The notes under the pieces: model-generated | Databases searched by the model: none | Told to the model about the DNA's origin: nothing | The model's input: the letters and a program-made list of their open reading frames with translations, nothing else | Shown here: positions 1-64,000 of the stretch, piece by piece | Position numbering within the stretch: the stretch's first letter is position 1 | Layout of the letters: every line of letters starts with the position of its first letter | Made by a program: the position numbers and the translations under genes | IMG/VR virus record: IMGVR_UViG_3300038525_000015 | Span: 1-64,000 of that record | DNA length: 64,000 nucleotides | Strand: one strand, 5' to 3' | Source: a virus | Lineage: Duplodnaviria > Caudoviricetes

Positions 1-764
1 TTCGGCTCACCACCCGCGCGAATGAACACCGGCAGGTTGGCATGCACCATGGCGTCGTAACGCGTGGCCTCGCTGAACCAGAGCATGAGTCGCGGATGTG
101 GCGCGAGCTTCTTGTAGCGGTGCAGCACCTGCTCATCGGCCAGGTTCGCAATGCTCTGCAACTCCAGCCCAGCCGGGGTTCGCCGTGCCTCGCAGCGTGC
201 CTCCGCAGCCTGCTCTTCGGCGCGCACCGCCAGCAGTTCGCGGACGTCCTTCACCAGGATTCTTTCCGCACCTGCGGTATGCCCCGCCCAGGTGAACACC
301 AGCAGACGCGGCGCCGCGTCGAAGGCCTGTATGTGCCGGGACACCTGCATCATGGAAAACCCAGCGCCCAGGGCCGTGCGCAGCAGACGCGGGCGCGCCG
401 ATTTCGCCAGATTCATTTCCAGGCGGGTGCGTTCCACCGTCGCGACAAGCGCATCCTTGAGGCGGTTGATTTCCTGCACCTGGCCCAGCAGACAATCCCT
501 GACCTCGAAAAAGCCCGGCAAGCGCATCACCGTACCCGGAGCCTGCCCCGCCTCCCGTTCCAGCATGGCCAGAGCCGCCTGCGCCGCCTGAATGGCTTCG
601 CTGCCGGTCAGGCGCTCGACCGGAATCACATCCGGCGCCCTCTGCTCCCGAAGCAACGGCAACCGCCAGGCTACACCCGACACAACCTGCTCCGGCCAAC
701 GGGCATTGAAACTCACCAGCGCCTCGCGCAGCTCGGCATGGGCATTACGGATGTCATCGTACAT
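1..764 (-). CDS. tus: Tus-like DNA replication terminus site-binding protein (C-terminus beyond left edge)
   Basis: Open frame from ATG 764 (GGAG RBS) to the window edge, absent from the ORF track. Translation MYDDIRNAHAEL... has VMRLPG, QEINRLKDAL, LVFTWAGH, HRYKKLAPHPRLMLW and HANLPVFI, which line up in order with E. coli Tus AVRLPG, QHINKLKTTF, LRFGWANKH, KRPVKVQPIARVWY and HACPTPLI. Confidence 0.7.
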   Translation of the reverse strand, partial: MYDDIRNAHAELREALVSFNARWPEQVVSGVAWRLPLLREQRAPDVIPVERLTGSEAIQAAQAALAMLEREAGQAPGTVMRLPGFFEVRDCLLGQVQEINRLKDALVATVERTRLEMNLAKSARPRLLRTALGAGFSMMQVSRHIQAFDAAPRLLVFTWAGHTAGAERILVKDVRELLAVRAEEQAAEARCEARRTPAGLELQSIANLADEQVLHRYKKLAPHPRLMLWFSEATRYDAMVHANLPVFIRAGGEP

Positions 765-941
765 GGCGCACTCCAGCGAACCCTGCCCTGTTGACTTGGG
801 CAGGGAGAGGGGGGAAAAGTGGCCGATATACATAAGGGGTGGTATTAAAAATTGCCAGCCTTATCTCTGCCAGGTCTCTTCGAAGAACGCACAACACATT
901 GAAACTCCGGGACTTTCAAGAACGCGTGTGCCTGCGTCACC

Positions 942-970
942 TTGCCTAAGCCAAGGCGCCTGTATATAGT
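942..970 (+). promoter_or_regulatory. sigma70-type promoter of tRNA-Leu
   Basis: TTGCCT-N17-TATAGT ending 21 nt upstream of the tRNA. Confidence 0.6.
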
Positions 971-991
971 CCGGCGTCTTTCTACCCCGCT

Positions 992-1077
992 GCCCGAATG
1001 GCGAAATGGTAGACGCAGGAGACTTAAAATCTCTCGCTCGCAAGAGTGTGCCGGTTCGAGTCCGGCTTCGGGCACCA
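992..1077 (+). tRNA. tRNA-Leu (anticodon UAA), intact, encoded CCA
   Basis: GCCCGAA/TTCGGGC acceptor stem, TGGTA D-loop, GGAGA-CTTAAAA-TCTCT anticodon arm, long variable arm, GGTTCGAGTCC T-arm, ACCA end. Confidence 0.97.
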
Positions 1078-1078
1078 G
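1018..1078 (+). repeat. att core (tRNA-Leu 3' end), left copy
   Basis: GGAGACTTAAAATCTC...TTCGGGCACCAG, identical at 49571-49631. Confidence 0.95.
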
Positions 1079-1118
1079 TGATCATGCGGGTTTCAGCAAT
1101 TTGGTGCCCTGACAGCTT

Positions 1119-1148
1119 GGTCCGCAATTTCTAGTCTGGTCCGCAATT
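1119..1148 (+). promoter_or_regulatory. Putative integrase arm-type sites
   Basis: GGTCCGCAATT twice (1119, 1138); same motif at 49461 and inverted at 49523-49531. Confidence 0.6.
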
Positions 1149-1205
1149 CTGCCGGCCGACACAGCCCAGCCGGGCAATCCGGCCTTGATTCGGGCGACCT
1201 ATCCC

Positions 1206-1466
1206 TTACTCACGAACACCCTGCCGCTCGATGCAATCCAGCACCTGGGCGGCACAGCTCAGCAGCTCGGCTTCCAGCTCATCCACCGCCCGCTGCCAGC
1301 CCTCATTGCTCAGCACTGCCGGGCGCCCCGGCAGCCGGCACGCCACCAGCGGGCACTCCGGCCGGCATGCGGTAGGCTCGGTGATCGGTTGTTTCGGGGC
1401 GCTCGTACAGCCCGCCGAGAGCAGCAGGCACAGGATTGCGCAGGTAGTCAGCAACAGCCGGGTCAT
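1206..1466 (-). CDS. o-spanin (Rz1-like lipoprotein)
   Basis: Lipobox LSAGC, Pro/Cys-rich, overlaps the i-spanin in another frame. Confidence 0.8.
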   Translation of the reverse strand: MTRLLLTTCAILCLLLSAGCTSAPKQPITEPTACRPECPLVACRLPGRPAVLSNEGWQRAVDELEAELLSCAAQVLDCIERQGVRE

Positions 1467-1755
1467 GGCGTTTCAGTTCCTCGATGGCAGCGGCCTGGGC
1501 GGCCGCGTTCTGGTTGATGTCCCGGGTGATCTCCCGCATCTGCCGGTCCAGCTCGGTGACCTGTCCGATCTGCCGCTGCTGCTCGGCCAGCACGCCGGCC
1601 TGCAGGGTGATCATGCGTTCGGCGTCAGCCAGGGACAGTTCGGCGCGGTCGGCGCGCTGTGCCTGCAGGTCGATGCGGGGCGACAGGCCCCACCAAGCCA
1701 GAGCGGCGCCGAGCAGGATCAGGGCGAGCGGCTTGGCGAGGGATAGCCAGTTCAT
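1303..1755 (-). CDS. i-spanin (Rz-like)
   Basis: N-terminal TM helix plus coiled coil, directly after the endolysin. Confidence 0.8.
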   Translation of the reverse strand: MNWLSLAKPLALILLGAALAWWGLSPRIDLQAQRADRAELSLADAERMITLQAGVLAEQQRQIGQVTELDRQMREITRDINQNAAAQAAAIEELKRHDPAVADYLRNPVPAALGGLYERPETTDHRAYRMPAGVPAGGVPAAGAPGSAEQ

Positions 1756-2279
1756 GCCTCACGCCCCGACACCGGCGCGCCGTCGAGCTGCGCCAGTCCA
1801 GCGGCCGGTACCGGCACGCCGGCAGGCCAGCGGTAGCCCGTCACGCGCGCCACCGGGAATGACCGGACGTTGACGGCATCCGATTGGTTGCCGCCCAGCA
1901 CCAGGATGTTGCCGGCCGCATCCCGGCCCACCACGAACCCGACGTGGCCACCGCCATCCCGGCTGAACACTGCCACGCAGCCGTGCACGGGCGATTTCAG
2001 CGGCACGCCCCATTCGAGGTACGAACGGGCGCTCTCGAAACGGGTCGAGCGGACGCCGGCGCGCTCGAGCATTGCGCCGACGAATGCGGCGCACCACGGG
2101 GTTTCGTCGTCCCGGATACCGCCCCGCTTGATGTCGCGCCACATCTGCAGGATCTCGGGCGCGTGCTGGGCGCCCTTGATTTCGTTCAGGCCGACCCATT
2201 TGCGGGCCTCGGCCAGCCAGGACGGCTCGACACGCGGGCGCGCGCCGGCCTCCCGGGGTCGGGTGAGTTGTTCAGTCAT
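1752..2279 (-). CDS. Endolysin, TIGR02594-like NlpC/P60-CHAP peptidoglycan hydrolase
   Basis: DETPWCAAFV ... GGGHVGFV ... LGGNQSDAV motifs; ATG 2279 with GGAG RBS; upstream of the spanins. Confidence 0.8.
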   Translation of the reverse strand: MTEQLTRPREAGARPRVEPSWLAEARKWVGLNEIKGAQHAPEILQMWRDIKRGGIRDDETPWCAAFVGAMLERAGVRSTRFESARSYLEWGVPLKSPVHGCVAVFSRDGGGHVGFVVGRDAAGNILVLGGNQSDAVNVRSFPVARVTGYRWPAGVPVPAAGLAQLDGAPVSGREA

Positions 2280-2335
2280 GGGTTTCTCCAGGCGTAAAAA
2301 AACCGCTGTGCGGGCTGTGATCGGTGTTGAGGCGG

Positions 2336-2647
2336 CTATGCAGGCAGCGGATAGCGGGCCTTGATCGCCTCGACCGCAGCCATCCACGCGGCGTAGTCGG
2401 GGGCGGCGCCACTCACCAGGGAGTCGTAGTCGGCCTCGTTCTTGAGGGGGTCGGATTCTGCAGCGTAAGCGCGGCGGCGCATGCCTTGCACTTGCTCCAG
2501 TGTGAGCGGGGTGGGCGGAGGATTCAGGTGCGCCTGAACCTCTTCCTCGGTCATAAGCACAAGGTCTGGCCGGATGGCATGGTCCTGCGAACCATCTGCC
2601 GCGTAGGCGTACACATCGCCGGTACTGGCATCTCGGTAGTACTTCAT
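2336..2647 (-). CDS. Tail fibre assembly chaperone
   Basis: MKYYRD...VYAY N-terminus and IKARYP C-terminus; follows the fibre gene. Confidence 0.65.
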   Translation of the reverse strand: MKYYRDASTGDVYAYAADGSQDHAIRPDLVLMTEEEVQAHLNPPPTPLTLEQVQGMRRRAYAAESDPLKNEADYDSLVSGAAPDYAAWMAAVEAIKARYPLPA

Positions 2648-2649
2648 GA

Positions 2650-3480
2650 TTACTGCTCCGCCCACTTCACAATTGAGCCACCGCCCGTTACCAGCAGCTT
2701 GTACTCGGCGCCCGGGTTTACCTGTGCATAAAGCTGGGTAGTGGCGTCGGTGTAGCTGACCATGTTGAAGCTCGCGCGCGCCATAATTACGCCATCAACC
2801 TCCAGGGACAGGGCTGACCCGTTTGTCGGCAGGACGGAAATGCTGATGTCTCGGGGGCGCGGGTCCGTATTTGTGTAGGTTACCCCGATGGCTCGGGATG
2901 CCGACACATCGACCCAGCCTTTGTCTACGCCCATCGCCCAGGCTATAACGCTAGCCAGCGTCGATGGTGCTACCGCAACATCGCTGAGCAGGCCTGCATC
3001 GATCTCCGCCTGCGTCCCGAAGCGCGCAACGCCCCGCTGGGTTTCAGTGGCACGCAGCGCGGACGACCCGACAACCCACCACTTACCTGCGCCGTCAGAT
3101 CGCAGACGCAGCCAGTCATCCCGGTACGGCAGCGACACGGATGCCTGCCCGGTCGGGCTGGCTACTGTGTCCAGCATGATCTTGTCGGTGGCATCTGCCG
3201 AAATGGTCGCGCTGTTTGCGCCCCCATCAACACGCCGCACGATCACGTCGCGGACGCCCAGTGCCGCATTGCTCTCGGGCAGAGTGACAGTCAGGCTGCC
3301 AGCAGTCGCATCGATCAGGACAAGCCCGAGCTGATTTGCAGTTAGTGCGGCGCTGGCGGTCAGCGTAGATACCGCGCCCACGATTCCGGCAATGAAATCG
3401 CGCTGATCCTCAAGCGCCTGTTTCATTTCCGCATTCGTGCGCTCGGCATTACTCAAATACCCGGGTGCAGGTAGTGCCAT
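2650..3480 (-). CDS. Tail fibre / receptor-binding protein
   Basis: ATETQRGVARFGTQAE fibre motif and WVDVSASRAIGVTYTN C-terminal domain. Confidence 0.7.
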   Translation of the reverse strand: MALPAPGYLSNAERTNAEMKQALEDQRDFIAGIVGAVSTLTASAALTANQLGLVLIDATAGSLTVTLPESNAALGVRDVIVRRVDGGANSATISADATDKIMLDTVASPTGQASVSLPYRDDWLRLRSDGAGKWWVVGSSALRATETQRGVARFGTQAEIDAGLLSDVAVAPSTLASVIAWAMGVDKGWVDVSASRAIGVTYTNTDPRPRDISISVLPTNGSALSLEVDGVIMARASFNMVSYTDATTQLYAQVNPGAEYKLLVTGGGSIVKWAEQ

Positions 3481-3488
3481 GTCGTCTC

Positions 3489-6254
3489 CTAGTAGCCCTG
3501 GATTCGGGCATCGATAATGGTTTCAACGGGATTTCCCAGCTCATCCAAGGTGCGAATTAGCGGGCCCAGCTCGGTGTTTTTGTCGACGATTTTTGCCGAA
3601 ACGGCGCCGGAGCCGTCGTCATGGATGGTCAGGCTGACCACGCGGATTCGGCGGTACGCCAGGGAGATCGGCAGGCGCGCCTCGCCGCCGACCACGCCGA
3701 ACGCCTCAATGACCTCGCTGACGTCCTCGACGTCGAGGATCATGCGGATGTCGCTAATGGTCGGCCTGGTGCCCGACTGCGACGACGGCACAATGACGCG
3801 GAACCGCATGCGTTGCCGGTTGCGCACGTCATCTGAGCCAGGCCACTCGGACCACTCCGCAGGGTCTGGCGCCCAGAAGTTCGCCCGGTCATCGCCCCAG
3901 GCCAGGTCGTCGTCTTCGCCCCAGATCTCGGAGCGGTCCGGGGCGATCCATTCGATTCGCAGGCCTGAAACGTTGGCGTCGAGGGCAATGGTGAGCTGCG
4001 CAGGCAGCGCCTCAGCCGGCGGCACGAAATCCCACTCATAGATCAGGCTCTCCCATGCAGGGCGCCAGAACAGGCCGTTGCCTGACGGAGCCCAGAACAC
4101 AGCATCGTTATCAGCCCAGAATCGCGTCGACTCGTTGGCGATCACGCCGGCCGGGGTGATCTCCCCGCCCGTGACGGCGCCCGTCCATCCCTCCGCCGCA
4201 TGACTGACCTCGTACACGATGTTCTGGACCGTAGGATCACCGATGCCGGTCGTGACGTAGGCCGACTCGCTCGCGTTTCCTGACCAGTCGATAGCGCGTA
4301 CCAGTATGGTGACGGTTCCGCTTGGCAGCTCATTAGCAGCCAGGCGAGTCGTAGTCAGGTAGCCCTCGTGCAGCTTGATCGCGTCGACCCAAGTTTTTCG
4401 CGTGCCTGGCTGATAGCGCGCCTCAAACCCCTTGAAGTCCAGCGGCGGGCTCGGGTAGCTCCAGGAGATCAGGCCGCTACGCAGCGTGACGCCGATGGGC
4501 CTGGGCGGCGGATTGTCCTGGCCGAGCAGGCTGTACGCGACCTCGACCCATTCGCTGGCAATTCCGATCCCGTTGCGCGATCGCACGCGGAACCGGTAGG
4601 CGCCAACCGTCAGGTCGTCGATCTCTGCCGTGGTTACCAGCAGGTCGCCGCCCGCCGGCCGCCAGCTCACGTCGGTCGCGGAGCGGAACTCCACCTCGAA
4701 CGACCGCGACTGCGGGCCGCCAGCCCCCCATGCCACGACGGCGCGGTTGCGGAACATCCCGTCCAGGCCGGTGTATAGCTGCTCTGTGACCGTGACGTTG
4801 ATCGGCGGCGCGACCGTGAATGGGTCCGGCAGGTTGACGGCCGGAGGCACATCTACGGCCAGCGCATCGGCCTCGGTCCAGGCCCATACGGCGGGCGCGT
4901 CCTCGCGCAGCACCACGCGCACGCCCTGGCGCAGGCTGATGGTGCAGTCCTCGACGCGGAACACCCGGCGATCCCAGCCAAGACTATCTACCGTCAGCGT
5001 TACTCGCGCGCCGGGCGCGATGGCCATCGCTCGGAATTTCAGCGTGCATTCCAGCATCAGGCCGTATCTGGTCTTTTCGAGATAGACCTTGGCCAGCCGG
5101 CGCGCCATCGTGCCGCTGTTGGTAAACGGGAAGTCGAACGACTGGTCAATTTCCTCCAGGTCCTCGGCGATGTACTCGCCCACCGCGAGCTGTACGAAAT
5201 CGACGGCGCTGTAGAGCTGAGACGGGTCAACAAACGTGCCCTTGGCGACGTTGAACCGGCCCGACTTCGGGGCGCGCGGGCTGAAATCCAGGCCGCCCAC
5301 CAGGTCGTCGGCGGTGAGGTCGATGCTCGGCTCTCGGTACTTGCCAGGGATCGCCCGCCACAGGCCGCCGCGGCGCTGGACGATCATGGCGCCGGCGTTC
5401 TGCAGGGTTTCCAGCACCTCCAGCGGCGGTTTGTTGAACGACTCGACGCCGTTGCAGGTGTAGCGCCGCTCGGTCCTGCCCGGGCCGGCCGGCACCAGCT
5501 CATCGGAGATATTGGCCGCCGCGATGAAGCTGGCCACATCGAGTGCAGTCCGCTGGATCTTCGCTCCGCGCGACCACGTCATGTAATCCAGAACGCACAG
5601 CGCGTGGTTGTCCGTGAAGCCGACCGTATCTGTGCGCGGGTCCCAGATGTCGTTCTTGCCGCGCACCACTGCCGAGATGTTCGGGATGCCGCTGTATTTG
5701 TCCTCCGCGTAGTCCAGGCGCACATACAGGTAGGTCTGGCCCAGCAGTTTGTCGCTGGCCGCCCAGCTCGGAATCTGCGCGACGACCTTCGGGTCTGCCG
5801 CGGTCTGGCCGCCCAGCTGCACGCTGAAATCAACCAGGCCGGCAAACGTTGACGTTACTGCATGGCCGCTGCCGGTCCATTGCAGGGCCAGCTCGTTGTC
5901 GAAATAGACGTCGCGGATCGAATCGCACGGGTGGGCGGCAAACACGACAATGATGTGCATGTAGCGGCTGTCACCGCCGCTCGCCTCCATCATCACGTAC
6001 TGGCCGCCGGTCTTGGCCGTGCCGTAGATGATCTGGCGGGGGTTGGCCGAGCCCCTGCTCGATACCTCGCGGTCCTTCATTGCGTCGAGACGGGCCTGGC
6101 GCGCGCGGCGCTCCGCCTCTTTTGCAGCCTCTTCGGCCTCCTTGGCCATGTCGTACATGTCCATGCCGAGGCCAAGAAAGCCGCCAGTAAGTGCGCCGCC
6201 AACACCGCCGAGCAGGAGGCCGCCGATTGCCCAATCTGTTGCGTTACTGCCCAT
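3489..6254 (-). CDS. Central tail tip / host-specificity protein (J-like, FN3 repeats)
   Basis: 921 aa; IIYGTAKTGG, RYTCNGV and YRFRVRSRNGIG motifs. Confidence 0.8.
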   Translation of the reverse strand: MGSNATDWAIGGLLLGGVGGALTGGFLGLGMDMYDMAKEAEEAAKEAERRARQARLDAMKDREVSSRGSANPRQIIYGTAKTGGQYVMMEASGGDSRYMHIIVVFAAHPCDSIRDVYFDNELALQWTGSGHAVTSTFAGLVDFSVQLGGQTAADPKVVAQIPSWAASDKLLGQTYLYVRLDYAEDKYSGIPNISAVVRGKNDIWDPRTDTVGFTDNHALCVLDYMTWSRGAKIQRTALDVASFIAAANISDELVPAGPGRTERRYTCNGVESFNKPPLEVLETLQNAGAMIVQRRGGLWRAIPGKYREPSIDLTADDLVGGLDFSPRAPKSGRFNVAKGTFVDPSQLYSAVDFVQLAVGEYIAEDLEEIDQSFDFPFTNSGTMARRLAKVYLEKTRYGLMLECTLKFRAMAIAPGARVTLTVDSLGWDRRVFRVEDCTISLRQGVRVVLREDAPAVWAWTEADALAVDVPPAVNLPDPFTVAPPINVTVTEQLYTGLDGMFRNRAVVAWGAGGPQSRSFEVEFRSATDVSWRPAGGDLLVTTAEIDDLTVGAYRFRVRSRNGIGIASEWVEVAYSLLGQDNPPPRPIGVTLRSGLISWSYPSPPLDFKGFEARYQPGTRKTWVDAIKLHEGYLTTTRLAANELPSGTVTILVRAIDWSGNASESAYVTTGIGDPTVQNIVYEVSHAAEGWTGAVTGGEITPAGVIANESTRFWADNDAVFWAPSGNGLFWRPAWESLIYEWDFVPPAEALPAQLTIALDANVSGLRIEWIAPDRSEIWGEDDDLAWGDDRANFWAPDPAEWSEWPGSDDVRNRQRMRFRVIVPSSQSGTRPTISDIRMILDVEDVSEVIEAFGVVGGEARLPISLAYRRIRVVSLTIHDDGSGAVSAKIVDKNTELGPLIRTLDELGNPVETIIDARIQGY

Positions 6255-6642
6255 GACAACTCCAGGCGCGCTTATGCCGGCCAGCGCTCACGCACAGGCC
6301 GTTAGCCGGTCCGATGGTGAGCGCTGACTCGATGTCAATGAAAATGCCCAGCGCTCCGATCCGGTGCACCGCGTCGTCCAGCAGAACGATGTCGCCAGGG
6401 CTGGCTGTTTCCGTTTCCGGCAGCACCGCAGACATCAGCGCGGCGACCGTGCCGAACCCTGCCTCGCGACCGCGCCGGTAGGCCTCGGCCTGGTTGCGAT
6501 AGCGCGTCACGCCAAGTCGTCGGGGGTCTACGCCGCAGCGCAGCAGCGCCCAGCGCGAAACGAACACGAAACAGTCGTTGTGGCCCCAGGCAAACGGCAC
6601 GCCCACGTAGGCCTCGGCGAACGCTTCAAGCTCGCGCCACAA
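6244..6642 (-). CDS. Tail-associated NlpC/P60-like protein
   Basis: PFAWGHNDC motif; probable TTG start at 6642. Confidence 0.65.
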   Translation of the reverse strand: MWRELEAFAEAYVGVPFAWGHNDCFVFVSRWALLRCGVDPRRLGVTRYRNQAEAYRRGREAGFGTVAALMSAVLPETETASPGDIVLLDDAVHRIGALGIFIDIESALTIGPANGLCVSAGRHKRAWSCHGQ

Positions 6643-7207
6643 ACCACGCCCTGGCCGGCCAGATGAATTGCCGCTTTTCGAGCTGAGCCACGAAGCGAAA
6701 TCCAGTGTCGCCTGGGTATTGGGCGCGCTGCTCCTGATCGGTGTATCGCTCAATTCGAGGGCGCTCCCAGTCTGCGATCTCATCCGCGCAGGTGATGTTG
6801 ATCGACGACTCTGCCCCGTAACGGCACTGGACCTGATCGATCCGGCCGGCGAAGAACAGGAAAGGTTCGCCGATGATTTCGTGGAACTCGTTGAGGACGG
6901 CCAGGTGCACATAGGCGGGCCGGTTGAAGTAGTTGCTGTTCAGCGCCGCCGACAACAACTCCGATCGGACGCCGCTCAGCGTCACCTGGAACCACTGCGG
7001 GTCCAGGCTGCTCGACTCGGCCAGCTGGTCGATGTCGCCCAGGTTGCCGAACCCGACGTACTCGACGCCGTCGAACGTGACCGGGTCGAACAGGCTGCTG
7101 AACGCCAGCATTCCCTCGTCCAGCTCGAAGCGCACGAACGCAGCGAACCGGACTACGGGATCGGCAAGAGCCGCCAACGCATCCGGGTGAATGATCCGGT
7201 CAGACAT
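6626..7207 (-). CDS. Minor tail protein (L-like)
   Basis: RYTDQEQRAQYPGDTGFRFV motif; position in the tail-tip cluster. Confidence 0.7.
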   Translation of the reverse strand: MSDRIIHPDALAALADPVVRFAAFVRFELDEGMLAFSSLFDPVTFDGVEYVGFGNLGDIDQLAESSSLDPQWFQVTLSGVRSELLSAALNSNYFNRPAYVHLAVLNEFHEIIGEPFLFFAGRIDQVQCRYGAESSINITCADEIADWERPRIERYTDQEQRAQYPGDTGFRFVAQLEKRQFIWPARAWFVARA

Positions 7208-7793
7208 CCAGCACCTCGATGCAGTCGAACGACATGGCGTACAGGCTCGGCGCCGTGATGCCCCAGGCCGCCCGGTCATCCGCCAGGCGCATTACGCAGG
7301 ACGGGCTGTCGACGACCACGGGTGTGCCAACCGCCGGCGTGCGACGCATGGGCGGCGCGATGTGCAGGGTGGCGCGGCCGAATGCGTCAGCCGCGGCAGG
7401 CTCGGTGATCATCTTCAGCTCGTTGCCGATGGCGATGTAGTCGCCGACTTCCAGGGCCAGCGGCTGGTTGGGCGTCCAGCCCTCGGTCTCCAGCTCGACG
7501 GATGACGTCACGCTGGCAATTGCCGGAGCGCCAAGCGCAGTTCCAGCATTCGGCTCCAGCACGGACATGCGGAACATGCCAGCCCTACCGCCCAGGCGCG
7601 CCAAGAACGCGCGCATCAGCCGGGCATCCCTGCCCTGCAGGATCGGGAATCGCAGCGATGCAGCCCACCGAGCCCCAGGCATCGCCGCCACCTGCGTGGC
7701 GCCAGACAGATCCGACTCAAACGACTGGCTGTTGTGCTGCAGCCGAAACTCGCAGCTCGCCGGCAGTACGTCCGGGAAATCCAGAACCGCCAT
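7200..7793 (-). CDS. Distal tail protein
   Basis: Follows the tape measure gene; GARWAASL, GDYIAIG motifs. Confidence 0.6.
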   Translation of the reverse strand: MAVLDFPDVLPASCEFRLQHNSQSFESDLSGATQVAAMPGARWAASLRFPILQGRDARLMRAFLARLGGRAGMFRMSVLEPNAGTALGAPAIASVTSSVELETEGWTPNQPLALEVGDYIAIGNELKMITEPAAADAFGRATLHIAPPMRRTPAVGTPVVVDSPSCVMRLADDRAAWGITAPSLYAMSFDCIEVLDV

Positions 7794-10246
7794 TACCGCC
7801 TCCCTACGCTGCGCGCCATAGATCCGCCACGGCTGATCTGCTGCTGCACGCTGCGAGCGGTGGCATCAGTGATCATCGGTAGCATTCGGGTTATTTCCGC
7901 CTGGATGGCGTCGTTCATGCCTGGGGTGATTTGCCAGACGTGAGTGATGCTGAGCGGTGCCGCGCTGGACGCATCGCCTGCAGGGATGGCCGGCTGCTGC
8001 TGGCGAGCCCGCACCGGAGCCATGTCGACCACGCCGCCGTCGTAGAACCCTGGCTTGCCGAGACGCATAGCCTCAACCACGCCTACCCCGCCGGCGCGCC
8101 GGATGTCCTCCTGCGACCAGACCACTTCGCCGCGGTGAACGACGCCAGCCGGTTCGTACTTGCCGCCGGGGCCGGTGTAGCCGCCGGTGGCGAAACCAGA
8201 TAACCCCTGATAGGTCTGCGCGCCGATCAGCGCGATCGACGTGTAGCCAGCGGCACGGATCATCTTCGAGTACGGCAGGCCGGCCACCGGCCCCAGGCCC
8301 ACCGGAGGAGGCGCAAGAGCCGATGCCGCCGCCAGCTCGGTATGTATCAGCGCCTGTGCTGCAGCCAGAGCCTGCTGGGAAAGGAATATGGTGGCATAAA
8401 GCATGGTCTGCTCCCGACCTGCATCGCGCATCATGCTGAGCAGGTCGCCCGTCACAGACTGCATCATGCTCAGGGTGGCCACGTTCAGATTCGTCTGAAT
8501 CTGCGAGATGGCCTGAGCATTCTGCTGGTGGATATTCTCGACGCGCCGCGCGTACTCCTCTTCAGTAATGGCCTTGGCTTCAAGGTACTGCTTGTGCTTT
8601 TCCAGCTCGGTTTCCCGCCAGTATTGAAGCTCGCCTGATTCCCGAACGAGTCTGGCCAGCTCACCACCTGCGCCGCCGATAGATGCGTCAAGCCCGCCAG
8701 ATATAGGCGCCCTGCTCACCCCTTCGACCGCCCCCGGCATTTGCTCGGCGTTTACCTGAGCCTCGCGGATCTTCTTGAGCGTTTCCAGCCGCTGCAACGC
8801 CTCCTGGTTCCCCTGGCGCTCGTACTCAGCGATCTTCTCGGCGTATTCCAGCTGCCACTGGGCGTCGTTTGCGGCGCGCAGCTGGCCGGACTCACGCAAC
8901 AGAGCGATCTGGACCTTCTGCTGCTCGGTCAGCTCCTTGCGGGCGTCGAGTTCCTGCGCCAGGCCCATGATGCGGTCGGCCTCTTTGTTGCCGAGGCCTT
9001 GGAGTGCGCCGCTCTGAATTTCGTAGCTGATGCGAGCGGCTTCGGTTACGTCGCCATGCAGCGATTTTTGTCGTTGCAGGGCGGCCAGCTGCTTTTCGTA
9101 AGCCTTCAGCAGTTCGTCGCTCATGCCAACTTCGGCCGGGGCGTCGCCTGCTGGAGTCTGCGCGCCAGGCGCGTTCGCGGCATCCGAGAGGGCTTTGCGC
9201 TTGAGCTGGATCTCCTTGATCTTGTCTTCGAGCGCCTTGATCTCAGCATCCAGCTCGCCGCGATCCCAGAACTTGAGCTTGAAGAATGCGGTGTCGTTGG
9301 GGTCGTTTCGGTCCAGCCTGTTCCGCACGCGCTGGAAATCGCGCACCTGGGACAGCAGAACGCTGATCTCGGAGTTCAGCCCTTCGACGGTCTGCTTGTC
9401 GTTGCGGAAAAAGTCTGCAAACGATCCATTGCGGAAGCCATCCATGGCGCTGGCCATTTCCAGCACCTTCTGAGCGAACTTCGAGCTTGCCCCGGTGGCT
9501 TGGTCGATGGCTCCTACCATTGCGACGAAGGAGTTGCTCAGCACGGTCGCGGCCTGGCTGGCCGTCACCTCAGTGTTACGGGCCATCATGTCGATTTCGG
9601 CGGCCTGGTTCTGCAGGGCGGAAACGATAGCAGCGGACGTGATCTTCCCCTCGGAGCCGAGCTTTCGCAGCTCGCCGACCGACACGCCCATGCCTCGGGC
9701 AATGGCCTGCGCCAGAGCCGGCGTGCCCTCAAGGATCGAGTTCAGCTCGTCGCCACGCAGCGCGCCGGACGCCAGCGCCTGGCCGAACTGCATCATGGCG
9801 CCAGAGGCCGTGCCGGCGTCAGCGCCGCTCAGCGCGATCGTCTGGCTGACCGTCTTGGTCAGCTGCTCAACTTCCGCGAAGGTGAGGCCCAGCGTCGATG
9901 CGTTCTGCGCGATCCGCTGGTACACCGAGGCGGTGGCGCTCAGTGACTGCGTTGTTTCCTGCGCCACCCGCATGACCGAATTCTGCGCATAGGCCAGCTG
10001 GTCGCTGCCCGTGGTGACCTGGCGCAGCTTGTTGGTCAGATTGGTGTATTCCTCGGACGCCCGCGCCACTTCGCGCAGGCTCAGGTAGGTTCCGAGAACG
10101 CTACCCAGCCCCTTGAAGGCTTTGGCGAGACCACCAGCCTGCGCCTCGGTCTTTTTGCCCTCGCTGGACAGTCCGGACAGAGATTTCTCCGCCTTCTTCA
10201 CCTGCGTGCTGTCGACAGAGACAACCAGCTTCGCGTACTCGGTCAT
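7793..10246 (-). CDS. Tail tape measure protein
   Basis: 817 aa helical; LRGDELNSILEGTP tape-measure motif; C-terminal GFATGGYTG...AGVVHRGEVV. Confidence 0.92.
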   Translation of the reverse strand: MTEYAKLVVSVDSTQVKKAEKSLSGLSSEGKKTEAQAGGLAKAFKGLGSVLGTYLSLREVARASEEYTNLTNKLRQVTTGSDQLAYAQNSVMRVAQETTQSLSATASVYQRIAQNASTLGLTFAEVEQLTKTVSQTIALSGADAGTASGAMMQFGQALASGALRGDELNSILEGTPALAQAIARGMGVSVGELRKLGSEGKITSAAIVSALQNQAAEIDMMARNTEVTASQAATVLSNSFVAMVGAIDQATGASSKFAQKVLEMASAMDGFRNGSFADFFRNDKQTVEGLNSEISVLLSQVRDFQRVRNRLDRNDPNDTAFFKLKFWDRGELDAEIKALEDKIKEIQLKRKALSDAANAPGAQTPAGDAPAEVGMSDELLKAYEKQLAALQRQKSLHGDVTEAARISYEIQSGALQGLGNKEADRIMGLAQELDARKELTEQQKVQIALLRESGQLRAANDAQWQLEYAEKIAEYERQGNQEALQRLETLKKIREAQVNAEQMPGAVEGVSRAPISGGLDASIGGAGGELARLVRESGELQYWRETELEKHKQYLEAKAITEEEYARRVENIHQQNAQAISQIQTNLNVATLSMMQSVTGDLLSMMRDAGREQTMLYATIFLSQQALAAAQALIHTELAAASALAPPPVGLGPVAGLPYSKMIRAAGYTSIALIGAQTYQGLSGFATGGYTGPGGKYEPAGVVHRGEVVWSQEDIRRAGGVGVVEAMRLGKPGFYDGGVVDMAPVRARQQQPAIPAGDASSAAPLSITHVWQITPGMNDAIQAEITRMLPMITDATARSVQQQISRGGSMARSVGRR

Positions 10247-10596
10247 AAAACGGCTCCGAAGTGCAGTGAGTTGGTTTCAGCAACGCGCTCGATCTGGCGG
10301 CGCAGACGCGGGCTACGGATCAATAGGCTGGCCTTGGCGGTAGCGCTGGCCATTGGCAGAGACCAATCAGCGATCAGGGATGCAGCGAGGCGCGCCCGGA
10401 TGATTCGACGCAGGGCCTTGCCGGTGATGTTCGGCGGCGGGACAAGGCTACGAAGAAGGCTCTCGCGCTCTGCCTCGAACTCCTCAGCCATTACTGACCG
10501 GATGCGCACCCACTCCCGATTACCAGCCGGATCAACCAGCTCGACGCGCACGCCGCGACTCGCCCGCGTGCGGACGTAGAAATCCTGGGGTTTCAT
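10243..10596 (-). CDS. Second tail assembly chaperone-like protein (paralog of 13186-13578)
   Basis: Aligns by eye along its length with 13186-13578; overlaps the tape measure start (ATGA). Confidence 0.6.
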   Translation of the reverse strand: MKPQDFYVRTRASRGVRVELVDPAGNREWVRIRSVMAEEFEAERESLLRSLVPPPNITGKALRRIIRARLAASLIADWSLPMASATAKASLLIRSPRLRRQIERVAETNSLHFGAVL

Positions 10597-10614
10597 GCTT
10601 TTCTCCGGGCAATA

Positions 10615-10637
10615 AAAAACCCCGCCGAAGCGGGGTC
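10615..10637 (-). terminator. Intrinsic terminator after the moron cluster
   Basis: ACCCCGC-TTCG-GCGGGGT followed by a T-run on the minus strand. Confidence 0.7.
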
Positions 10638-10655
10638 TCGATGAATCGTTGTGAC

Positions 10656-11060
10656 TTACAGGTTCTGTCGGCAGTACGGCGCGGCCATGGCCAGGTTGGC
10701 GTCACGCCGGAAGCGGATTGGCTCGGCGCCCATGTACGGCGCCAGCGCCGCGAGCGTATCACCCTGTAGCGTGACCGAAAGCCGGGTGCCGTCCTGGATG
10801 TAGATGGTGCCGCCGCTGTACTTGATCGCCTGCAGGTAGTTGCTGGCCCCGTACGAGTTGCACAGCACCCCGCTGCCGGATTCCTGCAGCCTCATGGTCA
10901 TAAGGTAGGGGCCTGCTGTGCCGGTCCAGCCGCCAGCCATGCCGGCAGGCACCTGCTCTGGATCGTGATCCATGAACCGGTTGTTGGCCATGTCGTTGAG
11001 CTGCTGAGCCGCACAGCCGGCCAGAAGTAGCGCCGCCAGCAAAATGGAAATGATGCGCAT
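10656..11060 (-). CDS. Moron lipoprotein
   Basis: MRIISILLAALLLAGC lipobox; AAGGAGG RBS. Confidence 0.75.
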   Translation of the reverse strand: MRIISILLAALLLAGCAAQQLNDMANNRFMDHDPEQVPAGMAGGWTGTAGPYLMTMRLQESGSGVLCNSYGASNYLQAIKYSGGTIYIQDGTRLSVTLQGDTLAALAPYMGAEPIRFRRDANLAMAAPYCRQNL

Positions 11061-11078
11061 GGTGTCCTCCTTGGGCAA

Positions 11079-11660
11079 TTAGCGAGCGAGGCACGCCTCG
11101 ATATTTGAGGTCACCTGTTCCAGCGACGCCAATGCCAAGTCAGGATTCGCACCGGACCAGGCTCCGACTCCGCCGTATCCGTAGTTGGCTGCGGAACCTG
11201 TATTCAACTGGGCCTGACTGAGGTCTGCAAAGCGATAAACTCGTTCATCTGCCTTTTGCTGCGCAGAGAGCTTGTAGCGCACCGACCTCGACACAAACCC
11301 TGAGCTGTACTGGGTTGATCCATTTGCGACAACAGACTTCCCGTCCGCGCTAACGTACTGGAGGACGTCACCGCCGCCTACGTGAGCGGAATTGGAGGCG
11401 CTGTAATACCGGCCTGTTGCAGCGCCAACGAAGCTGCCAGCGCTATCGCGGAGTGTCACCCCTTGATTGCTCACCGTCTCGGCTATGCACTGCACAAGAT
11501 CGCCGCTACTACCTGGGCGCTTGAATACCACGGCGGAAACCAGCTCTGCGGAGTAGTCCGAGACGTACTCTGCCTGGTATTTGCTCAGCTCCGGCATCCT
11601 GCTATAGGCGCAGCCGGAAAGAACTGCAACGGCCACCACGGCTAAAATGATGTTGCGCAT
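11079..11660 (-). CDS. Moron lipoprotein
   Basis: MRNIILAVVAVAVLSGC lipobox; lower-GC codon usage. Confidence 0.75.
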   Translation of the reverse strand: MRNIILAVVAVAVLSGCAYSRMPELSKYQAEYVSDYSAELVSAVVFKRPGSSGDLVQCIAETVSNQGVTLRDSAGSFVGAATGRYYSASNSAHVGGGDVLQYVSADGKSVVANGSTQYSSGFVSRSVRYKLSAQQKADERVYRFADLSQAQLNTGSAANYGYGGVGAWSGANPDLALASLEQVTSNIEACLAR

Positions 11661-11735
11661 CCCTACCCCTCCCTTAGAAAAGGCAGAGGCTATCAAAATG
11701 CCATCGGTAAAGCCCAGCTCTAGGCTGGGCTCTGG

Positions 11736-11933
11736 TCAGAACTTCTCTTTGATGCCGGCCTGGCGAAATATCCCATTCGCAGTGTTGCGAGAGACGATGG
11801 TCACCGGCACGGGGAATCTGGCGTTATTGATGGGGCTTGCCCAGATTTCGTGGCTTCCCTTGCCCTGCCTGACGAAGAAGCATCCATGGGCAATCAGTAG
11901 CTTTCGCACCTGAGGGTAAAGCGATTCACCCAT
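11736..11933 (-). CDS. hicA: HicA-family mRNA interferase toxin
   Basis: 65 aa basic protein with RQGKGSHEIW and IFRQAG, the HicA dsRBD-fold signature. Confidence 0.85.
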   Translation of the reverse strand: MGESLYPQVRKLLIAHGCFFVRQGKGSHEIWASPINNARFPVPVTIVSRNTANGIFRQAGIKEKF

Positions 11934-11937
11934 GCTG

Positions 11938-12594
11938 CTACATCACGTGCCTTGCGCAGTCTGCGCCCTGGGAAACCTCAAACCGAAGGCGGATATCGCC
12001 CGGCTCATACGGAAGATCGTTGCACTCGATCATGTCGGGCACCAGCTCCCATACCCGCTCGGTTAGCTCCTCAAAGGTCGCTGCCTCCGTAACAAGGTGC
12101 AGCTCATCGCACTCGGCGGTGTACATGCCATCACATTGCGTAACGATGACAGGGAAAGCTGGATTGATCCGATCCAGTCTGTTTTTCACGGACTCGATCA
12201 TGTCGAAAGCGGTTCTCCCGAAGAATTTATCCGCCTGTAGAACTGCGACTGCATACCACGTCGACAAGGCATTGACTCGAAAGCTGGACTCTCGGAGCGC
12301 TTCGCTGTCCACGTCAGTCAGGTCGCTCAGGGAGCTGAGCAGGTTGCCGGCCGCATGGAAATGCAAAGCCGGGCCGATCTCGCTATTGCCGAGGATCGCG
12401 CCGCCACTGTCCTGGCCATCGCCCAGCAGCGTCAGTCCGCTATCAAGGAAGCTCTCTCCGAGCCGGCGAATTTCAGGCGTGAAGCACTCCATGAGGACGG
12501 CATACAAGTCTTTCTTCGAGACGAATAGGTCGCCGCCATGCAGCGTAAAGCGCACGGGCTCGGGGCCAAAGGATGCGGTAAAGATTCTGCTCAT
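11938..12594 (-). CDS. HicB-like (DUF1902-type) antitoxin with a Bro-N-like N-terminal extension
   Basis: C-terminal VIVTQCDGMYTAECDELHLVTEAATFEELTERV; N-terminal VRFTLHGGDLFVSKKDL; ends 4 nt before hicA. Confidence 0.6.
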   Translation of the reverse strand: MSRIFTASFGPEPVRFTLHGGDLFVSKKDLYAVLMECFTPEIRRLGESFLDSGLTLLGDGQDSGGAILGNSEIGPALHFHAAGNLLSSLSDLTDVDSEALRESSFRVNALSTWYAVAVLQADKFFGRTAFDMIESVKNRLDRINPAFPVIVTQCDGMYTAECDELHLVTEAATFEELTERVWELVPDMIECNDLPYEPGDIRLRFEVSQGADCARHVM

Positions 12595-12637
12595 GGCGCG
12601 AGTATATGGCAGGCGTCGCTGACGAGCATAGGCCCAG

Positions 12638-12835
12638 CTAATGCGCCTTGTCGCCCCAAACCAGCTCGCCAGGGCCGACGATGCCATTTCCCTCGGCAGG
12701 CGCCTCCAGCATTGTGACGGCCTCGTCGTAAGCCTGGCGCTCCTCGTCGGTCCACTGGTGATCGTGCGTAGCGAGCGCCACCCCGAGCAGGTCGAGGCAG
12801 TTGAGGAGCTTGGATTTTTCAGTGTCGCTGATCAT
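12638..12835 (-). CDS. Hypothetical protein
   Basis: GGAG RBS, 65 aa. Confidence 0.5.
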   Translation of the reverse strand: MISDTEKSKLLNCLDLLGVALATHDHQWTDEERQAYDEAVTMLEAPAEGNGIVGPGELVWGDKAH

Positions 12836-12865
12836 GTGCGTCTCCATCATGGTTACCAGGCAGCC

Positions 12866-13225
12866 CTATCCCGCCGCCACCCTCTCCTCAACCCTCGCCA
12901 GCCGCCGCAGCAGATCCACCTCCCAGCTCAACAGGCGGCGCCCGTGCAACTGCGCCCAGGCCTGCAGCTCGGCCAGCGAGTCGATGGGCCTGGCCGAGCA
13001 GTACCATTCCCATACGTACAGCAGCTCAACCGGGCATTCCGGCCCGTTGAGAGCTGCTGGGCGCCGGCCAGTCTTACGCTCGATGGCTTCCAAGGCCTGC
13101 CGCCTGGTTGGGCGCCGGTCAGGCCCCTTCTTCGGCGGCTTGCCCTCTGGTTTCAGCAGGCCGAGTTGGTGCTCGGCGAAGGCGATCAGCTGGTCTGCGC
13201 GCCGGCCGAGCGCTTCCCGAAAAAA
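12866..13225 (-). CDS. Tail assembly chaperone, frameshifted extension (gpGT-like)
   Basis: The -1 frame is open from the T TTT TTC slippery site (13225-13219): ...RRADQLIAFAEHQLGL...CPVELLYVWEWY. Confidence 0.65.
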   Translation of the reverse strand, partial: FFREALGRRADQLIAFAEHQLGLLKPEGKPPKKGPDRRPTRRQALEAIERKTGRRPAALNGPECPVELLYVWEWYCSARPIDSLAELQAWAQLHGRRLLSWEVDLLRRLARVEERVAAG

Positions 13226-13578
13226 CGCTGGCGGTCCTCCGTGAAACGCTGCACCTGGTCGGCGATGTAGGGCGCCTCGCGCAGCAGTTCGGCGAGAGCG
13301 GTGTCGGTGAACGGCTCGTCGAACGACCAGCCGGCGACCATGGCCGAGGTGAGCCGGATGCGCGCCTGGCTCTCGCCGTCAGCGCGCTCGGCCTTGTCCT
13401 CGACGCCGGACAGGCGCAATAGATCGCGGCGGAACTCGTCCACGGCGGCGCGCACTGCATCGGAGTCGGCGCCGCGGATCACCAGGTAGCTCTCGCTCGG
13501 CGTGCCATCCGGCAGGGCCAGCGGCATGCGCTCGCCTTGGTTGGCACGCTCGCGGGTGTAGAAATCGCTCAGTTTCAT
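13186..13578 (-). CDS. Tail assembly chaperone (gpG-like)
   Basis: Follows the tail tube gene; ends with the QRFFGK slippery site. Confidence 0.75.
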   Translation of the reverse strand: MKLSDFYTRERANQGERMPLALPDGTPSESYLVIRGADSDAVRAAVDEFRRDLLRLSGVEDKAERADGESQARIRLTSAMVAGWSFDEPFTDTALAELLREAPYIADQVQRFTEDRQRFFGKRSAGAQTS

Positions 13579-13587
13579 GGCCTGTCC

Positions 13588-14751
13588 TTACGCCGCGATG
13601 CGGGTGATGGTGATTTCGGAGCCGACGGCCTGGTCGTTGAAGGCGCGGAAGTCGTAGTTCTGGGTCAGCGCATCGTCGCCGCTGCCCTCCTCGCTGGCCG
13701 TGGTCAGCTTCGCCCGGGACATGTCGAGGCGGTAGGCGTTCTCGCCATCGGTGAGGACGATGCCCAGCGCGGTCTTGGTCTCGCCCAGGTACTTGTCCTT
13801 GAGGCGGTTGTCCTCGATGTACGCCGACAGGCTGCCACTGACGTTGATGCGGCCCAGCTTGATGTCGTAGGCGTCGCGGCTGAATAGGCGGTAGATCGCC
13901 TCCATGCCGTTCTCCAGCGACAGGTTGAGGGCCGTGGCGTGGTTCAGGCCGGTGCCGCCCTCGAACAGATCACCCTCGAAGGTCGACATCATGACGGTGG
14001 TGGTCGGCTGGCCCAGGGTCTCGGTCAGAGGGTCGAAGGCGTAGGCCTCCTCCTTGGTGCCGATGACGCTGAACGTGATGCCGATCTTGCCCTGCAGCGG
14101 GCAGTCCAGGGCCACGGTGTTCACCTCGCAGCCGCGGTAGATCAGCCAGCGGCCGATATCCTCATTGTGTTTGAGGATCGCGAACTTGCGGCGGGTGCTG
14201 CCGGTCTTGAGCACCGCATCGGTCTCGATGGTCACGGCCTCGCCGGCCAGCTCGTCGACCAGGGTCACGGCATCGCCATTTTCGGCGGTAACCGTGATGG
14301 TGCCTGCGACCACAGTGGCTACCTTGAATCGGCCGTTGTTTGCGGCGGTGGAGAAGCCAGTGACCGTGATCACGTCGCCAACCACGAAGCCGGCGTCAAC
14401 GAAGCCGTTGCCAGAGTCGCTGAAGCTACTATCGAGAGCTGCGGCGGACAGAGTGACATCGGCCAGCGTCTTGCTGGTCCAGGTGCCGTGGAAGGCGGCC
14501 TCGATCAGCGCGTCGAAGGTGCCGAACGTCAGCTCGCCCTCCAGATCGCCGGACACGCTGGACGTGCCAGAGCGCGACTCGGCCTGGTGGCGGCCGGGCA
14601 GCAGCTCGTCCGACTCCAGCTCCTCGACGGACTGGGTCAGGCTGTTGCTGATCAGGCGCAGCGGTGCCCACGGCGTCGCCGGGTTCAGAGCGCCGCCGGC
14701 GCCTTCCGGCTTGATGTACAGGGTTTCGTTTACGCCTTGTGCGTAGGACAT
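13588..14751 (-). CDS. Major tail tube protein
   Basis: SVSGDLEGELTFGTFDAL and GRINVSGSLSAY motifs; ATG 14751. Confidence 0.85.
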   Translation of the reverse strand: MSYAQGVNETLYIKPEGAGGALNPATPWAPLRLISNSLTQSVEELESDELLPGRHQAESRSGTSSVSGDLEGELTFGTFDALIEAAFHGTWTSKTLADVTLSAAALDSSFSDSGNGFVDAGFVVGDVITVTGFSTAANNGRFKVATVVAGTITVTAENGDAVTLVDELAGEAVTIETDAVLKTGSTRRKFAILKHNEDIGRWLIYRGCEVNTVALDCPLQGKIGITFSVIGTKEEAYAFDPLTETLGQPTTTVMMSTFEGDLFEGGTGLNHATALNLSLENGMEAIYRLFSRDAYDIKLGRINVSGSLSAYIEDNRLKDKYLGETKTALGIVLTDGENAYRLDMSRAKLTTASEEGSGDDALTQNYDFRAFNDQAVGSEITITRIAA

Positions 14752-14809
14752 TTCGGTTCTCCAGAAACGAAAAAACCCGCACAAAGCGGGTGGATTGGGT
14801 GGTGATGGA

Positions 14810-15226
14810 TCAGGCCGGGAAGATCCAGGCCGTGCAGTACACGTCGACGCTGACGACCTGCCAGATGTCGTCCCGGCGGATCTGCGAGCGCTGCGCCCGG
14901 CGGATCAGCACGCGCTGGCCTTGGAACTCCAGGCGCCTCCCGGGCCGGAAATAGGCCAGTGCCTTGTCGGCGTCGCCCAGGATCGGCCCGGTGCCGGAGT
15001 TCAGCGGGTGGCAAATGTCGATTTGCAGGATGCCGGTCCACTCCTGCGGCGCGCTGCTGCCCATGGCCGCCGGCGAGCGGTCGCTTGGCAGGGCTATGAT
15101 GCGCACCCAGCTCTGGCCGGTAACCGGCTCAAACTTCGCTCCCTCGAAGGCGATGCGCGCCTGCGGCATGACGCCAGAGGCCAGCACCGCGCTAACCAGG
15201 GCGGCGTTGATCTTGGTTTCGGACAT
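14810..15226 (-). CDS. Tail terminator protein
   Basis: Position before the tube gene; GILQIDICHP motif. Confidence 0.7.
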   Translation of the reverse strand: MSETKINAALVSAVLASGVMPQARIAFEGAKFEPVTGQSWVRIIALPSDRSPAAMGSSAPQEWTGILQIDICHPLNSGTGPILGDADKALAYFRPGRRLEFQGQRVLIRRAQRSQIRRDDIWQVVSVDVYCTAWIFPA

Positions 15227-15232
15227 AAATGG

Positions 15233-15820
15233 CTAGACTCCAGGGCCAGACTCATCCGTCCGCGCAGCCCTGATTAGGTCGTCAATACACTTAACAACTT
15301 CTTCAGAGGGGGAAAACCACTCGCCATACTTGCAGTGTGCGGCCAGCTTTCTGTGAATCTGTTTCTCGAAAAGATACGACCCGTCGATGTGGCCTAACAG
15401 CTCAAGGCTTTCAGCCGTGCCGGCGCTTAGCTGAGCTAGTCTTTGCTTGACGTTCATGCTTGAGCCTATCTTGATTAGGCCGTCTGAGCGCCTTGCAAAA
15501 TAGACCCGCCTTTTCCTCACATTGCCATCTCGTTCAACGACAATCTCTTGCTCGCTGGCCCCTGAAAGAGCAAGCATTGCGCGGCACATCCGTATAACTC
15601 TAGGGTCATGACCAGAAGCCAATATCGTCGTCTGCAACTTGTAGGCGTATTCGGTCATGGCAATGGCTTCAAAGTTTCCTCGTATACGGTACTGCCCCGC
15701 CATTTCCATTAAATCGGCCATCTCTCCGATAAGGTGCTCAAACGCATCGTTTGCCCGCAAAGACTCCTCAAGCCCAAGGACGAGATCATTAACCTCGGCA
15801 TGGCTAAACATATTTCCCAT
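15233..15820 (-). CDS. GIY-YIG superfamily (T5orf172/MUG113-like) protein, moron
   Basis: VYFARRSDGLIKIGSS...RLAQL...EKQIHRKL...GEWF; AT-richer than its neighbours. Confidence 0.75.
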   Translation of the reverse strand: MGNMFSHAEVNDLVLGLEESLRANDAFEHLIGEMADLMEMAGQYRIRGNFEAIAMTEYAYKLQTTILASGHDPRVIRMCRAMLALSGASEQEIVVERDGNVRKRRVYFARRSDGLIKIGSSMNVKQRLAQLSAGTAESLELLGHIDGSYLFEKQIHRKLAAHCKYGEWFSPSEEVVKCIDDLIRAARTDESGPGV

Positions 15821-15985
15821 CTTGCTTTCCTCATTAGAAAGAGTCCCGCCGCCCAGAAACATCAGCCCCACAGAGCGATAGCCAATGCTCTACGGGACTC
15901 TTTCTGATGAGGGCTCTGTGGTTTCGCGCCGGGCGTGGCGCACAAAAACCCCGCTCGGCGGCGGGGTTCTGGAATCCGTGGTCGG

Positions 15986-16432
15986 TCAGACCTTGTTCTT
16001 GCGGATCAGGCGGTCGACCATTTTCTGGACGCGAGCTACGTTCTTGCGAACCATCGCCCCGGGCTCGGCCTGGGATGAGTGCCCGTACTCGAGCTTTTCG
16101 ATGTATGGCAGGTTGTTCGTCAGCAGCACTACCTGACCAGCACCGGGAGGGGTCTTTGCCTCGGCATCAGCCATGGTCGCGTCGCCAATCTCGTCTACCC
16201 GGTCAACCTCCCCGCTTGCCGGCGAGCCGATGGTCACCTGCCAATTCCCCCGGGCCCGGCCGCCCACGTAGCCAGGTGGCGCCGCTTCTGAATTCTTCCA
16301 ATTATCTGGATTGCCGACAGGGGTTGCCTTGATCACCCCGCTGAACAGCTCCAGCGTGGCGGCCCGCGTGATCTTGTCGTGGGCAGCGGTCGCCTTGCTG
16401 GTGAAGCTGCGGATGTCCTTGCTGAAGCTCAT
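15986..16432 (-). CDS. Neck / tail completion protein (HK97 gp10-like)
   Basis: TPVG...GRARGNWQV, TNNLPYIEKLEYGHSSQA motifs. Confidence 0.8.
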   Translation of the reverse strand: MSFSKDIRSFTSKATAAHDKITRAATLELFSGVIKATPVGNPDNWKNSEAAPPGYVGGRARGNWQVTIGSPASGEVDRVDEIGDATMADAEAKTPPGAGQVVLLTNNLPYIEKLEYGHSSQAEPGAMVRKNVARVQKMVDRLIRKNKV

Positions 16433-16818
16433 CGCATCACCGAAGCCGAGTAGACCAAGGGAATCCCGGCCGGGTTGGATTCTGTCACGCCGATCATGCT
16501 CCAGTCGTGACCGTACAGCGTCACCTTGCACCCCGGGCTCGGCACCCAAGTGCAGGACTTGGCGGCGATCTTGAGCGCTCGAAGGTTGGACTCAACCAGG
16601 GTGCCGCTAACGAGTTTCTGGTCGAAGGCTTCGACGGTGCCCTTGCTGGCCGGCAGGACGAGGGCGAGCACGGTCTGGGTCTCGGTGATCGAGCCGCCAC
16701 CGATGCCGGTCACCGGGTCATATTCGCCAGCCGTTGTGCGGCTGATGACGATCTCCTGCCCGAACTCCTCGATGAGCTCCAGGGCTACGTCTGCCATTTC
16801 GTCGTAGAAGGCGTTCAT
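16429..16818 (-). CDS. Head closure / adaptor protein
   Basis: GEYDPVTG motif; head-tail joining cluster. Confidence 0.65.
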   Translation of the reverse strand: MNAFYDEMADVALELIEEFGQEIVISRTTAGEYDPVTGIGGGSITETQTVLALVLPASKGTVEAFDQKLVSGTLVESNLRALKIAAKSCTWVPSPGCKVTLYGHDWSMIGVTESNPAGIPLVYSASVMR

Positions 16819-16820
16819 CC

Positions 16821-17195
16821 CTACCCCCTGACGACTCGCGTTTGCCCGCCCGAATTGAGGTACGGCGCCAGCAAGGCAAGCGCGAACGCCACGCCCTCCA
16901 GCACCTCGACGCTTCCCTGCGCATAGGTCGTGCTCTTGGAGACAGCGCCGTCCACCTGCTTGGTTTCTGACAGTACTTCGCGTCCCTTCGAGGCATACAG
17001 CTTCCCTGCTGCCGCCTCTCGCGCCACCTCAGCGCCAGCCTGCACAACGGCGTCCGGCACCTGGTCGAACGCGGGCAGCCGCTTGCCCATCAACCAGGTG
17101 TTGGCCATCAGCACCGCGCGGGCAGGGTCGCCCGTACCGGCCCATCCGGCGCCCAGCAGGTCGTCCACCTGCGCGATGGTGATGTACTCGGTCAT
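16821..17195 (-). CDS. Head-tail connector protein
   Basis: MTEYITIAQVD...AFALALLAPYL; position after the capsid gene. Confidence 0.6.
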   Translation of the reverse strand: MTEYITIAQVDDLLGAGWAGTGDPARAVLMANTWLMGKRLPAFDQVPDAVVQAGAEVAREAAAGKLYASKGREVLSETKQVDGAVSKSTTYAQGSVEVLEGVAFALALLAPYLNSGGQTRVVRG

Positions 17196-17524
17196 TACTC
17201 GGCGCCTTCCAGCAGTTGCTGCAGGGTTTCCAGGGTGGCGTCAGCCGGGACCTCGACGCCCTTCTCGGTCAGCTGAGCCTTGAGGGCTTCGATCTGCTCG
17301 GCCTTTTCCAGCAGGGCCTGCAGCTCGGGCTTCTTCGCCTTGGGATCGAACTCGATGCCCTTGGCGGTCAACGCATTGCGGATCTCGGCGATGCTCACCT
17401 TGCCGTCGCCGTTGGTGTCGGCAGCGTCGAGCCGCACATGCAGTTCGGGGTCGAAGTCCTCGGCGTTGATCAGAACAAAGTCACCTTGGCCCTCGCCCCA
17501 CGGCTTAACCTTGATGGTATTCAT
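17195..17524 (-). CDS. Capsid-adjacent protein with an EF-hand loop and two HeH/LEM-like repeats
   Basis: DTNGDGKVSIAE loop; LTAKGIEFDPKAKKPELQALL and LTEKGVEVPADATLETLQQLL repeats. Confidence 0.6.
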   Translation of the reverse strand: MNTIKVKPWGEGQGDFVLINAEDFDPELHVRLDAADTNGDGKVSIAEIRNALTAKGIEFDPKAKKPELQALLEKAEQIEALKAQLTEKGVEVPADATLETLQQLLEGAE

Positions 17525-17570
17525 GGAATTCTCCGGGTGATGCCGGGGCCGAAGCCCCGGCGGTTGCGGG

Positions 17571-18725
17571 TTAGCCCAGCAGCAGGGCGATGTGTTCCGG
17601 CTTCACGGCAGCGCAGCCCCAGGCCACGGCGATTTCGTACTGGATCTGGCGGTACTGCTTGTACAGCGAGACCTCGAACGACAGCCCGGACACCGGGTCG
17701 GTGATGATCATGCGGTCGGATGCGCTGTCGCCGCCGTCCGGCAGTGCCGGGGCGCGAGTGGCCAGGGCGATGGCCGAGCGGCTGAACGCCATGTTGCGGC
17801 TGGTCGCGGCAATCACGGTGATGGCCACGGCCGAGGCCGGCAGGGCTTGGCGCAGGCCGGGCGCAGCGATGGTGATGGTGCCGCCACCGGATACGTCAGC
17901 ATCGCCGGAGACCACAACGTACTTGTTCGGGTCGTTGGCGAAGGTGATCACATCGCCGGCCAGGATCGTGCCGGTGCCGGCCGAGGCCAGCGCGATGGTG
18001 GTCGCGCCGACCGCATAGCCGGCGGTGCCGGTGGTGGCGAGCGCGCCAGTGCCGGCGGCGTGGGTCTTGATCTGCGCGGACTCGCGGATAGCGAAGCCGT
18101 GCAGGTCGGTCAGCACGCCGCGACGCAGCAGGTCGTCGCCGCCAGCCTCGTTGACGCGGGTCAGGTTGGCCAGGGTGCGCAGATTGGCGCCGGCAGTGGT
18201 ATCGATCACCAGTTGCAGATCGCCCATCGGGGCGCCGTTGTCAGCGAGGATCTTGCGCGCCTGAGCGGAGTCGCCCAGGGTCGAGGCGAACGGCACGGTG
18301 CCAGCGGCGCCGGCGGCACGGGACGCCTTGAGGTGCAGGGCGGCCAGGTCGCCTTCGATCTCGTTGACCAGCGCGCGCATGGCCTGGGCGAACTGGTCGC
18401 GCAGGATGACGTTGTAGCTGGCACCGTTGTTGTCGAGGCTGCGCTTCTCTTCACCGTTCCAGCGCACCGGAACACGGCGAGCCTTGGTGATGGTCATGTC
18501 GACCTTGCCGATCACCTGGTTGCCGTCGTCCGGCGCGGTGACGGCCGGGGTGATATCGGTCGCAGCGGCGGCCGGAGCCACCGGAGAGGTGACGGTCTGG
18601 CCGACAGCGGCACGGTCGTAGGTCATGTCGCTGGAAACGGCCGGGATGAAGCCGACCAGTTCACGGGACACGACATCCATGGCGTTGTACAGGGTGGTGG
18701 TCAAGCCGGTGAGGGTGTTGCTCAT
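17571..18725 (-). CDS. Major capsid protein (P22 coat-like)
   Basis: 384 aa after the scaffold gene; VSRELVGFIPAV, GQTVTSPV, YRQIQYEIAVAWG. Confidence 0.85.
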   Translation of the reverse strand: MSNTLTGLTTTLYNAMDVVSRELVGFIPAVSSDMTYDRAAVGQTVTSPVAPAAAATDITPAVTAPDDGNQVIGKVDMTITKARRVPVRWNGEEKRSLDNNGASYNVILRDQFAQAMRALVNEIEGDLAALHLKASRAAGAAGTVPFASTLGDSAQARKILADNGAPMGDLQLVIDTTAGANLRTLANLTRVNEAGGDDLLRRGVLTDLHGFAIRESAQIKTHAAGTGALATTGTAGYAVGATTIALASAGTGTILAGDVITFANDPNKYVVVSGDADVSGGGTITIAAPGLRQALPASAVAITVIAATSRNMAFSRSAIALATRAPALPDGGDSASDRMIITDPVSGLSFEVSLYKQYRQIQYEIAVAWGCAAVKPEHIALLLG

Positions 18726-18739
18726 GGATTTCTCCTGAA

Positions 18740-19492
18740 TCAGTCAGTGACCGCGCCGCCGGAACGGATGTATTCCGCCTTGCCAACGGGGTCGAGCTGG
18801 TCGAAAGCGGCGCGATTGATGGTTTTCTTGCCCTTGGCGCCGCCGTTCGGTTGCGAGCCGCCGCCGTTCGCGGTTGCCGGCCACCAGTGGGGCGCCTTGT
18901 CTTTCATTTCCGCCATCCACTCCTTGAGGGTCAGCGGCTTGCCGTCCTTGCCGAACAGCCCTTCGGAGGCGACGGGATTGCCGTCCTCGTCGAGCTGGAA
19001 CAGGGACTGAGCCCGGAACAGCGCGTCCTCGACGGCGTGCTGGTGGATGCCGGCGGCGGACGCCTCGGCGCGGATGCTGTTTTCCAGGACGCGGCGAGTG
19101 AACTTCTCGGCGCGCTGCTCGGCAGCCTCGCGAGCCTGGCGCTCCTTGGCGGTTTCCTGCTCGAAGCCCTGTTTCATGCGCTCGGTGCGCTTGTTGAGCA
19201 CCTCGTCGATCTTCCCGGAGGCGATCAACTTGGCCTCTTCGTCGTCACTGAAGCGTTGCAGGATGGTGCGCACGGCGTTCGGGTCGATACCCTCGAACTC
19301 CTTGAGCTGGTCGCCTGCGGTCTTGACCTTGCCCAGCAACTCGGCGTTCTTGGCCTTGAGGCCCGTCACTGCCTGGTTTACCTGGGCGTCGATCAGCGCC
19401 TGAATCTCCGGGGTGATCTGCGGCCCTTGGCCACCGCCGCCCTCTGCGCCTTCGCCGGCTTCCTGCATGAACAGTTGCTTGAGTTTGAACAT
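18740..19492 (-). CDS. Capsid scaffolding protein
   Basis: Coiled coil with GLKAKNAELL; C-terminal APHWWPA...GGG...YIRSGGAVTD. Confidence 0.7.
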   Translation of the reverse strand: MFKLKQLFMQEAGEGAEGGGGQGPQITPEIQALIDAQVNQAVTGLKAKNAELLGKVKTAGDQLKEFEGIDPNAVRTILQRFSDDEEAKLIASGKIDEVLNKRTERMKQGFEQETAKERQAREAAEQRAEKFTRRVLENSIRAEASAAGIHQHAVEDALFRAQSLFQLDEDGNPVASEGLFGKDGKPLTLKEWMAEMKDKAPHWWPATANGGGSQPNGGAKGKKTINRAAFDQLDPVGKAEYIRSGGAVTD

Positions 19493-19687
19493 TGGTTGAT
19501 CCCCTTGGGACGATGGCGGCCTGGCCGCGTTGGTTGGGCGCCGGCTTTACCGGAGCCAGAAACGAAAAAGCCCCGGCAGGTGCCGAGGCTCTTGTGGGGT
19601 TGCGCCACGTTTTGCGCTGATCGCGTTTCGTGGCGCGAAAATGAAAAACCCGGCACGGGGCCAGGTCTGGATGTCAGGCGTTAGGGG

Positions 19688-19819
19688 TCACTCTTCCTCG
19701 TCGAACAACGGGTCGACCTCGTCTTCCCCATCGTCGAGCCAGTCATCACCCTCAGGCAACGTGCCGTCATCCAGCAGGTGTTCGTGTTCGGGCTCGAAAT
19801 CTTCGTCGCGCTCAGTCAT
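19688..19819 (-). CDS. 43-aa highly acidic protein (not in the ORF track)
   Basis: AAGGA RBS; MTERDEDFEPEHEHLLDDGTLPEGDDWLDDGEDEVDPLFDEEE, 22 D/E of 43 residues. Confidence 0.55.
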   Translation of the reverse strand: MTERDEDFEPEHEHLLDDGTLPEGDDWLDDGEDEVDPLFDEEE

Positions 19820-19880
19820 CGGCGTGTCCTTGGAGAGTCGTGAGCGCAAGGTTACCCGCGACCTGCGGATGCCGGCCAGC

Positions 19881-20135
19881 TCAGCACAGCACCACCCTCT
19901 CGCCCTTCATAAAGCACGACGCGCACAGGATCTGCTTCGTCCCACCGCTCGCCTTCCCGTTCTTGTAGAACATGCCGATCTTGGTCTCGATGACCTCGCG
20001 CGAGCCGCACCGGTAGCACTGAATCATGTGCGCCGGCTTGGGCATCGCTCGGACGCGCTTGCGGGCCTGCTCCAGAGGGGTATCCGGGGCATGTGTTCCT
20101 TGGATGACGTGCAGCTGGGGTTTCTGGTCGCTCAT
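19881..20135 (-). CDS. Small zinc-ribbon protein
   Basis: CYRCGS and CASC pairs; coupled to the MuF stop codon. Confidence 0.65.
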   Translation of the reverse strand: MSDQKPQLHVIQGTHAPDTPLEQARKRVRAMPKPAHMIQCYRCGSREVIETKIGMFYKNGKASGGTKQILCASCFMKGERVVLC

Positions 20136-21256
20136 GCTGCCAGCATACCAGCTCTCTCGAAAGCGGCAGCGTCTCGCTCGCGGAGTTCGTCGAGCGTGAG
20201 ATACCGGCCCTTGTCGTTGTAGAAGCGGTCGAGCTGCAAACCGCCCTCGCGGAACAGCTTGCCACGCTCCGGGCCGAGCACCTGATCCTGACGCTTGGCG
20301 CTCTGCTTCTTCAGCCACTGCGCATAGGTCGTGTCGGCCGGCACTTGGCCGTCCATGCTCGCCCTGGTGCCGGGATCGATCTCGTCAGGCGAAAGGCCCA
20401 ACTCCTGCCAGGCCTTGATGACCGGCGTGCTGGTGGATCGGCATTGCCAGTGGATACGGCCAGGCCCGGCACCCCAGGGCACCTGGTGGCCGACCGGCCG
20501 GTGATCGCCGGCGGTGTACTTCAGGCCGTCACGCAGTCGGCACGGCTCGCTGGTCCTGGAATCGAGCGTGCTGTGCCAGACCTCGCCGGCCATCAGATCC
20601 TCGTTGGCCAGGTAGAACGCATCCCGCGCAACGCCTGCCGTGTGGCTGATCGCCGTGCGCACCATCGCCTCAATTTCGAGCCTGCCGCGCTGCAGTTGAC
20701 CATCGGCGAAGCTCTCAGCCCGAATGCCCATGACGCGGCGCACGATCTGGTCGGTGGTCATTCCCTCGACAACGCCCATGCGGACAGCATCGCGGATGCG
20801 TGCGGCGCGCCCGGACTCCAGGTCTGACAGCCATTCCTTGAGCAGGCGCCCCTGGAATGGCCGGGACATTGCCGCCGCGCGGACCTGGCCGAGATTGGCG
20901 TTCGCCAGCGGCACAGCCACCAGCACAGGGCCGGGTAGCGTCGCCGTGAACAGCGCCTGCTGGTAGGCCAGCTCGTAGGCCGCCAACTCGCCCAGCGTCT
21001 CGGTGAACTGCTCGCCGATCTCGGCATAGATCGCCTTGTTCAGCTCGCGCACTGACTGCAGCACGGTGTTCATGTGCGTGACGGTGAAGCGATCAGTGCC
21101 CATGCGCTCGACAGCTTCGAAGAGCCGCTGCCGCAAGTCCGCATCGGCGCGGTTCAGCAGGGCGATGATCTTGCGGACCTCGCCATTGCTGTAATGCTGC
21201 AGGTCGATGGCGTGGGCGACAGCTGCGTCAGCCAGGCGCTCGTTTACGGTGGGCAT
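20132..21256 (-). CDS. Minor head protein, MuF / SPP1 gp7 family
   Basis: VRTAISH, WHSTLDSRTSEPC, IHWQCRS motifs. Confidence 0.88.
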   Translation of the reverse strand: MPTVNERLADAAVAHAIDLQHYSNGEVRKIIALLNRADADLRQRLFEAVERMGTDRFTVTHMNTVLQSVRELNKAIYAEIGEQFTETLGELAAYELAYQQALFTATLPGPVLVAVPLANANLGQVRAAAMSRPFQGRLLKEWLSDLESGRAARIRDAVRMGVVEGMTTDQIVRRVMGIRAESFADGQLQRGRLEIEAMVRTAISHTAGVARDAFYLANEDLMAGEVWHSTLDSRTSEPCRLRDGLKYTAGDHRPVGHQVPWGAGPGRIHWQCRSTSTPVIKAWQELGLSPDEIDPGTRASMDGQVPADTTYAQWLKKQSAKRQDQVLGPERGKLFREGGLQLDRFYNDKGRYLTLDELRERDAAAFERAGMLAA

Positions 21257-21258
21257 AA

Positions 21259-22029
21259 CTACTCCTGTGCGTAGACAGCTTCACCGCTCTTTATGCGGAG
21301 CACCACCCAGTGAACGCTCCTTCCCAGCGCGGCGGCCGCCTCGGTCTGGCTCGCGTAACGCTTACCATTGAAAATGACTGGCTTGACCAGCCCCGCCATT
21401 GTTCGCCTTTCGCGGCTTTCCTCAGTCCAGCCCTTGCCTTTCTTTGCTGCGGATATTCGCGCCTTCCGCTCATCAGACATCGGGCCGTACTTCCGGCCGG
21501 TAAGCTTTGCTGATCGCTTCGCGATCGCCTCAGGCGTTAGCTTCCTTCCGGTATTGGCCGCAATAAGCCTAGCGATAACTTCCGGCCCAACTGGGCGACC
21601 CTTTTTCGCCTCAGAGATTCGTCTGCGACTTTCCTCGGTGTGCCGAAATCCCTGCATCTGAGCGGAAATTTGCGCTCTTTGCTTGTCGCTCATCGGGGGG
21701 CGAACAGATCCCTTTGATGACCCGGCCATTGGCAGCATGTTATAACCGCGCATTCCGAATGCGCCGAGCGCATCAATATGATGTTGCTCCCTCGCTATAA
21801 GAGCCGACTCATCAGATACGCGCTCAATCACAACAAACTCAAAGGCGTCAGCGCCGTTTTTTGACCATGCGCGCTGAAGCTTTATGCTGTGGTGCTTTCC
21901 ACGCTCAAGCAGCCTCTTGTGCGCCATCAGGCGCCGTCTCATGTTGTCCGAGCTGCCAACGTACATCGACCCGCATTGTTTGCTCCGTATGGCGTAAATG
22001 CCAGCCTCAGATAGAATATTGCCAGCCAT
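21259..22029 (-). CDS. Free-standing GIY-YIG homing endonuclease with NUMOD3-like repeats
   Basis: GIYAIR...YVGSS N-terminus; HTEESRRRISEAKKG and MSDERKARISAAKKG repeats; AAGGAG RBS; lower GC. Confidence 0.85.
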   Translation of the reverse strand: MAGNILSEAGIYAIRSKQCGSMYVGSSDNMRRRLMAHKRLLERGKHHSIKLQRAWSKNGADAFEFVVIERVSDESALIAREQHHIDALGAFGMRGYNMLPMAGSSKGSVRPPMSDKQRAQISAQMQGFRHTEESRRRISEAKKGRPVGPEVIARLIAANTGRKLTPEAIAKRSAKLTGRKYGPMSDERKARISAAKKGKGWTEESRERRTMAGLVKPVIFNGKRYASQTEAAAALGRSVHWVVLRIKSGEAVYAQE

Positions 22030-22099
22030 TACCATGACTCCTTGCAGTCTGGTTGTGGTTAGGGTCTGCCGGCGCTGATAACACCGGCAGACCCGAACA

Positions 22100-23476
22100 T
22101 TATAGCGAGCCAAGCTGCGGCCCTTGCCGCTCAATCTCTTCTGCTTCTTCGTCCCAGTTGAATTCGTCTGATACCACTCCGCGCCGCTGCATTTCGCTAA
22201 ATAGCGTTCTCTTTGACAGGTATCCCGAATCACACATGCCCTTCAGAATTGGCAGTGATTGCTCGGGCATATAATCCATATCGAAGTTGCCGCGCACCTC
22301 AACCGATCCGCCATCTGCGATGCCTCGGTAATCGGCCATGAACTGCAGCAGTTGCGCCAGCGCATCGGCGAACTGACCAGCCATGCGAGCCAGCGGGGAC
22401 AGCTCTTGTGCTGCCTCTTCCTCGGCCTGGGTCGCGGTCTTGGCCTGCTGCTTGTCCTTCTGGAGCAGCATCGCGCGGGCCATGCGCATCTCGGCGAGCA
22501 GGTCTTGCAGCGCCTGCCGGCCAGCCTCGACCGCCGCGCCGGTGTGCTCGACGAACTTCATGTCGCCGCCCTGGGGCAGGTCCGTCAGCGTTCCGGCGCC
22601 GACCTTGAACTCATTGGGCAGCGGCTGGCCATTCGGGTCATAGCGCTGCTCCATCCCGATGCGCACCAAGATCGGCACGCGGATGGTGTGCAGGATGTTG
22701 TCCTGGTCGCTCTGGCTCTGCCAGTGCTTGACGTTGAGGTGGGCCAGCTCGATCAGCGGAGGCCGGGCCGTCATGAAGCCAGTGCGACCGGTGTAGAACG
22801 TCACCAGAGGGATGCGGGACAGGCTGGTGGCGCCTTCCTCGTGCATGTGCCACTTGCCGTCCTGGTCCTGGCGGTAGACCTTCCAGCTTCCCGGCTCCAG
22901 TACGCGGACCTGATCCACGGTCGCAACGCCGAACTCGCCATCGGCCTCCTCGACCGCTTCCAGATAGCGGAACTGCGTCAGCTGGCCGCCCTCGCTACGC
23001 CAGCCCAGCACCTGCTCGGGCTTGATCAGCACGGCATAAGGGCGCAGGCCAGCGGCAATCTCGTCGGCACGGGTGCGAACGCCCTCGGCTCGCGGGTACT
23101 CGACCAGGGCGTGGCAGATGCCGTGCGAGAGCCCAGTCCTGAACCAGTCCACCGCCCAGGCGTTCAGGTCATTGCCGGCGCGGTCCACGTCGAGGCACCA
23201 CTGCGCAATTTCTTCCGGTACATCGTCACCGATCTGCAGCGGCTCGGCGAACACGCGGTCGGCCATGTTGCTGACCGTCTCGCTGTAGGCCGGCAGCAGC
23301 GTGGACTGAGCCAGGCGCTGCTTGTAAACGTCGGCCTCTTCGCCCGGGTACTGCGGCAGCAGGGCCTTGCCAGCGGCGCGCATGGCCTTTGTGCCGCCCA
23401 TCAGCGGCGCAACCACCGCCCAGTCGGCGCGCATTGCGTCCACGGCCGGGAGAGTGATGCTCGGGTTGTCGCTCAT
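22100..23476 (-). CDS. Portal protein
   Basis: 458 aa after TerL; IPLVTFY, PPLIELAHLNVKHWQSQSDQ. Confidence 0.88.
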   Translation of the reverse strand: MSDNPSITLPAVDAMRADWAVVAPLMGGTKAMRAAGKALLPQYPGEEADVYKQRLAQSTLLPAYSETVSNMADRVFAEPLQIGDDVPEEIAQWCLDVDRAGNDLNAWAVDWFRTGLSHGICHALVEYPRAEGVRTRADEIAAGLRPYAVLIKPEQVLGWRSEGGQLTQFRYLEAVEEADGEFGVATVDQVRVLEPGSWKVYRQDQDGKWHMHEEGATSLSRIPLVTFYTGRTGFMTARPPLIELAHLNVKHWQSQSDQDNILHTIRVPILVRIGMEQRYDPNGQPLPNEFKVGAGTLTDLPQGGDMKFVEHTGAAVEAGRQALQDLLAEMRMARAMLLQKDKQQAKTATQAEEEAAQELSPLARMAGQFADALAQLLQFMADYRGIADGGSVEVRGNFDMDYMPEQSLPILKGMCDSGYLSKRTLFSEMQRRGVVSDEFNWDEEAEEIERQGPQLGSL

Positions 23477-23480
23477 GGGG

Positions 23481-24755
23481 TTACATCCGTAGGGGTTGGG
23501 TCGTGGTGACGGGCCGGCTGATCGGATACAGGAACGCCAGTGGGTAGCCGGCCGCGTCGTTCAGGTGGTCGTGGCCACTTTTCTTGTCCGGCATTCCGTT
23601 CTTGTCGTATGCCTGCTGCTCGAGCCCGTCAGTGAGGTGCGGGCAGCGAAGGGTGTTCACCTTTAGGCGCCGTACCCCATCCCCGTTCATGATCAGGGCA
23701 TTGACCGCGTTGACCCGATCCGCAATGGCCGGGTTGGTGCTGTTCACGCGGATCGCGAAGCCGGCCTGCTTGAGAATGCTCAGGTCCGACTCGCTCGCGT
23801 TCTTGCTGCTGGAGTTCTGGCCGCTGGCGTCCGGGAAAATCTGGATCGGGTGACCCTTGCCGGCGTACCGCTCGCGGATCAGCTTCGCCATGTAGGGCGT
23901 GTCGCGACCGTCGGTGATTTCGGCTACCGCCACAGGCCAGCCTTCACGCATCACGTACACCACCGCACTCATCTTGAGGCGGTTGAAGTCCATGCCAATC
24001 AGCAGTGGTTCGCGCTCGCGCTCAACCTCATCGCTATGGTTCAGCTTCCGGCAGAAGTCGGGGTAAACGCTGCCGCTGTTGAGGTTGGTGAAGCGGCCCT
24101 CGATGTAGGCGCTGATAAGCCCGGCCGGGTAGCTGTCCCGCAAGCTCTGGACATAGTCATCCGGCAGGAACGGGTTGGTGTACGTCGCCGCCTGAACCAT
24201 CACATAGCCAGGCTTGGGGTTGCGGCCCCAGGTGTCGTAGACGAATCGATAGCCTTCCGGCGTGGTGTACGCGGACACCCGGTTGAACGGCTCAGCAACG
24301 CCGGCTGGCTTCTGCCGGTTACGGGCAATGATCTTTCGCCAGACTGCTGCGGCCTGGTCCTTCTTGAGCGTGTCGATCTCGTCGATGTGCGCCCGGTAGG
24401 ACTCGTAACCGACGATGCGCTCGGGGTTCTCCAGGGTGCGCAGGATGAAGTCCCCGCACTGGCTGGAGCTGGTGTAGATCGCCTTGTCCTGCTGGTGGAA
24501 TTTGCAGCGGATGCCCAGATCGGTGAGCTTCTCCAGCATCCGCGGCACAAGGATCGTCTTGACCAGGTCGTAGGTCGGCTCGTAGAGCGCGATCAGCGCC
24601 GAGGACGACTCCAGGGCATCGCGGACCGCACAGTTGGCCAGCGTCTCGGTCTTGCCGGTGCCGAAGCCGCCCACAAACGCCGGGTATTTGTCGCGCAGCT
24701 GGAAGAACCTAGCCTGGGGCTCCGTCATTTGGAGCCGAAGCACTCGCCCTTCCAC
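23481..24755 (-). CDS. terL: Terminase large subunit
   Basis: Walker A GGFGTGKT, Walker B HIDEID, nuclease IGMDFN and DHLNDAAGY. Confidence 0.93.
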   Translation of the reverse strand: MEGRVLRLQMTEPQARFFQLRDKYPAFVGGFGTGKTETLANCAVRDALESSSALIALYEPTYDLVKTILVPRMLEKLTDLGIRCKFHQQDKAIYTSSSQCGDFILRTLENPERIVGYESYRAHIDEIDTLKKDQAAAVWRKIIARNRQKPAGVAEPFNRVSAYTTPEGYRFVYDTWGRNPKPGYVMVQAATYTNPFLPDDYVQSLRDSYPAGLISAYIEGRFTNLNSGSVYPDFCRKLNHSDEVEREREPLLIGMDFNRLKMSAVVYVMREGWPVAVAEITDGRDTPYMAKLIRERYAGKGHPIQIFPDASGQNSSSKNASESDLSILKQAGFAIRVNSTNPAIADRVNAVNALIMNGDGVRRLKVNTLRCPHLTDGLEQQAYDKNGMPDKKSGHDHLNDAAGYPLAFLYPISRPVTTTQPLRM

Positions 24756-25248
24756 CTACCACCTCGATCTCGATCTTGGCCACAGGCTGTTCCTGTGGCG
24801 GATTGTTCTTCAGCAGCTCGGCGCGGGTGCGCTCCAGGCTTTCGATGCGCGCGGTCAGGCGGTCAATGACGCTGTTGTAGTCCCGGACCTTACTGTTGCG
24901 CGTGATCTTCTCGACGCCTTCGAGGGGCTTGCCTTCTACCTCAACTGGCTCGACCTTCTCGCTTTCCAGCTCCAGCGTGTTGCCGAACTCGTTTTCACGA
25001 GCCAGGGCACGCATCAGGCGGATGCGGGTCAGGCGCAGCTCCTCATCGACGGCGCCGAGCTCCAGCGTGTGCCAGATCTCGCGCTCTTCATCGGTGAGGT
25101 GGGCCGAGTAGATCCCGTGGGTTCGGGCGTTCTGGTTGCCCTGGTGCGTCTTGGTGGCGTTGCCGCCGTGCATGCGGCAGCGACCATTGGGCATTGCCTT
25201 CGCCTGGCAAGGATGGCCGCTGCGGGTTCTGGCTCCGCAGGTGGCCAT
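24709..25248 (-). CDS. terS: Terminase small subunit
   Basis: CGARTRSG..C...GRCRMHGG N-terminus; GNQNARTHGIY; overlaps TerL. Confidence 0.75.
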   Translation of the reverse strand: MATCGARTRSGHPCQAKAMPNGRCRMHGGNATKTHQGNQNARTHGIYSAHLTDEEREIWHTLELGAVDEELRLTRIRLMRALARENEFGNTLELESEKVEPVEVEGKPLEGVEKITRNSKVRDYNSVIDRLTARIESLERTRAELLKNNPPQEQPVAKIEIEVVGGRASASAPNDGAPG

Positions 25249-25356
25249 GGGTTACCTCGCAGGGGATTGCATGGGGTGTTTCGCTTTCGTAGGGGTTGTC
25301 TTGTGCGCGATGGGGCGTGAGGCTCCCGAGGGGAACTACAACCAGGAGCCAACAAG

Positions 25357-25671
25357 ATGCAGCAGGAATTCCGCGACGCCACCGTCACGATTGAGACCAG
25401 CCGGCCTGAAGATGCTGTGCTTGGAGGGTTATCTGGCCACTTCACTCAGGCCGAGCCGAATGTGCAGCCCGGAAGCTACACAGTCACTAATAACCGGGCC
25501 GGCGTGCTTTGCATTGAAAGCGAAACCATCCCGGGCTACCTCAGCGCCTACGCAGTCACCGTGAAGGATGAAGGGACGGGCGAGACGATCCGCTACGAGG
25601 TGCTATTCCACAACGGCAGGCCGTACGTCAAGAACGGATGCACTTACTTCCAGGCGCGAGTCAGGCCCTAA
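25357..25671 (+). CDS. Hypothetical moron, antisense to the late operon
   Basis: GGAG RBS, 104 aa, normal codon use, converges on 25668-25886. Confidence 0.55.
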   Translation: MQQEFRDATVTIETSRPEDAVLGGLSGHFTQAEPNVQPGSYTVTNNRAGVLCIESETIPGYLSAYAVTVKDEGTGETIRYEVLFHNGRPYVKNGCTYFQARVRP

Positions 25672-25886
25672 CACCTCGCCGGCGAGTGGCTGCCCCGAAT
25701 CGCCATCATCCGCGCCGTCTCCTCGTGAAAATGCCCAGCCATGATGGCCACGATCAGCCCTTGGGGCACGCCAGCCTCCCGGGCCTGGTCGAGGGCTGCG
25801 ACCACCTGGGCGCCCAAGGCATCCAGCGCACCAGCAACCTCGGCGCTGACGGGCTTCTCGGAGTAGATGCGGCTGATATTGCTCAT
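25668..25886 (-). CDS. Hypothetical phage protein
   Basis: 72 aa in the late operon. Confidence 0.5.
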   Translation of the reverse strand: MSNISRIYSEKPVSAEVAGALDALGAQVVAALDQAREAGVPQGLIVAIMAGHFHEETARMMAIRGSHSPARC

Positions 25887-25904
25887 CAGTAATCTTCCCA
25901 GCCG

Positions 25905-26361
25905 TCACGCATCACAGCCCTTCCACATGATGCCGAACAGGCAGTGCCAGTTTCCGCAGCGGGTGCATGGCTGCCATCCCAGGATGCTCAGGATCCGGGC
26001 GCGCCCGCAGGTGACGAACACGATTGCTCCCATCAGCCAGATGCGCACCCTTACCTTGGAGGCAGATGCCATCACAGCTCCGCCTTGCGCTTTGCCTGCT
26101 CTATGGCGTCGCGCTTGCACTTGGCACACCAGATATGCGGGCGGCCCATCGCGCCACCACACTGCTTGCAGGTGAAACCCTTCGCGACGGTCACGGCCGG
26201 CCATCCTTTGGCACGCAGGCGTAGCGCATGCTGGTCACCATCGAGTCGAGCTGCTTGGCTTCACGCCCCGCCGTCTCGCAAGCTGCCTGGGTGCCGAACT
26301 CCTGCATAGCAATGCTCCCGCCGTGCGATCCAGTTAGCACCAGTATCAGTATCCAAGTCAT
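25905..26361 (-). CDS. Three translationally coupled small ORFs (26191-26361, 26072-26194, 25905-26072)
   Basis: Overlapping stop/start junctions; 56 aa with N-terminal hydrophobic stretch, 40 aa CxxC..CxxC, 55 aa with CxxC. Confidence 0.45.
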
Positions 26362-26768
26362 CACAGCCCCGCTCCCCGCTTGCGCTCCAGCACCGCATCC
26401 ACGATCTCGGTAATCTCGCGGTCCTTCTTCGCCTCACTCCAGGCGAACAGCGCGCGAACCAGCACCCAGGCTGGCAGGCCGCAAACGAAGATCACGCCGC
26501 CGATGGCGATCATGCCCAGGTCGTCATTCACCCAGTGGCCGAGCTCGAACCAGCGGATCACGAACGCCCCGCCGCCGATACTGGAGACAGTGGTACTGAC
26601 CATGGCGACTACGAACTCGCGAACGGTGCGCGGCAGTGTCATTGCCATCACGACAACGGCAGCCAACACGGCCATGAAGCCAAAGGCGCCCAGCTTGTAC
26701 AGGGCAATGCCGCCTGCAGCGGTCAGCGGGCCTGGCTCGGACATGATGGAGATTCCAGTGGGTTTCAT
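26361..26768 (-). CDS. Putative holin / membrane protein
   Basis: About three TM segments and a charged C-terminus; early in the late operon; start could be 26744. Confidence 0.55.
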   Translation of the reverse strand: MKPTGISIMSEPGPLTAAGGIALYKLGAFGFMAVLAAVVVMAMTLPRTVREFVVAMVSTTVSSIGGGAFVIRWFELGHWVNDDLGMIAIGGVIFVCGLPAWVLVRALFAWSEAKKDREITEIVDAVLERKRGAGL

Positions 26769-26969
26769 GTGGCACTCCCGGCCAGGGCCTGGTGGTGTCG
26801 TGTAGAGCCGGCTCTCCATGGCCTGGCATCCGCCGGAGAGCAAGGACGCAGGCATGGGAGCCGGAAGGGGTGGATCGTCGTGCATCCGGGAAAGCGGCCA
26901 GCACGTAGCGGCTTTCCTCGGCGGCACAGAAAAGCCCGGATTCGCCGGGCTTCTCCATCGCAGGCAGTG

Positions 26970-27257
26970 TCAGTAGGGCGTCGCGCCGTCCGTGTCGGGC
27001 AGCGGCTTGGCCGTGACCATCACGAAGTGGTTGCTCATGGCGCGCAGGTTGCTTTTCGGTGCCTGGTCATCGACCGAGCCGCCGGCGCGCCACATGGCCA
27101 GGCCTAGCTCCATTCGGGTGTACGCGACACCCTGCGGCTCGCTGGCGATGAAGGCGGCGCGGTAGGCGTAGATCGCCGGCTCCGCGAGCGCGGGCAGTAC
27201 GGCAAAGCAGGACAGGCAGGCGGCAAGCGCGCAGCCCAGGTACTTGGTGATTCGCAT
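26970..27257 (-). CDS. Hypothetical protein with signal peptide
   Basis: MRITKYLGCALAACLSCFAVLPALA; GAGG RBS. Confidence 0.55.
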   Translation of the reverse strand: MRITKYLGCALAACLSCFAVLPALAEPAIYAYRAAFIASEPQGVAYTRMELGLAMWRAGGSVDDQAPKSNLRAMSNHFVMVTAKPLPDTDGATPY

Positions 27258-27544
27258 GCGATGCTCCTCGATTGTTGTGGCACGGAAACGAAAAGGCCCC
27301 GCACATGGCGAGGCCGATAGATAGAGCCCGACTCCCCGCACGTCTACGGGGCGATACCTGTGCTCAGGTCGCGCAGTGTGCTGCGTGTGGCGCGTAGCCA
27401 GTCGCAAGCAGGCCGGGATAGGGCTGGGCGCATGGTGGCGAGCCATTCACACGGCCGTTGGCGCCCGGGAACTGGTGGTGCTGGAAACCGAGCGAAACCG
27501 GCTCAAGCCCAGCAATCACGCGGCTTTGTGCCGGTGCTGAAACT

Positions 27545-27582
27545 CAAAAGCCCCGACCAGATTGCTCTGAGCCGGGGCTTCA
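27545..27582 (-). terminator. Terminator behind the late (pR'-like) promoter
   Basis: GCCCCGGC...GTCGGGGC-TTTT on the minus strand; TTGACA at 27660-27655 is the candidate -35. Confidence 0.55.
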
Positions 27583-27656
27583 TTCGTTTAATCGTCAATC
27601 CTCAACGCGCAAGATCGACAGGATGGGCGTAGTTTGTTGCACGGTTGCCTGCCGTG

Positions 27657-28232
27657 TCAAGCGGCAATGTCCAGCAGCACACCCTCTGCGCGCAGAATCA
27701 CCTCAACCTCGGCCAGCGCCTCCTTCACCATGCCCTCCAGCACCGACTCGACGCCCTTGCGCCATCGCCAGTAGGTCGTCCGGTTCAGGCCTTGGCTGTC
27801 CCAGGTGTTCAGGTCGTAGAACTCGGACGGCAGGATGATCATGTCCGTCGAACGCTTGCCGGATGCGCCTTTGAGCTGCGGGATTGCCCAAGCGGTGACG
27901 GCCTTGTAGACGAACAGGCGCGGCGCGTGACTGGCGATCAGCGGCACCAGGGCGCCAATGGATCCAACCTTGTGCGCCTTGTGCGTGCTGTACCGGGCGA
28001 CCAGCGCATCCCAGTGGCGCGGCTTGAGTTGGCTATGCAGGCGGGAGTAGACCCAGCAATCCGCATCCTGCCGACTGATCGCACCAGAGCGCGCCGCGCG
28101 CACCAGGCTCGCCAGATCACCAGCCTCCCCGCTCGACTGATAGAGCTTCTGCCAGGCCTGCTTGCTTGTCGAGTCGATGCACTCGGCCGCCAGGGCGGAT
28201 ACCACTGCCGCCAGTACGCTGGTGTAGATCAT
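27657..28232 (-). CDS. Late-gene regulator, Q antiterminator-like
   Basis: Last gene of the nin region, before the late promoter; C-terminal RTTYWRWR HTH-like helix. Confidence 0.55.
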   Translation of the reverse strand: MIYTSVLAAVVSALAAECIDSTSKQAWQKLYQSSGEAGDLASLVRAARSGAISRQDADCWVYSRLHSQLKPRHWDALVARYSTHKAHKVGSIGALVPLIASHAPRLFVYKAVTAWAIPQLKGASGKRSTDMIILPSEFYDLNTWDSQGLNRTTYWRWRKGVESVLEGMVKEALAEVEVILRAEGVLLDIAA

Positions 28233-28816
28233 GCCACTCCCCCTTTCTTCAGCTCCCGGAGCTTCGCCCGGTACTCCGCCTTGATGGCCTTCAAGTCTTC
28301 GATCGTGTAGCGCTTGGGCTCGTGCGTCCCTTCCAGCCAGGCAACCCGGTCGGCGCCGATCTTCGCCACCAGGTTGATCCGGTAATTCACGATGTCGCCG
28401 GACTTGTGGTTATTGCAGGGCGCGCATTGCTTGTGGACGTTGAACGGCTCGAACCGCAGTTCCGGGGTCGATCCCACTGTGCGGTAATGGCCAGCGTGGT
28501 ACTGGCCCTGGTGGTGCCGGCCGCAGCTGATGCAGGGCTGGTCCCGGTCACGCTCGCGCACCCAGGCGTTGAACACGGCCTGCGCCTCGCGCATGTGGTC
28601 GGCCCTGGTCTTGAGCCGTTGCTTGGCAGCGCGGATCTCCTTCCGCTCCATCGTGGCCAGCGCCTTGCGCTCTCGATCCTGCTTCGCCCGGGTCAGGGAC
28701 AGAGCGCACGGGACGCTGCAGGCGACCTGCAGGGGCTTGGACGGGGTGAACTGCTCGCGGCAGTGCCGGCACTTCTTGGAGCGCGTCGCCTTACCGGCCT
28801 GTACTGCTTGCCTCAC
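28229..28816 (-). CDS. ninG: NinG / Rap family nuclease
   Basis: CISCGR..AGHYRTVGS..LRFEPFNVHKQCAPCN; GTG start. Confidence 0.88.
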   Translation of the reverse strand: MRQAVQAGKATRSKKCRHCREQFTPSKPLQVACSVPCALSLTRAKQDRERKALATMERKEIRAAKQRLKTRADHMREAQAVFNAWVRERDRDQPCISCGRHHQGQYHAGHYRTVGSTPELRFEPFNVHKQCAPCNNHKSGDIVNYRINLVAKIGADRVAWLEGTHEPKRYTIEDLKAIKAEYRAKLRELKKGGVA

Positions 28817-29018
28817 TCCCCGCCCTCCTCGCCAGCGCCGCCACAACAGCATCCCGGGCATCCTCGGCCACAGCTGCCAGCAGCCGGCGCGCTTCCGCCT
28901 GCCGCTCCTTGCCCTTGAGTTCCCGGCACTTCCACCGGATCAGGCACGCCTGCTTGTCGGCCTCGATCAGCGCCCGATCCGTTGCTGGCAACAAGGCCAA
29001 ATTGCGCGAGCCAGTCAT
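28791..29018 (-). CDS. Hypothetical nin-region protein
   Basis: 75 aa helical ORF. Confidence 0.45.
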   Translation of the reverse strand: MTGSRNLALLPATDRALIEADKQACLIRWKCRELKGKERQAEARRLLAAVAEDARDAVVAALARRAGSEASSTGR

Positions 29019-29188
29019 GGCCGACACCCTCGTAATGCTCGCCTGTGTTGCCGTTCTGGCCGATCACGTCGATTCGGCTGATCTTCATTTCCCTCACCGC
29101 CCCCACTCCAGCCAAGCGCCCAAGCACACGCAGCCCATCGCGAACAACGGCTGCCCGAAAAACAGGAACAGGAACGCGAACAGCCAGA

Positions 29189-29593
29189 TCACGCCGCAAT
29201 CCCCCAGTGGTCAGCCGTGGTGAACTTCACGCCCTGCTCGGCGGCGAACGCCTCCATCACCTCGAACATGTCCGAGAACCACTTCTTGCTCTGCTTGCGG
29301 GTCGAGATGCCCAGCACCACGAAGCCGCCATCCAGGCCAGGTACGGCGCGCTGCTTCTCCACCGAGGCGCTGAAAATGTGCTTCCAGTCCTCTTCCTTGA
29401 GCTTCTGGCCGTACCACTCAACCTGGCGGCTGATGTCGCGCAACATGGCCCACATGCGGCGGTTCTGCGGGTCGCTTCGGACCTCTTCGCGCATGGTCCA
29501 GGTCCAGCCGGCGGAGAGGTCCACCTTCTGCAGGATTGCGATGGCGCGCTGGCGATCAATTTCGCTGCGGAGCGGGAATGTCGGATTACCCAC
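29189..29593 (-). CDS. ninB: NinB / Orf recombination mediator
   Basis: RSDPQNRRMWAML..ISRQVEWYG...WKHIF...STRK. Confidence 0.85.
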   Translation of the reverse strand: MGNPTFPLRSEIDRQRAIAILQKVDLSAGWTWTMREEVRSDPQNRRMWAMLRDISRQVEWYGQKLKEEDWKHIFSASVEKQRAVPGLDGGFVVLGISTRKQSKKWFSDMFEVMEAFAAEQGVKFTTADHWGIAA

Positions 29594-29852
29594 GGCGATG
29601 CCTCCCCTTCTCGTCCTCGACCTCCTGGCACGGCGCGCAGCGGATCGCCCAGGGCGCAGCGGCACGGCGGGCGGCCGGGATCTGGCAACCACAATCCTCG
29701 CAGTCGTCCTGCCCGGCGCCCTGCATCTGGGCGCGCACAAGGGCAACGCCGCCCAGCTCGGCCAGCGTCGCGTTGGCAGACGCTTTGTCTGCGGGGTCGG
29801 CGGCGGTACGGGCCAGCTCAAGGGCTTCGGCCATTTCGGTTCGGTCAGTCAT
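29586..29852 (-). CDS. TraR/DksA C4 zinc-finger protein
   Basis: CEDCGCQIPAARR..PWAIRCAPCQ. Confidence 0.85.
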   Translation of the reverse strand: MTDRTEMAEALELARTAADPADKASANATLAELGGVALVRAQMQGAGQDDCEDCGCQIPAARRAAAPWAIRCAPCQEVEDEKGRHRRG

Positions 29853-30573
29853 GGGCAGCACCACCTGCACCACCTGCACCACCTGCAGGTTTCCGCTGCT
29901 CCTGCATGACCTGCAGCTTTTCGCGCAACCTGCTGGTCAGCGGCGGCGCCTGCAAAACGGGCAGCTCCTGCTCAACCAGCACCAGCGCGATACACAGCCC
30001 CTGGAGCAAGGCGCTCTCGGTTGTGCCTTGCGGCTCAGGTGCCGGCAATGTCGCCCCGGCAGCCCTCAGTTGGTCGCGCACCCGTTCCAGGGCCGCCGCA
30101 AGCCGGTCGCGGTCAGCTGCCAGTGCCGCCCAATGCTCTGCCGCCTTCGGCCCATGCAGTAGCTCCAGCAGTCGCAGCCGCTTGACCTCTGCCCGGAGCT
30201 TTTCCGCCTCGGCCGACCAGTCAAGCCAGGCGTCGAGATCAAAGTCACCCCTGACGCCTTCGCGCAGCCGCTTGTTTTCGGAGCGCAACTTGGAGACTTC
30301 CGCGCGCAGGTCTCGCATTTCGCGAGCCTCAGTCTCCTTGTGCATCTTGTAGAGCCCGGCCAGCGCCTCGTTTTGCTCAATGAGCTTGAGCACAGCGGCC
30401 GGGCTGACTGCCTCGGCGAATGCCTGCTCCGCCGGGGACAACCCGAACGATGGCTGCCAGTCATTCGGATCGCCGTACATGGCGTTATCCGTGCGCGCAG
30501 CCTCGGCCAGCGCCTTCAGCTTCTCGATATCAACCACGATCAAACCCCTCTTCGCGGAATACCCGCACTGCAA
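29845..30573 (-). CDS. Ead/Ea22-like coiled-coil protein
   Basis: DIEKLKALAEAA...SPAAVLKLIEQNE. Confidence 0.55.
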   Translation of the reverse strand: MQCGYSAKRGLIVVDIEKLKALAEAARTDNAMYGDPNDWQPSFGLSPAEQAFAEAVSPAAVLKLIEQNEALAGLYKMHKETEAREMRDLRAEVSKLRSENKRLREGVRGDFDLDAWLDWSAEAEKLRAEVKRLRLLELLHGPKAAEHWAALAADRDRLAAALERVRDQLRAAGATLPAPEPQGTTESALLQGLCIALVLVEQELPVLQAPPLTSRLREKLQVMQEQRKPAGGAGGAGGAAHD

Positions 30574-30639
30574 ACTCGATGTAGCCGGTGATGCCGGCGG
30601 CGGCGATCCAGCAGAGGGCCTGAAATGCGTACTCAGCCA

Positions 30640-31980
30640 TCAGAAATTCACCTCGACGTCATTGCTGCTGCGGAAGTGCTGGGCGAGCGGAACGAACCTG
30701 GAACAGGACCCCTGGAACGCGGTGAGCACGGTGTCGATCTCGCCGTCACGGTTCTTGCGGATCAGGACTTCGCCGATACCCTTGTCCTGGGTGTTCGGGT
30801 GGTAAACCTCGTCGCGGTACACGAACATCACGATGTCGGCGTCCTGCTCGATGGCGCCGGACTCGCGCAGATCGGAAAGGACCGGGCGCTTGTCGGGGCG
30901 AGACTCGCAGCCACGATTGAGCTGGGCCAGGATGATCACCGGGCAGCCGATCTCGCGAGCCAGTAGCTTGATCTGGCGTGACATCGCGGTGACATCCTCA
31001 ACTCGGCCGGCGCCCTCGCCCTCGATAAGGCCCAGGTAGTCGATAACCACCAGGCCCATGCCACCCATGCGGTGCTTCTGCCGGCGCACAATCGAGCGGA
31101 TGCGCGGCATGGTCATCACCGGAACATCGGATACCGCAATGGGCGCCTCCGAGATCTTGTGGGCGGCACTCGTGAGCTGCGCGGCGTAGTCGTTGCAGCA
31201 CTCGCCAGTTTTCAGCGATGGGAGCGGTATCCCGCCAACCGCCGCGATGAGGCGATCCATGAGCTGGGTCTTGCTCATTTCCAGGCTGATGACGGCAACC
31301 GGCTTGCGCTGGTTGATGGCCGCGTCAGCGGCTATGTTCATGGCCAGCGTGGTCTTGCCCATCGCAGGGCGACCGCCGATGACGATCATCTGCCCCGGCT
31401 TCATTCCCTGAAGACGCCGATCCAGGTCAGGAATGCCAGTGCCCAGGCCGTCGATGGTTTCACCCTTGGCCAGGCGGTCGTTTCGCTCCTGCAAAATCTC
31501 GATGTGCTCGCGCAGGATGTCACCCACCATCTGGCACTCGACATCTGCGCCGCTGGCATCCAGAGCGAGGATGGTCGATTGCGCCTGGGCAATCTTGTCC
31601 TCAACGGCTGCCTGCTCGTGGGCGATCTCGTGGATTCGCTCTGCTGCGGCCGCGATCTGCCGGCCAACGGCGCGGTCACGGATAATCTGCGCGTAGACCT
31701 TGGCGTTTGCGGCGCTCGGGGTGTTCTTCTGGATCTCGCCCGCATAAGCCATCGTGCGGGTGCCGCTTGGCAGTTCGGTGCGGCGCTCGCCCAGGGTAAT
31801 CACGTCAACCGGCTGCCCATCGTTGTGTAGCTCGAGGATCAGGCGGTACAGGTCGGCGTTATCCTGGTATGCGAACGCTTCAGGCGACAGGTCATCGCTC
31901 AGGACGTCGATCAGGTGCGGCTGCTTGAGCATTGCGCCGATGACGCCGTGCTCCGCTTCCAGGCTGTGAAGTTCGATCAT
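30640..31980 (-). CDS. dnaB: Phage replicative helicase, DnaB family
   Basis: GGRPAMGKTT, VVIDYLGL, LAQLNR, DLRESGAIEQDAD. Confidence 0.95.
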   Translation of the reverse strand: MIELHSLEAEHGVIGAMLKQPHLIDVLSDDLSPEAFAYQDNADLYRLILELHNDGQPVDVITLGERRTELPSGTRTMAYAGEIQKNTPSAANAKVYAQIIRDRAVGRQIAAAAERIHEIAHEQAAVEDKIAQAQSTILALDASGADVECQMVGDILREHIEILQERNDRLAKGETIDGLGTGIPDLDRRLQGMKPGQMIVIGGRPAMGKTTLAMNIAADAAINQRKPVAVISLEMSKTQLMDRLIAAVGGIPLPSLKTGECCNDYAAQLTSAAHKISEAPIAVSDVPVMTMPRIRSIVRRQKHRMGGMGLVVIDYLGLIEGEGAGRVEDVTAMSRQIKLLAREIGCPVIILAQLNRGCESRPDKRPVLSDLRESGAIEQDADIVMFVYRDEVYHPNTQDKGIGEVLIRKNRDGEIDTVLTAFQGSCSRFVPLAQHFRSSNDVEVNF

Positions 31981-33014
31981 TGCTGCGCCTCCGAGATTTC
32001 ACGGAACACGGCGCGGCTGACCAGGGCTTCGAGGCGCGGAACGACGTTCTGGCCGCGGTAGAACACCTGGGAGCGGTTGTTGGCCTTCTGGAAGAACGGC
32101 AGCCAGAAATCCTTGCCGCTCTGGTGCTCCGGCGATTCGTTCCAGCGCTCGACAATCATGCTGCGAAGCGCCTTGTCGGCCTTCACGGTCACTGCCGGCA
32201 GGTTCGGGCAAACACGGTGGTACAGGTCGATGATCTGATCCACCGGGACGTCAGCTTCGCCGGCTTCCGGTGCGGACGGCTGGACTGCCGCACGGACCTT
32301 CTCGGACTTCACCCACTTGACCAGGCGGTTGCACCAGCCAGCAGCGGTGTCGCATACCGTGGCATGTGCCGCCCAGTGGCAGACAAACCCGGCAATCAGC
32401 TCGTCGGTGAACGCCTCGAGCTGCACGCCCTGCATGGTGGCGTAGGTTTTCAGCGTTGCAGCGTCCGGCTTCCAGCCAAGCGTCATCGGCCGGTACTGGC
32501 TCCCCTCGAAAATGTCAGCGACCTTCGCGCCGGCGCCCTGAGCAGAGCCTGAAGTAATCTCTGTAGTAGTCTCTGTAATAGATTGGCGTTTTCCGCCATC
32601 ACAGACTGGCGCTTTCGTGCAATCCAGTTTGGCGCTTTCCGCCATACTGGATTGGCGCTTTTGTACATCCAGGCAATCAATGACCTTTTCCAGGTTGACG
32701 CGGAAGTAGGTCTTGCACGGAACGCCCTTCTTCAGCTCTTCGACCAGACCCAGGGCCTTAAGCTTTGCCCTGGCGGTTTCCTGCTCGCGTCGCGTGAGGC
32801 CGGTCTCGGCCTCCCATTCGGCCTGGGTCTTGTAGAACCAGCCATCGGTGTCGCTGGTGCGACTAGACCAGTAGACGGCCTGGGAAAGCATCAGGGCGCC
32901 CGTAACGCCAGCGCCCAAATCAACGAACTGGCGGTGATAGGCTACTGGCCGCTCGAGCATCGATTGCAGCGGCATAGTGTCCTGACCTCGAATGACAGAA
33001 ACTCGAGTATTCAT
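31977..33014 (-). CDS. Replication initiator (O-like)
   Basis: wHTH WFYKTQAEWEAETGLTRREQETAR; DnaT-like middle region; upstream of the helicase. Confidence 0.8.
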   Translation of the reverse strand: MNTRVSVIRGQDTMPLQSMLERPVAYHRQFVDLGAGVTGALMLSQAVYWSSRTSDTDGWFYKTQAEWEAETGLTRREQETARAKLKALGLVEELKKGVPCKTYFRVNLEKVIDCLDVQKRQSSMAESAKLDCTKAPVCDGGKRQSITETTTEITSGSAQGAGAKVADIFEGSQYRPMTLGWKPDAATLKTYATMQGVQLEAFTDELIAGFVCHWAAHATVCDTAAGWCNRLVKWVKSEKVRAAVQPSAPEAGEADVPVDQIIDLYHRVCPNLPAVTVKADKALRSMIVERWNESPEHQSGKDFWLPFFQKANNRSQVFYRGQNVVPRLEALVSRAVFREISEAQQ

Positions 33015-33601
33015 GCGTCAGCCCTCTCGACAATCAGAGCCAGCGAACGCTTTGGCTTGATAGGGCACTCGGCGGGCAGGTGCTCGAGCAGGATGCTTTT
33101 GGATACGGCGGCAGCACTTATGATCCATTGCGGGACCAGGCTGATCGGGCAGCTGAAGCGAACTTTTTCTTCTTCGCGCCACATTGCTATGCCGCACTGA
33201 AACCGAGCCATCTCGGCGAACAAGCGGACGCGCTCTGCATCGGATTCAGCGCTTCTTATCTTGGCGAGATCCATGTCGACTGCGAGGTAGTAACTGCCGT
33301 CGCTGGTTGTCACGCACGAAGTACAGAGCTCGCTAATCGTGCTGATAAAAGTCTCGAGCGACCCACGAAAGAATTCGCGCCCATCATTGATGCGCTCGAG
33401 CTCGAACATTTCATGAATTTCGCGCTCTACGGCGAGCGGATCCTCCACCTCGCCATAACACAGCAAATCGAATGGCATGGGGGCACTGGTCGAACTAGAC
33501 AGCTCATGGACGCGCTGGCTCGGGGCGCGCTCAGTCATGCCGATCTTGAAAATGCCCGGCATAGCTTGATTGCCCAAGCAGTAGATAAAACCGAATTTCA
33601 T
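33011..33601 (-). CDS. T5orf172 (GIY-YIG) domain protein
   Basis: GFIYCL...FKIGMTER.P..RV.EL...GREFF. Confidence 0.8.
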   Translation of the reverse strand: MKFGFIYCLGNQAMPGIFKIGMTERAPSQRVHELSSSTSAPMPFDLLCYGEVEDPLAVEREIHEMFELERINDGREFFRGSLETFISTISELCTSCVTTSDGSYYLAVDMDLAKIRSAESDAERVRLFAEMARFQCGIAMWREEEKVRFSCPISLVPQWIISAAAVSKSILLEHLPAECPIKPKRSLALIVERADA

Positions 33602-33604
33602 GGC

Positions 33605-33853
33605 TTATACTTCCTCCGTCATACGTACTTCTGTGCTCACTTCGGTTGCAGCCGAAGCGCACAACGAGGCCCGCAGATGCGCCAAACACGCACTGCGGGC
33701 TTTCTTTTTGCCGTCCGCGCTGTAGCTCGCTCGCACCTGGCGGGCAAACTCCATTGCATGGGCCTGGTGTTCTTCCCGGCTGGCCATTGCGACCAGTGCC
33801 GGATTACCCATCCCGGAAAGCGCCTTGGTCAGCGTCCTGTTGATCTGTTCCAT
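33605..33853 (-). CDS. Hypothetical protein (cII position)
   Basis: 82 aa between cro and the replication genes. Confidence 0.4.
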   Translation of the reverse strand: MEQINRTLTKALSGMGNPALVAMASREEHQAHAMEFARQVRASYSADGKKKARSACLAHLRASLCASAATEVSTEVRMTEEV

Positions 33854-33959
33854 TCCGAACCCCTGGAAACCACTGGATAACCGTCCACCCAACCCGGGCG
33901 ACTACTCCTGCCCTCCCCATCCCCGCAGAATGCGAGGCATGGAAAAGGCAGCCCTAAAT

Positions 33960-34277
33960 TCATCCCGCCAAACGATCAGCCAGCTCGACTGCCTTCTCTC
34001 CGCATTCGCGCAGGGCCTGGATTTCGTTGCCGGTGGGATCGGTGGTGCGGCGGCCGCGACGGTCGTCGGGGGCGAGTTGGGCGCGGCGGCCGGAGCTGGG
34101 CGCAGCCTCACGCTGAGCGATGACCTTGAACTTGCCCTTGGTGATGACCTGAATCTGGTACTGGCGCGCCTCGGGGACTTCCTCGCCCCACATGCTCACA
34201 GCGCTCGGCTGGATGCCCAGGGCCTCGGCCAGCTTCTTTTTCCCGCCGAAATGGGCGGCGACGTCTGCAGTCTTCAT
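33960..34277 (-). CDS. cro: Cro-like repressor
   Basis: FGGKKKLAEALGIQPSAVSMWGEEVPEARQYQI; divergent from cI. Confidence 0.88.
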   Translation of the reverse strand: MKTADVAAHFGGKKKLAEALGIQPSAVSMWGEEVPEARQYQIQVITKGKFKVIAQREAAPSSGRRAQLAPDDRRGRRTTDPTGNEIQALRECGEKAVELADRLAG

Positions 34278-34303
34278 TTCGTCTCCCGAATCTGACTGGA
34301 CGC

Positions 34304-34378
34304 ATTTCAGCATGCTTAATTTACAGGGTCAACAAGCCCCGCAGACTCAATGCATACTTAATTTCAGTTCACTTAACA
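34304..34378. promoter_or_regulatory. oR operators and pR promoter
   Basis: ATTTCAG-N3-(G/A)CTTAA at 34304 and 34361; TTGACC-N17-TGAAAT on the minus strand (34332-34304). Confidence 0.6.
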
Positions 34379-34386
34379 TCAACGGC

Positions 34387-35139
34387 ATGGAACGCCACGA
34401 ACGCATCGCAAAGGCCATCGCGGCCAGCGGCAAGAAGAAGGGGGAGATTGCAGACGCTTGCGGCGTCGCAGCCTCTGCCGTCACTCAATGGATTAACGGG
34501 ACAAGCAAGAGCTTGCGACCCGAAAATCTGTACGCCCTGGCGAAAGTCACCGGGTTTCGTGCTGAGTGGCTCGCCATTGGAGAAGGCCCGGAGCGGGAGG
34601 CTGACTCCTCGCCCCCTCCCAAACCCATCGAATCGAACGCCCAACTGATCGGCATGATGTCCGGCTGGGACAGCAGCACGCCGCTACATGACGACGAGGT
34701 AGCCATCCCCTTGTTCAAGGAAGTCGAGTTGGCCGCCGGCCATGGCGCCACTGAGGTCGTGGAAGTGCCGGGGCGCCTGCTGCGGTTCGCCAAATCCACC
34801 CTGCGCGAGGCCGGGGTCCAGGAGCACAACGCCGCCTGCGCCACGATCAGCGGCACCAGCATGGAACGCCTGATCATGGATGGCGCAACGATCGGGATCG
34901 ACCGGGGCACCACGAACATCATCGATGGCGAGATCTACGCCTTCGACCATGACGGCATGCTGCGCGTGAAGTACCTCTACCGCATCCCTGGCGGTGGCCT
35001 GCGCGTGCGCAGCGAGAACAGCGAGGAGTACCCGGACGAGATCATCGAGCCCGACCAGCTCAGCCACGTCCGCATCCTGGGCTGGGTGTTCTGGTGGTCA
35101 ACGATCCGGCGCCGGAACGGGCTGAGGCTGGCGAAGTAA
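34387..35139 (+). CDS. cI: CI-like repressor (HTH plus S24 peptidase)
   Basis: HTH IADACGVAASAVTQWING; ISGTSME (Ser) and LRVKYL (Lys) catalytic motifs. Confidence 0.93.
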   Translation: MERHERIAKAIAASGKKKGEIADACGVAASAVTQWINGTSKSLRPENLYALAKVTGFRAEWLAIGEGPEREADSSPPPKPIESNAQLIGMMSGWDSSTPLHDDEVAIPLFKEVELAAGHGATEVVEVPGRLLRFAKSTLREAGVQEHNAACATISGTSMERLIMDGATIGIDRGTTNIIDGEIYAFDHDGMLRVKYLYRIPGGGLRVRSENSEEYPDEIIEPDQLSHVRILGWVFWWSTIRRRNGLRLAK

Positions 35140-35172
35140 TCGCGCAGCCAGACATAGCCATAGGAGTTGCAC

Positions 35173-35478
35173 ATGGAAGATAGAGCCGGCATGCCAATTA
35201 CGCAGGATGACGTGACATTCACGGTCAGTGAATTCATGGAGTTCCTGGCTGCTACCGGGCGCAGCAGCAAGTGCCCGGTCTGCCCACACCAAGGCGACTG
35301 GATCTTCCACACCATGCCCGACAACGAAACGGTGGCGATCTACGCCGCCAAGCACTTTGGCATGGATGATGGCTATATGCCTGTCGCCTACATGGAATGC
35401 CCTACTTGCGGCTTTCTACAGCAAACCAGCCTCTTTGCTGTGATGTGCCATAGAAAAGGAGTTCGCAATGAGTCGTGA
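35173..35478 (+). CDS. Zinc-ribbon protein downstream of cI
   Basis: CPVC and CPTC pairs; AGGAG RBS. Confidence 0.65.
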   Translation: MEDRAGMPITQDDVTFTVSEFMEFLAATGRSSKCPVCPHQGDWIFHTMPDNETVAIYAAKHFGMDDGYMPVAYMECPTCGFLQQTSLFAVMCHRKGVRNES

Positions 35479-35788
35479 CCTGCGCCTGGCGGTCAACAAT
35501 GTGCGGCACGGCGAGTGGACCGAAACCGCCCTGCGGCGCCATACTGGGGGAAATCCACCGGGAGGTGATGGAATGGATGGCCGCATCCGAGACCTTGAGC
35601 GCGACATGACCGACGTGAAGGTGGCGCTCGGCAAGGTGGAGACTCGCCTTGCGAACATCGAACAGAACATGCTCACCAAGGGCCAGATGGCGATCTACGC
35701 CCTGATGGGCGGCATTGCTGTATTCGGCGCCGGCTGGTGGGTTGTTCAGCAGTACCTGGCTCCGCTGGTGGCGAGCCTGCCGAAATGA
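35468..35788 (+). CDS. Coiled-coil protein with C-terminal TM helix
   Basis: GGNPPGGDGMDGRIRDLERD coiled coil, then a hydrophobic tail; overlaps the previous gene. Confidence 0.65.
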   Translation: MSRDLRLAVNNVRHGEWTETALRRHTGGNPPGGDGMDGRIRDLERDMTDVKVALGKVETRLANIEQNMLTKGQMAIYALMGGIAVFGAGWWVVQQYLAPLVASLPK

Positions 35789-35822
35789 TTGATTGGCAAG
35801 TCGAGCCTCATCGCGCGCAAAC
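35788..35822 (+). terminator. Terminator of the immunity transcript
   Basis: AGCCCCGC-ACCTC-GCGGGGCT-TTTT; a second hairpin plus T-run follows near 35895-35920. Confidence 0.7.
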
Positions 35823-35960
35823 ATAACCAAGCCCCGCACCTCGCGGGGCTTTTTGTTTCTGCGCCACAGCCACCGCCTGACCCGACACCCTTCCCCGGCC
35901 CGCATTGCGCGGGCTTTTTTGTGCCCGTGAGACGCACCTTCCCCCTCTGCTGAAGAATTA

Positions 35961-36013
35961 ATTTCAGTTTGCTTAATTTTCTTCTTGACGGACGATTTCA
36001 GATTGCTTAATTT
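35961..36013 (+). promoter_or_regulatory. pL-like promoter with two operators
   Basis: TTGACG-N17-TAATTT (35985-36013); ATTTCAG-N3-GCTTAATT at 35961 and 35995. Confidence 0.7.
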
Positions 36014-36268
36014 TCACATCAACGCCGGCACACACCGGCAGGCCGAAAGGTCACGCACAGCTCTGGTGAAGACGCCAGATAGCAAGGGGGCAGCGAAATG
36101 CCTTCCCGGCCCCGAAGAGGGATCGACCGGATCTGGCAGACAGATAGTTCTTTGACATGCGTTGCGCCGCCCAAGAGGCCAGTAGCTGCGGGCGGCGAGC
36201 AAGACAGACGATTCCTCGGTGCGCCTCAAGCGGGGCGCATCAGGGGGAATCCACTGGAGGGAAACAGA

Positions 36269-36481
36269 ATGCAAATCGCGGTACTCAACTTCGACTGCAG
36301 CAAGCTCGACGCCACCCCGGCAAGCCGCACCCTGATGGGCGTTTCGGCTTACGACGCGGACGGCGCCACGGTGCTGGAGAACTTCAACATCGAGCAGATC
36401 GTTGACCACTTCGGCATCGACGACCTGCTGGACGAGATTGGCGAGGAGGTAGCTCGCCGCCACTTCGAAATCGAGGGGTGA
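36269..36481 (+). CDS. Small acidic early protein
   Basis: GGAGG RBS; 70 aa, 15 D/E versus 4 K/R. Confidence 0.6.
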   Translation: MQIAVLNFDCSKLDATPASRTLMGVSAYDADGATVLENFNIEQIVDHFGIDDLLDEIGEEVARRHFEIEG

Positions 36482-36484
36482 ACG

Positions 36485-36691
36485 ATGGCTAAGTTCGACA
36501 TCGATAGCCACATAAGCAACGGCAAGCGCATCGACTGGCTCGCCCTGCCGGATCAGGGCGAGTCTGTCACGGACACAGTCACCCAGGTGAAGCAGGCGGC
36601 AATGACCAAGTTCGGCATTGATGCCTTCCTGGCTCGCTGGTCGCACGTCGTGGCCAGCAATGGGTTCGTGACCGTGCAGATGCACACCTGA
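36485..36691 (+). CDS. Hypothetical early protein
   Basis: 68 aa, GAGGGG RBS. Confidence 0.6.
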   Translation: MAKFDIDSHISNGKRIDWLALPDQGESVTDTVTQVKQAAMTKFGIDAFLARWSHVVASNGFVTVQMHT

Positions 36692-36755
36692 CCGCTTCAC
36701 TGGATGCCCTTCTCACGAGGGGCATCTGGGAAGCCTTTCCACGGAAGACCCCGCC

Positions 36756-37127
36756 ATGACCGATTACATCGAACTCGCCGGCTGGCGTGTCCAGCTGGCC
36801 AACCGCCTGACTGCGAAGGAAGGCGAGGCCGTTGCGCTGGCCGCCGCCGGCAATACGGCGAAGGAGTCAGCGCGCGCCCTGGGAGTTTCTCAGGACACCG
36901 TCAAGGACCGCTGGCTCAATGCTCGCGACAAATTCGGCTACATCGGTAGCCTTCGCGAGCTACTGGTGCATATGGCCCTGAAAGGCCTCATCGCCCCGCT
37001 CTGCCTGATGCTCACCCTGGCTGGCCCGTTCCAGCAGCAGACCCAGCCGGTGCGCCGGCCGGAGGCGCCGCGCTCGGCGCAGATGGTGCGCGTGCAGCGA
37101 ATCGAATTCACCTATCTGGCCGCGTGA
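36756..37127 (+). CDS. LuxR-type HTH protein, copy 1
   Basis: LTAKEGEAVALAAAGNTAKESARALGVSQDTV, a GerE/LuxR HTH. Confidence 0.8.
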   Translation: MTDYIELAGWRVQLANRLTAKEGEAVALAAAGNTAKESARALGVSQDTVKDRWLNARDKFGYIGSLRELLVHMALKGLIAPLCLMLTLAGPFQQQTQPVRRPEAPRSAQMVRVQRIEFTYLAA

Positions 37128-37160
37128 GGCGGGGCCAGGCATCACTCAAGAGGAAAGGAC

Positions 37161-37421
37161 ATGCCTGAACATGCGAAATGCCGAGGATGCGGAAAGAAGC
37201 TCGGCGGCACGCCATACCATCTAGGCGGCCATGCGTACGATCCGGACACGGGCGAGGCTGTTAAGGCCTGCCACTACGGCGGATGGGTTTGCTCACGGGA
37301 GTGCGACGTTCGGGCCTGCGTTGAGCTTGAGGGGACCATGCCTGGGTGCAGAACAGTTAACCAGTTCGACCGGCTCAGCTGCTTTGCAAAAGACCGCATT
37401 CGAGATAACTGGCGCGACTAA
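37161..37421 (+). CDS. Cys-rich hypothetical protein
   Basis: CRGC, CHY..WVCSRECDVRAC; GAGG RBS. Confidence 0.6.
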   Translation: MPEHAKCRGCGKKLGGTPYHLGGHAYDPDTGEAVKACHYGGWVCSRECDVRACVELEGTMPGCRTVNQFDRLSCFAKDRIRDNWRD

Positions 37422-37486
37422 CCCGCCCACCCTGCCGGTAGCAGGCCCACACGCCAACCACACAAGAACAAGAGGCGAACCCCGCC

Positions 37487-37858
37487 ATGACCGAATACAT
37501 CGAGCTGGCCGGCTGGCGAGTTCAGCTCACCAACCGCCTGACCGCGAAAGAGGCCGAGGCCATTGCCCTGGCTGCGGCCGGCAAGACGGCGAAGGAAGCC
37601 GCCCGCACCCTGGGCGTATCCCCGGCCACGATCCAAGACCGCTGGCTGCATGCCCGCGACAAGCTTGGGTATCTCCCCAGCCTGCGCGATCTGCTGGTAC
37701 AGGCGGCACTGCGCGGGCTGATCGCCCCGCTCTGCCTGATGCTGGCCATGGCCGGCCCGATGCAGCAGCAGACCCAGCCGGTGCGCCGGCCGGAAGCGCC
37801 GAGGTCGGTGCAGATGGTCAGGGTGCAGCGGATCGAATTCACCTATCTGGCCGCGTGA
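37487..37858 (+). CDS. LuxR-type HTH protein, copy 2
   Basis: About 100 of 123 residues identical to copy 1 by manual alignment. Confidence 0.8.
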   Translation: MTEYIELAGWRVQLTNRLTAKEAEAIALAAAGKTAKEAARTLGVSPATIQDRWLHARDKLGYLPSLRDLLVQAALRGLIAPLCLMLAMAGPMQQQTQPVRRPEAPRSVQMVRVQRIEFTYLAA

Positions 37859-37890
37859 GGCGGATCAGGCATCACTCAAGAGGAAAGGAC

Positions 37891-38181
37891 ATGAGCGAAC
37901 AGCTGACGCTGGATGGCAAGCCGATCGAGAAGACCATAACCATGCACTGTTACTTGGTGGGTGATCACGATTACTACGCCGCTACCTCTGGCGACGAAGC
38001 AGAGCGCCTGCATCTTGATCTCCTCGGACTGGATGACGACGAGCGCGAAGAAGCGCAGCTGGTCATCGGCGAGCTTCTGGATAAACCATGGGTTGATGAA
38101 GACACCCGAGAGCCTTGCGGAACCCTTCGTCAATGGCTTGCCGAGGCTACTGAGCCTGGCTGGCTCGCTGGCACCGAGTGA
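37891..38181 (+). CDS. Small acidic hypothetical protein
   Basis: Same RBS block as 37161; D/E-rich 96 aa. Confidence 0.6.
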   Translation: MSEQLTLDGKPIEKTITMHCYLVGDHDYYAATSGDEAERLHLDLLGLDDDEREEAQLVIGELLDKPWVDEDTREPCGTLRQWLAEATEPGWLAGTE

Positions 38182-38382
38182 CCGCCCCGCGTGGCCGTTC
38201 GCCATGCTGCTGAGTTAGCGCCGGCATACACCACCGGCAGATCGTGGGGCCAACCATGGATCAAAGCGCTCGGCAGTGAATAAACGGCAAGCCAGGGCGG
38301 CCGGTGAATGCCGGCGACCCCTGTAACGCAGTAGCCGCGCTGCGGGCGAAAGAGCGGCCCGATTCACCCAGCAGGGCGGATC

Positions 38383-38518
38383 GGGAATGGATGAATGCGC
38401 AGGCTGATGCGCGGGGGCCTGTAACTGCCCATATGGCGGTCGCTCAAAAGTGGCTGAGGTGTAATGACTCAGGCTCTTGTTCCCAAAATGCCAGGATCAG
38501 CTCTGGCCATCCATTCCC
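38383..38518 (+). ncRNA. C4 antisense RNA-like element
   Basis: Perfect 11-bp closing stem GGGAATGGATG/CATCCATTCCC, 5' hairpin GCGCA-GGCTGA-TGCGC and 3' hairpin GCCAG-GATCAGCT-CTGGC, matching my recollection of the C4 RNA consensus. Confidence 0.6.
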
Positions 38519-38970
38519 GATGCGTCCTGCATCAATCCCAACCCCCGGAGACCACCATGCTCCTGATCATCCTGATCGGCGCAGCCCTTCGCCATGCGCG
38601 TCCCGAAAGCGCGCCTGACGCAAAGAAGGCTGACGCCGATGTGCTGCGGCATTGCCCGCCTTGCGAGCGATGTACCAGCGGGGTCGCAGTCGTTCGGGCG
38701 ACGGCCTCCCCGCCAAGAAACCCCGTACCTCGGGTGGATACCACGTCCGCTCACGCCTGGGGACGAACTGATGGAGCGATTCGGTCCGGTTGGCGCCCGG
38801 TTTAGGACTCAGCAGCCATTACGCACCAGTCCCTGGGCATGGACAGAAAAGGCCCGCCTCAACACCAATCCCCTCGCCTCCTTCCTGCTGGTCACTGGTC
38901 TCCATCAACGAAACCAGGGTCCGCGATAGCCAGTGCCCAGCAGAAAGGACGCGACCACGGAGGACACGCC

Positions 38971-40602
38971 ATGTCCATGTACGCAGCAATTGCCCGCAGC
39001 AGCCATTCGATGCGCCTGGCGCAGATTGCCCATGACAACGCCGATCCGCCGGAGGAAGTGACGCCCTGGCTGGAAACCACCGAGGGCGCCAACTGGCTGC
39101 ACGGCACGGCGCTGGATCTTCGCCACGGCCGCGACTTCAAGCTGGACGGCAAGGTGAAGGTTTCGGTTCGCGCCTTCCTGCTGGAGTTTGCGCCAGCCGC
39201 CTCCGAGCTGATGGCTGCAGATACCGACTTCGAGCTGGAGCAGGACCTGGCCGCCGGCCGCCCGCCGCGCACGGAGCGCTTCGAGAAGCTGGCCCAGGAG
39301 ATCGCCGAGCGCCTGGTTGCGCCGCACGCCGACGAGGCCGAACAAGAACTGCTGATGGAGATGTTCTAATGAGCAAGGAAGTGAAGCGGTACAACTTCGA
39401 CGTGGACAAATTCGGATCGCCGCGCGCGTACGAATCTGAACACGGCCGCTGGATGAAGCGCGCCGACTACGACGCCCTGCTCGCTGAGCGGGATGCTCTG
39501 GCAAAGGATGCGGAGCGGTATCGGTGGCTGCGCAATCCAGATCAAGACGTGGCCCTTGTGCTGGACAAGATGGTCAGCTCGGGGGTGTACGAATATCGCG
39601 CCGGTGATGAGCTTGACGCAGCTATCGACGCCGCAATGCAAGGAGATCAGCAATGACCACTCCCCTCATCCCCTCTTTGGTAGACGACCAGCTGGCCGAA
39701 CTGGACAGCTACGACACCCAGGAGGCAGTCGGCGAGACGCCCGAGGCCGCCATCCGTGCCGCCGAAGGACTTGGCCTGGATGGCTGGCCCCGCAGTGCCT
39801 CACGCGAAGATCGGGAGGGTCGGATGCTGTGGGTTCACCGGTACGAGCGGCCGGAGGTGCGCCGTGCCTGACAAAGAACGCGCCCGCACCCACTTCGAGG
39901 CCCGCGCCATCGTCTACGGCCTCGACATCGCCAAGTGCACCAACGGCCACGACTACGACAACGACGAGACCCAGCGCTACTGGCTGGGTTTCTGCTGGGC
40001 GCTCGGCCTGGCCTGAATTCAAGGAGTGCAAGATGGAGATCGACTGTAGCAAGGCGCCGGAAGGGGCGACGCACTGGGGGCCGGAAACGGATTGCCATTG
40101 TGAGTCATGGTACGAAGTGAAGGATGGCGCGATAGTCCGGTTCCTCCCGGCGGACGAGGCTGCGCAACCAATGCGCTATGCCGAGCATGGGCCGGCGTAC
40201 TACCACTCAGTAAGTGATTTGGTAGCTCTTCCGGCCGCATGGACCGGCGCCGGCCTGCCACCTGTTGGCGCAAAGGTAGTCCTCAGCGACGCAAACCACG
40301 ATGTCTTTGAGCCCTACAAGGAGATGATCGGCGTTGAGGTAGCGGTAGTCGCTTCGTTCGCATCCCCTGCCGGCTTTGACATGATCGCATGCGCGCTGCC
40401 TGACGGCCTGTGCGGCTGCTTCAGAGCCGACATGGCTCGCCCCATCCGCACGCCTGAGCAGATCGCGGCGGAAGAGCGGGAGCGCGCCATCGACGACCTG
40501 TGCGCTTCCATCGTAAGCCACTACGAAGCGCCGAAAATGTCCGAGCATTACCTCGGCCTGGCCAGGGCCCTGCATGACGCCGGCTACCGCAAGCAAGCCT
40601 GA
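38971..40602 (+). CDS. Cluster of five coupled early hypothetical ORFs (38971-39369, 39369-39656, 39653-39871, 39864-40016, 40033-40602)
   Basis: RBSs and overlapping start/stop junctions; DAERYRWLR motif in 39369-39656, KAPEGATHW motif in 40033-40602. Confidence 0.6.
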
Positions 40603-40667
40603 CCCCCCCTCCCTCTCAATTCACCGAATGCGCGGCGCCGTAGGGGTTGCTGCGCGTGGAGAAAAGC

Positions 40668-41441
40668 ATGACCGACCTTACCGCCGCTGCCCCGCAGCAG
40701 GGGTTCAGCCTCACCCCGAAATCCCTCGACGAGGCCATGCGCTTCGCTGACATCCTGGCTAAGTCCAGCATCGTGCCCAAGGACTTCTCCGGCAACCCCG
40801 GCAACATCCTGGTGGCCATCCAGTGGGGTCTGGAGCTGGGCCTGCAGCCCATGCAGGCGATGCAGAACATCGCGGTCATCAACGGCCGCCCTGCTCTCTG
40901 GGGCGACGCGGTAATCGCCCTGGTTCGCAGCTCCCCGCTGTGCGAGTACATCTACGAGACCGACGACGGCGAGACGGCCACCTGCCGGGTGAAGCGCCGT
41001 GGCGAAGAAGAGCAGGTCCGCACATTCAGCATGGCCGACGCGAAGGTCGCTGGCCTGCTGGGCAAGGCTGGCCCCTGGACGCAGCACCCCCGGCGCATGC
41101 GCCAGATGCGCGCCCGGGCCTTCGCCCTGCGCGACGTGTTCCCGGACGTGCTGCGCGGGATGCCGGTAGCCGAGGAAGTGCAGGACATGGTTCCGGCGGA
41201 GCGCGACATGGGCTCGGTACCGCGCACCACGCCGCAGCAAAATCAGCTCCCCGCAGCTCTGCCGGCTTACCCCGACGAGAAGCTGGCCGAGATGCTGCCG
41301 GCCTGGCAGGCCGCTATCGCGGAAGAGAAAACCACCCCCGAGCGGATCATCAAGATGGTGCAGTCGAAGCACGTCCTGACCGATGACCAGCGCCAGAAGA
41401 TCATGGACCTACAGCCGGCCCTGGAGGGCTCCGCACAATGA
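40668..41441 (+). CDS. recT: RecT-family single-strand annealing protein
   Basis: ELGLQPMQAMQNIAVINGRP, WTQHPRRMRQMRARAFALRDVFPD. Confidence 0.85.
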   Translation: MTDLTAAAPQQGFSLTPKSLDEAMRFADILAKSSIVPKDFSGNPGNILVAIQWGLELGLQPMQAMQNIAVINGRPALWGDAVIALVRSSPLCEYIYETDDGETATCRVKRRGEEEQVRTFSMADAKVAGLLGKAGPWTQHPRRMRQMRARAFALRDVFPDVLRGMPVAEEVQDMVPAERDMGSVPRTTPQQNQLPAALPAYPDEKLAEMLPAWQAAIAEEKTTPERIIKMVQSKHVLTDDQRQKIMDLQPALEGSAQ

Positions 41442-43000
41442 GCATGACCATTCATGACGTAGCCCAAGGCACCCCGGAGTGGCACGCCCTGCGCGCCGAT
41501 CACTTCACCGCCTCCGAGGCGCCCGCGATGATGGGCGCCTCGAAGTACCAAAGCCGGACCGAGCTGCTGCAGGCGAAGAAGTCCGGCCTGGTGCCGGAGG
41601 TGACCCCAGCCCAGCAGGCGCTGTTCGATCGCGGCCATGAAACCGAGGCCCTGGCCCGCCCCATCGTCGAAGAGACGCTGGGCGAGGACCTGTATCCGGT
41701 GGTTGGCACCAGCGGCAACCTGCTGGCCAGCCTCGACGGCCTGACCATGCTGGGCGACGTCATCTTCGAGCACAAGTTGTGGAATGAAGAGCTGGCCGCC
41801 CAGGTGCGCGCCGGCGAGCTGGATCCGCACTACTACTGGCAGCTTGAGCAGCAGCTGCTGGTCAGCGGCGCCGAGCGGGTGATCTTCGTGGTATCGGACG
41901 GCACCCGGGAGCGCTTCGCTCACATGGAATACCGCCCGGTGCCTGGCCGCGCCGAGCAGCTGGTGGCCGGCTGGAAGCAGTTCGAGCAGGATCTGGCCGC
42001 ATTCGAAGTGCGGGCGCCGGCCGAGCCTGCCGCCGTTGGCCGCGCACCCGACGCACTGCCGGCCCTGCGCATCGAAGTCACCGGCATGGTGACTGCCAGC
42101 AACCTTCAGGCCTTCCGTGATCACGCCATGGCTGTGCTGGGCGGCATCAAGACCGAGCTCGCCACCGATCAGGACTTCGCGGACGCCGACAAGACGGTCA
42201 AGTGGTGCAAGGACGTCGAAGATCGCCTGGCAGCGGCCAAGAGCCATGCCCTCAGCCAGACCGCCAGCATCGACGAGCTGTTCCGCACGCTCAACGCAAT
42301 CGCCGACGAGACTCGGGCCAAACGCCTGGAGCTCGACAAGCTTGTGAAGGCCCGCAAGGAAACCATCCGCCTGGATATCAAGGCCAAGGCGGAAGCCGCG
42401 CTGGCCGCGCATATCACCGAGCTGGAAAAGGGCCTGATGCCGGTTCGCCTGCCCCGCACCACTGCCGACATTGCCGGCGCCATGAAGGGCAAGAAGACCG
42501 TCGCCAGCCTGAAGGATGCTGCTGATACCGAGCTGGCCAAGGCCAAGATCGAGGCCGGCGCCATCGCCGAGCGGATCGCTACCAACCTGCGCACTGTCCG
42601 CGAGAAGGCGCCCGATCACGGCTTCCTGTTCAACGACCTGCAGGAGCTGGCCCAGAAGGATCCCGAGGCGGTGGCTGCCATCGTGGCCCAGCGCCTGGCC
42701 GACCACCAGCAGGCCGAGCAGCGCCGCCAAGATGTCGAGCGCGAGCGCATCCGGGCAGAGGAGCAGGCGAAGCTGGCCAAGCCGGCGCCCGCTCCGGTGA
42801 TGGACGACGAGCCGTTCGTCTCCCAGCTTTCGGAGCAGATCGGTCTGGCGCCGCGCCGTTCGGCTCCGGCGGAAACCATCACCATCACCCGCGCCGAGTA
42901 CGACCAGCTGCTGGCAGATCAGCGCCTGCTGCGCGCCCTGCAGGCTGCCGGCGTGGATAACTGGGATGGCTACAGCGAGGCGCTGCAGGAGGTCGCCTGA
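41438..43000 (+). CDS. YqaJ-like viral recombination exonuclease with coiled-coil tail
   Basis: GTPEWHALR..FTASEAP, ASLDG, FEHK, YYWQLEQQL. Confidence 0.88.
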   Translation: MSMTIHDVAQGTPEWHALRADHFTASEAPAMMGASKYQSRTELLQAKKSGLVPEVTPAQQALFDRGHETEALARPIVEETLGEDLYPVVGTSGNLLASLDGLTMLGDVIFEHKLWNEELAAQVRAGELDPHYYWQLEQQLLVSGAERVIFVVSDGTRERFAHMEYRPVPGRAEQLVAGWKQFEQDLAAFEVRAPAEPAAVGRAPDALPALRIEVTGMVTASNLQAFRDHAMAVLGGIKTELATDQDFADADKTVKWCKDVEDRLAAAKSHALSQTASIDELFRTLNAIADETRAKRLELDKLVKARKETIRLDIKAKAEAALAAHITELEKGLMPVRLPRTTADIAGAMKGKKTVASLKDAADTELAKAKIEAGAIAERIATNLRTVREKAPDHGFLFNDLQELAQKDPEAVAAIVAQRLADHQQAEQRRQDVERERIRAEEQAKLAKPAPAPVMDDEPFVSQLSEQIGLAPRRSAPAETITITRAEYDQLLADQRLLRALQAAGVDNWDGYSEALQEVA

Positions 43001-43338
43001 TGCACCTCTCCGCCTGGTACCGAGGCAAGCGCGTCACCGTGCCGGTTGAGGCGGTGACGCACTTCCTCGCCGACTGTAAGTACGTGGCCGCCCACCACCC
43101 TGGCGGCGTGCTGATCCTCACCGATTCGCTGACTCGACTGGAGCGAGAGCTGCCGGAGTTCATCCGTCTGCACCGTGGCGCCCTGGTGCGCCGCTCGCTG
43201 GTCACCGGCTTCCGCTCCCAGCGCATCAATGGCGATCGCCGTCTGATCGCCTTCGTCTCATTTCAGGCTGCGCCCATCACTGTTGGTCCCACCCGGGCCG
43301 ATCAGGTGGCGCAACTGGTCCTGCAGCGTGCCGCCTGA
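43000..43338 (+). CDS. Stand-alone LytTR DNA-binding domain protein
   Basis: SLTRLERELPEFIRLHRGALV. Confidence 0.75.
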   Translation: MHLSAWYRGKRVTVPVEAVTHFLADCKYVAAHHPGGVLILTDSLTRLERELPEFIRLHRGALVRRSLVTGFRSQRINGDRRLIAFVSFQAAPITVGPTRADQVAQLVLQRAA

Positions 43339-43367
43339 TGCGCGGCGCGCCTACTGGAGAACAACTA

Positions 43368-43745
43368 ATGCAAATCTGCACCATCACCCCTTCACAGCGT
43401 GAGGCCGACGCCGCTTGGCTGGCCGAGCGCATGGCCTCCTACACCGGAGCGATCCAACGCCTTCCGGGGTTCGAACGCGCCGCCCCGGCGCCCAGCCGGC
43501 CCAACTGGATAGACCCCGAAACCAAGCTGCGTCGCCGTCGCAACGTCTCGCCCGGCCGCAACCTGGCGCAGCGCATCAAGGCCCTGGCTCAGATCGAAAT
43601 CGACGGCGTGACGATCGCGCGCAGCGCTGCCGAGATTGCACGCCAGCTGCGTGCGGACGGCATGCGCATCACCTCGACCCAGGTTGAGATCACTGCTGCG
43701 CGCAACGGTATCGAGCTGCGGGAGCTGGGCCGTGCGGTTCGCTGA
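43368..43745 (+). CDS. Hypothetical protein with C-terminal HTH-like region
   Basis: GGAG RBS; SAAEIARQL motif. Confidence 0.5.
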   Translation: MQICTITPSQREADAAWLAERMASYTGAIQRLPGFERAAPAPSRPNWIDPETKLRRRRNVSPGRNLAQRIKALAQIEIDGVTIARSAAEIARQLRADGMRITSTQVEITAARNGIELRELGRAVR

Positions 43746-44020
43746 TCCGCTGGACGCGGTACGGCATGCGGCCTACCGCGCAACGGTTACCGGCCAGCCC
43801 TGGGGCGTCTACGACCTGGGCCGGCGCGTCATCACCGCCCTGCTCGGCCGGATCAGTGCTGAGCGCCTGCTGGAGACCTGCCATCCATGACGGCCATGAC
43901 ACAGAAGGAACGCAGCGCCAAGTCAGCCGCAAAGCGCGCTGCAGCCGGCGAGCGCGAGCTGCGCATCCGCGCGAGCTGGATAGCGGCGCGGCCTCGGTGG
44001 ACGATGAGTAGGGAGCGAGC

Positions 44021-44806
44021 ATGACCCGCAGCACATCCAACCCCTTCACGCAGCTCACCCTGCCGACGACCCTCTCTGATCTGATCGTGGCGCGAGAAAA
44101 GGCAGTCAGTCTTCACCGGCAGGCGCGCAAGCTGAACGAAGCAGCCGAGGATCTGCTCGGCCAGGTCGGCAGCTACCTGATGCCGTTCAGTGCGCAGTTC
44201 CGGGATTCCGATCTGCGCTCAGTTCGAGAGCTGGACGGCAATATGTGGCGACGCGCGTTCGACCTGACCGGTTTTCGCCAGTTGATGGATGCCGAGACGG
44301 TCTCTGAGTTTGAGCGAGGCCTCGCGCCAGAACCGCCAGAGTTCACTGAGGACAACATCCGGGCCACGTTCATCGACCTGCACCAGCGGGCCGGCGAGAT
44401 GTTCCGGCGCGGCGTGGTCAACGTGTTTCGCGGCCTGTCCGACGCCTACCGCACCAATGCCAACGAGCCGTTCCGCATCGGGCGCAAGGTCGTGATGGGC
44501 TACATGATTCAGCTCGGCTGGACGCGCGGCCTGCAGGTACGCCACGGGCCCGGGCAGGACAAGCTCAACGACATTGACCGCGTTATCAAGACACTGGACG
44601 GCAAGCAGTTCAAGGCGCGCGATCTTGAGGCGTCCATGAATGCGGCCTTCCAGGACTGCGCGGTTTTCGAGGACGCCTACTACCGGGCGCGCGCGTTCAA
44701 GAACGGCAACATGCACCTCGAATTCCTGCGACCAGACTTGCTAGACCTGCTCAACGAGCAGATTGCTGAGCATTACGGCGAAAGTGCCCTGGCGCATGCG
44801 GTGTGA
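44021..44806 (+). CDS. DUF4942-like protein
   Basis: PPEFTEDNIRATF, GVVNVFRGLS, FKNGNMHLEFLRPDL. Confidence 0.7.
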   Translation: MTRSTSNPFTQLTLPTTLSDLIVAREKAVSLHRQARKLNEAAEDLLGQVGSYLMPFSAQFRDSDLRSVRELDGNMWRRAFDLTGFRQLMDAETVSEFERGLAPEPPEFTEDNIRATFIDLHQRAGEMFRRGVVNVFRGLSDAYRTNANEPFRIGRKVVMGYMIQLGWTRGLQVRHGPGQDKLNDIDRVIKTLDGKQFKARDLEASMNAAFQDCAVFEDAYYRARAFKNGNMHLEFLRPDLLDLLNEQIAEHYGESALAHAV

Positions 44807-44825
44807 GCCGAATCCTGGAGAGGCC

Positions 44826-45746
44826 ATGAACAGCCCGCCCCACCGCCTCGCCCTCACCGGCATAGCGCTCATGCTGTCCAGCGTCACAGTGGTTTCGGTA
44901 TGCCTGGCCATCCTCGCGCTGATCACCGACCCGGTTCTGCGCTGGCTGTTCGCCGGCGGAGCGGTGCTGCTGGATCTGGCCAAGTACCTCTCGTGGCCAC
45001 TGACTGCGCACCTGATGTCCGCCGGCCGCCAGTGGCTCGCCGCGGCGCTGATTGTCTGCGCCCTGGTGCTGGCCTCAGTGTCTGGCTGGGCGACCTATGA
45101 CCGGCTGATGGCCGGGATGCTTGGCGGGTACGGCGCAGCAGCGGCAACGCAGCAGCGGATCGCAGACATTGAGGCGGCCAGACAGATCGACCTGGCGCAC
45201 CTGGCTGCGCTGGACGCCGAGCGAGCATCCACGCAGATGCAGGCGGGTGCGCTGCGGCAACGCGGGATCGCCAGCAAGGCCCAGCAGCTTGAGGATGCCA
45301 AGGACGCGCAGCGCGAGAAAGCACGCCAGCGGCTGGATGACAGCTCCCGCGAGCTGGCCGAGCTGCGCGCCGTGCCTGCCAGGTCGGCCAGCCTGCCGCC
45401 GGGCTTGGCCGCCCTGCTCTGCATCGGGTTCGCGCTGGCCCTGGAGCTTGTTCCGGCGCTGTTGCTGGTCGCCCTGCGTGGCGTTGCCGGAGAGAAACAG
45501 CGCGAGAACACCCCGGAAACACAGCCGGCAACGCCGGAAACGCAGCCGGAAACAGATGCTGACGATGACCCCATGCTGCACGCGCTGCTGCGGACCATCA
45601 CCAGCGCTGGCCCTGGCTCGCCTGTTGTCCTGCGCGAGTTCGTGCGCTCGGCTGGGGTCGGAAATGCCCGGGCCAAGCGGCTGTTCCAGGCCGCAGAAGA
45701 GCGCGGCGCGCTGAAACGGACGGCTACTGGGTACGTGGCCGCCTGA
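44826..45746 (+). CDS. Multi-pass membrane protein with coiled coil and C-terminal HTH-like domain
   Basis: Three to four N-terminal TMs, coiled coil, TM, TPETQP repeats, VGNARAKRLF; GGAGG RBS. Confidence 0.7.
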   Translation: MNSPPHRLALTGIALMLSSVTVVSVCLAILALITDPVLRWLFAGGAVLLDLAKYLSWPLTAHLMSAGRQWLAAALIVCALVLASVSGWATYDRLMAGMLGGYGAAAATQQRIADIEAARQIDLAHLAALDAERASTQMQAGALRQRGIASKAQQLEDAKDAQREKARQRLDDSSRELAELRAVPARSASLPPGLAALLCIGFALALELVPALLLVALRGVAGEKQRENTPETQPATPETQPETDADDDPMLHALLRTITSAGPGSPVVLREFVRSAGVGNARAKRLFQAAEERGALKRTATGYVAA

Positions 45747-45766
45747 TCGAAATTCGAGAGAACACC

Positions 45767-47260
45767 ATGAATCGACCAACGTACTGCAGGACGACCGGCC
45801 AGCGTGTCGGCGTCTGCGCCTGTTACAGGTGCAAGCCGGCAGAGACTGATCGCGCCCAGGTGGCGCAAGGGGAATGGAAGTGAGCGAATTCAAAGTGCCG
45901 AACGGCTGGAAGCTGGCGCCGGAAGAGCCGACGCGCGAGATGTTCGTGGCTGCCAACAAGGCGGACGACAAGGCCTATGCTGGCGGCTGCCACCACGGCG
46001 CAGACAATGAGGATATTTGGCACGCCATGCTCGCCGCCGCCCCTGCTGCACCGACTGCGGACGGAACCACCAGCGACAAATACCGCGCCGAGCTGTACGA
46101 CGAGGTTTGGCAGCGAGCGCGTGATATGGGCTATGGGAACGTGACTGATGCGCTGGTCGAGCTAGAGCGCATGAAGGCGGCTGCGCCGGCAGTGCAGGCC
46201 GATGAGGAATGCGCTCACGAGTTTGTGCCGTTCCGTTCCGGCTGCACGAAATGCGGCGAACCATACGCTGCGCCGGTAGTGCAGGCAGAGCAGGAGCCGG
46301 TGGCTTGGGACGTGTTCTATAGCGATGACGACTGTCTCGCTCGCACGGCGCGCACCAAGAAAGAGGCTGAACACTATTCAGGCATGGCCTACTACGTGAA
46401 GCCGCTTTATTACGCCGCCCCGCCTGCCCATCCTGACGCCGCGCTGGTGGAGGCGCTGGAGCGTGCTTCGAAGGTGATGTGGTCGGCCGAATGCAATCTC
46501 GACGTTGAAGCACAGGAGATTGAACGTGTCCTGACGGCCTATCGCGCCGCCCTGGCCGGCAAAGGAGGTGAGTGATGGAGAAGATGAGTGAAGTGGAGAA
46601 GATGCGGGAAGAGTTTGAGGCGTGGGCGGGACAGTACGGTTACAGCCTGGAGCGCGACAGCGAGGCCGGCGGCTACTACGCAGACAGCGCAGACTTGGCT
46701 TGGCCAGCCTGGCAAGCCTCCCGCGCCACCCTGGTGGTGGAGCTGCCGGAAACAAGCCTGACCGGATCTATCGGAGTAGCGCACAAGGCGGTCACGAAGC
46801 GATGCCGAGAGGCAATCGAAGCCGCCGGCGTGAGGGTCAAGGCATGACCCGCCGCCTCATCCACGCCGAGATCGAAGCCCAGGCCGGGAAGCGCTGGGCG
46901 GACTTCATCCTGCAGGAAGGCGAGTTCGGCGGCCCGCGCGACAGCTACCCGCCGAAGCCGAGACCGGTGATGGCAGACCAGCCGGAGCCGCAGATGCTGG
47001 ACCGCTCGCCGATCGCCAGCCGCCACATCGCCGAAACCGGCGAAACGGTGCTGGAAACGGCACGCCGCTACCGGGCGCAGGGCGTGCGGATCTCAACCGC
47101 AGCGGCTCGCATCGGATTTGCCCACGGCGGCGCCCTGCGGGACTACATGAAGCGCAGCGGACAGGAGTGTCCGTGGCCGTCTCGGCGGAAGGCGCAACCA
47201 ATCTCCGCACCGACCATCACAGCTCCGCCCTGTCCCGCTCATCCGTCATCAAGATCTTGA
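45767..47260 (+). CDS. Cluster of hypothetical ORFs (45767-45883 Cys-rich, 45880-46575, 46575-46847, 46844-47260)
   Basis: Coupled start/stop overlaps and RBSs. Confidence 0.5.
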
Positions 47261-47465
47261 GCCGGTGAAGCGCGACCAGATCGCCGCCAACCTGTTCGCG
47301 CCAGGCGTCGTGGATGGTCTTGTACATCTGGTCTATCTCGCGGATCACGCGCCGGTAGCGCTCGACCTCTAGCGTCAGGCGGCGCACGTCTTCAGCGCGG
47401 GGCTCGGCCCACATGCGACGCATCTCGCTTCGCGTGACGGGCCGGAACTCAGGAAGTTTGTTCAT
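47217..47465 (-). CDS. Hypothetical protein, opposite strand
   Basis: 82 aa, GAGG RBS, good codon use. Confidence 0.6.
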   Translation of the reverse strand: MNKLPEFRPVTRSEMRRMWAEPRAEDVRRLTLEVERYRRVIREIDQMYKTIHDAWREQVGGDLVALHRLKILMTDERDRAEL

Positions 47466-47548
47466 GGCAGCTCCTCTGTGCGGAGCTTGCCATATCCCTT
47501 TTTCACATCACACAGACTGCCGGCTCCGGTCGGCGGAGAGGTATTGCT

Positions 47549-48148
47549 ATGCCAACCGGATACACCGCCGCCATCAAGGACGGCATCACCTTCGAACAGT
47601 TCGCCATGAACTGCGCCCGCGCATTCGGCGCTTGCATCACCCTGCGCGACGAGTCTGGCGGCGGCGAGAAGATCCCGGAACGCTTCGAGCCGAGCGACTA
47701 CCACCAGCGCAAGTTGATCGAGGCTCGGGATCAGATCGCCGAGATCGACGCATTAACGCCGGATGAGTGCGAACAGCGCGCAGCGGAAGAACACCGCCAA
47801 AACGAAGCGCTCCGTTGTGAGCGCCTGCGCGAGAACAAGGCCCTGCAACAGAAGTACGACCAGATGCTCGACTCTGTGAACGCCTGGATACCGCCCAGCG
47901 CGGACCACCTCAAACTGCGGGAGTTCATGCGAGATCAGATCCAGCAGAGCGCCAAGTTTGATTGCGACACCGAGTTCTACAGCAAGCCCACGCAGAGTCT
48001 GAACGGAACTGAATGGAAGGCGCAGCGCATCGCGAAACTCCAACATGACATCGACTACCACGCCCGGGAACAAGCCGCCGAAGTCGGGCGCACCAACCAG
48101 CGCAACGAGTGGATCCGCCTGCTGCGCGAGAGCCTGCAGCCCGCTTAA
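47549..48148 (+). CDS. Hypothetical phage protein
   Basis: MPTGYTAAIKDGITFEQFAMNCARAFGA; 199 aa helical. Confidence 0.7.
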   Translation: MPTGYTAAIKDGITFEQFAMNCARAFGACITLRDESGGGEKIPERFEPSDYHQRKLIEARDQIAEIDALTPDECEQRAAEEHRQNEALRCERLRENKALQQKYDQMLDSVNAWIPPSADHLKLREFMRDQIQQSAKFDCDTEFYSKPTQSLNGTEWKAQRIAKLQHDIDYHAREQAAEVGRTNQRNEWIRLLRESLQPA

Positions 48149-48202
48149 CCCCACCCCATCGCATTCCCCCGGCCAGGCGCCGGGGTGGAGAGGTATTGCC
48201 CA

Positions 48203-48409
48203 ATGGAACCGATGTTTCTCAGCCAGGAAGAAGTGCGCGAGCTGACGGGCGCCGGGACGAAGGCCGGCCAGATCCGCACCTTGCGCCAGAACGGCATCCG
48301 GCACACGATCAAGGCAAACGGCTGGCCTTGCGTCCCCCGCGCCGCTGTACTCGGCCAGCATCACCAGCCGCAAGAAAGCGCCACCTGGAAGCCTCGAAAG
48401 GCCGGATGA
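48203..48409 (+). CDS. xis: Excisionase-like protein (DUF4224-type)
   Basis: FLSQEEVRELTG...QIRTLRQNGI; directly upstream of the integrase. Confidence 0.75.
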   Translation: MEPMFLSQEEVRELTGAGTKAGQIRTLRQNGIRHTIKANGWPCVPRAAVLGQHHQPQESATWKPRKAG

Positions 48410-48410
48410 C

Positions 48411-49445
48411 ATGGGAAGACGACCGACAAAGCCGGGCGCGATCGCTCGGCTCAGGGAGCGCCGCAAGCCCAGCGGCAAGGTGTATTACTACTACGACGCT
48501 GGCGGGAAGCCTCGCCGGGAAATCCCGCTGGGCAGCGACTACGGCATGGCCATCGTCAAATACGCCGAGCTCGAGCGCGACCGGACGGCGGACGGCATTC
48601 GCCAGGCGGTGATCACCTTCGCCTACGTCGCGGACCAGTACCTGATCGAGATCGTGCCCACCAAGGCGCCGGGCACCCAGGACAAGAACAAGCAAGAGCT
48701 GGCCCGTCTCAAGGAGTTTTTTTGCGACCCGCCTGCGCCGCTGGAGGCCATCCAGCCGCAGCACGTCAAGCAGTACCTGCGTTGGCGGAAAAGCGCGCCG
48801 GTATCCGCGAACCGCGAGAAGGCGCTGTTGTCGGCCATCTGGAATTACGCCCGCGAAGCTGGATATACCGCGCTGGCCAACCCCTGCGCCGGGGTCAAAG
48901 GCAACAAGGAGAAAGGCCGCGTCAACGTATACATCGAGGACAGCATGTTCCAGGCAGTCTACCAGGTGGGATGCGCCGGCTTGCGGGATGCCATGGACCT
49001 GGCCTACCTGACCGGCCAGCGCGTTGGCGACACCCTGCGCATGGATGAGCGCGACATCCGAGACGGACACATCGCGATCACCCAGGCCAAGACCAAGGCG
49101 AAACGGCGAATCGAGATTGCCGGGGAACTGGCCGCGCTGGTCGAGAGGATCAAGGCGCGGAAGGCGGGTCACAAGGTCCGCTCAACGCGGCTGGTTGTGA
49201 CAGAGGACGGCGCACCCATGACGGCGGCGATGCTGCGGGGCAGGTTCGACAAGGCCAGGGAGGCTGCCGGAATCCCGAAAGCTGAATTCCAGTTCCGCGA
49301 CCTACGGGCCAAGGCCGGCACCGACAAGGCGGAATCGAGCGGCGACATCATGCAGGCTCGCGATCAGCTCGGGCACACCAGCGTGGTGATGACCGAGCAG
49401 TACATCCGCGAGCGTCGAGGGAAAAAGGTCTCGCCAACGCGGTAA
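48411..49445 (+). CDS. int: Tyrosine integrase
   Basis: TGQRVGD, FRDLRAKA, LGHTSVVMTEQY catalytic motifs; next to the att repeat. Confidence 0.95.
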   Translation: MGRRPTKPGAIARLRERRKPSGKVYYYYDAGGKPRREIPLGSDYGMAIVKYAELERDRTADGIRQAVITFAYVADQYLIEIVPTKAPGTQDKNKQELARLKEFFCDPPAPLEAIQPQHVKQYLRWRKSAPVSANREKALLSAIWNYAREAGYTALANPCAGVKGNKEKGRVNVYIEDSMFQAVYQVGCAGLRDAMDLAYLTGQRVGDTLRMDERDIRDGHIAITQAKTKAKRRIEIAGELAALVERIKARKAGHKVRSTRLVVTEDGAPMTAAMLRGRFDKAREAAGIPKAEFQFRDLRAKAGTDKAESSGDIMQARDQLGHTSVVMTEQYIRERRGKKVSPTR

Positions 49446-49570
49446 AAACGCTCGATTTCCGGTCCGCAATTTTTTCAGACCCCGCGCCGCACGCGGCTTT
49501 GAAAGGGGCAAAATCAGCTCCGTTGCGGACCAAAAAATGCCTCAAGCCATTGATATTGCTGGATTTGTCT

Positions 49571-49631
49571 GGAGACTTAAAATCTCTCGCTCGCAAGAGT
49601 GTGCCGGTTCGAGTCCGGCTTCGGGCACCAG
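49571..49631 (+). repeat. att core (tRNA-Leu 3' end), right copy
   Basis: Identical to 1018-1078; lacks the tRNA 5' part. Confidence 0.95.
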
Positions 49632-49766
49632 AATATCCCTCGCCCCAACGGCACCTCCGCCCCCCAGAGGAGATGCTGAGCCTCCCCTCAATCCTGATCC
49701 CTCGCCATAAATGCCAGCGCGCGCAAGTGCCGGGGAAACGATTGGGAATTATTGATACGCAAATGA

Positions 49767-49800
49767 AAAAGCCCCGTAGACCTGAATCTACGGGGCTTTC
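49767..49800. terminator. Bidirectional terminator between the convergent tRNA ends
   Basis: AAAGCCCCGTAGA-CCTGAA-TCTACGGGGCTTT. Confidence 0.75.
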
Positions 49801-49806
49801 CAATAG

Positions 49807-49854
49807 TGGAGGCCGAGGTCGGAATCGAACCGGCGTACACGGATTTGCAATCCG
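49807..49854 (-). repeat. 3' half of tRNA-Cys(GCA), att site of prophage 2
   Basis: CGGATTGCAAATCCG anticodon arm, GGTTCGATTCC T-arm, CTCCA end; no D-arm or 5' acceptor strand. Confidence 0.85.
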
Positions 49855-50001
49855 ACGAACAACCCTTTAATTTCAATACGTTAGCCGATTTTCGTTTCCG
49901 CAATCAAGCGCTTTCGTGGCGTTTCTAGGCCGCCAAGGGCGCGGGTCTGGCTTTTCGATGCGGAAACGATTTCGGCTCCCCCTTCTCCCGCTCTGGGCAC
50001 C

Positions 50002-50169
50002 TCATTTGCACCACGTCTCATGCAGCGGCTGACGGTTCGGGCGGCACTGGCTCAGCTCAATGATGTGCGCTGCGCCCTCCCGAACCGCAGCAACCTCACG
50101 CGTGCCCATTTCCCGCAGTAAAACCATACCCAGCAGCATCAGGACGCCGATCAAAATCGGGATTTTCAT
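50002..50169 (-). CDS. Small membrane / secreted protein
   Basis: MKIPILIGVLMLLGMVLL; GGAG RBS. Confidence 0.45.
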   Translation of the reverse strand: MKIPILIGVLMLLGMVLLREMGTREVAAVREGAAHIIELSQCRPNRQPLHETWCK

Positions 50170-50321
50170 GAAGGAGCTCCGTTGTGGGGGAGCCAGGATG
50201 GTATGCCCCGCCGCAGGGCCTGTCCGCAATCCGCGATGTCGAATAATGCCCGATGCCCGTCGTGCCCCCGCACACAGGCCGGGGTAATATCGCGAGGCCA
50301 CCATTACAAGGAGCCTCGTTC

Positions 50322-50918
50322 GTGAAGAAAGGAATACTTGCCCTGGCAGCAGCCTCCCTCGCGCTGGTCGGATGTGCCAGTACGAAGCTGACCGCCTACA
50401 CCGATCCAGCTTTTCAGAACGCTCCGTACAGAAACTTTGTCGCTCACGCGACAAATGGAGATTTGGAGACGCAACGTCTATTTTCCTCGAAGGCCTGCGA
50501 GGCACTCCGATCACGGAAAGCCACCTGCACGCCCGCACTGGATATCTTTCCTCCAACGCGCCAGTACACCGATGGCGAAGTCACGAAAACGCTCAAGGCA
50601 CGCGGAGTTGATGGCTACCTTTTGATTGCCATCGGGGGAGGCTCCAGTTCCAGCCAATACCTCGGCAGCCAATCTCTGGCTACGGTCAACGCTTACGGTA
50701 CGAGTATCAGCAGCACGAACGTGGCTGCGTACTCACATGCTCGCCAGCAGAGCTATGATCTCGTGCTTATTGATATCGCAACGCAAGAGCGGGCCTGGGT
50801 AGGCGGCGCACGGGTTTCTGGCCAGGGAGCTCTCAACGTTACCGACGAAGCATTTGCTTCTAGCCTGAGCATCGAACTGGTAACCGCTCTTAGAAAAGCC
50901 GGCCACATCACCAAGTAA
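50322..50918 (+). CDS. Moron lipoprotein
   Basis: GTG start with AAGGAG RBS; LALVGC lipobox; lower GC. Confidence 0.75.
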   Translation: MKKGILALAAASLALVGCASTKLTAYTDPAFQNAPYRNFVAHATNGDLETQRLFSSKACEALRSRKATCTPALDIFPPTRQYTDGEVTKTLKARGVDGYLLIAIGGGSSSSQYLGSQSLATVNAYGTSISSTNVAAYSHARQQSYDLVLIDIATQERAWVGGARVSGQGALNVTDEAFASSLSIELVTALRKAGHITK

Positions 50919-50976
50919 AACCTGTTGGCATGCCCGTCCCTCGCAATCCCCTCCCCCTGTCGGTATGTTCGAGGAC

Positions 50977-51207
50977 ATGGACATCCAAACCCTCATCGGC
51001 GCGGCTCTCGGCCTGCTGTTCCTCGGCGCCCTGGTTATGACTCAGATGCCGAAGGAGTGGCAGACCATAGGCGGCTGGCTCCTGGTCAGCCTGGCCGGTA
51101 TCCCCCTGTTCGGGGTCGTCCTCGCCGTTCTGATCAAGGTCCCCCTGCTGCTATTCGGCGCAGTGGCCTGGGCCTGCTTCCATGCAGGCCGCAGCAGCCG
51201 GCGCTGA
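50977..51207 (+). CDS. Small multi-TM membrane protein
   Basis: Almost entirely hydrophobic 76 aa; its stop abuts the stop of the giant gene. Confidence 0.65.
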   Translation: MDIQTLIGAALGLLFLGALVMTQMPKEWQTIGGWLLVSLAGIPLFGVVLAVLIKVPLLLFGAVAWACFHAGRSSRR

Positions 51208-54200
51208 TCACTCCCTCGCGCGAGCCTCCTCGATCCGCTTCCCTGCCCTCTCGGTCAGCCGGCTCTTGATGGCCTGCAACCGATCCAGCTCCCGCCGCTT
51301 GCGCTCGCCGTCCCAGTCGCTGCGGCGCACCATATCCATGCGGGCATTGATGCCGCTGAGTTGCTTCTGCACCTCAGCCAGCGGTTTACGCATTGCCAGC
51401 ACCTGCCGCTTCTCCTGAACCAACTCCCTCGCTTCATCCTTACGCCCCAGCTCCTGGAGACGCTTCGCGTCGGCATACACCCGCCCGGATTCTTTCAGGC
51501 CTTCATAGAACAGCGTGCTGTAGCGGTCATACGGCGCCGGCGCGCCCAGGTCGCGGTAGAACCGCCGGATCGGCTGGTACTCGTGCCAATGCTTCGCCGG
51601 CTCGCTCTCGCCGCCCGCTGCGCGCCAGACCGTATCAGTGATGCCGGCGCCCCAAGCGCCAACCTGACCGAGGTAGCCCCTGATCAGGTGATCGGCCTGC
51701 AGCGACGAGAGTGCGAATTCTTCGCCCAGCACTGCGGTGGCCGAGGAAATCGCTTTCGCCGGCGCAGTGCTGCTCGCTCGATCGCGCAGGGTTGGGCTCA
51801 CTTTCTCCATCCCGGCGCTCTCGATAGGCCGGCCGGTGAAAGCATCCCTGTTCGAGTACACATCCAGCGCTGGCTGGAACATCTGCGGCACCGGACTGAA
51901 GCTGAACGTTTGGGTGAGCATCGCCCACAGCCGCTCGCGAAACAGCTTGCCGCTGGCCTTGTCGTCGACTGCCTGTTCAGCCAGACGCTCCACCAGCGTG
52001 GAAATGGCACCCACCTCGAACGGCTTGGGCAGGAAGAAGGCGTTATCCCCGACGCGGAAGAACCAGAAGCTGTCCTTCTGCCAGTCCTCGAGCTTGCGGT
52101 ACTCCTCGTCGTCATGGTTCGCCAGGAAAAGCGCCAAGCTGGCCAGCGCCAGCGCACCGGTCACCGCGGCGAACCGGGCGGCCGCCACCTTGTCGCTGTT
52201 GGTGCCCTTGCCGAAGGCAACCTTGACCGCCGGCTTGAAGCCCGAGCGATACAGTTTGTCGAGGCCCTGCAGGCGAGCATTTAGAAATGGCACAACGCGA
52301 ATCAGGAAGCGCACCGCCGGCCAGGCGCCTTCCTGGCTGAAGTCCATCAGATCGCGCGCCTCGTAGGCGGCGCGCAGCGCACCCTTGTCCTTGTTCTGCA
52401 GGAAAGCCGCCGCCCGATTGGCGTTTTCGGCGGTGTTAGCCGCCTCGTTGTAGGCGTCCCAGCCGGCCACCAGCAGCTTCGGCACCAGGGCGGGAGCGTC
52501 CAGCAGCTTCGCGCCGCGCAGGGAGCGCTTGAGCCCGGCCTTCACCTCCTCGGGATCCGCACCGTAGATATGCCCGAAGCTGAATGCACCACCACTGGCC
52601 AGCATCTGCGCCCTGGTCTTCTGATCGCGGAAGGACTTCAGGCCCTGAAACATGTTCGCTGGCACGTTCTTGCTCACCGGCGTGGTGGCGGCGGCCTGCA
52701 TCGAGTCGCGCAGGAAGTTGGCGATGATGAACTGCGGCGTGATGGTGGTCATGTTGGTGAACACCCGCTTGAACTTGGCCATGGTGCGCACGGCGAAGTT
52801 GTTGAGCCCCGGGTCGGCCAGCGAGCTCAACGCCTCGAACACCAGGGCATCGTCCACCTCGTACCAGACCTTATCGCCCTTCTCCAGAACGAAGGTGCTG
52901 GTCTTGGGATCGCGTGCTGCCTCTGGGACCTTCCGCGCAATCTGCAGGCGCTCAGCGTTGGCGATGGTTTGCGCCGCGGCCTGGTTCTTCAGGCTGGCCG
53001 TCAGCAGGTGGTGGAAGTTCATCAGGGTGTTTTCCAGCAGGTCATTCAGATTCTGCTTCCCGCCCTTGAGCTTCTTGTACGCCTCCTGCCGACTCAGCCC
53101 CTTGGACGAAACCGGGCCCTTCGCCTTGGCCTCTTCATCCATGACCCGATAGAACGGGACGTAGAACTCGTCCCGCCACATGGCACGGTTCTCGGAGCTG
53201 ATAATGCCGGTCTGCTCAGCAATGGCCAGCACGTCGTCGCGGTACTGCTGGAACTCCTTGAAGACCTCATCGTAAAGCGATGCACGGGTGCGGCCGTCTT
53301 CAGTGACACCCCTGTTGATCCCTTTCAGCGCCTCGATGTCCTGGGCGGTGAACAGGTTTTCCCTGCCCTCTGCCGCGAGCTTGGCCGCCCGATTGCCGGC
53401 CACCCAGCCGAAGAAGCGCTCGATTTCCTTCGCATCCCCAAGCCGGCCCAGCACTTCACCCAGACCCATACTGCCGTCTTCGCGCATGCCGATCACTTTC
53501 TGCTGCGGATCGAGGACGATGCGGCCGTTGTGCATCATGGCGTTGAGCGCACCGGCGGCCGCCGGCGCCATGCGGGCCAGTACCCAGGCGCTGCTGGTGA
53601 TCGAAGTGTCGAGGAAGTCGAGGCCGTGAGCCTTCTCGTCGAGTTCCTTCAAGGCGGCGTAGCGATCGACCAGGCCCTGGCGGATCTTGGTCATAGCGCG
53701 GTCGGCGCGCTCGCGGAACCAGAGCGTTGCGCGCTGGCGAGCAGTCGGGGGAGCGATCTTGCCCAGCGCATCGCGCTCGGCCTGGCTGAGATCGGCGAAA
53801 GCTTCGGAAACGTGGGGGCGCGTCGACCGCAGCGAGTAGCGGGTGTCTTCGGAGGGGTCTACAGGTGCTTCAGTTCCGGATCGATCGCCAGTTGCTGCTT
53901 GGCCCACTCGGAAGAGGCCTTCATCTCGCGCCGCAGAGATTCGATCTCGGATTTCGTCAGGCGATAGTTGCCCTTTGTCGAACGTGAGGAGGGTTCGAGC
54001 TTCGGACTGGGTGAGCCCTTCGAAGCCATAACCGAAGGTTTCACGCCACCAGGGTTCGATATCGCTGTACTTGCCACGGACTTGCGCCAAGGTGTCGGGA
54101 TCAATCGCAAGTTTCCGTGAGTAGTTCTTGCCGGTCAAGGCAAGCGCTGCCAGCACCTGGCCGCCGTTGTCCTCGATGTGCGTCTTCAACTGCGCCAGAG

Positions 54201-57200
54201 TTCCACCCTGGGTCAGGGTGTCGTCGAGGAGCAGGTACTCAGCGGCGACCACGCCACCATCGAAGGTCGGCTGATTGGCAATGCGCTCCAGAGCATTTGA
54301 CTGGGTCCGACCAACCTTCTGCGCCTGCATCACATTGGTGTCGGTCTCCAAGCCCAGGCGCTGCGCCAGCACCTCGGCAGCCATCAGCGGAATCCGATTG
54401 TCCCCCGCACCCTCGCGCGCCAGCACCGGCACGATGCGCGGCAAGCTGCCCTCCGGAATCAGCGCTCGCACCCGCTCGATGAACTCCGGCGTTACAGCAT
54501 CGCGGGCGACGCGCAGCGCGGCCGCGTCGTCGCCGGCCTTGGCTGCGGCGTAGTCGGGGTGGTTGTTCAGGAAGCTCAGGGGGTGCGCCAGCACCGTATC
54601 GGGGAAATCCGCCGCCCAGCCTCGACGGGAGTAGAGCTGGTCGGAACCAGACAGGTTCGCGCGCTGCGCACGCAGCCAGTCCCGCGACTGCTCGATCAGG
54701 GCCAGCACGTCGGTGTAGGTCCAGTTCACCTGGGGGAACAGCTTGCGCAGCAACTCGCGGATCTTCGACGCCACACGCTGAAGCACGGTCGGTCGGTCGC
54801 CCGACTCGGCCAAGTGGGCAATGATCTCCTCGGCAATCAGCAGGCGCTGCTCCGCTGCGCTCTTGCCTTGGAGCACGGCGGCGTAGTGCTCGCGGATCTG
54901 CGCCACCCGCTGCCGGCCGGTGGTGCGGGCCATCTCGCTGGAATAGATGCGTTCCAGCGTGCCGTCGAGCTGATCACCCAGCAGGCCGCGAATGCCCTGG
55001 TGGCCAACCATCTCGTGCACCGCGGTGCGGATGGCTTCTTCCAGATCCTGCTGGTTGTCGGCGACCAGGTACTGCGCATCCGGCCGAAACACACCGCGGA
55101 CATCATGGGACCGCACACCATCACGCTCAGCGCGGATTCGCACCGACAGAGGCAAGTCGCCAAAGGCCTGCACCACTTGGATGCTTGCTAGCTCAGGATG
55201 CTTATCGATCTCCGTTTGGATTTCCACCGCCGACACCTGGCCACGGCCGTCTAGGCGGTACATTTGGACGCCACTATCCGTCTCGCGCGTTTCGATGATG
55301 CCGAAGAGCTCATCAAACGCAGCACGCACTGAAGGGAGCTCTGCAGCTGTTAGGTAGGGGTAACGATCCGGGTCGCTGTATGCCGTCTCCGATACGATAT
55401 TCGCCAGGTAATCGCTGCTAATACCAGCGTCCTGCAGCTTGGCTATGACATGGCTTTCGAAGGCGCGAGCCGACATTTCCAGCGCCGTTGACCAGTAATC
55501 CTTGCTGCGTGTTGCGTCTAATTGCTCGGAACGCTTCTGCAAGTCTGTCGCCCTGAGCGCACTCATCAGACGACTGAAGGCTTCGATGAGCTCGGGGCGT
55601 ACACCCTCACCGCGCTTGTAAGGCCGCTCAGTGAGATAAGCATCCGGCTGACTTCTGGCCCGACTGAGGTAGTTGTCGAAGGCATGCCACCACTCATGCG
55701 CCAGCGAGCCAGCACCGTTCCCCTTGGTCAGGTTAATGACAGTCTCGCCCGACTCGTAATGCGCTTTTGCCGGGTCAGGCCCACCTCTACCACGCGCACC
55801 GAACGCTAAAGCGAGCTCTCCATTGAGCGACAGAGCCTTGGCCGGGATGTTCAAGATGCCGGCCAAATCACTCAGCGCGTCGAATGCTTCGTTGAGCTCT
55901 TGCTGCCGACGGTTGTTTTCAACGTAGTTGCCAAACTGCACACCACGAAAACCGAAGGTCTCGCTGAACAGCTCGGGGGTAACATCCTGGCCATTCCGGT
56001 AGTCGACCCCAACCCGAGGCGCGTTGCCTTCACCTCGGTGCGCGGGCACCTCTTTTAGCGCGTCGTACTGCCTTTCTAGCGAACTCTGATTTTCGCCCAG
56101 ATACTTGCGTGCCTCTGCCAAGCTGTCGAACGATCGAAGCCGCGCAACGCGCTTGCCATTTTTTTTCCCAATGAAATAGCCGCGCTCGCCACGCTGAGAG
56201 AACACATCGAAGCGGATGGCGTTGTCGGCTTTTTTCTTCACAGACTCGAGCTTGGCATGTACCTCCGCAAAGGCGTCCAAGGCTTCCTGCTTGGTGTTAC
56301 CGGAGGCCAATTCTTGCGGCCAATTACTCAGCGCCGTAGCTTTTGCATCCTTGCTGGCAATCCATTTATTGACGTTTTTCTCGCCTCGATACATCGAGAA
56401 ATAGCGCTCGGCGAACGTAATGCCCTTGAGCGAATGCGCATGTCCAAAGCGCTGATACAACTCCACCCGGCCAGCCAGACCGCGCAACGCGGGGTGGTCG
56501 TCGTAGAGGCTTGAGCGAACCTCTTCGGTGAGTTCGCCGTGATCCAAAATCCGGCGCGTCGCATTGCGCAAAAGATCAACCTGGTCAGCCCACCGACTCA
56601 GCTTGTATGGATTGCTGGGTTTGGTGGGCACCTCATCTCGGGCAGCATGTGCAAAAGCAACCGCCCAACGGTCACCACCCTGATCCAGAAGTGCCTGATA
56701 GTCCGGTTCAGGCCAAGACTTAGACAGCGGTACCGCTTTCACGTCCGCTTGCATCGCCACGTCGAGCTGCTGCGTATAGGACGAAAACTTGCGCGCGCCC
56801 TCGATTCGCTCTCCGAAGTCGTCGATCTTCTTTGTTGGCTTGGGTGTAGCGGCTGGTTTTTCGGCGACTACCTGCTTGGCCGGCAGAGTGTGTTCCACTT
56901 GGTCGCGCTTGGCGGGAGCGTTGCGCTCCGCGCCCGATGCCAGTTTTTGCTCAGCTGAAGAGCCGGAGGAGGTGTCGCTTACGCGGTCGGTTGCTGCAGG
57001 GCCTGCTTCGCTTGCCGACGAGCCAGGCGCTCCTGCGTCGCTTGCTCGATGCGCGCCTGCAGCTCGTTCTGGCGCCTTTCCAGCTCCACTGGATCGCTGG
57101 TCCCGAAGTGCTCGATCGCTCGTTGGAGCCTGGCTTCCGCTGACATGCTGGGTACCTTTTTTGCTCTGATCCATCGCCCTATCGGCGGCGTTCATGACAT

Positions 57201-60200
57201 CCGCAGAAGTGAGGCCTGCTTCGATCGGGGAAACCCCCAGATGCAGCCCCACGCCACGTTTGGACTCGTCGTCAGGATGCTTCGGGTGGACGATCTTGTC
57301 CAGCCCTTCCCGGCGCGTGTAGGCCTTGGCGGCCGCCTGGCCACGCTCCAGGGCCGCCTCGACTGCCGCTCGCTCGCCGCCAATCACCAGCACGCCGAAC
57401 TCGTCGCCGCCGGTGCGGAAGCCTTCGACATGGCCGACCGCGCCCAGCTCCTTGCGCACGATGTCCGCCAGCGCCCGGTAGTGCTTGTTGGCGTCCCGAG
57501 CCACGTTGTTGAAATGCGCGTTCAGTCCACCCAGGTTAGCGATGTCGGCGCTCACCCAGTACGCCTCGCCGTCGGTGGCGGCCACGTACTCGATGGCTCG
57601 GCCAATGGCGCGCTCAGTGTCAGTGCTGCCGTCTTCCGCTTCGCGCCGGCCCTCGAACAGTCCGGTGGTGGCATCGATGGGTGCGGAGAAGCGCGACTTG
57701 CTGGCCAGGCGCTCGGCCACGTCCGGGGCCACGCCGTCGGCGATGTACTCGTCGATAACGGCCTGGCGGTAGGAGTCCGCATAGGGCGTATAGCCAGCAG
57801 CCGGCCCCTGCTCGGCGCGCCCTGCCTGGGCGAGATCCTGGGCCGGCTTGGTCAGGTCTCCCTTGAGCCAGCGCTTGAACTGCTCGACCGGCATGGCCGT
57901 GACCTCGCCCACCTTCCAGTCCGGATCGAAGTTGGAACGGTAGGCCTCCACCGCCGCGGCCTGGTCGGGATAGCCCAGCATCACCTTGTGCTCATCGAAG
58001 CTGCCATCCTGCTGGTGGAGCTGGTCAACGATGAACACCTGGTCGCTGTCTTCCTGCGGCCCTAGGTACACGTCGACCTGCTCTTGGTCGGCGCCAACGG
58101 TGCGCTTGATGTAGCCGTAGTGATCGCTCATGGTGTGACGCCACTCGGTACCATCCGGGCGCTTGCCGCTGCGCTCGGAGCCGCGCGGATTCTCAACAGC
58201 GATATCCAGGCCGGCGACGCGCACATGCCCCTTGCGGTAGTTGCCGGTCTCAATCTGCGCCGGCGTGGGCGCCGGCAGGTCGTTGTTCGGGGAGGTGGCC
58301 GCCTGATCTGCCTGTTGGTCGATCGGACGTGCCGGACGCAACGGCTGCGGTTCCTGCTGCTTGGGCACTGCAACGGCCCAGCCATCACCGTGGCGCACGA
58401 TCTGCGGCTGCTCGCCAGCCTTCGCCGCCTCGCGATACAGGAGGCTCGCGCGCGCATCGCCGCGCCCCTGGAACGGCTTGCCGTTCTTGCGCAGCCGAAT
58501 TTCCAGATCCGGCGCGCCGCTGGCGTCAGCAGTTGGAGCGTGCTGGTCCATCCCGCGCCCGCCCGGCAGCGGCCGTTCGGGATTCGGAGCCACGAACGGC
58601 CCGGTCGGCCCCCGCTGAGCATTGCCCTGGCTATCCACCACGATGCTATCCGGGGCGGGCAGTGCCTGGCGCTCCGGTGCGGCGTCGACCGTGGCAGGCT
58701 CCGCGGCTGCGCGCCCAGGTGCCGCCGGCCGACTGCCATACTGGAACTCGCCAGCCAACGGCGCCGGTTCGCCTCGCGGGGTCGGCTGATCCATACCCGG
58801 CCCACCGGGCATGCGCTCCGGATCGTTCTGCGGATTGACCCACTGGCGTGCCTGCAGATCCGGCCGCTGCTCGCCGTCCACGTTGCGCACCGGCCCGGTG
58901 TCTTGCACGTTGCCTTGGCTGTCGGCATAGAAGACCTTCTCGGGCGCCGGCAGTGCCTGGTGCTCAGGTGCCGGCAAAGCGCCGGGCTCGGGGGTGTTCT
59001 CGAAGGTGGCTTCGGGGGTCGCGAGATCCTGGGCTGCAGCGCTAGCAGGCCTGACGCGCGGCGTGGCCACCGCACCCAGCCCCCCACCCATAACAGCGCC
59101 AGTGGCGAGGCCGCCAAGCCCTGCGTTCAGCACGCCAGCGCCAAGCTTTCGATTCGGGTCGGCGTCCTGCATGGCGTAGTTCTCTGCCACCTGCTGCCCA
59201 ATCGACTGCGGCAGCTCTTCCAGCAGGCCTTCGCCAACCGCGCCCTTGGCGATACGCCCGCCGATACCCGCTGTCACCCTGCCAGTCAGCAGGTTGGCCA
59301 GCGCACGGTCGCCCATGCCGCCGAAAACACCCGTGGCCGCGCCAGCTATGAGCAGGCCTTGGGTGGCAGAGTCCTCAGCCAGTTGCGCCCGCGCTTCCTC
59401 CGGCTTAAGCCCCTCTTCCAGCAGCGTCTGAAACGCCTCGGACTGCTGCAGTTGCTCCAGCGGCATGGCGGCGATCTGGTCGCGCACCTGGCGCGCCGTG
59501 TCCGCTCCGCCCAGCAAGCCCTCGGAAACGCCGCCGGCCACGGTCGCCATGCGTGCGGCGGCCTTCGCCGCCACTGCTTTATCCCCCGTCTTGGCCAGCG
59601 CGCGAGCATAGGCGCCCTTGGCCAGCCGGCCCGCCGCGCCCATGGTGATGGCCATCTCCGGCAGCGACTGGATGATGCCGCTGGCGTAGGCGCGCGGATC
59701 AGTCCAGGCCGAGCCGAGCGAACCGGTTTCCTCATCCCACCACAACTTCTGCTGCGCGCCACGCATCTCGGGGGTCAGGTTCTGCTGGTACTTCTGCTCG
59801 TTTTCCCGCAGCAGCGTTTCGGAGTCCTTGCCCGACAGGAAGCGGTCGGCGGCATCACCCGCCGCCAGCAACCCTTCGCCCACCACCGGGATGCGCCCCA
59901 CCAGCTCGCGCACGTTCTGCGCCGCGCGGTTGACGCCTGCTGCCAGGAGGTTGCCTGTGTCGGTGAGCAGATTGCCGCTTTCCGGGGATTCCGCATCAGC
60001 CCCAAGGGTCGACCGACCAAGCGTGCTCTGCGTGTCCTGGTCGAACAGCTCGCGGGCACGCGGCTCCATGCCTGCTGGAACCCGAGGCATAACCACTTCT
60101 TGGAAGTAGAGTTCGCGAGCACGCTCTTGGCGTTCGGGCGCCAGCGCGCGGAATTGCTCGCTGGCAGCCACCTCCGCCCAGCGGCGGGGTTGGCGGGTTT

Positions 60201-60210
60201 CGTTCTGCAT
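51208..60210 (-). CDS. 3000-aa large polyvalent virion (ejection-type) protein
   Basis: Domains N to C: Gly-rich hydrophobic region; ALPAP repeats; pyrophosphatase-like (about 58275-57865); GGDEF (about 57690-57150); LPD5-like; LPD1-like with HEWWH; second zincin HEMVGH; PRTase (LLDDTLTQGGT); LPD38-like C-terminus. Confidence 0.88.
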   Translation of the reverse strand: MQNETRQPRRWAEVAASEQFRALAPERQERARELYFQEVVMPRVPAGMEPRARELFDQDTQSTLGRSTLGADAESPESGNLLTDTGNLLAAGVNRAAQNVRELVGRIPVVGEGLLAAGDAADRFLSGKDSETLLRENEQKYQQNLTPEMRGAQQKLWWDEETGSLGSAWTDPRAYASGIIQSLPEMAITMGAAGRLAKGAYARALAKTGDKAVAAKAAARMATVAGGVSEGLLGGADTARQVRDQIAAMPLEQLQQSEAFQTLLEEGLKPEEARAQLAEDSATQGLLIAGAATGVFGGMGDRALANLLTGRVTAGIGGRIAKGAVGEGLLEELPQSIGQQVAENYAMQDADPNRKLGAGVLNAGLGGLATGAVMGGGLGAVATPRVRPASAAAQDLATPEATFENTPEPGALPAPEHQALPAPEKVFYADSQGNVQDTGPVRNVDGEQRPDLQARQWVNPQNDPERMPGGPGMDQPTPRGEPAPLAGEFQYGSRPAAPGRAAAEPATVDAAPERQALPAPDSIVVDSQGNAQRGPTGPFVAPNPERPLPGGRGMDQHAPTADASGAPDLEIRLRKNGKPFQGRGDARASLLYREAAKAGEQPQIVRHGDGWAVAVPKQQEPQPLRPARPIDQQADQAATSPNNDLPAPTPAQIETGNYRKGHVRVAGLDIAVENPRGSERSGKRPDGTEWRHTMSDHYGYIKRTVGADQEQVDVYLGPQEDSDQVFIVDQLHQQDGSFDEHKVMLGYPDQAAAVEAYRSNFDPDWKVGEVTAMPVEQFKRWLKGDLTKPAQDLAQAGRAEQGPAAGYTPYADSYRQAVIDEYIADGVAPDVAERLASKSRFSAPIDATTGLFEGRREAEDGSTDTERAIGRAIEYVAATDGEAYWVSADIANLGGLNAHFNNVARDANKHYRALADIVRKELGAVGHVEGFRTGGDEFGVLVIGGERAAVEAALERGQAAAKAYTRREGLDKIVHPKHPDDESKRGVGLHLGVSPIEAGLTSADVMNAADRAMDQSKKGTQHVSGSQAPTSDRALRDQRSSGAGKAPERAAGAHRASDAGAPGSSASEAGPAATDRVSDTSSGSSAEQKLASGAERNAPAKRDQVEHTLPAKQVVAEKPAATPKPTKKIDDFGERIEGARKFSSYTQQLDVAMQADVKAVPLSKSWPEPDYQALLDQGGDRWAVAFAHAARDEVPTKPSNPYKLSRWADQVDLLRNATRRILDHGELTEEVRSSLYDDHPALRGLAGRVELYQRFGHAHSLKGITFAERYFSMYRGEKNVNKWIASKDAKATALSNWPQELASGNTKQEALDAFAEVHAKLESVKKKADNAIRFDVFSQRGERGYFIGKKNGKRVARLRSFDSLAEARKYLGENQSSLERQYDALKEVPAHRGEGNAPRVGVDYRNGQDVTPELFSETFGFRGVQFGNYVENNRRQQELNEAFDALSDLAGILNIPAKALSLNGELALAFGARGRGGPDPAKAHYESGETVINLTKGNGAGSLAHEWWHAFDNYLSRARSQPDAYLTERPYKRGEGVRPELIEAFSRLMSALRATDLQKRSEQLDATRSKDYWSTALEMSARAFESHVIAKLQDAGISSDYLANIVSETAYSDPDRYPYLTAAELPSVRAAFDELFGIIETRETDSGVQMYRLDGRGQVSAVEIQTEIDKHPELASIQVVQAFGDLPLSVRIRAERDGVRSHDVRGVFRPDAQYLVADNQQDLEEAIRTAVHEMVGHQGIRGLLGDQLDGTLERIYSSEMARTTGRQRVAQIREHYAAVLQGKSAAEQRLLIAEEIIAHLAESGDRPTVLQRVASKIRELLRKLFPQVNWTYTDVLALIEQSRDWLRAQRANLSGSDQLYSRRGWAADFPDTVLAHPLSFLNNHPDYAAAKAGDDAAALRVARDAVTPEFIERVRALIPEGSLPRIVPVLAREGAGDNRIPLMAAEVLAQRLGLETDTNVMQAQKVGRTQSNALERIANQPTFDGGVVAAEYLLLDDTLTQGGTLAQLKTHIEDNGGQVLAALALTGKNYSRKLAIDPDTLAQVRGKYSDIEPWWRETFGYGFEGLTQSEARTLLTFDKGQLSPDEIRDRISAARDEGLFRVGQAATGDRSGTEAPVDPSEDTRYSLRSTRPHVSEAFADLSQAERDALGKIAPPTARQRATLWFRERADRAMTKIRQGLVDRYAALKELDEKAHGLDFLDTSITSSAWVLARMAPAAAGALNAMMHNGRIVLDPQQKVIGMREDGSMGLGEVLGRLGDAKEIERFFGWVAGNRAAKLAAEGRENLFTAQDIEALKGINRGVTEDGRTRASLYDEVFKEFQQYRDDVLAIAEQTGIISSENRAMWRDEFYVPFYRVMDEEAKAKGPVSSKGLSRQEAYKKLKGGKQNLNDLLENTLMNFHHLLTASLKNQAAAQTIANAERLQIARKVPEAARDPKTSTFVLEKGDKVWYEVDDALVFEALSSLADPGLNNFAVRTMAKFKRVFTNMTTITPQFIIANFLRDSMQAAATTPVSKNVPANMFQGLKSFRDQKTRAQMLASGGAFSFGHIYGADPEEVKAGLKRSLRGAKLLDAPALVPKLLVAGWDAYNEAANTAENANRAAAFLQNKDKGALRAAYEARDLMDFSQEGAWPAVRFLIRVVPFLNARLQGLDKLYRSGFKPAVKVAFGKGTNSDKVAAARFAAVTGALALASLALFLANHDDEEYRKLEDWQKDSFWFFRVGDNAFFLPKPFEVGAISTLVERLAEQAVDDKASGKLFRERLWAMLTQTFSFSPVPQMFQPALDVYSNRDAFTGRPIESAGMEKVSPTLRDRASSTAPAKAISSATAVLGEEFALSSLQADHLIRGYLGQVGAWGAGITDTVWRAAGGESEPAKHWHEYQPIRRFYRDLGAPAPYDRYSTLFYEGLKESGRVYADAKRLQELGRKDEARELVQEKRQVLAMRKPLAEVQKQLSGINARMDMVRRSDWDGERKRRELDRLQAIKSRLTERAGKRIEEARARE
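53859..54029 (-). CDS. Nested +1-frame ORF over the end of the PRTase domain (56 aa)
   Basis: MASKG...NYRLTKSEIESLRREMKASSEWAKQQLAIDPELKHL; host-like codons in the +1 frame; start and RBS uncertain. Confidence 0.5.
   Translation of the reverse strand: MASKGSPSPKLEPSSRSTKGNYRLTKSEIESLRREMKASSEWAKQQLAIDPELKHL
56979..57146 (-). CDS. Nested +1-frame ORF directly after the GGDEF domain (55 aa, not in the ORF track)
   Basis: AAAGGT SD 7 nt before ATG; MSAEARLQRAIEHFGTSDPVELERRQNELQARIEQATQERLARRQAKQALQQPTA. Confidence 0.6.
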   Translation of the reverse strand: MSAEARLQRAIEHFGTSDPVELERRQNELQARIEQATQERLARRQAKQALQQPTA

Positions 60211-60248
60211 CGATGCCTCCCGGCAGTGATGATGTGTGGTGCTGAGGC

Positions 60249-61463
60249 TTACCAGAGTCCCCGCAACTGCTGATCGTCATCAGCCTGAGCCGGCGCCTGG
60301 CCGCTCTGTTGTGCCTGCTGTAGCCAAGGGGCACCCAGTTGCTGCAAAAGCGCACCGGGCTTTCCGTTCGGTGAGGCCTGTTGGCGGCCGGTACCGGTGG
60401 CGGGCCGGCGCTGACCTTCAGCGTTCAACCGATCATACAGCTGCAAGCCTGCCTGGAATGCTTGGTCGGCCGACAGCTGCGTATCACCCAGCGGGTCCTG
60501 ATTGCCCATGGTCATCTTCGCGTAATCCATCGCGAAGTCCTGGCGCGACTTGCCCTTGGCGGAGCGCACCATATTCCAGGCATCCTCCTCGCTGGAGGCC
60601 ACCCCATTGGCTAGCAGCCAGCTCGCGGTCTGGACTTCTGCCGGCGCGGAACGCCCGTTAACACCACCCGGCTCGCGTACCACCGCTTCCTTGCCGTCCT
60701 TGGTGTTGCGCTGCATACGCGTGCCGTCCGACAGCTCGAAGGTCTCCCACCGCCCCTCTTCCTTGGGTAGGTAACCGGCCCCGCGTAGGTACCCCAGCAT
60801 CTTGTCCCGGTTGGTGCCCAGCGCCTGGTATAGCTGCTTGGCACCCATCACCGGACTGATCGCCTGCTCGATGTCGTACTGAGCGACCTCGTCGTCTTCG
60901 TCGGCGGTGCCGCGATTTACCGTCATCGGCGCGTTGTACTTGAAGCCCTTGTCGTCTTCGACCTCCAGGTCGAACACCAGGGTGCCTTCACGCTGCCCTG
61001 GATAGATGCCGGCCAGGCGCTTCTTGCCGCCCTTACCCCGGCCAACCCGGGGTGCATAGAAGTCGTTCATGGCTGTGACCGTCTCCTGGCTGAAAAGGCG
61101 GCCTTCCCCACCAGCCAGACGCTCCGCATACGATACGGCCGCTTCGGTTTTCGGGTTGAGCAGGTGTACCGGGTCTGCCATTGGATTGCGCTTGAAAACC
61201 GCTTCCAGCTCTGGAGTGATCGGCACTTCGATTTCGTTAGCCCAGCCTTGGTAGAACTGACTGATCTGCTGCTGATCCTGCTGCCGCTGCCGATCCTCCT
61301 GCTGCGCCGCGAACTCCTGTTCACGCATCTCCTGGTTGCGCATCTGCAGTCCCATCTGCTGATCGGCGCGCTCGTTCTGCTTCTGCTGCTGCAGGAAGCC
61401 ATTCATCATCCCGAAGCCCTGAACGAAGCCATCGTAGGCTCCGCGCGTATCCAGTCCCGCCAT
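60249..61463 (-). CDS. DNA ejection / internal virion protein
   Basis: MAGLDTRGAYDGFVQGF, Q-rich coiled coil; upstream of the giant gene. Confidence 0.65.
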   Translation of the reverse strand: MAGLDTRGAYDGFVQGFGMMNGFLQQQKQNERADQQMGLQMRNQEMREQEFAAQQEDRQRQQDQQQISQFYQGWANEIEVPITPELEAVFKRNPMADPVHLLNPKTEAAVSYAERLAGGEGRLFSQETVTAMNDFYAPRVGRGKGGKKRLAGIYPGQREGTLVFDLEVEDDKGFKYNAPMTVNRGTADEDDEVAQYDIEQAISPVMGAKQLYQALGTNRDKMLGYLRGAGYLPKEEGRWETFELSDGTRMQRNTKDGKEAVVREPGGVNGRSAPAEVQTASWLLANGVASSEEDAWNMVRSAKGKSRQDFAMDYAKMTMGNQDPLGDTQLSADQAFQAGLQLYDRLNAEGQRRPATGTGRQQASPNGKPGALLQQLGAPWLQQAQQSGQAPAQADDDQQLRGLW

Positions 61464-61620
61464 CGTGTTGTCTCCCGACAGTACGAAATTTGATTCACCC
61501 AGCCGGGCATTTTCCCGGACTTCCCAACCCTGGCCAGGTAACGTCTTCGTGTTCCGCCCTGCCCCCGCAAGGCGCGGAACCGGAGCCCCCGAGGGCCTTC
61601 CCAACCCCTCGGGGGCTCCA

Positions 61621-61872
61621 CTACATGAACGAGCCGATCAGCAAGCCAACGCCAGCACCCACAGCGGCGCCACCCGGACCGCCCACGCTCATGCCCAGCA
61701 TTGCCCCCGAGGTGGCCATGCCGACCTGGGACTGCTTCCGCTGGGCCTTCTGCTGCTGCTCCATCTGGTCGTTCAGCGCCTTGTTCTGCTGCTGTTGCTG
61801 GCTGTACTGCTGCAGCCCTTGCAGCGCTTCGCCCTCCATGCGGCTCTTGAGGCCAAGAAGTCCGTAGCTCAT
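61621..61872 (-). CDS. Small ejection protein with Gly-rich hydrophobic C-terminus
   Basis: GAMLGMSVGGPGGAAVGAGVGLLIG. Confidence 0.65.
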   Translation of the reverse strand: MSYGLLGLKSRMEGEALQGLQQYSQQQQQNKALNDQMEQQQKAQRKQSQVGMATSGAMLGMSVGGPGGAAVGAGVGLLIGSFM

Positions 61873-61875
61873 GAA

Positions 61876-62403
61876 TCAGCCCTGCCCTGTAGTGGGTAGA
61901 TTGGAAAGGCCCATACCGCCGGCCAGGATCTGGTCTTGCAGATCGCGGGCGGAAATCTTGGCCTGGTTGTACGCGCTGGCCGAATCGGCCGCCCGGCCCA
62001 GCGCCAATTGCCGGGTCTCTGCTGATCGCTGCGCAGGCGTCAGGTTAAGGCCCATGCCCTGGCGCTGCATCTGCAGGCCCTGCGCAGTGTTCGCGTAACT
62101 GGTGTTGACCGCGGCGGCGGCGGTCTCCCCCTGTCCGGCGGCGTAGGTCTCATCCGAGGCGAGGTTGGCCAGCTTGTCGACGTAGGGTGAGAAACGGGTT
62201 TTCCAATCCTCCCACTGCGCGCGATACAGCTGGCCGAGCACCGTCGAGGCGCCTTGATCACCACTGAAGGCGGCGTTTGGGTCGACATACAGCCCATTCC
62301 CTCCTCCTACGGACGCGGCCTGCTGCAAGGCGGCCGCCTGCTGCTGTTCCGCCATCGCTTTCCGGCGCCGATCAATGGCGCCACCACCTCCTCCACCTGC
62401 CAT
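61876..62403 (-). CDS. Internal virion protein
   Basis: Gly-rich N-terminus, Q/A-rich helical; coupled operon. Confidence 0.6.
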   Translation of the reverse strand: MAGGGGGGAIDRRRKAMAEQQQAAALQQAASVGGGNGLYVDPNAAFSGDQGASTVLGQLYRAQWEDWKTRFSPYVDKLANLASDETYAAGQGETAAAAVNTSYANTAQGLQMQRQGMGLNLTPAQRSAETRQLALGRAADSASAYNQAKISARDLQDQILAGGMGLSNLPTTGQG

Positions 62404-62405
62404 GG

Positions 62406-63107
62406 TTAACCCCCGTACCTAATGCCGTTGAGCGAGCTGCCGCTCAGCCCATATTGGCCGTTGTCCGCCCAGGAGGGCATGGAAATCCCTGCACCCGACA
62501 AAGCCGTTTGAGTTTGCGCTCCATCGGCCTTCAGTCCTGTCAGGTAGTCGGCACCCAGCCCAGCGGCGGCACCCCCGGCCGCTCCCAATAGCTGCAGGTT
62601 CGCCGACTTGCGGTTGAAGCTGCTGACCGCATCGCTGCGAGCCGTGGCCGCCGACTGGGCAGCGATGTCACCGAGGCCCGCCTGCGCTTGGGTCGACTGC
62701 CCCGCGCCCATGGCTACGATGTTCTGCAGGCCGGTAATCTTCTCGGCGCCCTGCTGGAACTGCGCGCGTCCAAGCGTCTCGCCACTCTGATGGGCGCTCT
62801 GCTCGGCGAAATCGGTCTGGGTGCCCGTCCAGCGCCCGCTGCTGGGGTTGATACCAGCCAGACCAAGCTGGTTATCCACCTGCTGTATGCCCTGGCTCAG
62901 ATTGCCCATGGATGCCTGGTTGGTTGCCCCGCGGATGTAGCTCATGCGCCCGGCCGAATCCATGTCTTCGACGTTGGCCATGTACTGGTTTTCCAGGGGC
63001 GCCAGCTTCTCCTGGGAGAAGTTCCACTTGTCCGCCGCCACCTGAGCCGCATAACGCTGCTCGGGCGTGTCTTTCACCGTCGTGTCGCCGCCACCGCTGC
63101 CGCTCAT
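62406..63107 (-). CDS. Internal virion protein
   Basis: MSGSGGGDTTVKDTPEQ; Gly-rich hydrophobic C-terminal segment. Confidence 0.6.
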   Translation of the reverse strand: MSGSGGGDTTVKDTPEQRYAAQVAADKWNFSQEKLAPLENQYMANVEDMDSAGRMSYIRGATNQASMGNLSQGIQQVDNQLGLAGINPSSGRWTGTQTDFAEQSAHQSGETLGRAQFQQGAEKITGLQNIVAMGAGQSTQAQAGLGDIAAQSAATARSDAVSSFNRKSANLQLLGAAGGAAAGLGADYLTGLKADGAQTQTALSGAGISMPSWADNGQYGLSGSSLNGIRYGG

Positions 63108-63604
63108 ACTGGCTCACCCGCGCGCGCCACATCCGCGGTGTCGTCCCGACCGTGCCGTAGCTCTCCCAGGTAGTCGGCCAGTGCTTCGTCGTGGAAATAG
63201 CGACGGATCTCCGCGCCCACCTGCTGCATCCAGTCGAAGCCACCGACCAGGCCGGCGCACTGCACCACCAGGCCAGTGAGCTGGTCACGCAGCACGAACG
63301 CCAGTGTGCGGCCGTGGTGATCGCCGGCGCGCTCTAGCGATACGCTGTCACGCCAGTCCTGCAGGGCTGACGCCATCAGCGGCCGTAGAAACGGTTCGTA
63401 CTGGCGGTAGAAGGAATTGGCCGGCAGCCCAATCAGCGCCTCCCAGAACGCTTGGAAGATGAGCTCGCCGGTGACCGGCTTGTCGCCGTCGATCAGGTCG
63501 TCGAGGGTTTGCGAGATGCGAAACAGGGCTTCGCATAATTGAATGGCCGGGCCATGGCTCTGCAGCACATGCTGCAGAAAGGCCCGCTCGTTAGGCTGTT
63601 GCAT
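63104..63604 (-). CDS. Helical protein with a DDxxD motif
   Basis: SQTLDDLIDGD; ATG 63604 with GGGAG RBS. Confidence 0.6.
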   Translation of the reverse strand: MQQPNERAFLQHVLQSHGPAIQLCEALFRISQTLDDLIDGDKPVTGELIFQAFWEALIGLPANSFYRQYEPFLRPLMASALQDWRDSVSLERAGDHHGRTLAFVLRDQLTGLVVQCAGLVGGFDWMQQVGAEIRRYFHDEALADYLGELRHGRDDTADVARAGEPV

Positions 63605-63652
63605 ATCGTTGTCTCCCGACATGGATAAGCGAAGGGGGAATAGGTTCCGGCT

Positions 63653-64000
63653 TCAAAGCTCGGAAACATCTGCGACCAGCATTGTCAGTGGGGCTGCTCC
63701 ATTCGGCGAGTAGTTGAAGTTACCCTGGCTGCCGATATAGCGCACGGTCCCCGTCCACAGCAGCCCGGAAGCAAACCGGCCCAGCGTATCGATGTGCATG
63801 GTCCGCATATGCCGCCAGGTGTCCGTGAAGATCCGGCCACGCTGCGGGTCTATGAATTGCTGGCTAGTCCAGTAAACTCGTGTGTTGCCTATGGCGAAGG
63901 CCAGCGAGCTGCCACTGAACGGGAGGGCGCGCACCATCGTCTGATAGCGCCGCCAGCCCGTCTTGCTGTTTAGGTACTCGAAGGCGTCGTCGGTGACGGA
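63653..64000 (-). CDS. Tail / tail-fibre protein C-terminus (start beyond right edge)
   Basis: Open frame to the window edge; beta-rich aromatic composition; upstream of the ejection operon. Confidence 0.45.
   Translation of the reverse strand, partial: SVTDDAFEYLNSKTGWRRYQTMVRALPFSGSSLAFAIGNTRVYWTSQQFIDPQRGRIFTDTWRHMRTMHIDTLGRFASGLLWTGTVRYIGSQGNFNYSPNGAAPLTMLVADVSEL

Follow-up and report, generated by a model that had tools for sequence, protein, structure and literature searches.

Does a single giant phage gene also encode, in a second reading frame, small proteins that serve the enzymes it is made of? The question arises in the window analysed here, a 64,000-nucleotide stretch of viral DNA, where a 3000-codon gene on the minus strand contains two +1-frame open reading frames (ORFs), one directly behind a GGDEF-like domain and one over the end of a phosphoribosyltransferase (PRTase) domain. 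A first-pass annotation had proposed that each encodes an inhibitor of the enzyme module upstream of it, hidden in what looks like linker. We therefore consider whether these ORFs are genes, how they are tied to their modules and what their products might do.

The polyvalent gene and its modules

The product of 51208–60210 is a polyvalent protein sensu Iyer et al. (2017), combining several unrelated enzymatic and LPD domains, with the following modules:

51208..60210, minus strand: polyvalent protein ORF, main frame, 3000 aa (Pfam InPase, LPD5, LPD1, LPD38)
57862..58260, minus strand: InPase (inorganic pyrophosphatase) module, aa 651–783 (Pfam, E 1.6e-54)
57151..57663, minus strand: GGDEF-like nucleotidyl cyclase module, about aa 850–1020 (RTGGDEF motif, weak Pfam GGDEF match)
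55957..56367, minus strand: LPD5 module, aa 1282–1418 (Pfam)
55288..55521, minus strand: LPD1 (zincin-like) module, aa 1564–1641 (Pfam)
53914..54606, minus strand: PRTase module, aa 1869–2099 (APRT PRPP-loop profile, AF2 model, Foldseek, phrog_22413)
51574..52110, minus strand: LPD38 module, aa 2701–2879 (Pfam)

PHROG matches of the gene are to DarB-like antirestriction and large virion-protein families, and MuF_C is present in the homologue P0140; both are indirect pointers to packaging of the protein in the virion. The virus record also carries an integrase. Megablast of the whole gene returned no more than a 6% match, to the DarB-like gene of Serratia phage Parlo. The sequencing runs found consist of metagenomic DNA contigs and, as the only RNA data, two metatranscriptomes, also kept as contigs, with 5–8% of the sampled sequence words.

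Two of the enzymatic assignments require comment. The GGDEF-like module of the window matches PF00990 with E 3.4e-4, its 20.8 bits falling short of the 23.8-bit cut-off, and PF00990 is listed in the precomputed Pfam lists of some of its homologues. The PRTase module matches a profile of APRT PRPP loops (E 1e-4), and its motif LLLDDTLTQGGT, a PRPP-binding loop with an acidic DD motif, is invariant. In its AF2 model (pLDDT 83.7; residues 232–262 below 50) the module is predicted to be folded to about aa 2099 and aa 2100–2130 to be disordered, and Foldseek matches the model to APRT, ComF and ShosT with probability 1.00. As modelled, the module belongs to the PRTase superfamily and has the type I phosphoribosyltransferase fold.

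Codon phase over the nested reading frames

Both ORFs reported in the first-pass annotation are present with the lengths given there:

56979..57146, minus strand: probable nested gene A, 55 aa in the +1 frame, MSAEARLQRAIEHFGTSDPVELERRQ...; the main frame here (aa 1022–1077) is a linker rich in S/G/A/R/P
57155..57159, minus strand: Shine-Dalgarno-like AAAGG, 8 nt upstream of the ORF A ATG
53859..54029, minus strand: probable nested gene B, +1 frame, 56 aa from ATG 54029 (main aa 2061–2117)
54077 and 54110, minus strand: alternative GTG and TTG starts, respectively, of gene B
53862..53966, minus strand: conserved core of gene B, YRLTKSEIESLRREMKASSEWAKQQLAIDPELKHL, one long predicted helix

Gene B covers the last PRTase helix and the linker after it; an AF2 model of its peptide places a helix at residues 26–49 (pLDDT 91–98). 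When codon phase was scanned in 30-codon windows along the whole 3000-codon ORF, the two largest inversions fell at aa 1032–1061 (A) and aa 2088–2117 (B), which agrees with the earlier remark that main-frame codons are atypical over both ORFs. Main-frame GC3 drops at these places to 0.37 and 0.33, respectively, compared with 0.77 gene-wide, and the +1 wobble position reaches a GC of 0.87 and 0.80. A third GC-phase dip at aa 1166–1195 was discarded, no frame holding a credible ORF there.

The simplest alternative is that the nested frames are non-coding, either chance ORFs of a GC-rich genome or, at the borders of modules, a nucleotide-level element (an RNA structure, say, or a hotspot of recombination). 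Shadow ORFs are indeed common in GC-rich genes: this gene has 11 +1 ATG ORFs of at least 55 aa, against 7.4 ± 1.8 expected from synonymous shuffles, and the openness of ORF A by itself is unexceptional (P = 0.67) and that of ORF B marginal (P = 0.04). The earlier claim that no similar ORF follows the pyrophosphatase-like or zincin domains proved incorrect, as +1 ATG ORFs lie behind both InPase (aa 810–886, 76 aa) and LPD1 (aa 1697–1791, 94 aa). Main-frame GC3 is normal over these two (0.86 and 0.81) and ranges from 0.81 to 0.86 over the +1 ORFs other than A and B, which are for this reason taken as ordinary GC-rich shadow ORFs; of the 11, only A and B coincide with the strongest phase inversions. 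Openness by itself being weak, the significance of A and B comes from comparative data.

Conservation and selection in the +1 frame

For ORF B, approximately 100 PRTase homologues with an open +1 frame were found (40–85% identity, GC 0.35–0.71, several phyla), and the helix motif LTPSEIESLR...IDPELKHL is conserved across them, with one invariant Leu and a nearly invariant Ser-Glu and Leu. In all 25 IMG/VR homologues the +1 frame is open for some 85–96 codons, and its peptide shows stronger conservation than the main frame. At main aa 2087–2112 the most variable codon position shifts to the +1 wobble, and main-frame synonymous variability reaches its global minimum over ORF B (observed/expected 0.09). 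A peptide HMM matched the +1 frame at the PRTase end in 68 of 76 genome loci (40–85% identity; Pseudomonadota, Verrucomicrobiota, Planctomycetes), the other eight being truncated or diverged with the frame still open. Stops interrupt the +1 frame in none of 87 unique homologous segments, the main frame in 16 and the +2 frame in 86, and a control segment in the same count was normal. In 18 loci of GC 0.35–0.46 the +1 frame remains open for 64–424 codons, and in Moraxella phage Mcat8 it reads MALTPSEIYSLRQ... over the end of a MuF-PRTase gene.

Searching 1.8 billion proteins with the B peptide by hmmsearch gave 134 matches, nearly all of them proteins of 39–130 aa with the same motif; large WD40-like or low-complexity proteins among the matches were judged false. 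In the INPHARED phage collection, tblastn with ORF B had no match. One apparent in-frame fusion of PRTase and peptide (P0067) was rejected, the PRTase changing frame after residue 178 to read the +1 shadow; it is a frameshifted gene or an error.

For ORF A, a GGDEF-plus-linker query found no relative in IMG/VR and homologues were drawn instead from the protein database; the segment is absent from the five closest PRTase relatives of the window. All nine homologues (36–82% identity) keep the ATG, a Shine-Dalgarno-like site at the same place (GAGG, GAGGTG, AGGAG or GAAGGG, written with the rare main-frame Arg codon CGA) and an ORF of 47–57 aa, and in all nine main-frame GC3 falls to 0.33–0.44 over it. 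A single-sequence k-mer search with ORF A had no match, and a profile of eight sequences recovered a family of about 20 called small proteins.

The frames thus stay open in the homologues of both ORFs, and the frequent +1 stops in close relatives that had been named as fatal to the proposal were not found. The purifying selection anticipated in the first-pass annotation is likewise seen in the +1 frame only: pN/pS is 0.54 in +1 and 1.4 in the main frame over ORF B, and 0.33–0.86 and 0.96–1.45, respectively, over ORF A. An alternative frame that is open beyond chance and purified, over which synonymous change in the main frame is suppressed, is the pattern of dual coding. The non-coding reading is strongly disfavoured and, in our judgement, extremely improbable: it is at odds with a three-base periodicity of variation centred on the +1 wobble, with selection confined to +1, with frames still open at low GC, with peptide families recoverable from protein databases by HMM, and with the conserved start codon and Shine-Dalgarno site of ORF A. 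From this comparative pattern, 56979–57146 and 53859–54029 are very probably real protein-coding genes that overlap the polyvalent gene out of frame; equally probably, A and B each represent a conserved family of small, helical and as yet uncharacterised proteins.

Free-standing members exist in both families. Searches of Pfam, NCBIfam and PHROGs gave no credible assignment for peptide A, B or C (the last is introduced below), and the ESM Atlas returned unnamed clusters only, all below 0.9; no published description of these nested small genes was found either. Gene finders forbid genes inside genes, which explains why small nested proteins are missing from annotation. The B family by itself is kept at the end of the PRTase module in about 100 loci of several phyla, yet is unannotated.

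Translation starts and the possibility of frameshifting

The expectation that ATG and Shine-Dalgarno site would be kept was borne out for ORF A; the start codon of ORF B is not conserved. Among 94 loci, an ATG stands exactly at the motif in 46 and 14–43 codons upstream of it in 35, and 13 have GTG or TTG only; the ATG of the window at 54029 has no Shine-Dalgarno site. This variability would suit a different kind of expression, in which ribosomes would enter the +1 segments by programmed frameshifting (+1 or -2) and read them as alternative C-termini, producing isoforms truncated after the GGDEF or PRTase module. Several PRTase loci, the closest relatives of the window among them, have no ATG in the +1 ORF, and in the window some 35 open codons precede ATG 54029 in that frame. 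Frameshifting is nevertheless improbable: ORF A has its start and Shine-Dalgarno site conserved in nine of nine homologues with a +1 stop 7–16 codons upstream, independent ATG starts exist in most loci (at the motif itself in nearly half of those with gene B), and free-standing genes have starts of their own. Inspection of the nucleotide alignment by eye revealed no conserved slippery or hungry-codon site.

Linkage to module ends and origin of the nesting

Comparison of loci ties A to the 3' boundary of the GGDEF module and B to that of the PRTase module. The position relative to the module end is fixed to the codon in about 100 PRTase loci and nine GGDEF loci, and module and nested frame occur together in solo genes, in MuF fusions and in polyvalent genes with unrelated neighbouring modules. 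Conversely, a search of IMG/VR with the peptide returned 18 loci, in 16 of which a PRTase precedes it. A small ORF that lies directly downstream of an enzyme domain, or overlaps its end, and moves with it, as seen here, is a feature of toxin-immunity and toxin-antitoxin cassettes.

How such a cassette came to lie within a longer frame is suggested by the simpler architectures. Where the PRTase gene is solo or fused to MuF, the small gene begins about 15–30 codons before the enzyme stop and continues beyond it; polyvalent genes lack that stop, and the long frame reads through the small gene. The read-through past the last PRTase helix yields a disordered, low-complexity linker with atypical codons, and the small gene retains the codon phase typical of the genome. 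Comparison thus shows the solo and MuF-fused layout as the ancestral state for B, and the giant ORF has taken in two-gene cassettes whole.

The same signature can be sought without reference to modules. An unbiased GC-phase scan of the window, and of two relatives (L108 and L110), selects exactly A and B; in two others (L111 and L112) it also finds a third, unrelated nested gene (C). It recovered every case, and only two windows of the scan held no credible gene.

The linkage is not exclusive. The earlier expectation of strict co-occurrence with the upstream domain holds in so far as both small genes travel with their modules through varied architectures, and fails in several places. The B-type peptide also occurs behind an LPD3 module (L124, L125) and free-standing (L028, L031), in L028 with no PRTase nearby, and its helix forms the N-terminus of HEPN or SH3 proteins (L065, L086). 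In Actinocatenispora an A-family gene stands free, with no GGDEF beside it, and where GGDEF copies stand in tandem (L113, L114) an A-type ORF was seen at only one of the two. Two tandem motifs are present in 25 of 122 B-family members. Partner families and enzyme families are accordingly not in strict cognate pairs, and of the proposal that each enzyme shuffles with its own partner as a self-contained unit, the unit itself fits the solo PRTase loci, where enzyme gene and small gene overlap at the 3' end of the former, but the strict rule of one enzyme and one partner does not stand. Orphan immunity genes could account for part of the unpaired copies.

Possible roles of the small proteins

The best explanation as a whole, with roughly an even chance of being correct, is that the gene contains swallowed cassettes of enzyme and small gene whose small proteins act as immunity proteins or antitoxins. 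The mechanism itself, to which we give a chance just short of even, would run as follows. The small proteins would be made from internal ribosome-binding sites during translation of the late mRNA; in the producing cell, acting in the manner of immunity proteins or antitoxins, they would either bind the enzyme module they belong with or counteract what it makes. Free-standing copies would be orphan immunity genes. After delivery to a new cell, the enzyme would be without its partner and thus active. An inhibitor or immunity role of this kind is plausible, with precedents in the MuF and ShosTA systems discussed below.

A companion that is universally present could equally well be an obligate cofactor or an antidote. 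The main competitor is that the partnership is obligate but different in nature, the small proteins serving as cofactor or activating subunit, as chaperone for folding or packaging, or as docking tag or substrate of the enzyme. MNT enzymes modify HEPN toxins, and in one version the PRTase would similarly modify a protein bearing the LTxSEIxxL helix. The near-universal association with the PRTase, the (nearly) invariant residues of the peptide and the locus L065, in which a HEPN protein with the B helix at its N-terminus is encoded beside a solo PRTase, speak for a partner of this sort. Free-standing copies with no PRTase nearby, as in L028, are hard to explain for a mere subunit, and the conserved Ser-x-x-Glu may be just a helix cap. 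Overall, we regard this alternative as rather unlikely.

A role independent of the enzymes appears slightly less likely still. The small proteins would then be autonomous effectors or regulators (e.g. anti-defence or lysogeny-related) lodged in linker DNA with no functional tie to the enzyme. Free-standing members in both families, the B peptide behind LPD3 and the unrelated third gene of the relatives are what such effectors would lead one to expect. Against them stands a position fixed to the codon at the end of the PRTase or GGDEF module in about 100 and nine loci, in unrelated architectures that include solo enzymes; with linkage to the module end so tight, a hitch-hiking gene is not expected.

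Returning to the antidote explanation, a more general form may be put forward tentatively, and with less confidence than the mechanism above: polyvalent proteins may be chains of swallowed cassettes, each dangerous nucleotide-handling enzyme carrying an out-of-frame antidote in its apparent linker, silent during virion assembly and armed on injection, with modules and antidotes recombining as units and the long frame intact. Nested genes such as A, B and C would then form a general, unannotated layer. It does appear that the genes of giant polyvalent phage proteins include unannotated partners of the encoded enzymes, and these may be antidotes. If antidotes, they would explain how a phage builds a virion protein bearing enzymes harmful to the cell producing it, and also how such modules are exchanged. 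The peptides are ready-made candidate inhibitors of the enigmatic PRTase and of the GGDEF-like cyclase.

Relation to known systems

A close parallel is found in the MuF toxin genes of temperate phages, behind which lie small immunity ORFs (Jamet et al., 2017, PMC5576092). The common feature is an enzymatic domain that ends a virion-associated protein and has a small ORF directly behind it; phage Mcat8 shows just this arrangement, its PRTase forming the C-terminus of a protein encoded beside the portal gene. The window differs in that the module is internal, which places the small gene entirely within the long ORF, in a different frame; its overlap with the last helix of the enzyme extends over 15–35 codons rather than a few bases, and toxicity and immunity are putative. 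PMC5576092 makes no mention of PRTase modules, GGDEF modules or the A and B peptides.

The polyvalent gene of the window, with its InPase, GGDEF, PRTase and LPD domains, is a typical member of the proteins described by Iyer, Burroughs, Anand, de Souza and Aravind (2017, PMC5512222), who recorded the PRTase in Proteobacteria and Verrucomicrobia, either MuF-fused or solo. Linkers are regarded there simply as linkers; the paper describes no nested genes, and the word "overlapping" is absent from it.

A neutralising partner is also required by the PRTase-fold toxin of the ShosTA toxin-antitoxin defence system, in which ShosT couples PRTase and pyrophosphatase activities (PMC11961720, PMC12961424). 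ShosT (8zvc) is among the fold matches of the PRTase model, and the window protein likewise has an InPase module. The similarity of ShosT to the window PRTase is limited to the fold (TM about 0.37), and its antitoxin, ShosA, is DprA-like, far larger and encoded by a gene of its own, with no overlap.

For the nesting itself, a precedent exists in the spanin genes of phage lambda, where Rz1 is embedded in the +1 frame of Rz and the two products act together. As here, a small gene lies wholly within the +1 frame of a larger phage gene; the proteins and their function are unrelated, and the polyvalent ORF holds two embedded genes (three in relatives), each at a module boundary. More broadly, the linkers of giant mosaic proteins are worth screening for a second reading frame.

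Architecture of the polyvalent gene

The window forms part of an 81-kb virus record from a terrestrial metagenome assembly. The product of ORF 51208-60210, hereafter the main frame, is a typical polyvalent protein sensu Iyer et al. 2017 (PMC5512222), with the following modules and nested +1 ORFs:

Features of the polyvalent gene (amino acid positions refer to the main-frame product)
51208-60210, (-) strand: polyvalent protein ORF, 3000 aa
57862-58260, aa 651-783: InPase (Pfam)
~aa 850-1020: GGDEF-motif domain (weak Pfam match, 20.8 bits vs a 23.8-bit cut-off)
56979-57146: ORF A, +1 frame, 55 aa, after the GGDEF-like module
aa 1282-1418: LPD5 (Pfam)
aa 1564-1641: LPD1 (Pfam)
53914-54606, aa 1869-2099: PRTase (profile match to APRT PRPP loops, AF2 model and Foldseek)
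53859-54029: ORF B, +1 frame, 56 aa, over the end of the PRTase module
aa 2701-2879: LPD38 (Pfam)

The AF2 model of the PRTase (pLDDT 83.7) matched APRT, ComF and ShosT in Foldseek. InPase and PRTase modules occur here in one protein; in the TA toxin ShosT, PRTase and pyrophosphatase activities are reported to be coupled (PMC11961720). A temperate lifestyle is suggested by a tyrosine integrase gene (48411-49445) that adjoins the polyvalent gene at its 3' end. Elsewhere in the window, the C-terminal 40 aa of a RecE-like exonuclease ORF (41438-43000) match RecBCD-inhibitor (Gam-like) PHROGs.

Codon phase distinguishes two nested ORFs

Both nested ORFs described by the first-pass annotation, made from the sequence alone, were found at their coordinates; its claim that none follows the pyrophosphatase-like or zincin domains does not hold, as +1 ORFs are present after InPase and LPD1. 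The gene contains 11 +1 ATG ORFs of at least 55 aa, where synonymous shuffling predicts 7.4 ± 1.8. The chance of being open was P = 0.67 for ORF A and P = 0.04 for ORF B; an open +1 frame alone means little in this gene. The reported atypical main-frame codons were borne out by a codon-phase scan of the whole gene (30-codon windows), whose two strongest inversions (aa 1032-1061 and 2088-2117) are exactly ORFs A and B, with main-frame GC3 down to 0.37 and 0.33, respectively, from a whole-gene value of 0.77, and a +1 wobble-position GC of 0.87 and 0.80. Main-frame GC3 is normal over the remaining +1 ORFs, so that codon phase, not openness, sets these two apart. The third-strongest dip (56623-56712, aa 1166-1195; GC1 0.87, GC3 0.43) holds no credible ORF in any frame, the main frame there resembling a conserved domain, and may reflect local composition or recent acquisition.

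Gene B: conservation and selection

Querying IMG/VR with the PRTase module returned 25 loci (52-83% identity), all with an open long frame and a +1 frame open over about 85-96 codons, the +1 peptide (...LT.SEIESL..E...S..WAK.QLA.DPELKHL) being more conserved than the main-frame peptide. Across aa 2087-2112 variability peaks at the first main-frame codon position, the wobble of the +1 frame, instead of the third, and synonymous variability reaches its global minimum at aa 2095-2119 (observed/expected 0.09 vs a median of 1.0; multiple alignment of 3,939 columns comprising window aa 1400-3000 and 6.7-kb loci).

A further 76 loci (40-85% identity) came from a GTDB profile search and represent Gamma-, Beta- and Alphaproteobacteria, Verrucomicrobiota and Planctomycetes. 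In 68 of these, the peptide HMM matched in the +1 frame where the PRTase module ends; among seven others re-examined, one ends at a contig edge and in six the +1 ORF is still open and helix-like. The +1 frame is free of stops in all 87 unique 26-codon segments compared (mean identity 42%); the main frame (33.5%) has stops in 16, the solo or terminal enzymes, and the +2 frame in 86. A control segment covering the catalytic DDTLT motif shows ordinary coding behaviour. Purifying selection acts on the +1 frame, whose core pN/pS is 0.54 vs 1.4 for the main frame. Even at a GC of 0.35-0.46 (18 loci), the +1 frame is open for 64-424 codons, vs a random-sequence mean of 16-18. In Moraxella phage Mcat8, the protein of a portal-adjacent gene ends in this PRTase, and the +1 frame reads MALTPSEIYSLRQ... 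over the last 14 codons.

Starts are variable: of the 94 loci compared, the motif itself carries the ATG in 46; the ATG lies 14-43 codons further upstream in 35, the window among them, and 13 offer GTG or TTG only. The window's ATG (54029) is created by a rare main-frame TAT codon and has no Shine-Dalgarno sequence before it.

Gene B: peptide family, layouts and exceptions

A profile of eleven +1 peptides, run with hmmsearch through 1.84 billion representatives (E <= 1e-3), gave 134 matches, nearly all proteins of 39-130 aa, with the consensus (V)YRLTPSEIESLR.E...S..WAKEQL.IDPELKHL; a few large proteins among them were judged false. Two tandem motifs occur in 25 of 122 members, and no fitting family exists in Pfam, NCBIfam or PHROG. 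In the AF2 prediction, 25 disordered N-terminal residues lead into a single long helix (26-49, pLDDT 91-98), and the C-terminus makes a short turn. In the main-frame model the PRTase fold extends to about aa 2099, with disorder from aa 2100, so the gene B core overlaps the last PRTase helix, a true dual coding, before running into linker.

The PRTase occurs in three layouts: as a solo gene of ~220-245 codons that terminates within the small ORF, as the C-terminal part of longer proteins (Mcat8, L122 and L131-L133), and inside giant ORFs with read-through. Codon phase in the small gene is genome-typical, and the long-frame read-through past the PRTase fold is an atypical low-complexity segment, which together argue for the small gene being the older, more constrained reading and for the giant ORF having swallowed a two-gene cassette. 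Locus L122 carries a duplicated PRTase C-terminal fragment with nested peptide (2687-2960) ~1.1 kb upstream of the complete unit (3391-4114), which fits PRTase and peptide moving as one cassette. In P0067, a 260-aa database protein, a PRTase homologue shifts to +1 after residue 178 and ends in an LTPSEVDSLR helix; this may stem from a frameshift in the gene, from a sequencing error or from natural frameshifting.

Co-occurrence with the upstream domain is not strict: in a reverse IMG/VR search, PRTase precedes the peptide in 16 of 18 loci, but free-standing, fused and LPD3-associated copies also exist. An LTPSEIESLR-type peptide sits nested immediately behind LPD3 within a giant ORF, with no PRTase there (L124:4058-4135 and the identical L125); a free-standing copy sits beside Arc and antirepressor (ANT) genes in a temperate-phage early region (L028:3995-4174); and two lie adjacent on a short contig (L031:117-290 and ~280-561). 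At solo PRTase loci of two Methylococcaceae MAGs, the ORF overlapping the PRTase 3' end opens with an MLT..EIELLQKDKR helix, and in L065:2138-2941 and L086:2138-3304 the helix ORF extends into HEPN (Pfam, E 2e-8) or SH3_3; this type could be a PRTase-HEPN two-gene system.

Gene A

No relative of the GGDEF region turned up in IMG/VR or in the five closest PRTase relatives; the protein database yielded twelve polyvalent homologues. DNA of eight was compared with the window (nine sequences, 36-82% identity), the encoded proteins varying in architecture (ART-PolyVal/helicase, NUDIX, HopBF1-kinase, vRNAP). All nine share the ATG position, where the main frame encodes His-Val or Asn/Asp-Val as xAT GTn (the window has CAT GTC); in each, a Shine-Dalgarno-like GAGG, AGGAG or AAGG lies 8-13 nt before it. 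They also share an open +1 ORF of 47-57 aa starting MS.E.R..R and a main-frame GC3 of 0.33-0.44 over gene A vs 0.63-0.90 gene-wide. Purifying selection in the +1 frame was evident in 13 of 15 pairwise comparisons (pN/pS 0.33-0.86 vs 0.96-1.45 in the main frame), the exceptions being L111-L112, with ~1.0 in both frames, and the nearly identical L109-L110. Production by frameshifting is unlikely, given a +1 stop 7-16 codons 5' of the ATG.

A profile search recovered ~20 small called proteins of the A family (MSQENRDERLGLTGLTPEQR... subfamily), one of which is annotated as a stand-alone gene in Actinocatenispora. L113 and L114 each have two tandem GGDEF-like domains; a pattern search located an A-type ORF after the first copy only.

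Further nested genes

When the GC-phase scan was repeated on nine giant genes (z >= 3), the window, L108-L110, L113 and L114 gave solely ORFs of types A and B, apart from the window's one ORF-less dip; L111 (aa 1048-1077) and L115 (aa 1437-1466) each gave one extra peak. In L111:4588-4881 and L112:4447-4740 (88% identical) the scan also picked up a third nested gene in the +1 frame, 98 aa long (MTPKQ...) and preceded by a GGAGG or GAGG site. It overlies a main-frame linker rich in G/A/E/R, immediately 5' of an Eco57I-like N6-methylase module, and no Pfam or NCBIfam family fits it.

Function and novelty

Comparison across homologues shows A and B as two conserved, module-linked, predicted overlapping genes, and we hold it very probable that both are real genes. 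The first-pass annotation proposed that each enzyme module carries a cis-encoded inhibitor, in which case the small products would bind or counteract their own enzyme in the producing cell. The enzyme plus small-gene units share their layout with MuF toxin and immunity cassettes (PMC5576092), ShosTA pairs a PRTase toxin with an antitoxin (PMC11961720), and the free-standing family copies resemble orphan immunity genes, all of which counts for an antidote role; the loose module-peptide pairing counts against it. A role as obligate cofactor, or as docking or substrate partner of the enzyme, fits the co-occurrence equally well, and the HEPN fusion of the B helix hints at docking or substrate. We put an antidote function at slightly below an even chance.

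The word 'overlapping' is absent from Iyer et al. 2017 (PMC5512222), and Jamet et al. 2017 (PMC5576092) do not mention PRTase. A full-text search on polyvalent proteins and overlapping genes gave nothing relevant (one unrelated match), and a search on overprinting in phages turned up no comparable case. Overlapping phage genes and toxin-partner cassettes are already known, and the present case is a variant of both; what is new are two small-protein families, three counting relatives.

Follow-up and report, generated by a model that had tools for sequence, protein, structure and literature searches.

In phage lambda, the Rz/Rz1 spanins are encoded by two genes, the smaller of which has its own start and lies wholly inside the larger one, in the +1 frame of the same strand; their products cooperate. 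A different kind of pairing is represented by Tas1-Tis1, which consists of a nucleotide-synthesising T6SS toxin (a (p)ppApp synthetase) and an immunity protein.

Polyvalent proteins, in which many unrelated effector and LPD domains are combined in one giant polypeptide, have been described, and GGDEF and InPase domains are listed among those of the phage type (Iyer et al. 2017, PMC5512222). Neither overlapping genes nor frameshifts are mentioned in that study (zero occurrences of "overlapping" and of "frameshift"). Effectors with an N-terminal DUF4157 and a C-terminal toxin domain are known from eCIS; some of them are accompanied by immunity genes, and many eCIS toxins have no such gene (PMC8213781).

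The window analyzed in this study (a 64,000-nucleotide stretch of viral DNA; Duplodnaviria, Caudoviricetes; IMG/VR record IMGVR_UViG_3300038525_000015) contains a giant gene with the same architecture as the polyvalent proteins of Iyer et al., and a nested gene constitutes an additional layer. Sequence comparison indicates that this 55-codon ORF is very probably a real, selected coding gene. The best explanation of the locus as a whole, which we hold with modest confidence, is that of an overprinted gene with its own ATG, whose product would be a cognate partner, and probably an inhibitor, of a GGDEF-like domain encoded by the giant gene.

Like the smaller gene of the Rz/Rz1 pair, the nested gene has its own start and is located in the +1 frame of the same strand inside a larger phage gene. 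However, there is no sequence or functional relation between the two systems: the host gene (9 kb) is in this case a polyvalent gene of virion or effector type, what is overprinted is a disordered linker rather than a folded part, and the coding signature is found in the nested frame and not in the host frame.

Organization of the nested locus

The features of the region are as follows (all on the minus strand):

51208–60210: giant polyvalent protein gene of the virus record (3000 aa), with InPase, GGDEF-like, LPD5, LPD1 and LPD38 domains
57142–57642: GGDEF-like domain, main frame, carrying DIANLGGLN as metal-site motif and a GGDEF motif that is intact; the nested start falls on its last residues
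57157–57162: A6 run, the suggested place of a +1 slip; relatives do not conserve it, and it is not considered functional
57154–57159: SD-like AAAGGT, separated from the ATG by a 7-nt spacer (ACCCAGC) and written by the main-frame K-G of the domain end SKKG
56979–57146: nested gene, +1 frame relative to the 3000-aa gene, 55 codons (ATG 57146–57144, TAA 56981–56979)
56971–57143: S/G/A/R/P-rich linker, main frame, over the nested gene; poorly conserved, with the lowest GC3 of the gene (0.45)

The preliminary description of this DNA had proposed a nested, SD-led gene for a 55-aa helical protein, starting at the end of a GGDEF domain, and an ATG-to-TAA ORF of 55 codons in the +1 frame was confirmed at 56979–57146. 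Upstream of its ATG, this frame continues without a stop for 15 codons, from 57191, and is preceded by a TGA at 57194–57192. The designation "GGDEF domain" calls for a qualification. The RTGGDEFG and SADIANLGGLN motifs (GG[DE]EF and the metal-binding Asp) are present, seven of nine relatives match PF00990 (best E 1.4e-10), and the domain profile matches solved diguanylate cyclases in PDB (E 4e-4), but the domain is divergent, and that of the window on its own scores 21.3 bits against PF00990, below the Pfam cut-off of 23.8; the term GGDEF-like is used here. A module boundary (recombination breakpoint) was identified within approximately 10 nt past the nested stop.

The nested product (~6 kDa) is A-, Q-, E- and R-rich, and AlphaFold2 predicted a helix (residues 3–14), a loop and a second helix (19–50), with a mean pLDDT of 85. 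Of the "E/Q/R-rich coiled coil" described earlier, the residue richness and the helices are borne out, and the coiled coil as such is putative. We assign the product, a predicted two-helix protein, to a new and unnamed family of small proteins characterized by an N-terminal MS.E.RL.R motif. Searches with this protein of Pfam, PHROGs, PDB (by profile and by Foldseek) and the ESM Atlas gave no significant match, and no paper on the nested gene was found in the literature.

Distribution, free-standing homologues and possible role

Overlapped loci with an ATG at the same spot, usually preceded by a good SD, comprise 24 distinct sequences, their near-duplicates and L036 (MGIERESRLGL..., 92 codons), which was counted as doubtful only; conservation thus extends to about 30 related elements. 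These loci span 31–86% domain identity and 42–69% GC. In the close relatives L002–L005 the ATG, the TAA and all 55 codons are kept, with zero indels. Each of the distant relatives (31–55% domain identity, 42–69% GC) contains a +1 ATG ORF of 39–79 codons at the same spot. All of the nested products share an MS.E.RLKRLGL-like N-terminal motif, with a basic, K/R/Q-rich tail of varying length, whereas the main-frame linker shows no conservation over these bases.

Two cyanobacteria, Tumidithrix and Nostoc, carry the homologue as a separate gene, located directly after a gene encoding an eCIS_core(DUF4157)+GGDEF effector; in these loci (L037 and L040) the small gene begins approximately 25 nt past the stop of the effector gene. 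In the Nostoc locus, L040, the pair lies at 685–2037 and 2064–2243. Both homologues are annotated as hypothetical proteins by NCBI. An HMM built from the overlapped peptides matched the two free-standing homologues (E 5e-15 and 4e-16), and the same HMM ranked the window ORF best among 1514 six-frame pieces (E 0.0027). The window peptide is a diverged member: only this E value was obtained with a profile of the remaining family members, and with the cyanobacterial pair alone it was 0.11.

In a collection of 15 billion proteins, the nested family is represented by just three entries, the free-standing pair and one accidental call. Among 1.84 billion representatives, a single-sequence search found one true match (P0044) and one spurious repeat protein (P0043), and a word-index search with P0001 gave no match; none was obtained either from annotated collections of phages and plasmids, searched as DNA and by tblastn. 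In a compost metatranscriptome, only contigs of 165–199 nt, 95–97% alike, were found over positions 57347–57648 (part of the domain). The same RNA contained a 36-nt piece at 57082–57117 with loose ends on both sides; neither the contigs nor this piece has a bearing on the nested gene.

Analysis of effector-type domains across the tree revealed the small gene in 27 of 36 cases (25 overlapped and two free-standing); in L037 and L040 it lies directly downstream of the effector domain, in the arrangement of effector-immunity pairs. In cyanobacteria it occurs as one copy per genome, in one of 301 genomes, with none in the 300 others sampled. Since the small gene is found only beside this domain, in a single copy per cyanobacterial genome, its function appears to be tied to the domain. 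The nine effector-type domains that lack the small gene have an intact catalytic motif, and the partner is therefore not obligatory; integrity of this motif does not distinguish the two sets of domains.

The sequence data indicate that the nested gene and the GGDEF-like domain travel as one cassette. Because of this linkage, and because the cyanobacterial gene occupies the place usual for an immunity gene, a role as cognate partner is proposed. We infer that the 55-codon gene, which overlaps the linker behind the GGDEF-like domain in the +1 frame, may be translated from its own ATG inside the mRNA of the giant gene; the codons for the final conserved residues of the domain (K-x-G) would double as its ribosome-binding site. 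The resulting small protein, composed of the conserved N-terminal motif and the variable basic tail, would bind the domain as its cognate partner. An inhibitor of this type would probably silence the nucleotide cyclase-like enzyme in the producer, and delivery of the giant protein without the inhibitor would release the enzyme from silencing. The chances that the product acts as a partner or inhibitor of the domain seem to us about even; the immunity reading is drawn from gene position only.

The resemblance to polymorphic toxin and eCIS effector-immunity pairs (PMC8213781, PMC3482391) consists in the location of the cyanobacterial gene downstream of an eCIS_core+GGDEF-like effector and in the strict co-occurrence with the domain. 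However, the phage copy is overprinted inside the effector ORF rather than placed downstream of it, and the small protein could not be assigned to any known immunity family.

As a working model, Tas1-Tis1 offers a parallel, in that a delivered nucleotide-synthesising enzyme might be checked in the producer by a small cognate protein. The two systems differ in the enzyme (RelA/SpoT fold versus GGDEF-like) and in the route of delivery.

A further possibility, which we regard as real but rather unlikely, is that the nested gene is translated without its product inhibiting the GGDEF-like domain, and that the protein serves instead as (i) an activator or cofactor of the cyclase, (ii) a nucleic-acid-binding or host-directed effector, or (iii) a helper in assembly or packaging of the giant protein. 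Everything that speaks for a real gene is equally compatible with such functions; so is the K/R/Q-rich tail of variable length, and nine intact domains manage without the small gene. These considerations are countered by the restriction of the small gene to the vicinity of this domain, by their movement as one cassette, and by its place after the effector, which is typical of immunity genes (PMC8213781).

If the product is an inhibitor, phage polyvalent proteins may carry an enzyme antidote overprinted on the linker behind that enzyme, made in the producer from the same mRNA and absent at delivery, so that the enzyme would fire only in the next host. This generalization is put forward tentatively, with somewhat more doubt than confidence. 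The same enzyme-antidote cassette might also serve cyanobacterial contractile injection systems. The nested gene provides a handle on how producers tolerate the enzymatic effectors of polyvalent proteins and eCIS particles, a question raised in PMC8213781, and on the role of the divergent GGDEF-like effector domain. It adds an unannotated small-protein family, overlooked by gene callers, and the apparently floppy linker of a giant injected protein appears to be primarily the coding sequence of another gene. If the antidote reading is true, small regulatory genes may be hidden more generally in the "disordered linkers" of polyvalent proteins.

Conservation specific to the nested frame

Over the first 16 codons, the mean pairwise identity among 23 representative loci was 0.49 in the nested frame, compared to 0.21 (main frame) and 0.25 (+2 frame). 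An HMM built from the nested peptides of the window group matched L007 (E 3e-8) and L008 (E 5e-10), whereas HMMs of the main and +2 frames over the same bases gave no match. Single-sequence HMMs of L009 or L010 did not match the other loci significantly. Codon families are switched at conserved residues: Ser2 is encoded by TCN in 18 cases and by AGY in six, and both CGN and AGR are used for Arg6 and Arg9.

Nucleotide composition follows the same frame. The GC1/GC2/GC3 values were gene-like in the nested frame in all 11 loci tested (0.76/0.45/0.78 in the window). Main-frame GC3 over the nested gene was 0.33–0.53, which is among the lowest 0–1.6% per gene, with the exception of L010 (49% GC; 8%). 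The dNN/dNS ratio of the nested frame was 0.70 (CI 0.47–1.01) and the dNN/dSN ratio of the main frame 1.09, which is a moderate signal; no dN/dS signal was obtained for L007 versus L008. Taken together, the identity values, the frame-specific HMM, the Ser/Arg codon switches and the moderate dNN/dNS point to purifying selection specific to the nested frame.

The window group (four distinct sequences) deserves separate consideration, since it is improbable, but conceivable, that the family is real and the window copy is poorly expressed or not expressed, its frame being open mainly through recent common descent and high GC. The SDs of the window (−3.9 kcal/mol) and of L003 (−4.0 kcal/mol) are the weakest in the family, an open frame is expected by chance at this GC, and the RLGL core of the family is replaced by other residues in the window group. 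Variable sites in this group also showed no clear periodicity or third-position excess. Against this reading, 15–36% of bases differ within the first 138 nt and yet the ATG, the stop and the length are intact, without indels. In addition, dN/dS in the group is 0.28–0.67 in the nested frame versus approximately 1 in the main frame, and every pair has higher identity in the nested frame than in the main frame.

Start signals and origin of the open frame

The start of the nested gene is conserved beyond the needs of the host frame. The main-frame codon that supplies the AT of the nested ATG is NAT in all 23 loci, encoding His, Asn, Asp or Tyr, while NAT accounts for only 15–55% of NAY codons gene-wide. 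In the window this codon is CAT (His) at 57147–57145, and a CAT-to-CAC change is silent in the giant frame and turns the nested ATG into ACG, which makes a clean genetic test possible. The median SD ΔG of the family is −7.4 kcal/mol, compared to −2.7 kcal/mol at other ATGs (p 2.6e-15). The AAAGGT noted earlier 7 nt before the ATG, encoded by the conserved domain end, is present as described, but it is weak: its ΔG of −3.9 kcal/mol corresponds to the 28th percentile among all ATGs of the giant gene. Initiation of the nested product at the ATG at 57146 is considered likely.

The central proposal of the preliminary description, a nested gene that has its own initiation at the end of the GGDEF-like domain and encodes a small helical protein, is supported by the conserved ATG and SD, the frame-specific conservation, the composition phase and the free-standing homologues. 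Its alternative, +1 ribosomal slippage on the A6 run, which would fuse the helical peptide to the GGDEF-like domain and end the giant protein early, is very improbable. In the window, indeed, no stop interrupts the +1 frame between 57191 and the ATG, a stretch that includes the A-run, and AAA AAA G is a plausible shifty site. Slippage is nevertheless unsupported, because the A-run is not conserved: it occurs in the window only and is absent from the closest relatives (L002 reads AAA CGA GGT), and a homopolymer of at least five bases occurs upstream in only five of 29 loci. Moreover, nine loci contain a nested-frame stop at most eight codons before the ATG (three codons in L010), and the combination of a conserved slippery site with an open path, expected of a programmed +1 frameshift, was not found. 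The conserved features are the ATG and the SD, and the free-standing versions need no frameshift.

The ORF by itself is no better than chance at 64% GC, because the giant gene contains 11 same-strand alternative-frame ATG ORFs of at least 55 codons, and because synonymous shuffling with the main-frame protein fixed left the +1 frame of the window open in 67% of trials. The probability of a frame that is both open and provided with an ATG was 0.29 for the window alone; across loci, the probability of an open frame was 0.67–0.98, and 0.08 only at L010 (49% GC). A chance opening in GC-rich DNA with no coding role, the least probable reading of all, is already contradicted by the comparative data, namely the frame-specific conservation, the codon-family switches, the invariant NAT codon, the SD enrichment, the GC phase switch and the annotated free-standing homologues. 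Judged from these sequences, conservation across relatives, unlike the ORF by itself, exceeds chance.

The nested ORF within the polyvalent protein gene

The giant gene that contains the nested ORF encodes, on this virus record, a polyvalent protein of the phage type as defined by Iyer et al. 2017 (PMC5512222). InPase, LPD5, LPD1 and LPD38 domains were identified by Pfam in its 3000-codon product, and the match to GGDEF was below threshold. The features considered here are as follows.

51208-60210, minus strand: polyvalent protein ORF, 3000 codons, single open frame
57162-57157, minus strand: A6 run
57159-57154, minus strand: AAAGGT, 7 nt before the nested ATG
57146-57144 (ATG) to 56981-56979 (TAA), minus strand: nested ORF, 55 codons, +1 frame
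about 56960-56975: module boundary directly after the nested stop, from comparison with the related loci L003, L004 and L005

As proposed in the preliminary description, a small ORF begins where the divergent GGDEF-like domain of the giant protein ends: the ATG, 55 codons and TAA were confirmed, and AAAGGT is indeed present ahead of the start. The nested start overlaps the final conserved residues of the domain, and the remainder overlaps an S/G/A/R/P-rich linker of the main frame.

Judged on the window sequence alone, the nested ORF is not above chance. On its coding strand, the giant gene contains 11 alternative-frame ORFs that begin with ATG and are 55 codons or longer. With the giant protein kept fixed and its codons drawn anew according to the codon usage of the gene, 67% of the shuffle trials left the +1 frame open, and 43% had an ATG at the nested start. 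The SD in the window is weak (−3.9 kcal/mol, the 28th percentile among the ATGs of the gene).

A second +1-frame ATG ORF (56 codons; window 53859-54029, minus strand) overlaps the end of the PRTase-like region. Main-frame GC3 drops below 0.55 here and at just two other places in the 9-kb gene. Conservation is powerless for this ORF, since its 56 codons are identical in the related loci L002 and L004. The third stretch of low main-frame GC3 (0.52; window 56551-56760, minus strand), which has a lower overall GC content, showed no clear phase switch into another frame.

Conservation and selection of the nested frame

A search with residues 800-1180 of the giant protein yielded three close and numerous distant homologues, and the DNA of the relatives was then compared. 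In loci L002-L005, which together with the window form the window group, the start codon (ATG), the stop codon (TAA) and the length of 55 codons are all unchanged, with zero indels. The first 138 nt of the nested stretch are between 85% and 64% identical at the base level in this group. Loci L007-L012 (31-55% domain identity; only 49% GC in L010) each contain, at the same spot, a +1 ATG ORF of 48-67 codons with a similar N-terminus. Scans with A5, an alignment of the GGDEF-like domain, added 13 IMG/VR and 26 GTDB loci; the same ORF was found in L014-L023, L026-L029, L031 and L034, including genomes of Nocardia (L028) and Variovorax (L029 and L031), and is doubtful in L036. The family pattern M[SGT].[EQD].R[LA].R occurs once in each of 12 domain-carrying sequences and nowhere else in 343,716 six-frame residues, a count that speaks for specificity only, since the pattern was drawn from the same sequences.

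Within the window group, the shared module stops within about 10 nt past the nested stop, after which L003, L004 and L005 carry other domains. These three loci have the InPase/GGDEF-like/nested-gene cassette in common, differ in their downstream domains and encode proteins about 575-600 aa shorter. In two of them, the giant gene is closely preceded by an Imm_superinfect gene (PF14373; L003 459-800, L004 458-799) in opposite orientation.

HMMs of the window group, one for each reading frame of this stretch, were compared with six-frame translations of L007-L010. The nested-frame HMM matched L008 (E 5e-10) and L007 (E 3e-8), and the reverse search recovered the window at E 9e-12; with the main-frame and +2 HMMs the homologous place was not found in these translations. 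When the opening 16 codons of the nested ORF were compared between 23 representative loci, the nested frame had a mean pairwise identity of 0.49, compared to 0.21 for the main frame and 0.25 for the +2 frame; by base, conservation was highest at nested position 2, which corresponds to main-frame position 3. Nested Ser2 is encoded by TCN (18) or AGY (6), and both CGN and AGR are used for Arg6 and Arg9. In each of the 23 loci, the host codon providing the AT of the ATG is of the form NAT (CAT, AAT, GAT or TAT), with no case of NAC. NAT makes up only 15-55% of NAY codons in host genes; the host residue itself varies freely between His, Asn, Asp and Tyr.

In each of the 11 loci tested, GC content by codon position over the nested stretch tracks the nested frame (0.76/0.45/0.78 in the window, compared to 0.69/0.47/0.77 gene-wide). 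Main-frame GC3 falls there to 0.33-0.53, within the lowest 0-1.6% of each gene's windows (8% in L010). An OLGenie-like count gave a nested dNN/dNS of 0.28-0.67 within the window group, a pooled nested value of 0.70 (CI 0.47-1.01) and a main-frame dNN/dSN of 1.09; this dN/dS-type signal of selection on the nested frame is moderate. Taking the comparisons together, we consider it very probable that the nested gene is real and selected.

In L010, a second +1-frame piece, which begins at gene nt 2006 and lies downstream of the nested gene, matches the L007/L008 nested-peptide HMM (E 9e-4); this match may reflect composition only.

Translation start

In 28 loci the median SD-anti-SD energy before the nested ATG is −7.4 kcal/mol, compared to −2.7 for all other ATGs (p 2.6e-15), and near-perfect SD sites (e.g. 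AAGGAGG, GGAGGG) occur in several of them. The SD is encoded within the conserved K-x-G at the domain end. Initiation at its own ATG is the most likely route to the small protein, and we hold it with good confidence. The +1 slippage on the A6 run, put forward earlier as an alternative, may take place as a minor event in the window phage alone; as the mechanism of the family it is rejected, since the A-run is absent from the closest relatives, homopolymers of at least 5 bases are found in the 36 nt upstream in only 5 of 29 loci, and a nested-frame stop lies within 8 codons ahead of the ATG in nine loci (at 3 codons in L010).

The product, its free-standing homologues and a possible role

The AlphaFold2 model of the product (10 sequences; mean pLDDT 85) comprises two helices (residues 3-14 and 19-50) joined by a short loop. 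The conserved part of the family covers about the first 22 residues, and the tail is basic and variable in length. The small protein had no match among known families, solved structures or Atlas clusters.

Two cyanobacteria, Tumidithrix helvetica PCC 7403 (L037) and Nostoc spongiaeforme FACHB-130 (L040), have a free-standing homologue: their GGDEF-like gene stops just past the domain, and about 25 nt after it begins a gene of 57 or 59 codons whose product has this N-terminal motif. A profile of overlapped peptides from which both the window group and the cyanobacterial pair had been left out matched the pair at E 5e-15 and 4e-16, and ranked the window ORF first of 1514 six-frame pieces from the whole window (E 0.0027). 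The two free-standing copies (WP_425213604.1 and WP_190968926.1) are annotated as "hypothetical protein"; the protein collection searched has no entry for the overlapped versions of the window, of Variovorax or of Nocardia. The small gene is single copy per genome and was not found in 300 other cyanobacterial genomes sampled.

The upstream cyanobacterial proteins combine eCIS_core (DUF4157) with GGDEF, a layout of contractile injection system effectors, some of which have immunity genes (PMC8213781). An AAA ATPase is encoded nearby, as is, in L037, another eCIS_core protein. The Tumidithrix effector (L037 31-2052) has two tandem GGDEF-like domains, the first degenerate (GGNKF) and the second intact, followed by one small gene.

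In the domain tree, ordinary GGDEF proteins form a distant outgroup. The 36 effector-type rows include 25 with an overprinted gene, two with a free gene and nine with none, and presence or absence of the small gene clusters on the tree. Because the small gene is strictly tied to the GGDEF-like effector domain and, where free-standing, follows the effector gene, the best functional guess for the small protein is that of a cognate partner of this domain, a proposal that could well go either way. The most likely form of such a partner would be an immunity-type inhibitor; the small protein may instead be an activator or have some other role. GGDEF and InPase have been described in polyvalent proteins, with no overlapping gene (Iyer et al. 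2017, PMC5512222), and our literature search found no description of a nested gene behind the GGDEF-like domain of a polyvalent protein.

In Nocardia flavorosea (L030), the domain lies within an open giant frame and the nested ORF is absent, which looks like a loss. In Streptomyces (L032, L035 and L038), the domain forms the C-terminal end of the protein, and the gene that comes next is unrelated. The GGDEF-like domain is also present in a 4422-aa WXG100-like protein (P0010).

Follow-up and report, generated by a model that had tools for sequence, protein, structure and literature searches.

GGDEF domains inside the giant polyvalent proteins of phages and prophages have been catalogued from sequences by Iyer, Burroughs, Anand, de Souza and Aravind (J Bacteriol, 2017; PMC5512222, available in excerpt). 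In the excerpt, these domains, exemplified by Acetonema longum WP_004096050.1, are described as "not very widespread" and treated as c-di-GMP or c-di-AMP makers, PRTase domains are also reported in polyvalent proteins, and the LPD38 domain is given as phage-only and specific to phage-type polyvalent proteins. Hypr enzymes carry the GGDE motif exclusively while Asp-type enzymes split 57:43, and the S348D variant of the Hypr enzyme GacA is a pure diguanylate cyclase (PMC6456294). Furthermore, gp69 of phage JC1, a DarB-like giant protein, was detected in purified virions by mass spectrometry, which was also applied to Bcep22 virions (PMC9144972). For the protein presented here, or any member of its domain family, no published biochemical or proteomic data were found in the literature.

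The analysed window covers 64,000 nucleotides (positions 1 to 64,000) of the Caudoviricetes record IMGVR_UViG_3300038525_000015. According to the list of open reading frames and their translation, its minus strand, on which all the features described below are located, holds an ORF at 51208-60210 that encodes 3,000 amino acids and encloses a GGDEF-fold domain. Within the second prophage, this is the final large gene of the late/structural operon, with genes for tail fibres, an internal virion protein (phrog_511), portal/adaptor and large terminase upstream on the same strand. The succession of tail-fibre and internal-virion-protein genes, giant gene, then opposite-strand small genes and lysis cassette is also found in relatives, and the layout of the late module is repeated in two of them (L017 and L021).

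The N-terminal conserved domain of the giant protein (residues ~77-355, 59146-59982) is common to the DarB-like giant virion proteins of Bcep22-like podophages, with 44-52% identity to Parlo, PEp14, BcepMigl, JC1, BcepIL02, Bcep22 and PBC5 (tblastn, E 1e-44 to 1e-66). Pfam identified InPase, LPD5, LPD1 and LPD38 domains along the protein. The InPase, a polyvalent-type inorganic pyrophosphatase (residues 651-783, 57862-58260; PF18823, E=1.6e-54, 183.9 bits), is separated from the cyclase domain downstream of it by about 60 residues. Further downstream, a PRTase-like domain (54124-54438) with the PRPP-loop motif LLLDDTLTQGGT at residue 1992 matched adenine phosphoribosyltransferases (phmmer against the PDB, E=3e-4), and LPD38 (PF18857, E=2.4e-40) was located at 51574-52110. 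The giant protein is thus predicted to hold at least three nucleotide-handling modules, namely InPase, GGDEF and PRTase-like. Like the polyvalent proteins of Iyer et al. (2017), it is encoded in a phage structural/late module and associates several unrelated effector domains with the phage-only LPD38 or InPase. These features assign it to the DarB-like polyvalent proteins and the phage to the podophages of the Bcep22/933W type. The initial annotation had placed the domain in a virion protein, and the N-terminal homology and gene position shared with DarB-like giants such as JC1 gp69 indicate that the protein is very probably virion-borne, as well as probably injected into the host.

The resemblance of the domain to GGDEF cyclases is far beyond chance. 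The nucleotide cyclase domain spans 57154-57750, comprising a core (residues 845-1019, 57154-57678) and a helical N-terminal lead (residues 821-844). A profile built from 18 family members matched solved GGDEF cyclases of the PDB over the full domain length (E=5e-8), and the AlphaFold2 model of the domain reached a pLDDT of 88.9 and a pTM of 0.82. Among the top Foldseek matches listed against the PDB, all were GGDEF-domain structures, mostly diguanylate cyclases, with a probability of 1.00 and TM-scores on the target of up to 0.80, corresponding to the palm-type GGDEF fold. Membership in the mCpol/Cas10 palm cyclases was also considered and rejected, such proteins being absent from the profile matches and from the PDB fold matches listed, which were all GGDEF proteins. 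As a single sequence, the domain remained under the curated cut-offs, both for PF00990 (14.3 bits for the whole protein and 20.3 bits for the domain alone, against 23.8) and for TIGR00254 (19.7 bits against 37.4), so that standard annotation would miss it. These low scores count against a competent cyclase; some relatives passed the curated cut-off (P0049, 41.9 bits; P0004, 31.6 bits; P0028, 26.1 bits).

All the motifs quoted in the initial annotation were recovered in the minus-strand translation, from IDATTGL (residues 845-851, 57658-57678) to LHLGVS and ADRAM..SKKG, the latter ending at Lys1017. The GGDEF catalytic hairpin (residues 934-938) lies exactly at 57397-57411, preceded by the conserved Arg932. 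Counted over 187 family domain copies, the Arg is kept in 180, the Gly pair in 174-182, the Asp in 162 and the Glu in 166. Both PleD metal ligands, D327 and E370, have equivalents: Asp889 (57544-57546), within SADIAN, aligned with the first Asp of DID and was retained in 162/187 copies, and the hairpin provides the other. The phosphate-binding Lys (PleD Lys442) corresponds to Lys1017 (K in 159/187), whereas the PleD R446 position, four residues further, is occupied by Gln1021 in a column that is unconserved across the family. The sugar-edge guanine contact of PleD, N335, is kept as Asn897 (57520-57522; N in 180/187). By contrast, the Asp that reads the Watson-Crick edge of guanine (PleD D344) is replaced by Asn908 (57487-57489), and the guanine-contact pair is therefore incomplete. 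The by-eye alignment behind the earlier claim of a changed base-specificity residue, which set the Asn of ANKHY opposite the Asp of GDxxL, was reproduced in all three printed profile alignments with solved cyclases. Asp906 was rejected as an alternative D344 equivalent because its column is unconserved across the family.

The usual FKxxNDxxGH is replaced by NLGGLNAHFNN, and the reported lack of an RxxD I-site was likewise borne out, positions -9 to -6 relative to GGDEF reading V-G-H-V and the motif occurring in only 1/187 family copies. In addition, a family-specific His975-Pro-Lys977 motif (57280-57288) sits in a loop replacing beta-4 of canonical cyclases, without counterpart in the solved cyclases of the profile alignment (H 163/187, P 134/187, K 171/187; H155 and K157 invariant in alignment A1). 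Several features count against competence: the 3,000-residue protein contains the domain only once and shows no evident coiled-coil stalk for forming the obligatory dimer, and Gln and Asn occupy the R446 and D344 positions.

Clustering at 50% identity divides the family into at least 395 clusters, most of them within giant multidomain proteins. Eight alignment columns (D69, N77, R112, G114, G115, D116, E117 and K197) are each 85-97% conserved, and Asp69, GG and DE are retained in 108/112 single-copy members, which indicates that catalysis is under purifying selection in the family. In tandem relatives, 25 out of 37 carry one dead copy whose base contacts are kept. The central residue of the GGDE motif is D in 162/187 copies and E in none, GGEE never occurring. 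At the D344 position, Asn was found in 140 copies and Asp in 43 (75% and 23%), with Ser and Thr once each, and the family tree requires at least 9-23 switches between the two main residues. Given such repeated interchange, a new product is not implied, and the position looks like a tolerated or often-toggled site rather than a fixed new specificity. The initial annotation had drawn a non-c-di-GMP product from the changed residue; this step does not follow, given these interchanges and an Asn that is not the Hypr-defining Ser/Thr. This residue signature of the family seems to be a new result.

A second apparently new result is a conserved 55-codon ORF in the +1 frame (56979-57146). It is overprinted on the linker that follows the cyclase domain and begins 9 codons past Lys1017. 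In this region, GC3 of the main frame is only 0.45, compared with 0.77 on average for the gene. All 7 relatives examined keep the ORF and its ATG, together with a stretch rich in purines 6-9 nt ahead of it and an N-terminus of the form MSxEAR(L/H)xR. Its predicted product could be a regulator of the cyclase. The earlier description of the enzyme as "unregulated" draws on the missing I-site only and is not supported in that form. That the predicted product acts as an inhibitor silencing the domain in the producer cell is speculation.

We consider it probable that the domain works as a GGDEF-type dinucleotide cyclase module, catalytically competent and not inhibited by its product, carried by a virion-packaged polyvalent protein of a temperate Bcep22/933W-type short-tailed phage and released with the DNA. 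In the mechanism that we propose, the giant protein would most likely be packaged in the virion and enter the next host together with the genome. Two copies of the domain would then pair in the cytoplasm, possibly once the giant protein has been cleaved, each holding one purine NTP through Asn897, Asn908, Arg932 and Lys1017, with Asp889 and Asp936/Glu937 coordinating Mg2+. From these NTPs, the pair would form a cyclic dinucleotide with 3',5' linkages, c-di-GMP or a hybrid containing guanine being the likeliest products. The reaction would be free of I-site feedback, and the neighbouring InPase would clear the pyrophosphate. Packaging, dimerisation, activity, product identity and biological purpose are all predicted here, the purpose presumably being to rewire the second-messenger signalling of the host, or its nucleotide-based immunity, at an early stage of infection. 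The switching-off of motility or pili and the jamming of immunity, as initially proposed, are speculative, their sole supporting context being the relatives in which the GGDEF domain is fused to Acb1, NUDIX and InPase. Together with ART fusions, these associations agree with the part in nucleotide-centred conflict that the available excerpt of PMC5512222 proposes.

The pocket itself raises the doubtful but possible alternative that the enzyme makes another product, owing to Asn in place of Asp344 combined with the altered NLGGLN helix and the HPK loop. Candidates would be 3',3'-cGAMP, c-di-AMP and a dinucleotide of mixed or decoy type, directed against nucleotide-based immunity (CBASS, Panoptes-type guards) rather than c-di-GMP physiology. 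Asn908 takes the place of the Asp that enforces GTP specificity, as the GacA S348D result illustrates (PMC6456294), its carboxamide could in principle pair with adenine or guanine, the strict GGDE of the family recalls Hypr enzymes, and relatives place the domain beside Acb1 and NUDIX. However, Asn differs from the Ser/Thr of characterised Hypr enzymes, its swaps with Asp without any other signature change suggest functional equivalence, and the second guanine contact, N335, is fully retained. Moreover, a phage that makes an immune signal would normally be expected to set off host effectors, not to jam them. It is unlikely, to go one step further, that the Asn-type proteins form a lineage with a remodelled purine pocket, injected and making a non-c-di-GMP or mixed dinucleotide on entry that manipulates nucleotide-based immunity, with the overprinted peptide of ~55 residues as a dedicated inhibitor or partner silencing the cyclase in the producer. 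If this were true, the Asn-type cyclase might, for instance, refill a decoy pool monitored by Panoptes-type guards or pre-load host receptors.

Other doubts concern the place of action and activity itself. Since the gene belongs to a late operon, synthesis precedes any packaging, and the enzyme could act in the infected cell instead of after injection. An improbable alternative is accordingly that it serves the producing cell, at a late stage of infection, or the lysogen; raised c-di-GMP might there alter cell surface, biofilm or superinfection susceptibility, its location in a virion protein being incidental; phage receptors are under c-di-GMP control in some hosts (PMC8669472, in excerpt). 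Yet the family occurs almost only in giant polyvalent/effector proteins and not as free phage genes, such architectures are interpreted as delivered cargo in the excerpt of PMC5512222, and the overprinted ORF could, speculatively, inhibit the domain in the producer. It also appears quite unlikely that the domain, in its single-copy context, is a catalytically inactive nucleotide-binding or structural module, or makes a linear dinucleotide only. The missing R446 equivalent and the lack of an evident dimerisation element would agree with this, and the dead copies of tandem relatives indicate that non-catalytic nucleotide binding occurs in the family. But the full set of metal-binding and catalytic residues is preserved, both here and in 108/112 single-copy relatives, and without selection for catalysis this would be difficult to account for.

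Compared with canonical diguanylate cyclases (PleD 1w25/2v0n, WspR 3bre/3i5b, DgcB 6tts/6ttr; PF00990), the domain shares the fold (TM-score up to 0.8), GGDEF hairpin, metal-binding Asp, N335 equivalent, Arg before GG and phosphate-binding Lys, at only 14-24% identity. It differs by Asn for Asp344, Gln for R446, the lack of RxxD, DIxNLGGLN instead of DxFKxxND and the HPK loop instead of beta-4, as well as by the lack of a sensor or REC domain and of a stalk helix. Like Hypr GGDEF enzymes (GacA/GSU1658, PDB 5VS9/6D9M; Bd0367), it has another residue in place of the guanine-reading Asp and keeps the strict GGDE[F] of the "Goldilocks" rule for Ser/Thr enzymes (PMC6456294), but it carries Asn instead of Ser/Thr and no REC domain. 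Membership in the Hypr group was rejected on this residue; 6d9m is an ordinary mid-rank fold match (rank 23 among the matches listed).

With the DarB-like virion proteins (Bcep22 gp75, JC1 gp69, BcepIL02, Parlo gp81), the giant protein shares the N-terminal domain; its gene also comes last in the morphogenesis module, and the structural module is again 933W-like. The cargo of the DarB-like proteins of Bcep22-like phages consists of transglycosylase, methylase and helicase; a tblastn search of the cyclase domain against 50,697 phage records gave no match, and none of the cultured relatives thus has the cyclase module. Panoptes OptS/mCpol (PMC12657218), a palm-domain cyclic-dinucleotide synthase acting constitutively in phage-host conflict, offers a conceptual parallel, although it is host-encoded, nearly devoid of a GGDEF motif and makes 2',3'-c-di-AMP. 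A close likeness is to the proteins described in the excerpt of PMC5512222, where GGDEF domains also stand inside giant (pro)phage proteins that combine InPase, PRTase, LPD and zincin-like modules and whose delivery during invasion is predicted. That excerpt does not mention the present signature (Asn at D344, NLGGLN, HPK, GGDE only, tandems with a dead copy, overprinted ORF). One relative (P0005) displays the order GGDEF-methylase-helicase-ART described there for the Acetonema protein, whose GGDEF domain is a putative member of the subfamily.

The cyclase domain is encoded within a single uninterrupted minus-strand ORF of 3,000 codons (window 51208-60210) and occupies residues 845-1019 of the giant protein (57154-57678, minus strand). 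All the motifs quoted in the initial annotation were recovered within these residues, the translation placing GGDEF exactly at 57397-57411 on the minus strand. Taken alone, the sequence displayed a weak GGDEF match below the profile cut-offs (PF00990, 20.3 bits for a cut-off of 23.8; TIGR00254, 19.7 bits for a cut-off of 37.4), and searching the PDB with this single domain sequence returned nothing meaningful, only spurious matches to BMC domains, so that a family profile was needed. Exhaustive searching of 1.84 billion representative proteins with HMMER recovered 395 family clusters at E<=1e-3, including 241 reaching E<=1e-10, with most family-cluster proteins ranging from 1,000 to 7,800 residues. 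The profile built from 18 short members produced full-domain PDB matches to DgcB, DosC, SadC, PleD and WspR (best E 5e-8), and AlphaFold2 applied to the same 18-member alignment yielded a model with a pLDDT of 88.9 and a pTM of 0.82. The Foldseek matches to the PDB listed at the top were all GGDEF-domain structures, mostly diguanylate cyclases, and neither Cas10 nor mCpol nor any class III cyclase was among them. We consider the assignment to the GGDEF fold secure.

Residues were mapped through profile alignments to solved cyclases and a family alignment of 187 copies. Asp889 corresponds to the metal-binding Asp (PleD D327; D in 162 of 187 copies), Asn897 to N335 (N in 180), Arg932 to the Arg preceding GG (R in 180), GGDE to the catalytic hairpin (GG in 174-182, D in 162 and E in 166) and Lys1017 to K442 (K in 159), while Gln1021, at the place of R446, falls in a column without conservation in the family. 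The DxFKxxND motif of canonical cyclases is replaced by DIxNLGGLN, and a near-invariant His-Pro-Lys loop stands at the place of canonical strand beta-4. The absence of an RxxD I-site, as initially proposed, holds for the domain, where V-G-H-V is found instead, and extends to 186 of the 187 copies. Furthermore, the family uses GGDE only (GGEE in 0/187); Asp-type cyclases have been reported with a D:E split of 57:43, strict GGDE being found only in Ser/Thr (Hypr) enzymes (PMC6456294). Every metal-binding and catalytic residue is kept in 108 of the 112 single-copy members. Two copies of the domain are present in each of 37 of the 149 family proteins (relatives P0003-P0131); both are intact in 12 of these tandem proteins, and exactly one is dead in the other 25, having lost metal-binding and catalytic residues, with base-contact residues still present in 22 of the 25 dead copies. 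Such tandems with one dead copy resemble a built-in pseudo-dimer or pseudo-heterodimer. The giant protein of the window carries one copy and no obvious stalk, and must therefore pair with another molecule.

The position that reads the guanine Watson-Crick edge (PleD D344) is occupied by Asn908, as the by-eye alignment of the initial annotation had proposed, and this column contains N in 140 and D in 43 of the 187 copies. Taking Asp906, two residues upstream, as the D344 equivalent would restore a canonical pocket, but its column is unconserved (G/A/K), which establishes the by-eye alignment as correct; conservation falls instead on the pair A87-N88, on which three profile alignments agree. The further suggestion that Asn implies a new product does not necessarily follow. 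On a FastTree tree of 158 catalytically intact copies, inferred with the Asn/Asp column excluded from the alignment, the Asn/Asp label changed at least 23 times, including at least 9 changes forced by well-supported branches, compared with a mean of 33 changes for shuffled labels; the small clade of the window's own domain is Asn throughout. Since this interchange is frequent and comes without any accompanying change in the signature, it suggests a tolerated substitution or an easy toggling, and does not look like one fixed specificity shift. No assay of an Asn-type GGDEF was found in the literature covered. As a rough split, we would give c-di-GMP or another guanine-containing molecule slightly less than even chances of being the product, and hold a hybrid or other purine dinucleotide for a tentative possibility; an inactive domain appears unlikely, and a linear or other product more unlikely still.

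Behind the domain, a small 55-codon ORF in the +1 frame (window 56979-57146, read from 57146 down to 56979 on the minus strand) starts nine codons after Lys1017, and several observations support it as a real coding feature. Over exactly this stretch, the GC3 of the main frame drops to 0.45, whereas the gene averages 0.77. All seven relatives with readable DNA have the ORF, with conservation of its ATG, of a purine-rich stretch lying 6-9 nt upstream of it and of an N-terminus of the form MSxEAR(L/H)xR; among them are relatives whose cyclase domain is no more than about 40-52% identical and whose downstream domains are quite different. Conservation is higher in the +1 frame than in the main-frame linker, with summed BLOSUM62 scores of 812 and 522, respectively, and the +1 frame ahead in 11 of 15 pairs. 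An A6 run before the ORF could point to +1 frameshifting that fuses it to the domain, but this run is missing from six of the seven relatives whereas the ATG and the purine-rich stretch are kept, making frameshifting unlikely and independent initiation, as judged from these comparisons, more likely. No Pfam match was found for the small ORF. As it is linked to the cyclase module, its product may, speculatively, be a partner or an inhibitor of the cyclase.

Two prophage-like modules lie in tandem in the 81 kb IMG/VR record. A siphovirus comes first (window 1-49445), equipped with a tape measure, a major head protein, a portal and a terminase, and ends at an integrase (48411-49445). It is followed by a 933W/Bcep22-like podophage (from about 50000 to 64000 in the window and on to 80979 of the record), which carries the giant gene and has a portal/adaptor and a large terminase of its own. 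The late operon of this podophage lies entirely on the minus strand and runs from the large terminase through the portal/adaptor, the tail fibres and an internal virion protein of 933W type to the giant gene. Delivery of the giant protein with the virion is a well-supported prediction because residues 77-355 share 44-52% identity with the DarB-like giants of Bcep22, JC1, BcepIL02, Parlo and PEp14, JC1 gp69 has been detected by mass spectrometry in CsCl-purified virions (PMC9144972), and the gene order matches on the contigs of relatives, where the giant gene is likewise followed by small genes on the opposite strand and by a lysis cassette. The head and terminase genes display about 77-84% DNA identity to Pseudomonas phages PS-1 and PseuP_222, weakly indicating a pseudomonad host. 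In the loci of two close relatives, a small opposite-strand Imm_superinfect gene (PF14373) lies directly upstream of the polyvalent gene (L017 9459-9800, L020 1458-1799); the window showed no such gene at the corresponding place.

Pfam recognised InPase (residues 651-783), LPD5, LPD1 and LPD38 in the giant protein. A PRTase-like domain (window 54124-54438, minus strand) with the PRPP-binding loop LLLDDTLTQGGT around residue 1992 weakly matched adenine phosphoribosyltransferases (E=3e-4); together with InPase and GGDEF, this gives the giant protein three modules that handle nucleotides. InPase is not an obligatory partner of the cyclase domain, as a single-sequence search placed the two side by side in no more than about 5 of 150 relatives. 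The HExxH motif occurs twice, as HEWWH at residue 1505 (window 55684-55698, minus strand) and as HEMVGH at residue 1732 (55000-55017, minus strand); both lie outside the ranges that Pfam matched to LPD5 and LPD1 and could be putative zincin-like processing peptidases, as proposed for polyvalent proteins by Iyer et al. (PMC5512222). InPase and LPD38 are listed there as phage-only domains (Iyer et al. 2017, PMC5512222), and the giant protein fits these authors' description of phage-type polyvalent proteins.

No tblastn match to the domain was obtained in 50,697 deposited phage genomes or in 72,556 PLSDB plasmids; ordinary stand-alone GGDEF proteins are present in a few cultured phages. The search for related loci in representative genomes was uninformative, returning only ordinary cellular GGDEF genes via the FRTGGDEF pattern. 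Giant proteins from Sinorhizobium and mycobacteria carry the domain too, and its fusion partners in relatives include InPase, NUDIX, Acb1, ART-PolyVal, RadC, Fic, MuF_C, LPD37/38/39 and a HopBF1-type kinase. For instance, in the relative P0012 (4,196 aa), a tandem GGDEF-like pair is directly followed by Acb1, an anti-CBASS phosphodiesterase (PF23474, E=4e-17; residues 1975-2762 for the whole arrangement), and the same protein carries a HopBF1-type kinase; NUDIX and a tandem pair occur together in P0007 and P0008.

If the domain is active, the phage would supply the cell on infection with a second-messenger synthase of its own, ahead of any phage gene expression, and would thereby feed directly into c-di-GMP or cyclic-dinucleotide signalling. 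Cyclic dinucleotides are the currency of CBASS and Panoptes-type defences. The family (at least 395 clusters) offers natural experiments in its Asn/Asp variants, its tandems with one dead copy and its fusions to Acb1, NUDIX or pyrophosphatase. The small ORF, if expressed, would be a case of overprinting in which the overlapping gene goes with one particular enzyme module, and it would also be a candidate regulator of that module. A computational report of GGDEF domains in polyvalent proteins dates from 2017 (Iyer et al., PMC5512222), and no experimental follow-up was found in the literature. The domain combinations of the relatives fit, without proving it, the view of these authors that such proteins act in 'nucleotide-centred conflict'. 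As the general idea was already in print, it is the specific, testable details that give the present analysis its value, not a new concept. Features that appear to be new are the residue signature shared across the family, the count of how often Asn and Asp interchange, the figures for tandem pairs in which one copy is dead, the fusion to Acb1 and the conserved overprinted ORF behind the domain.
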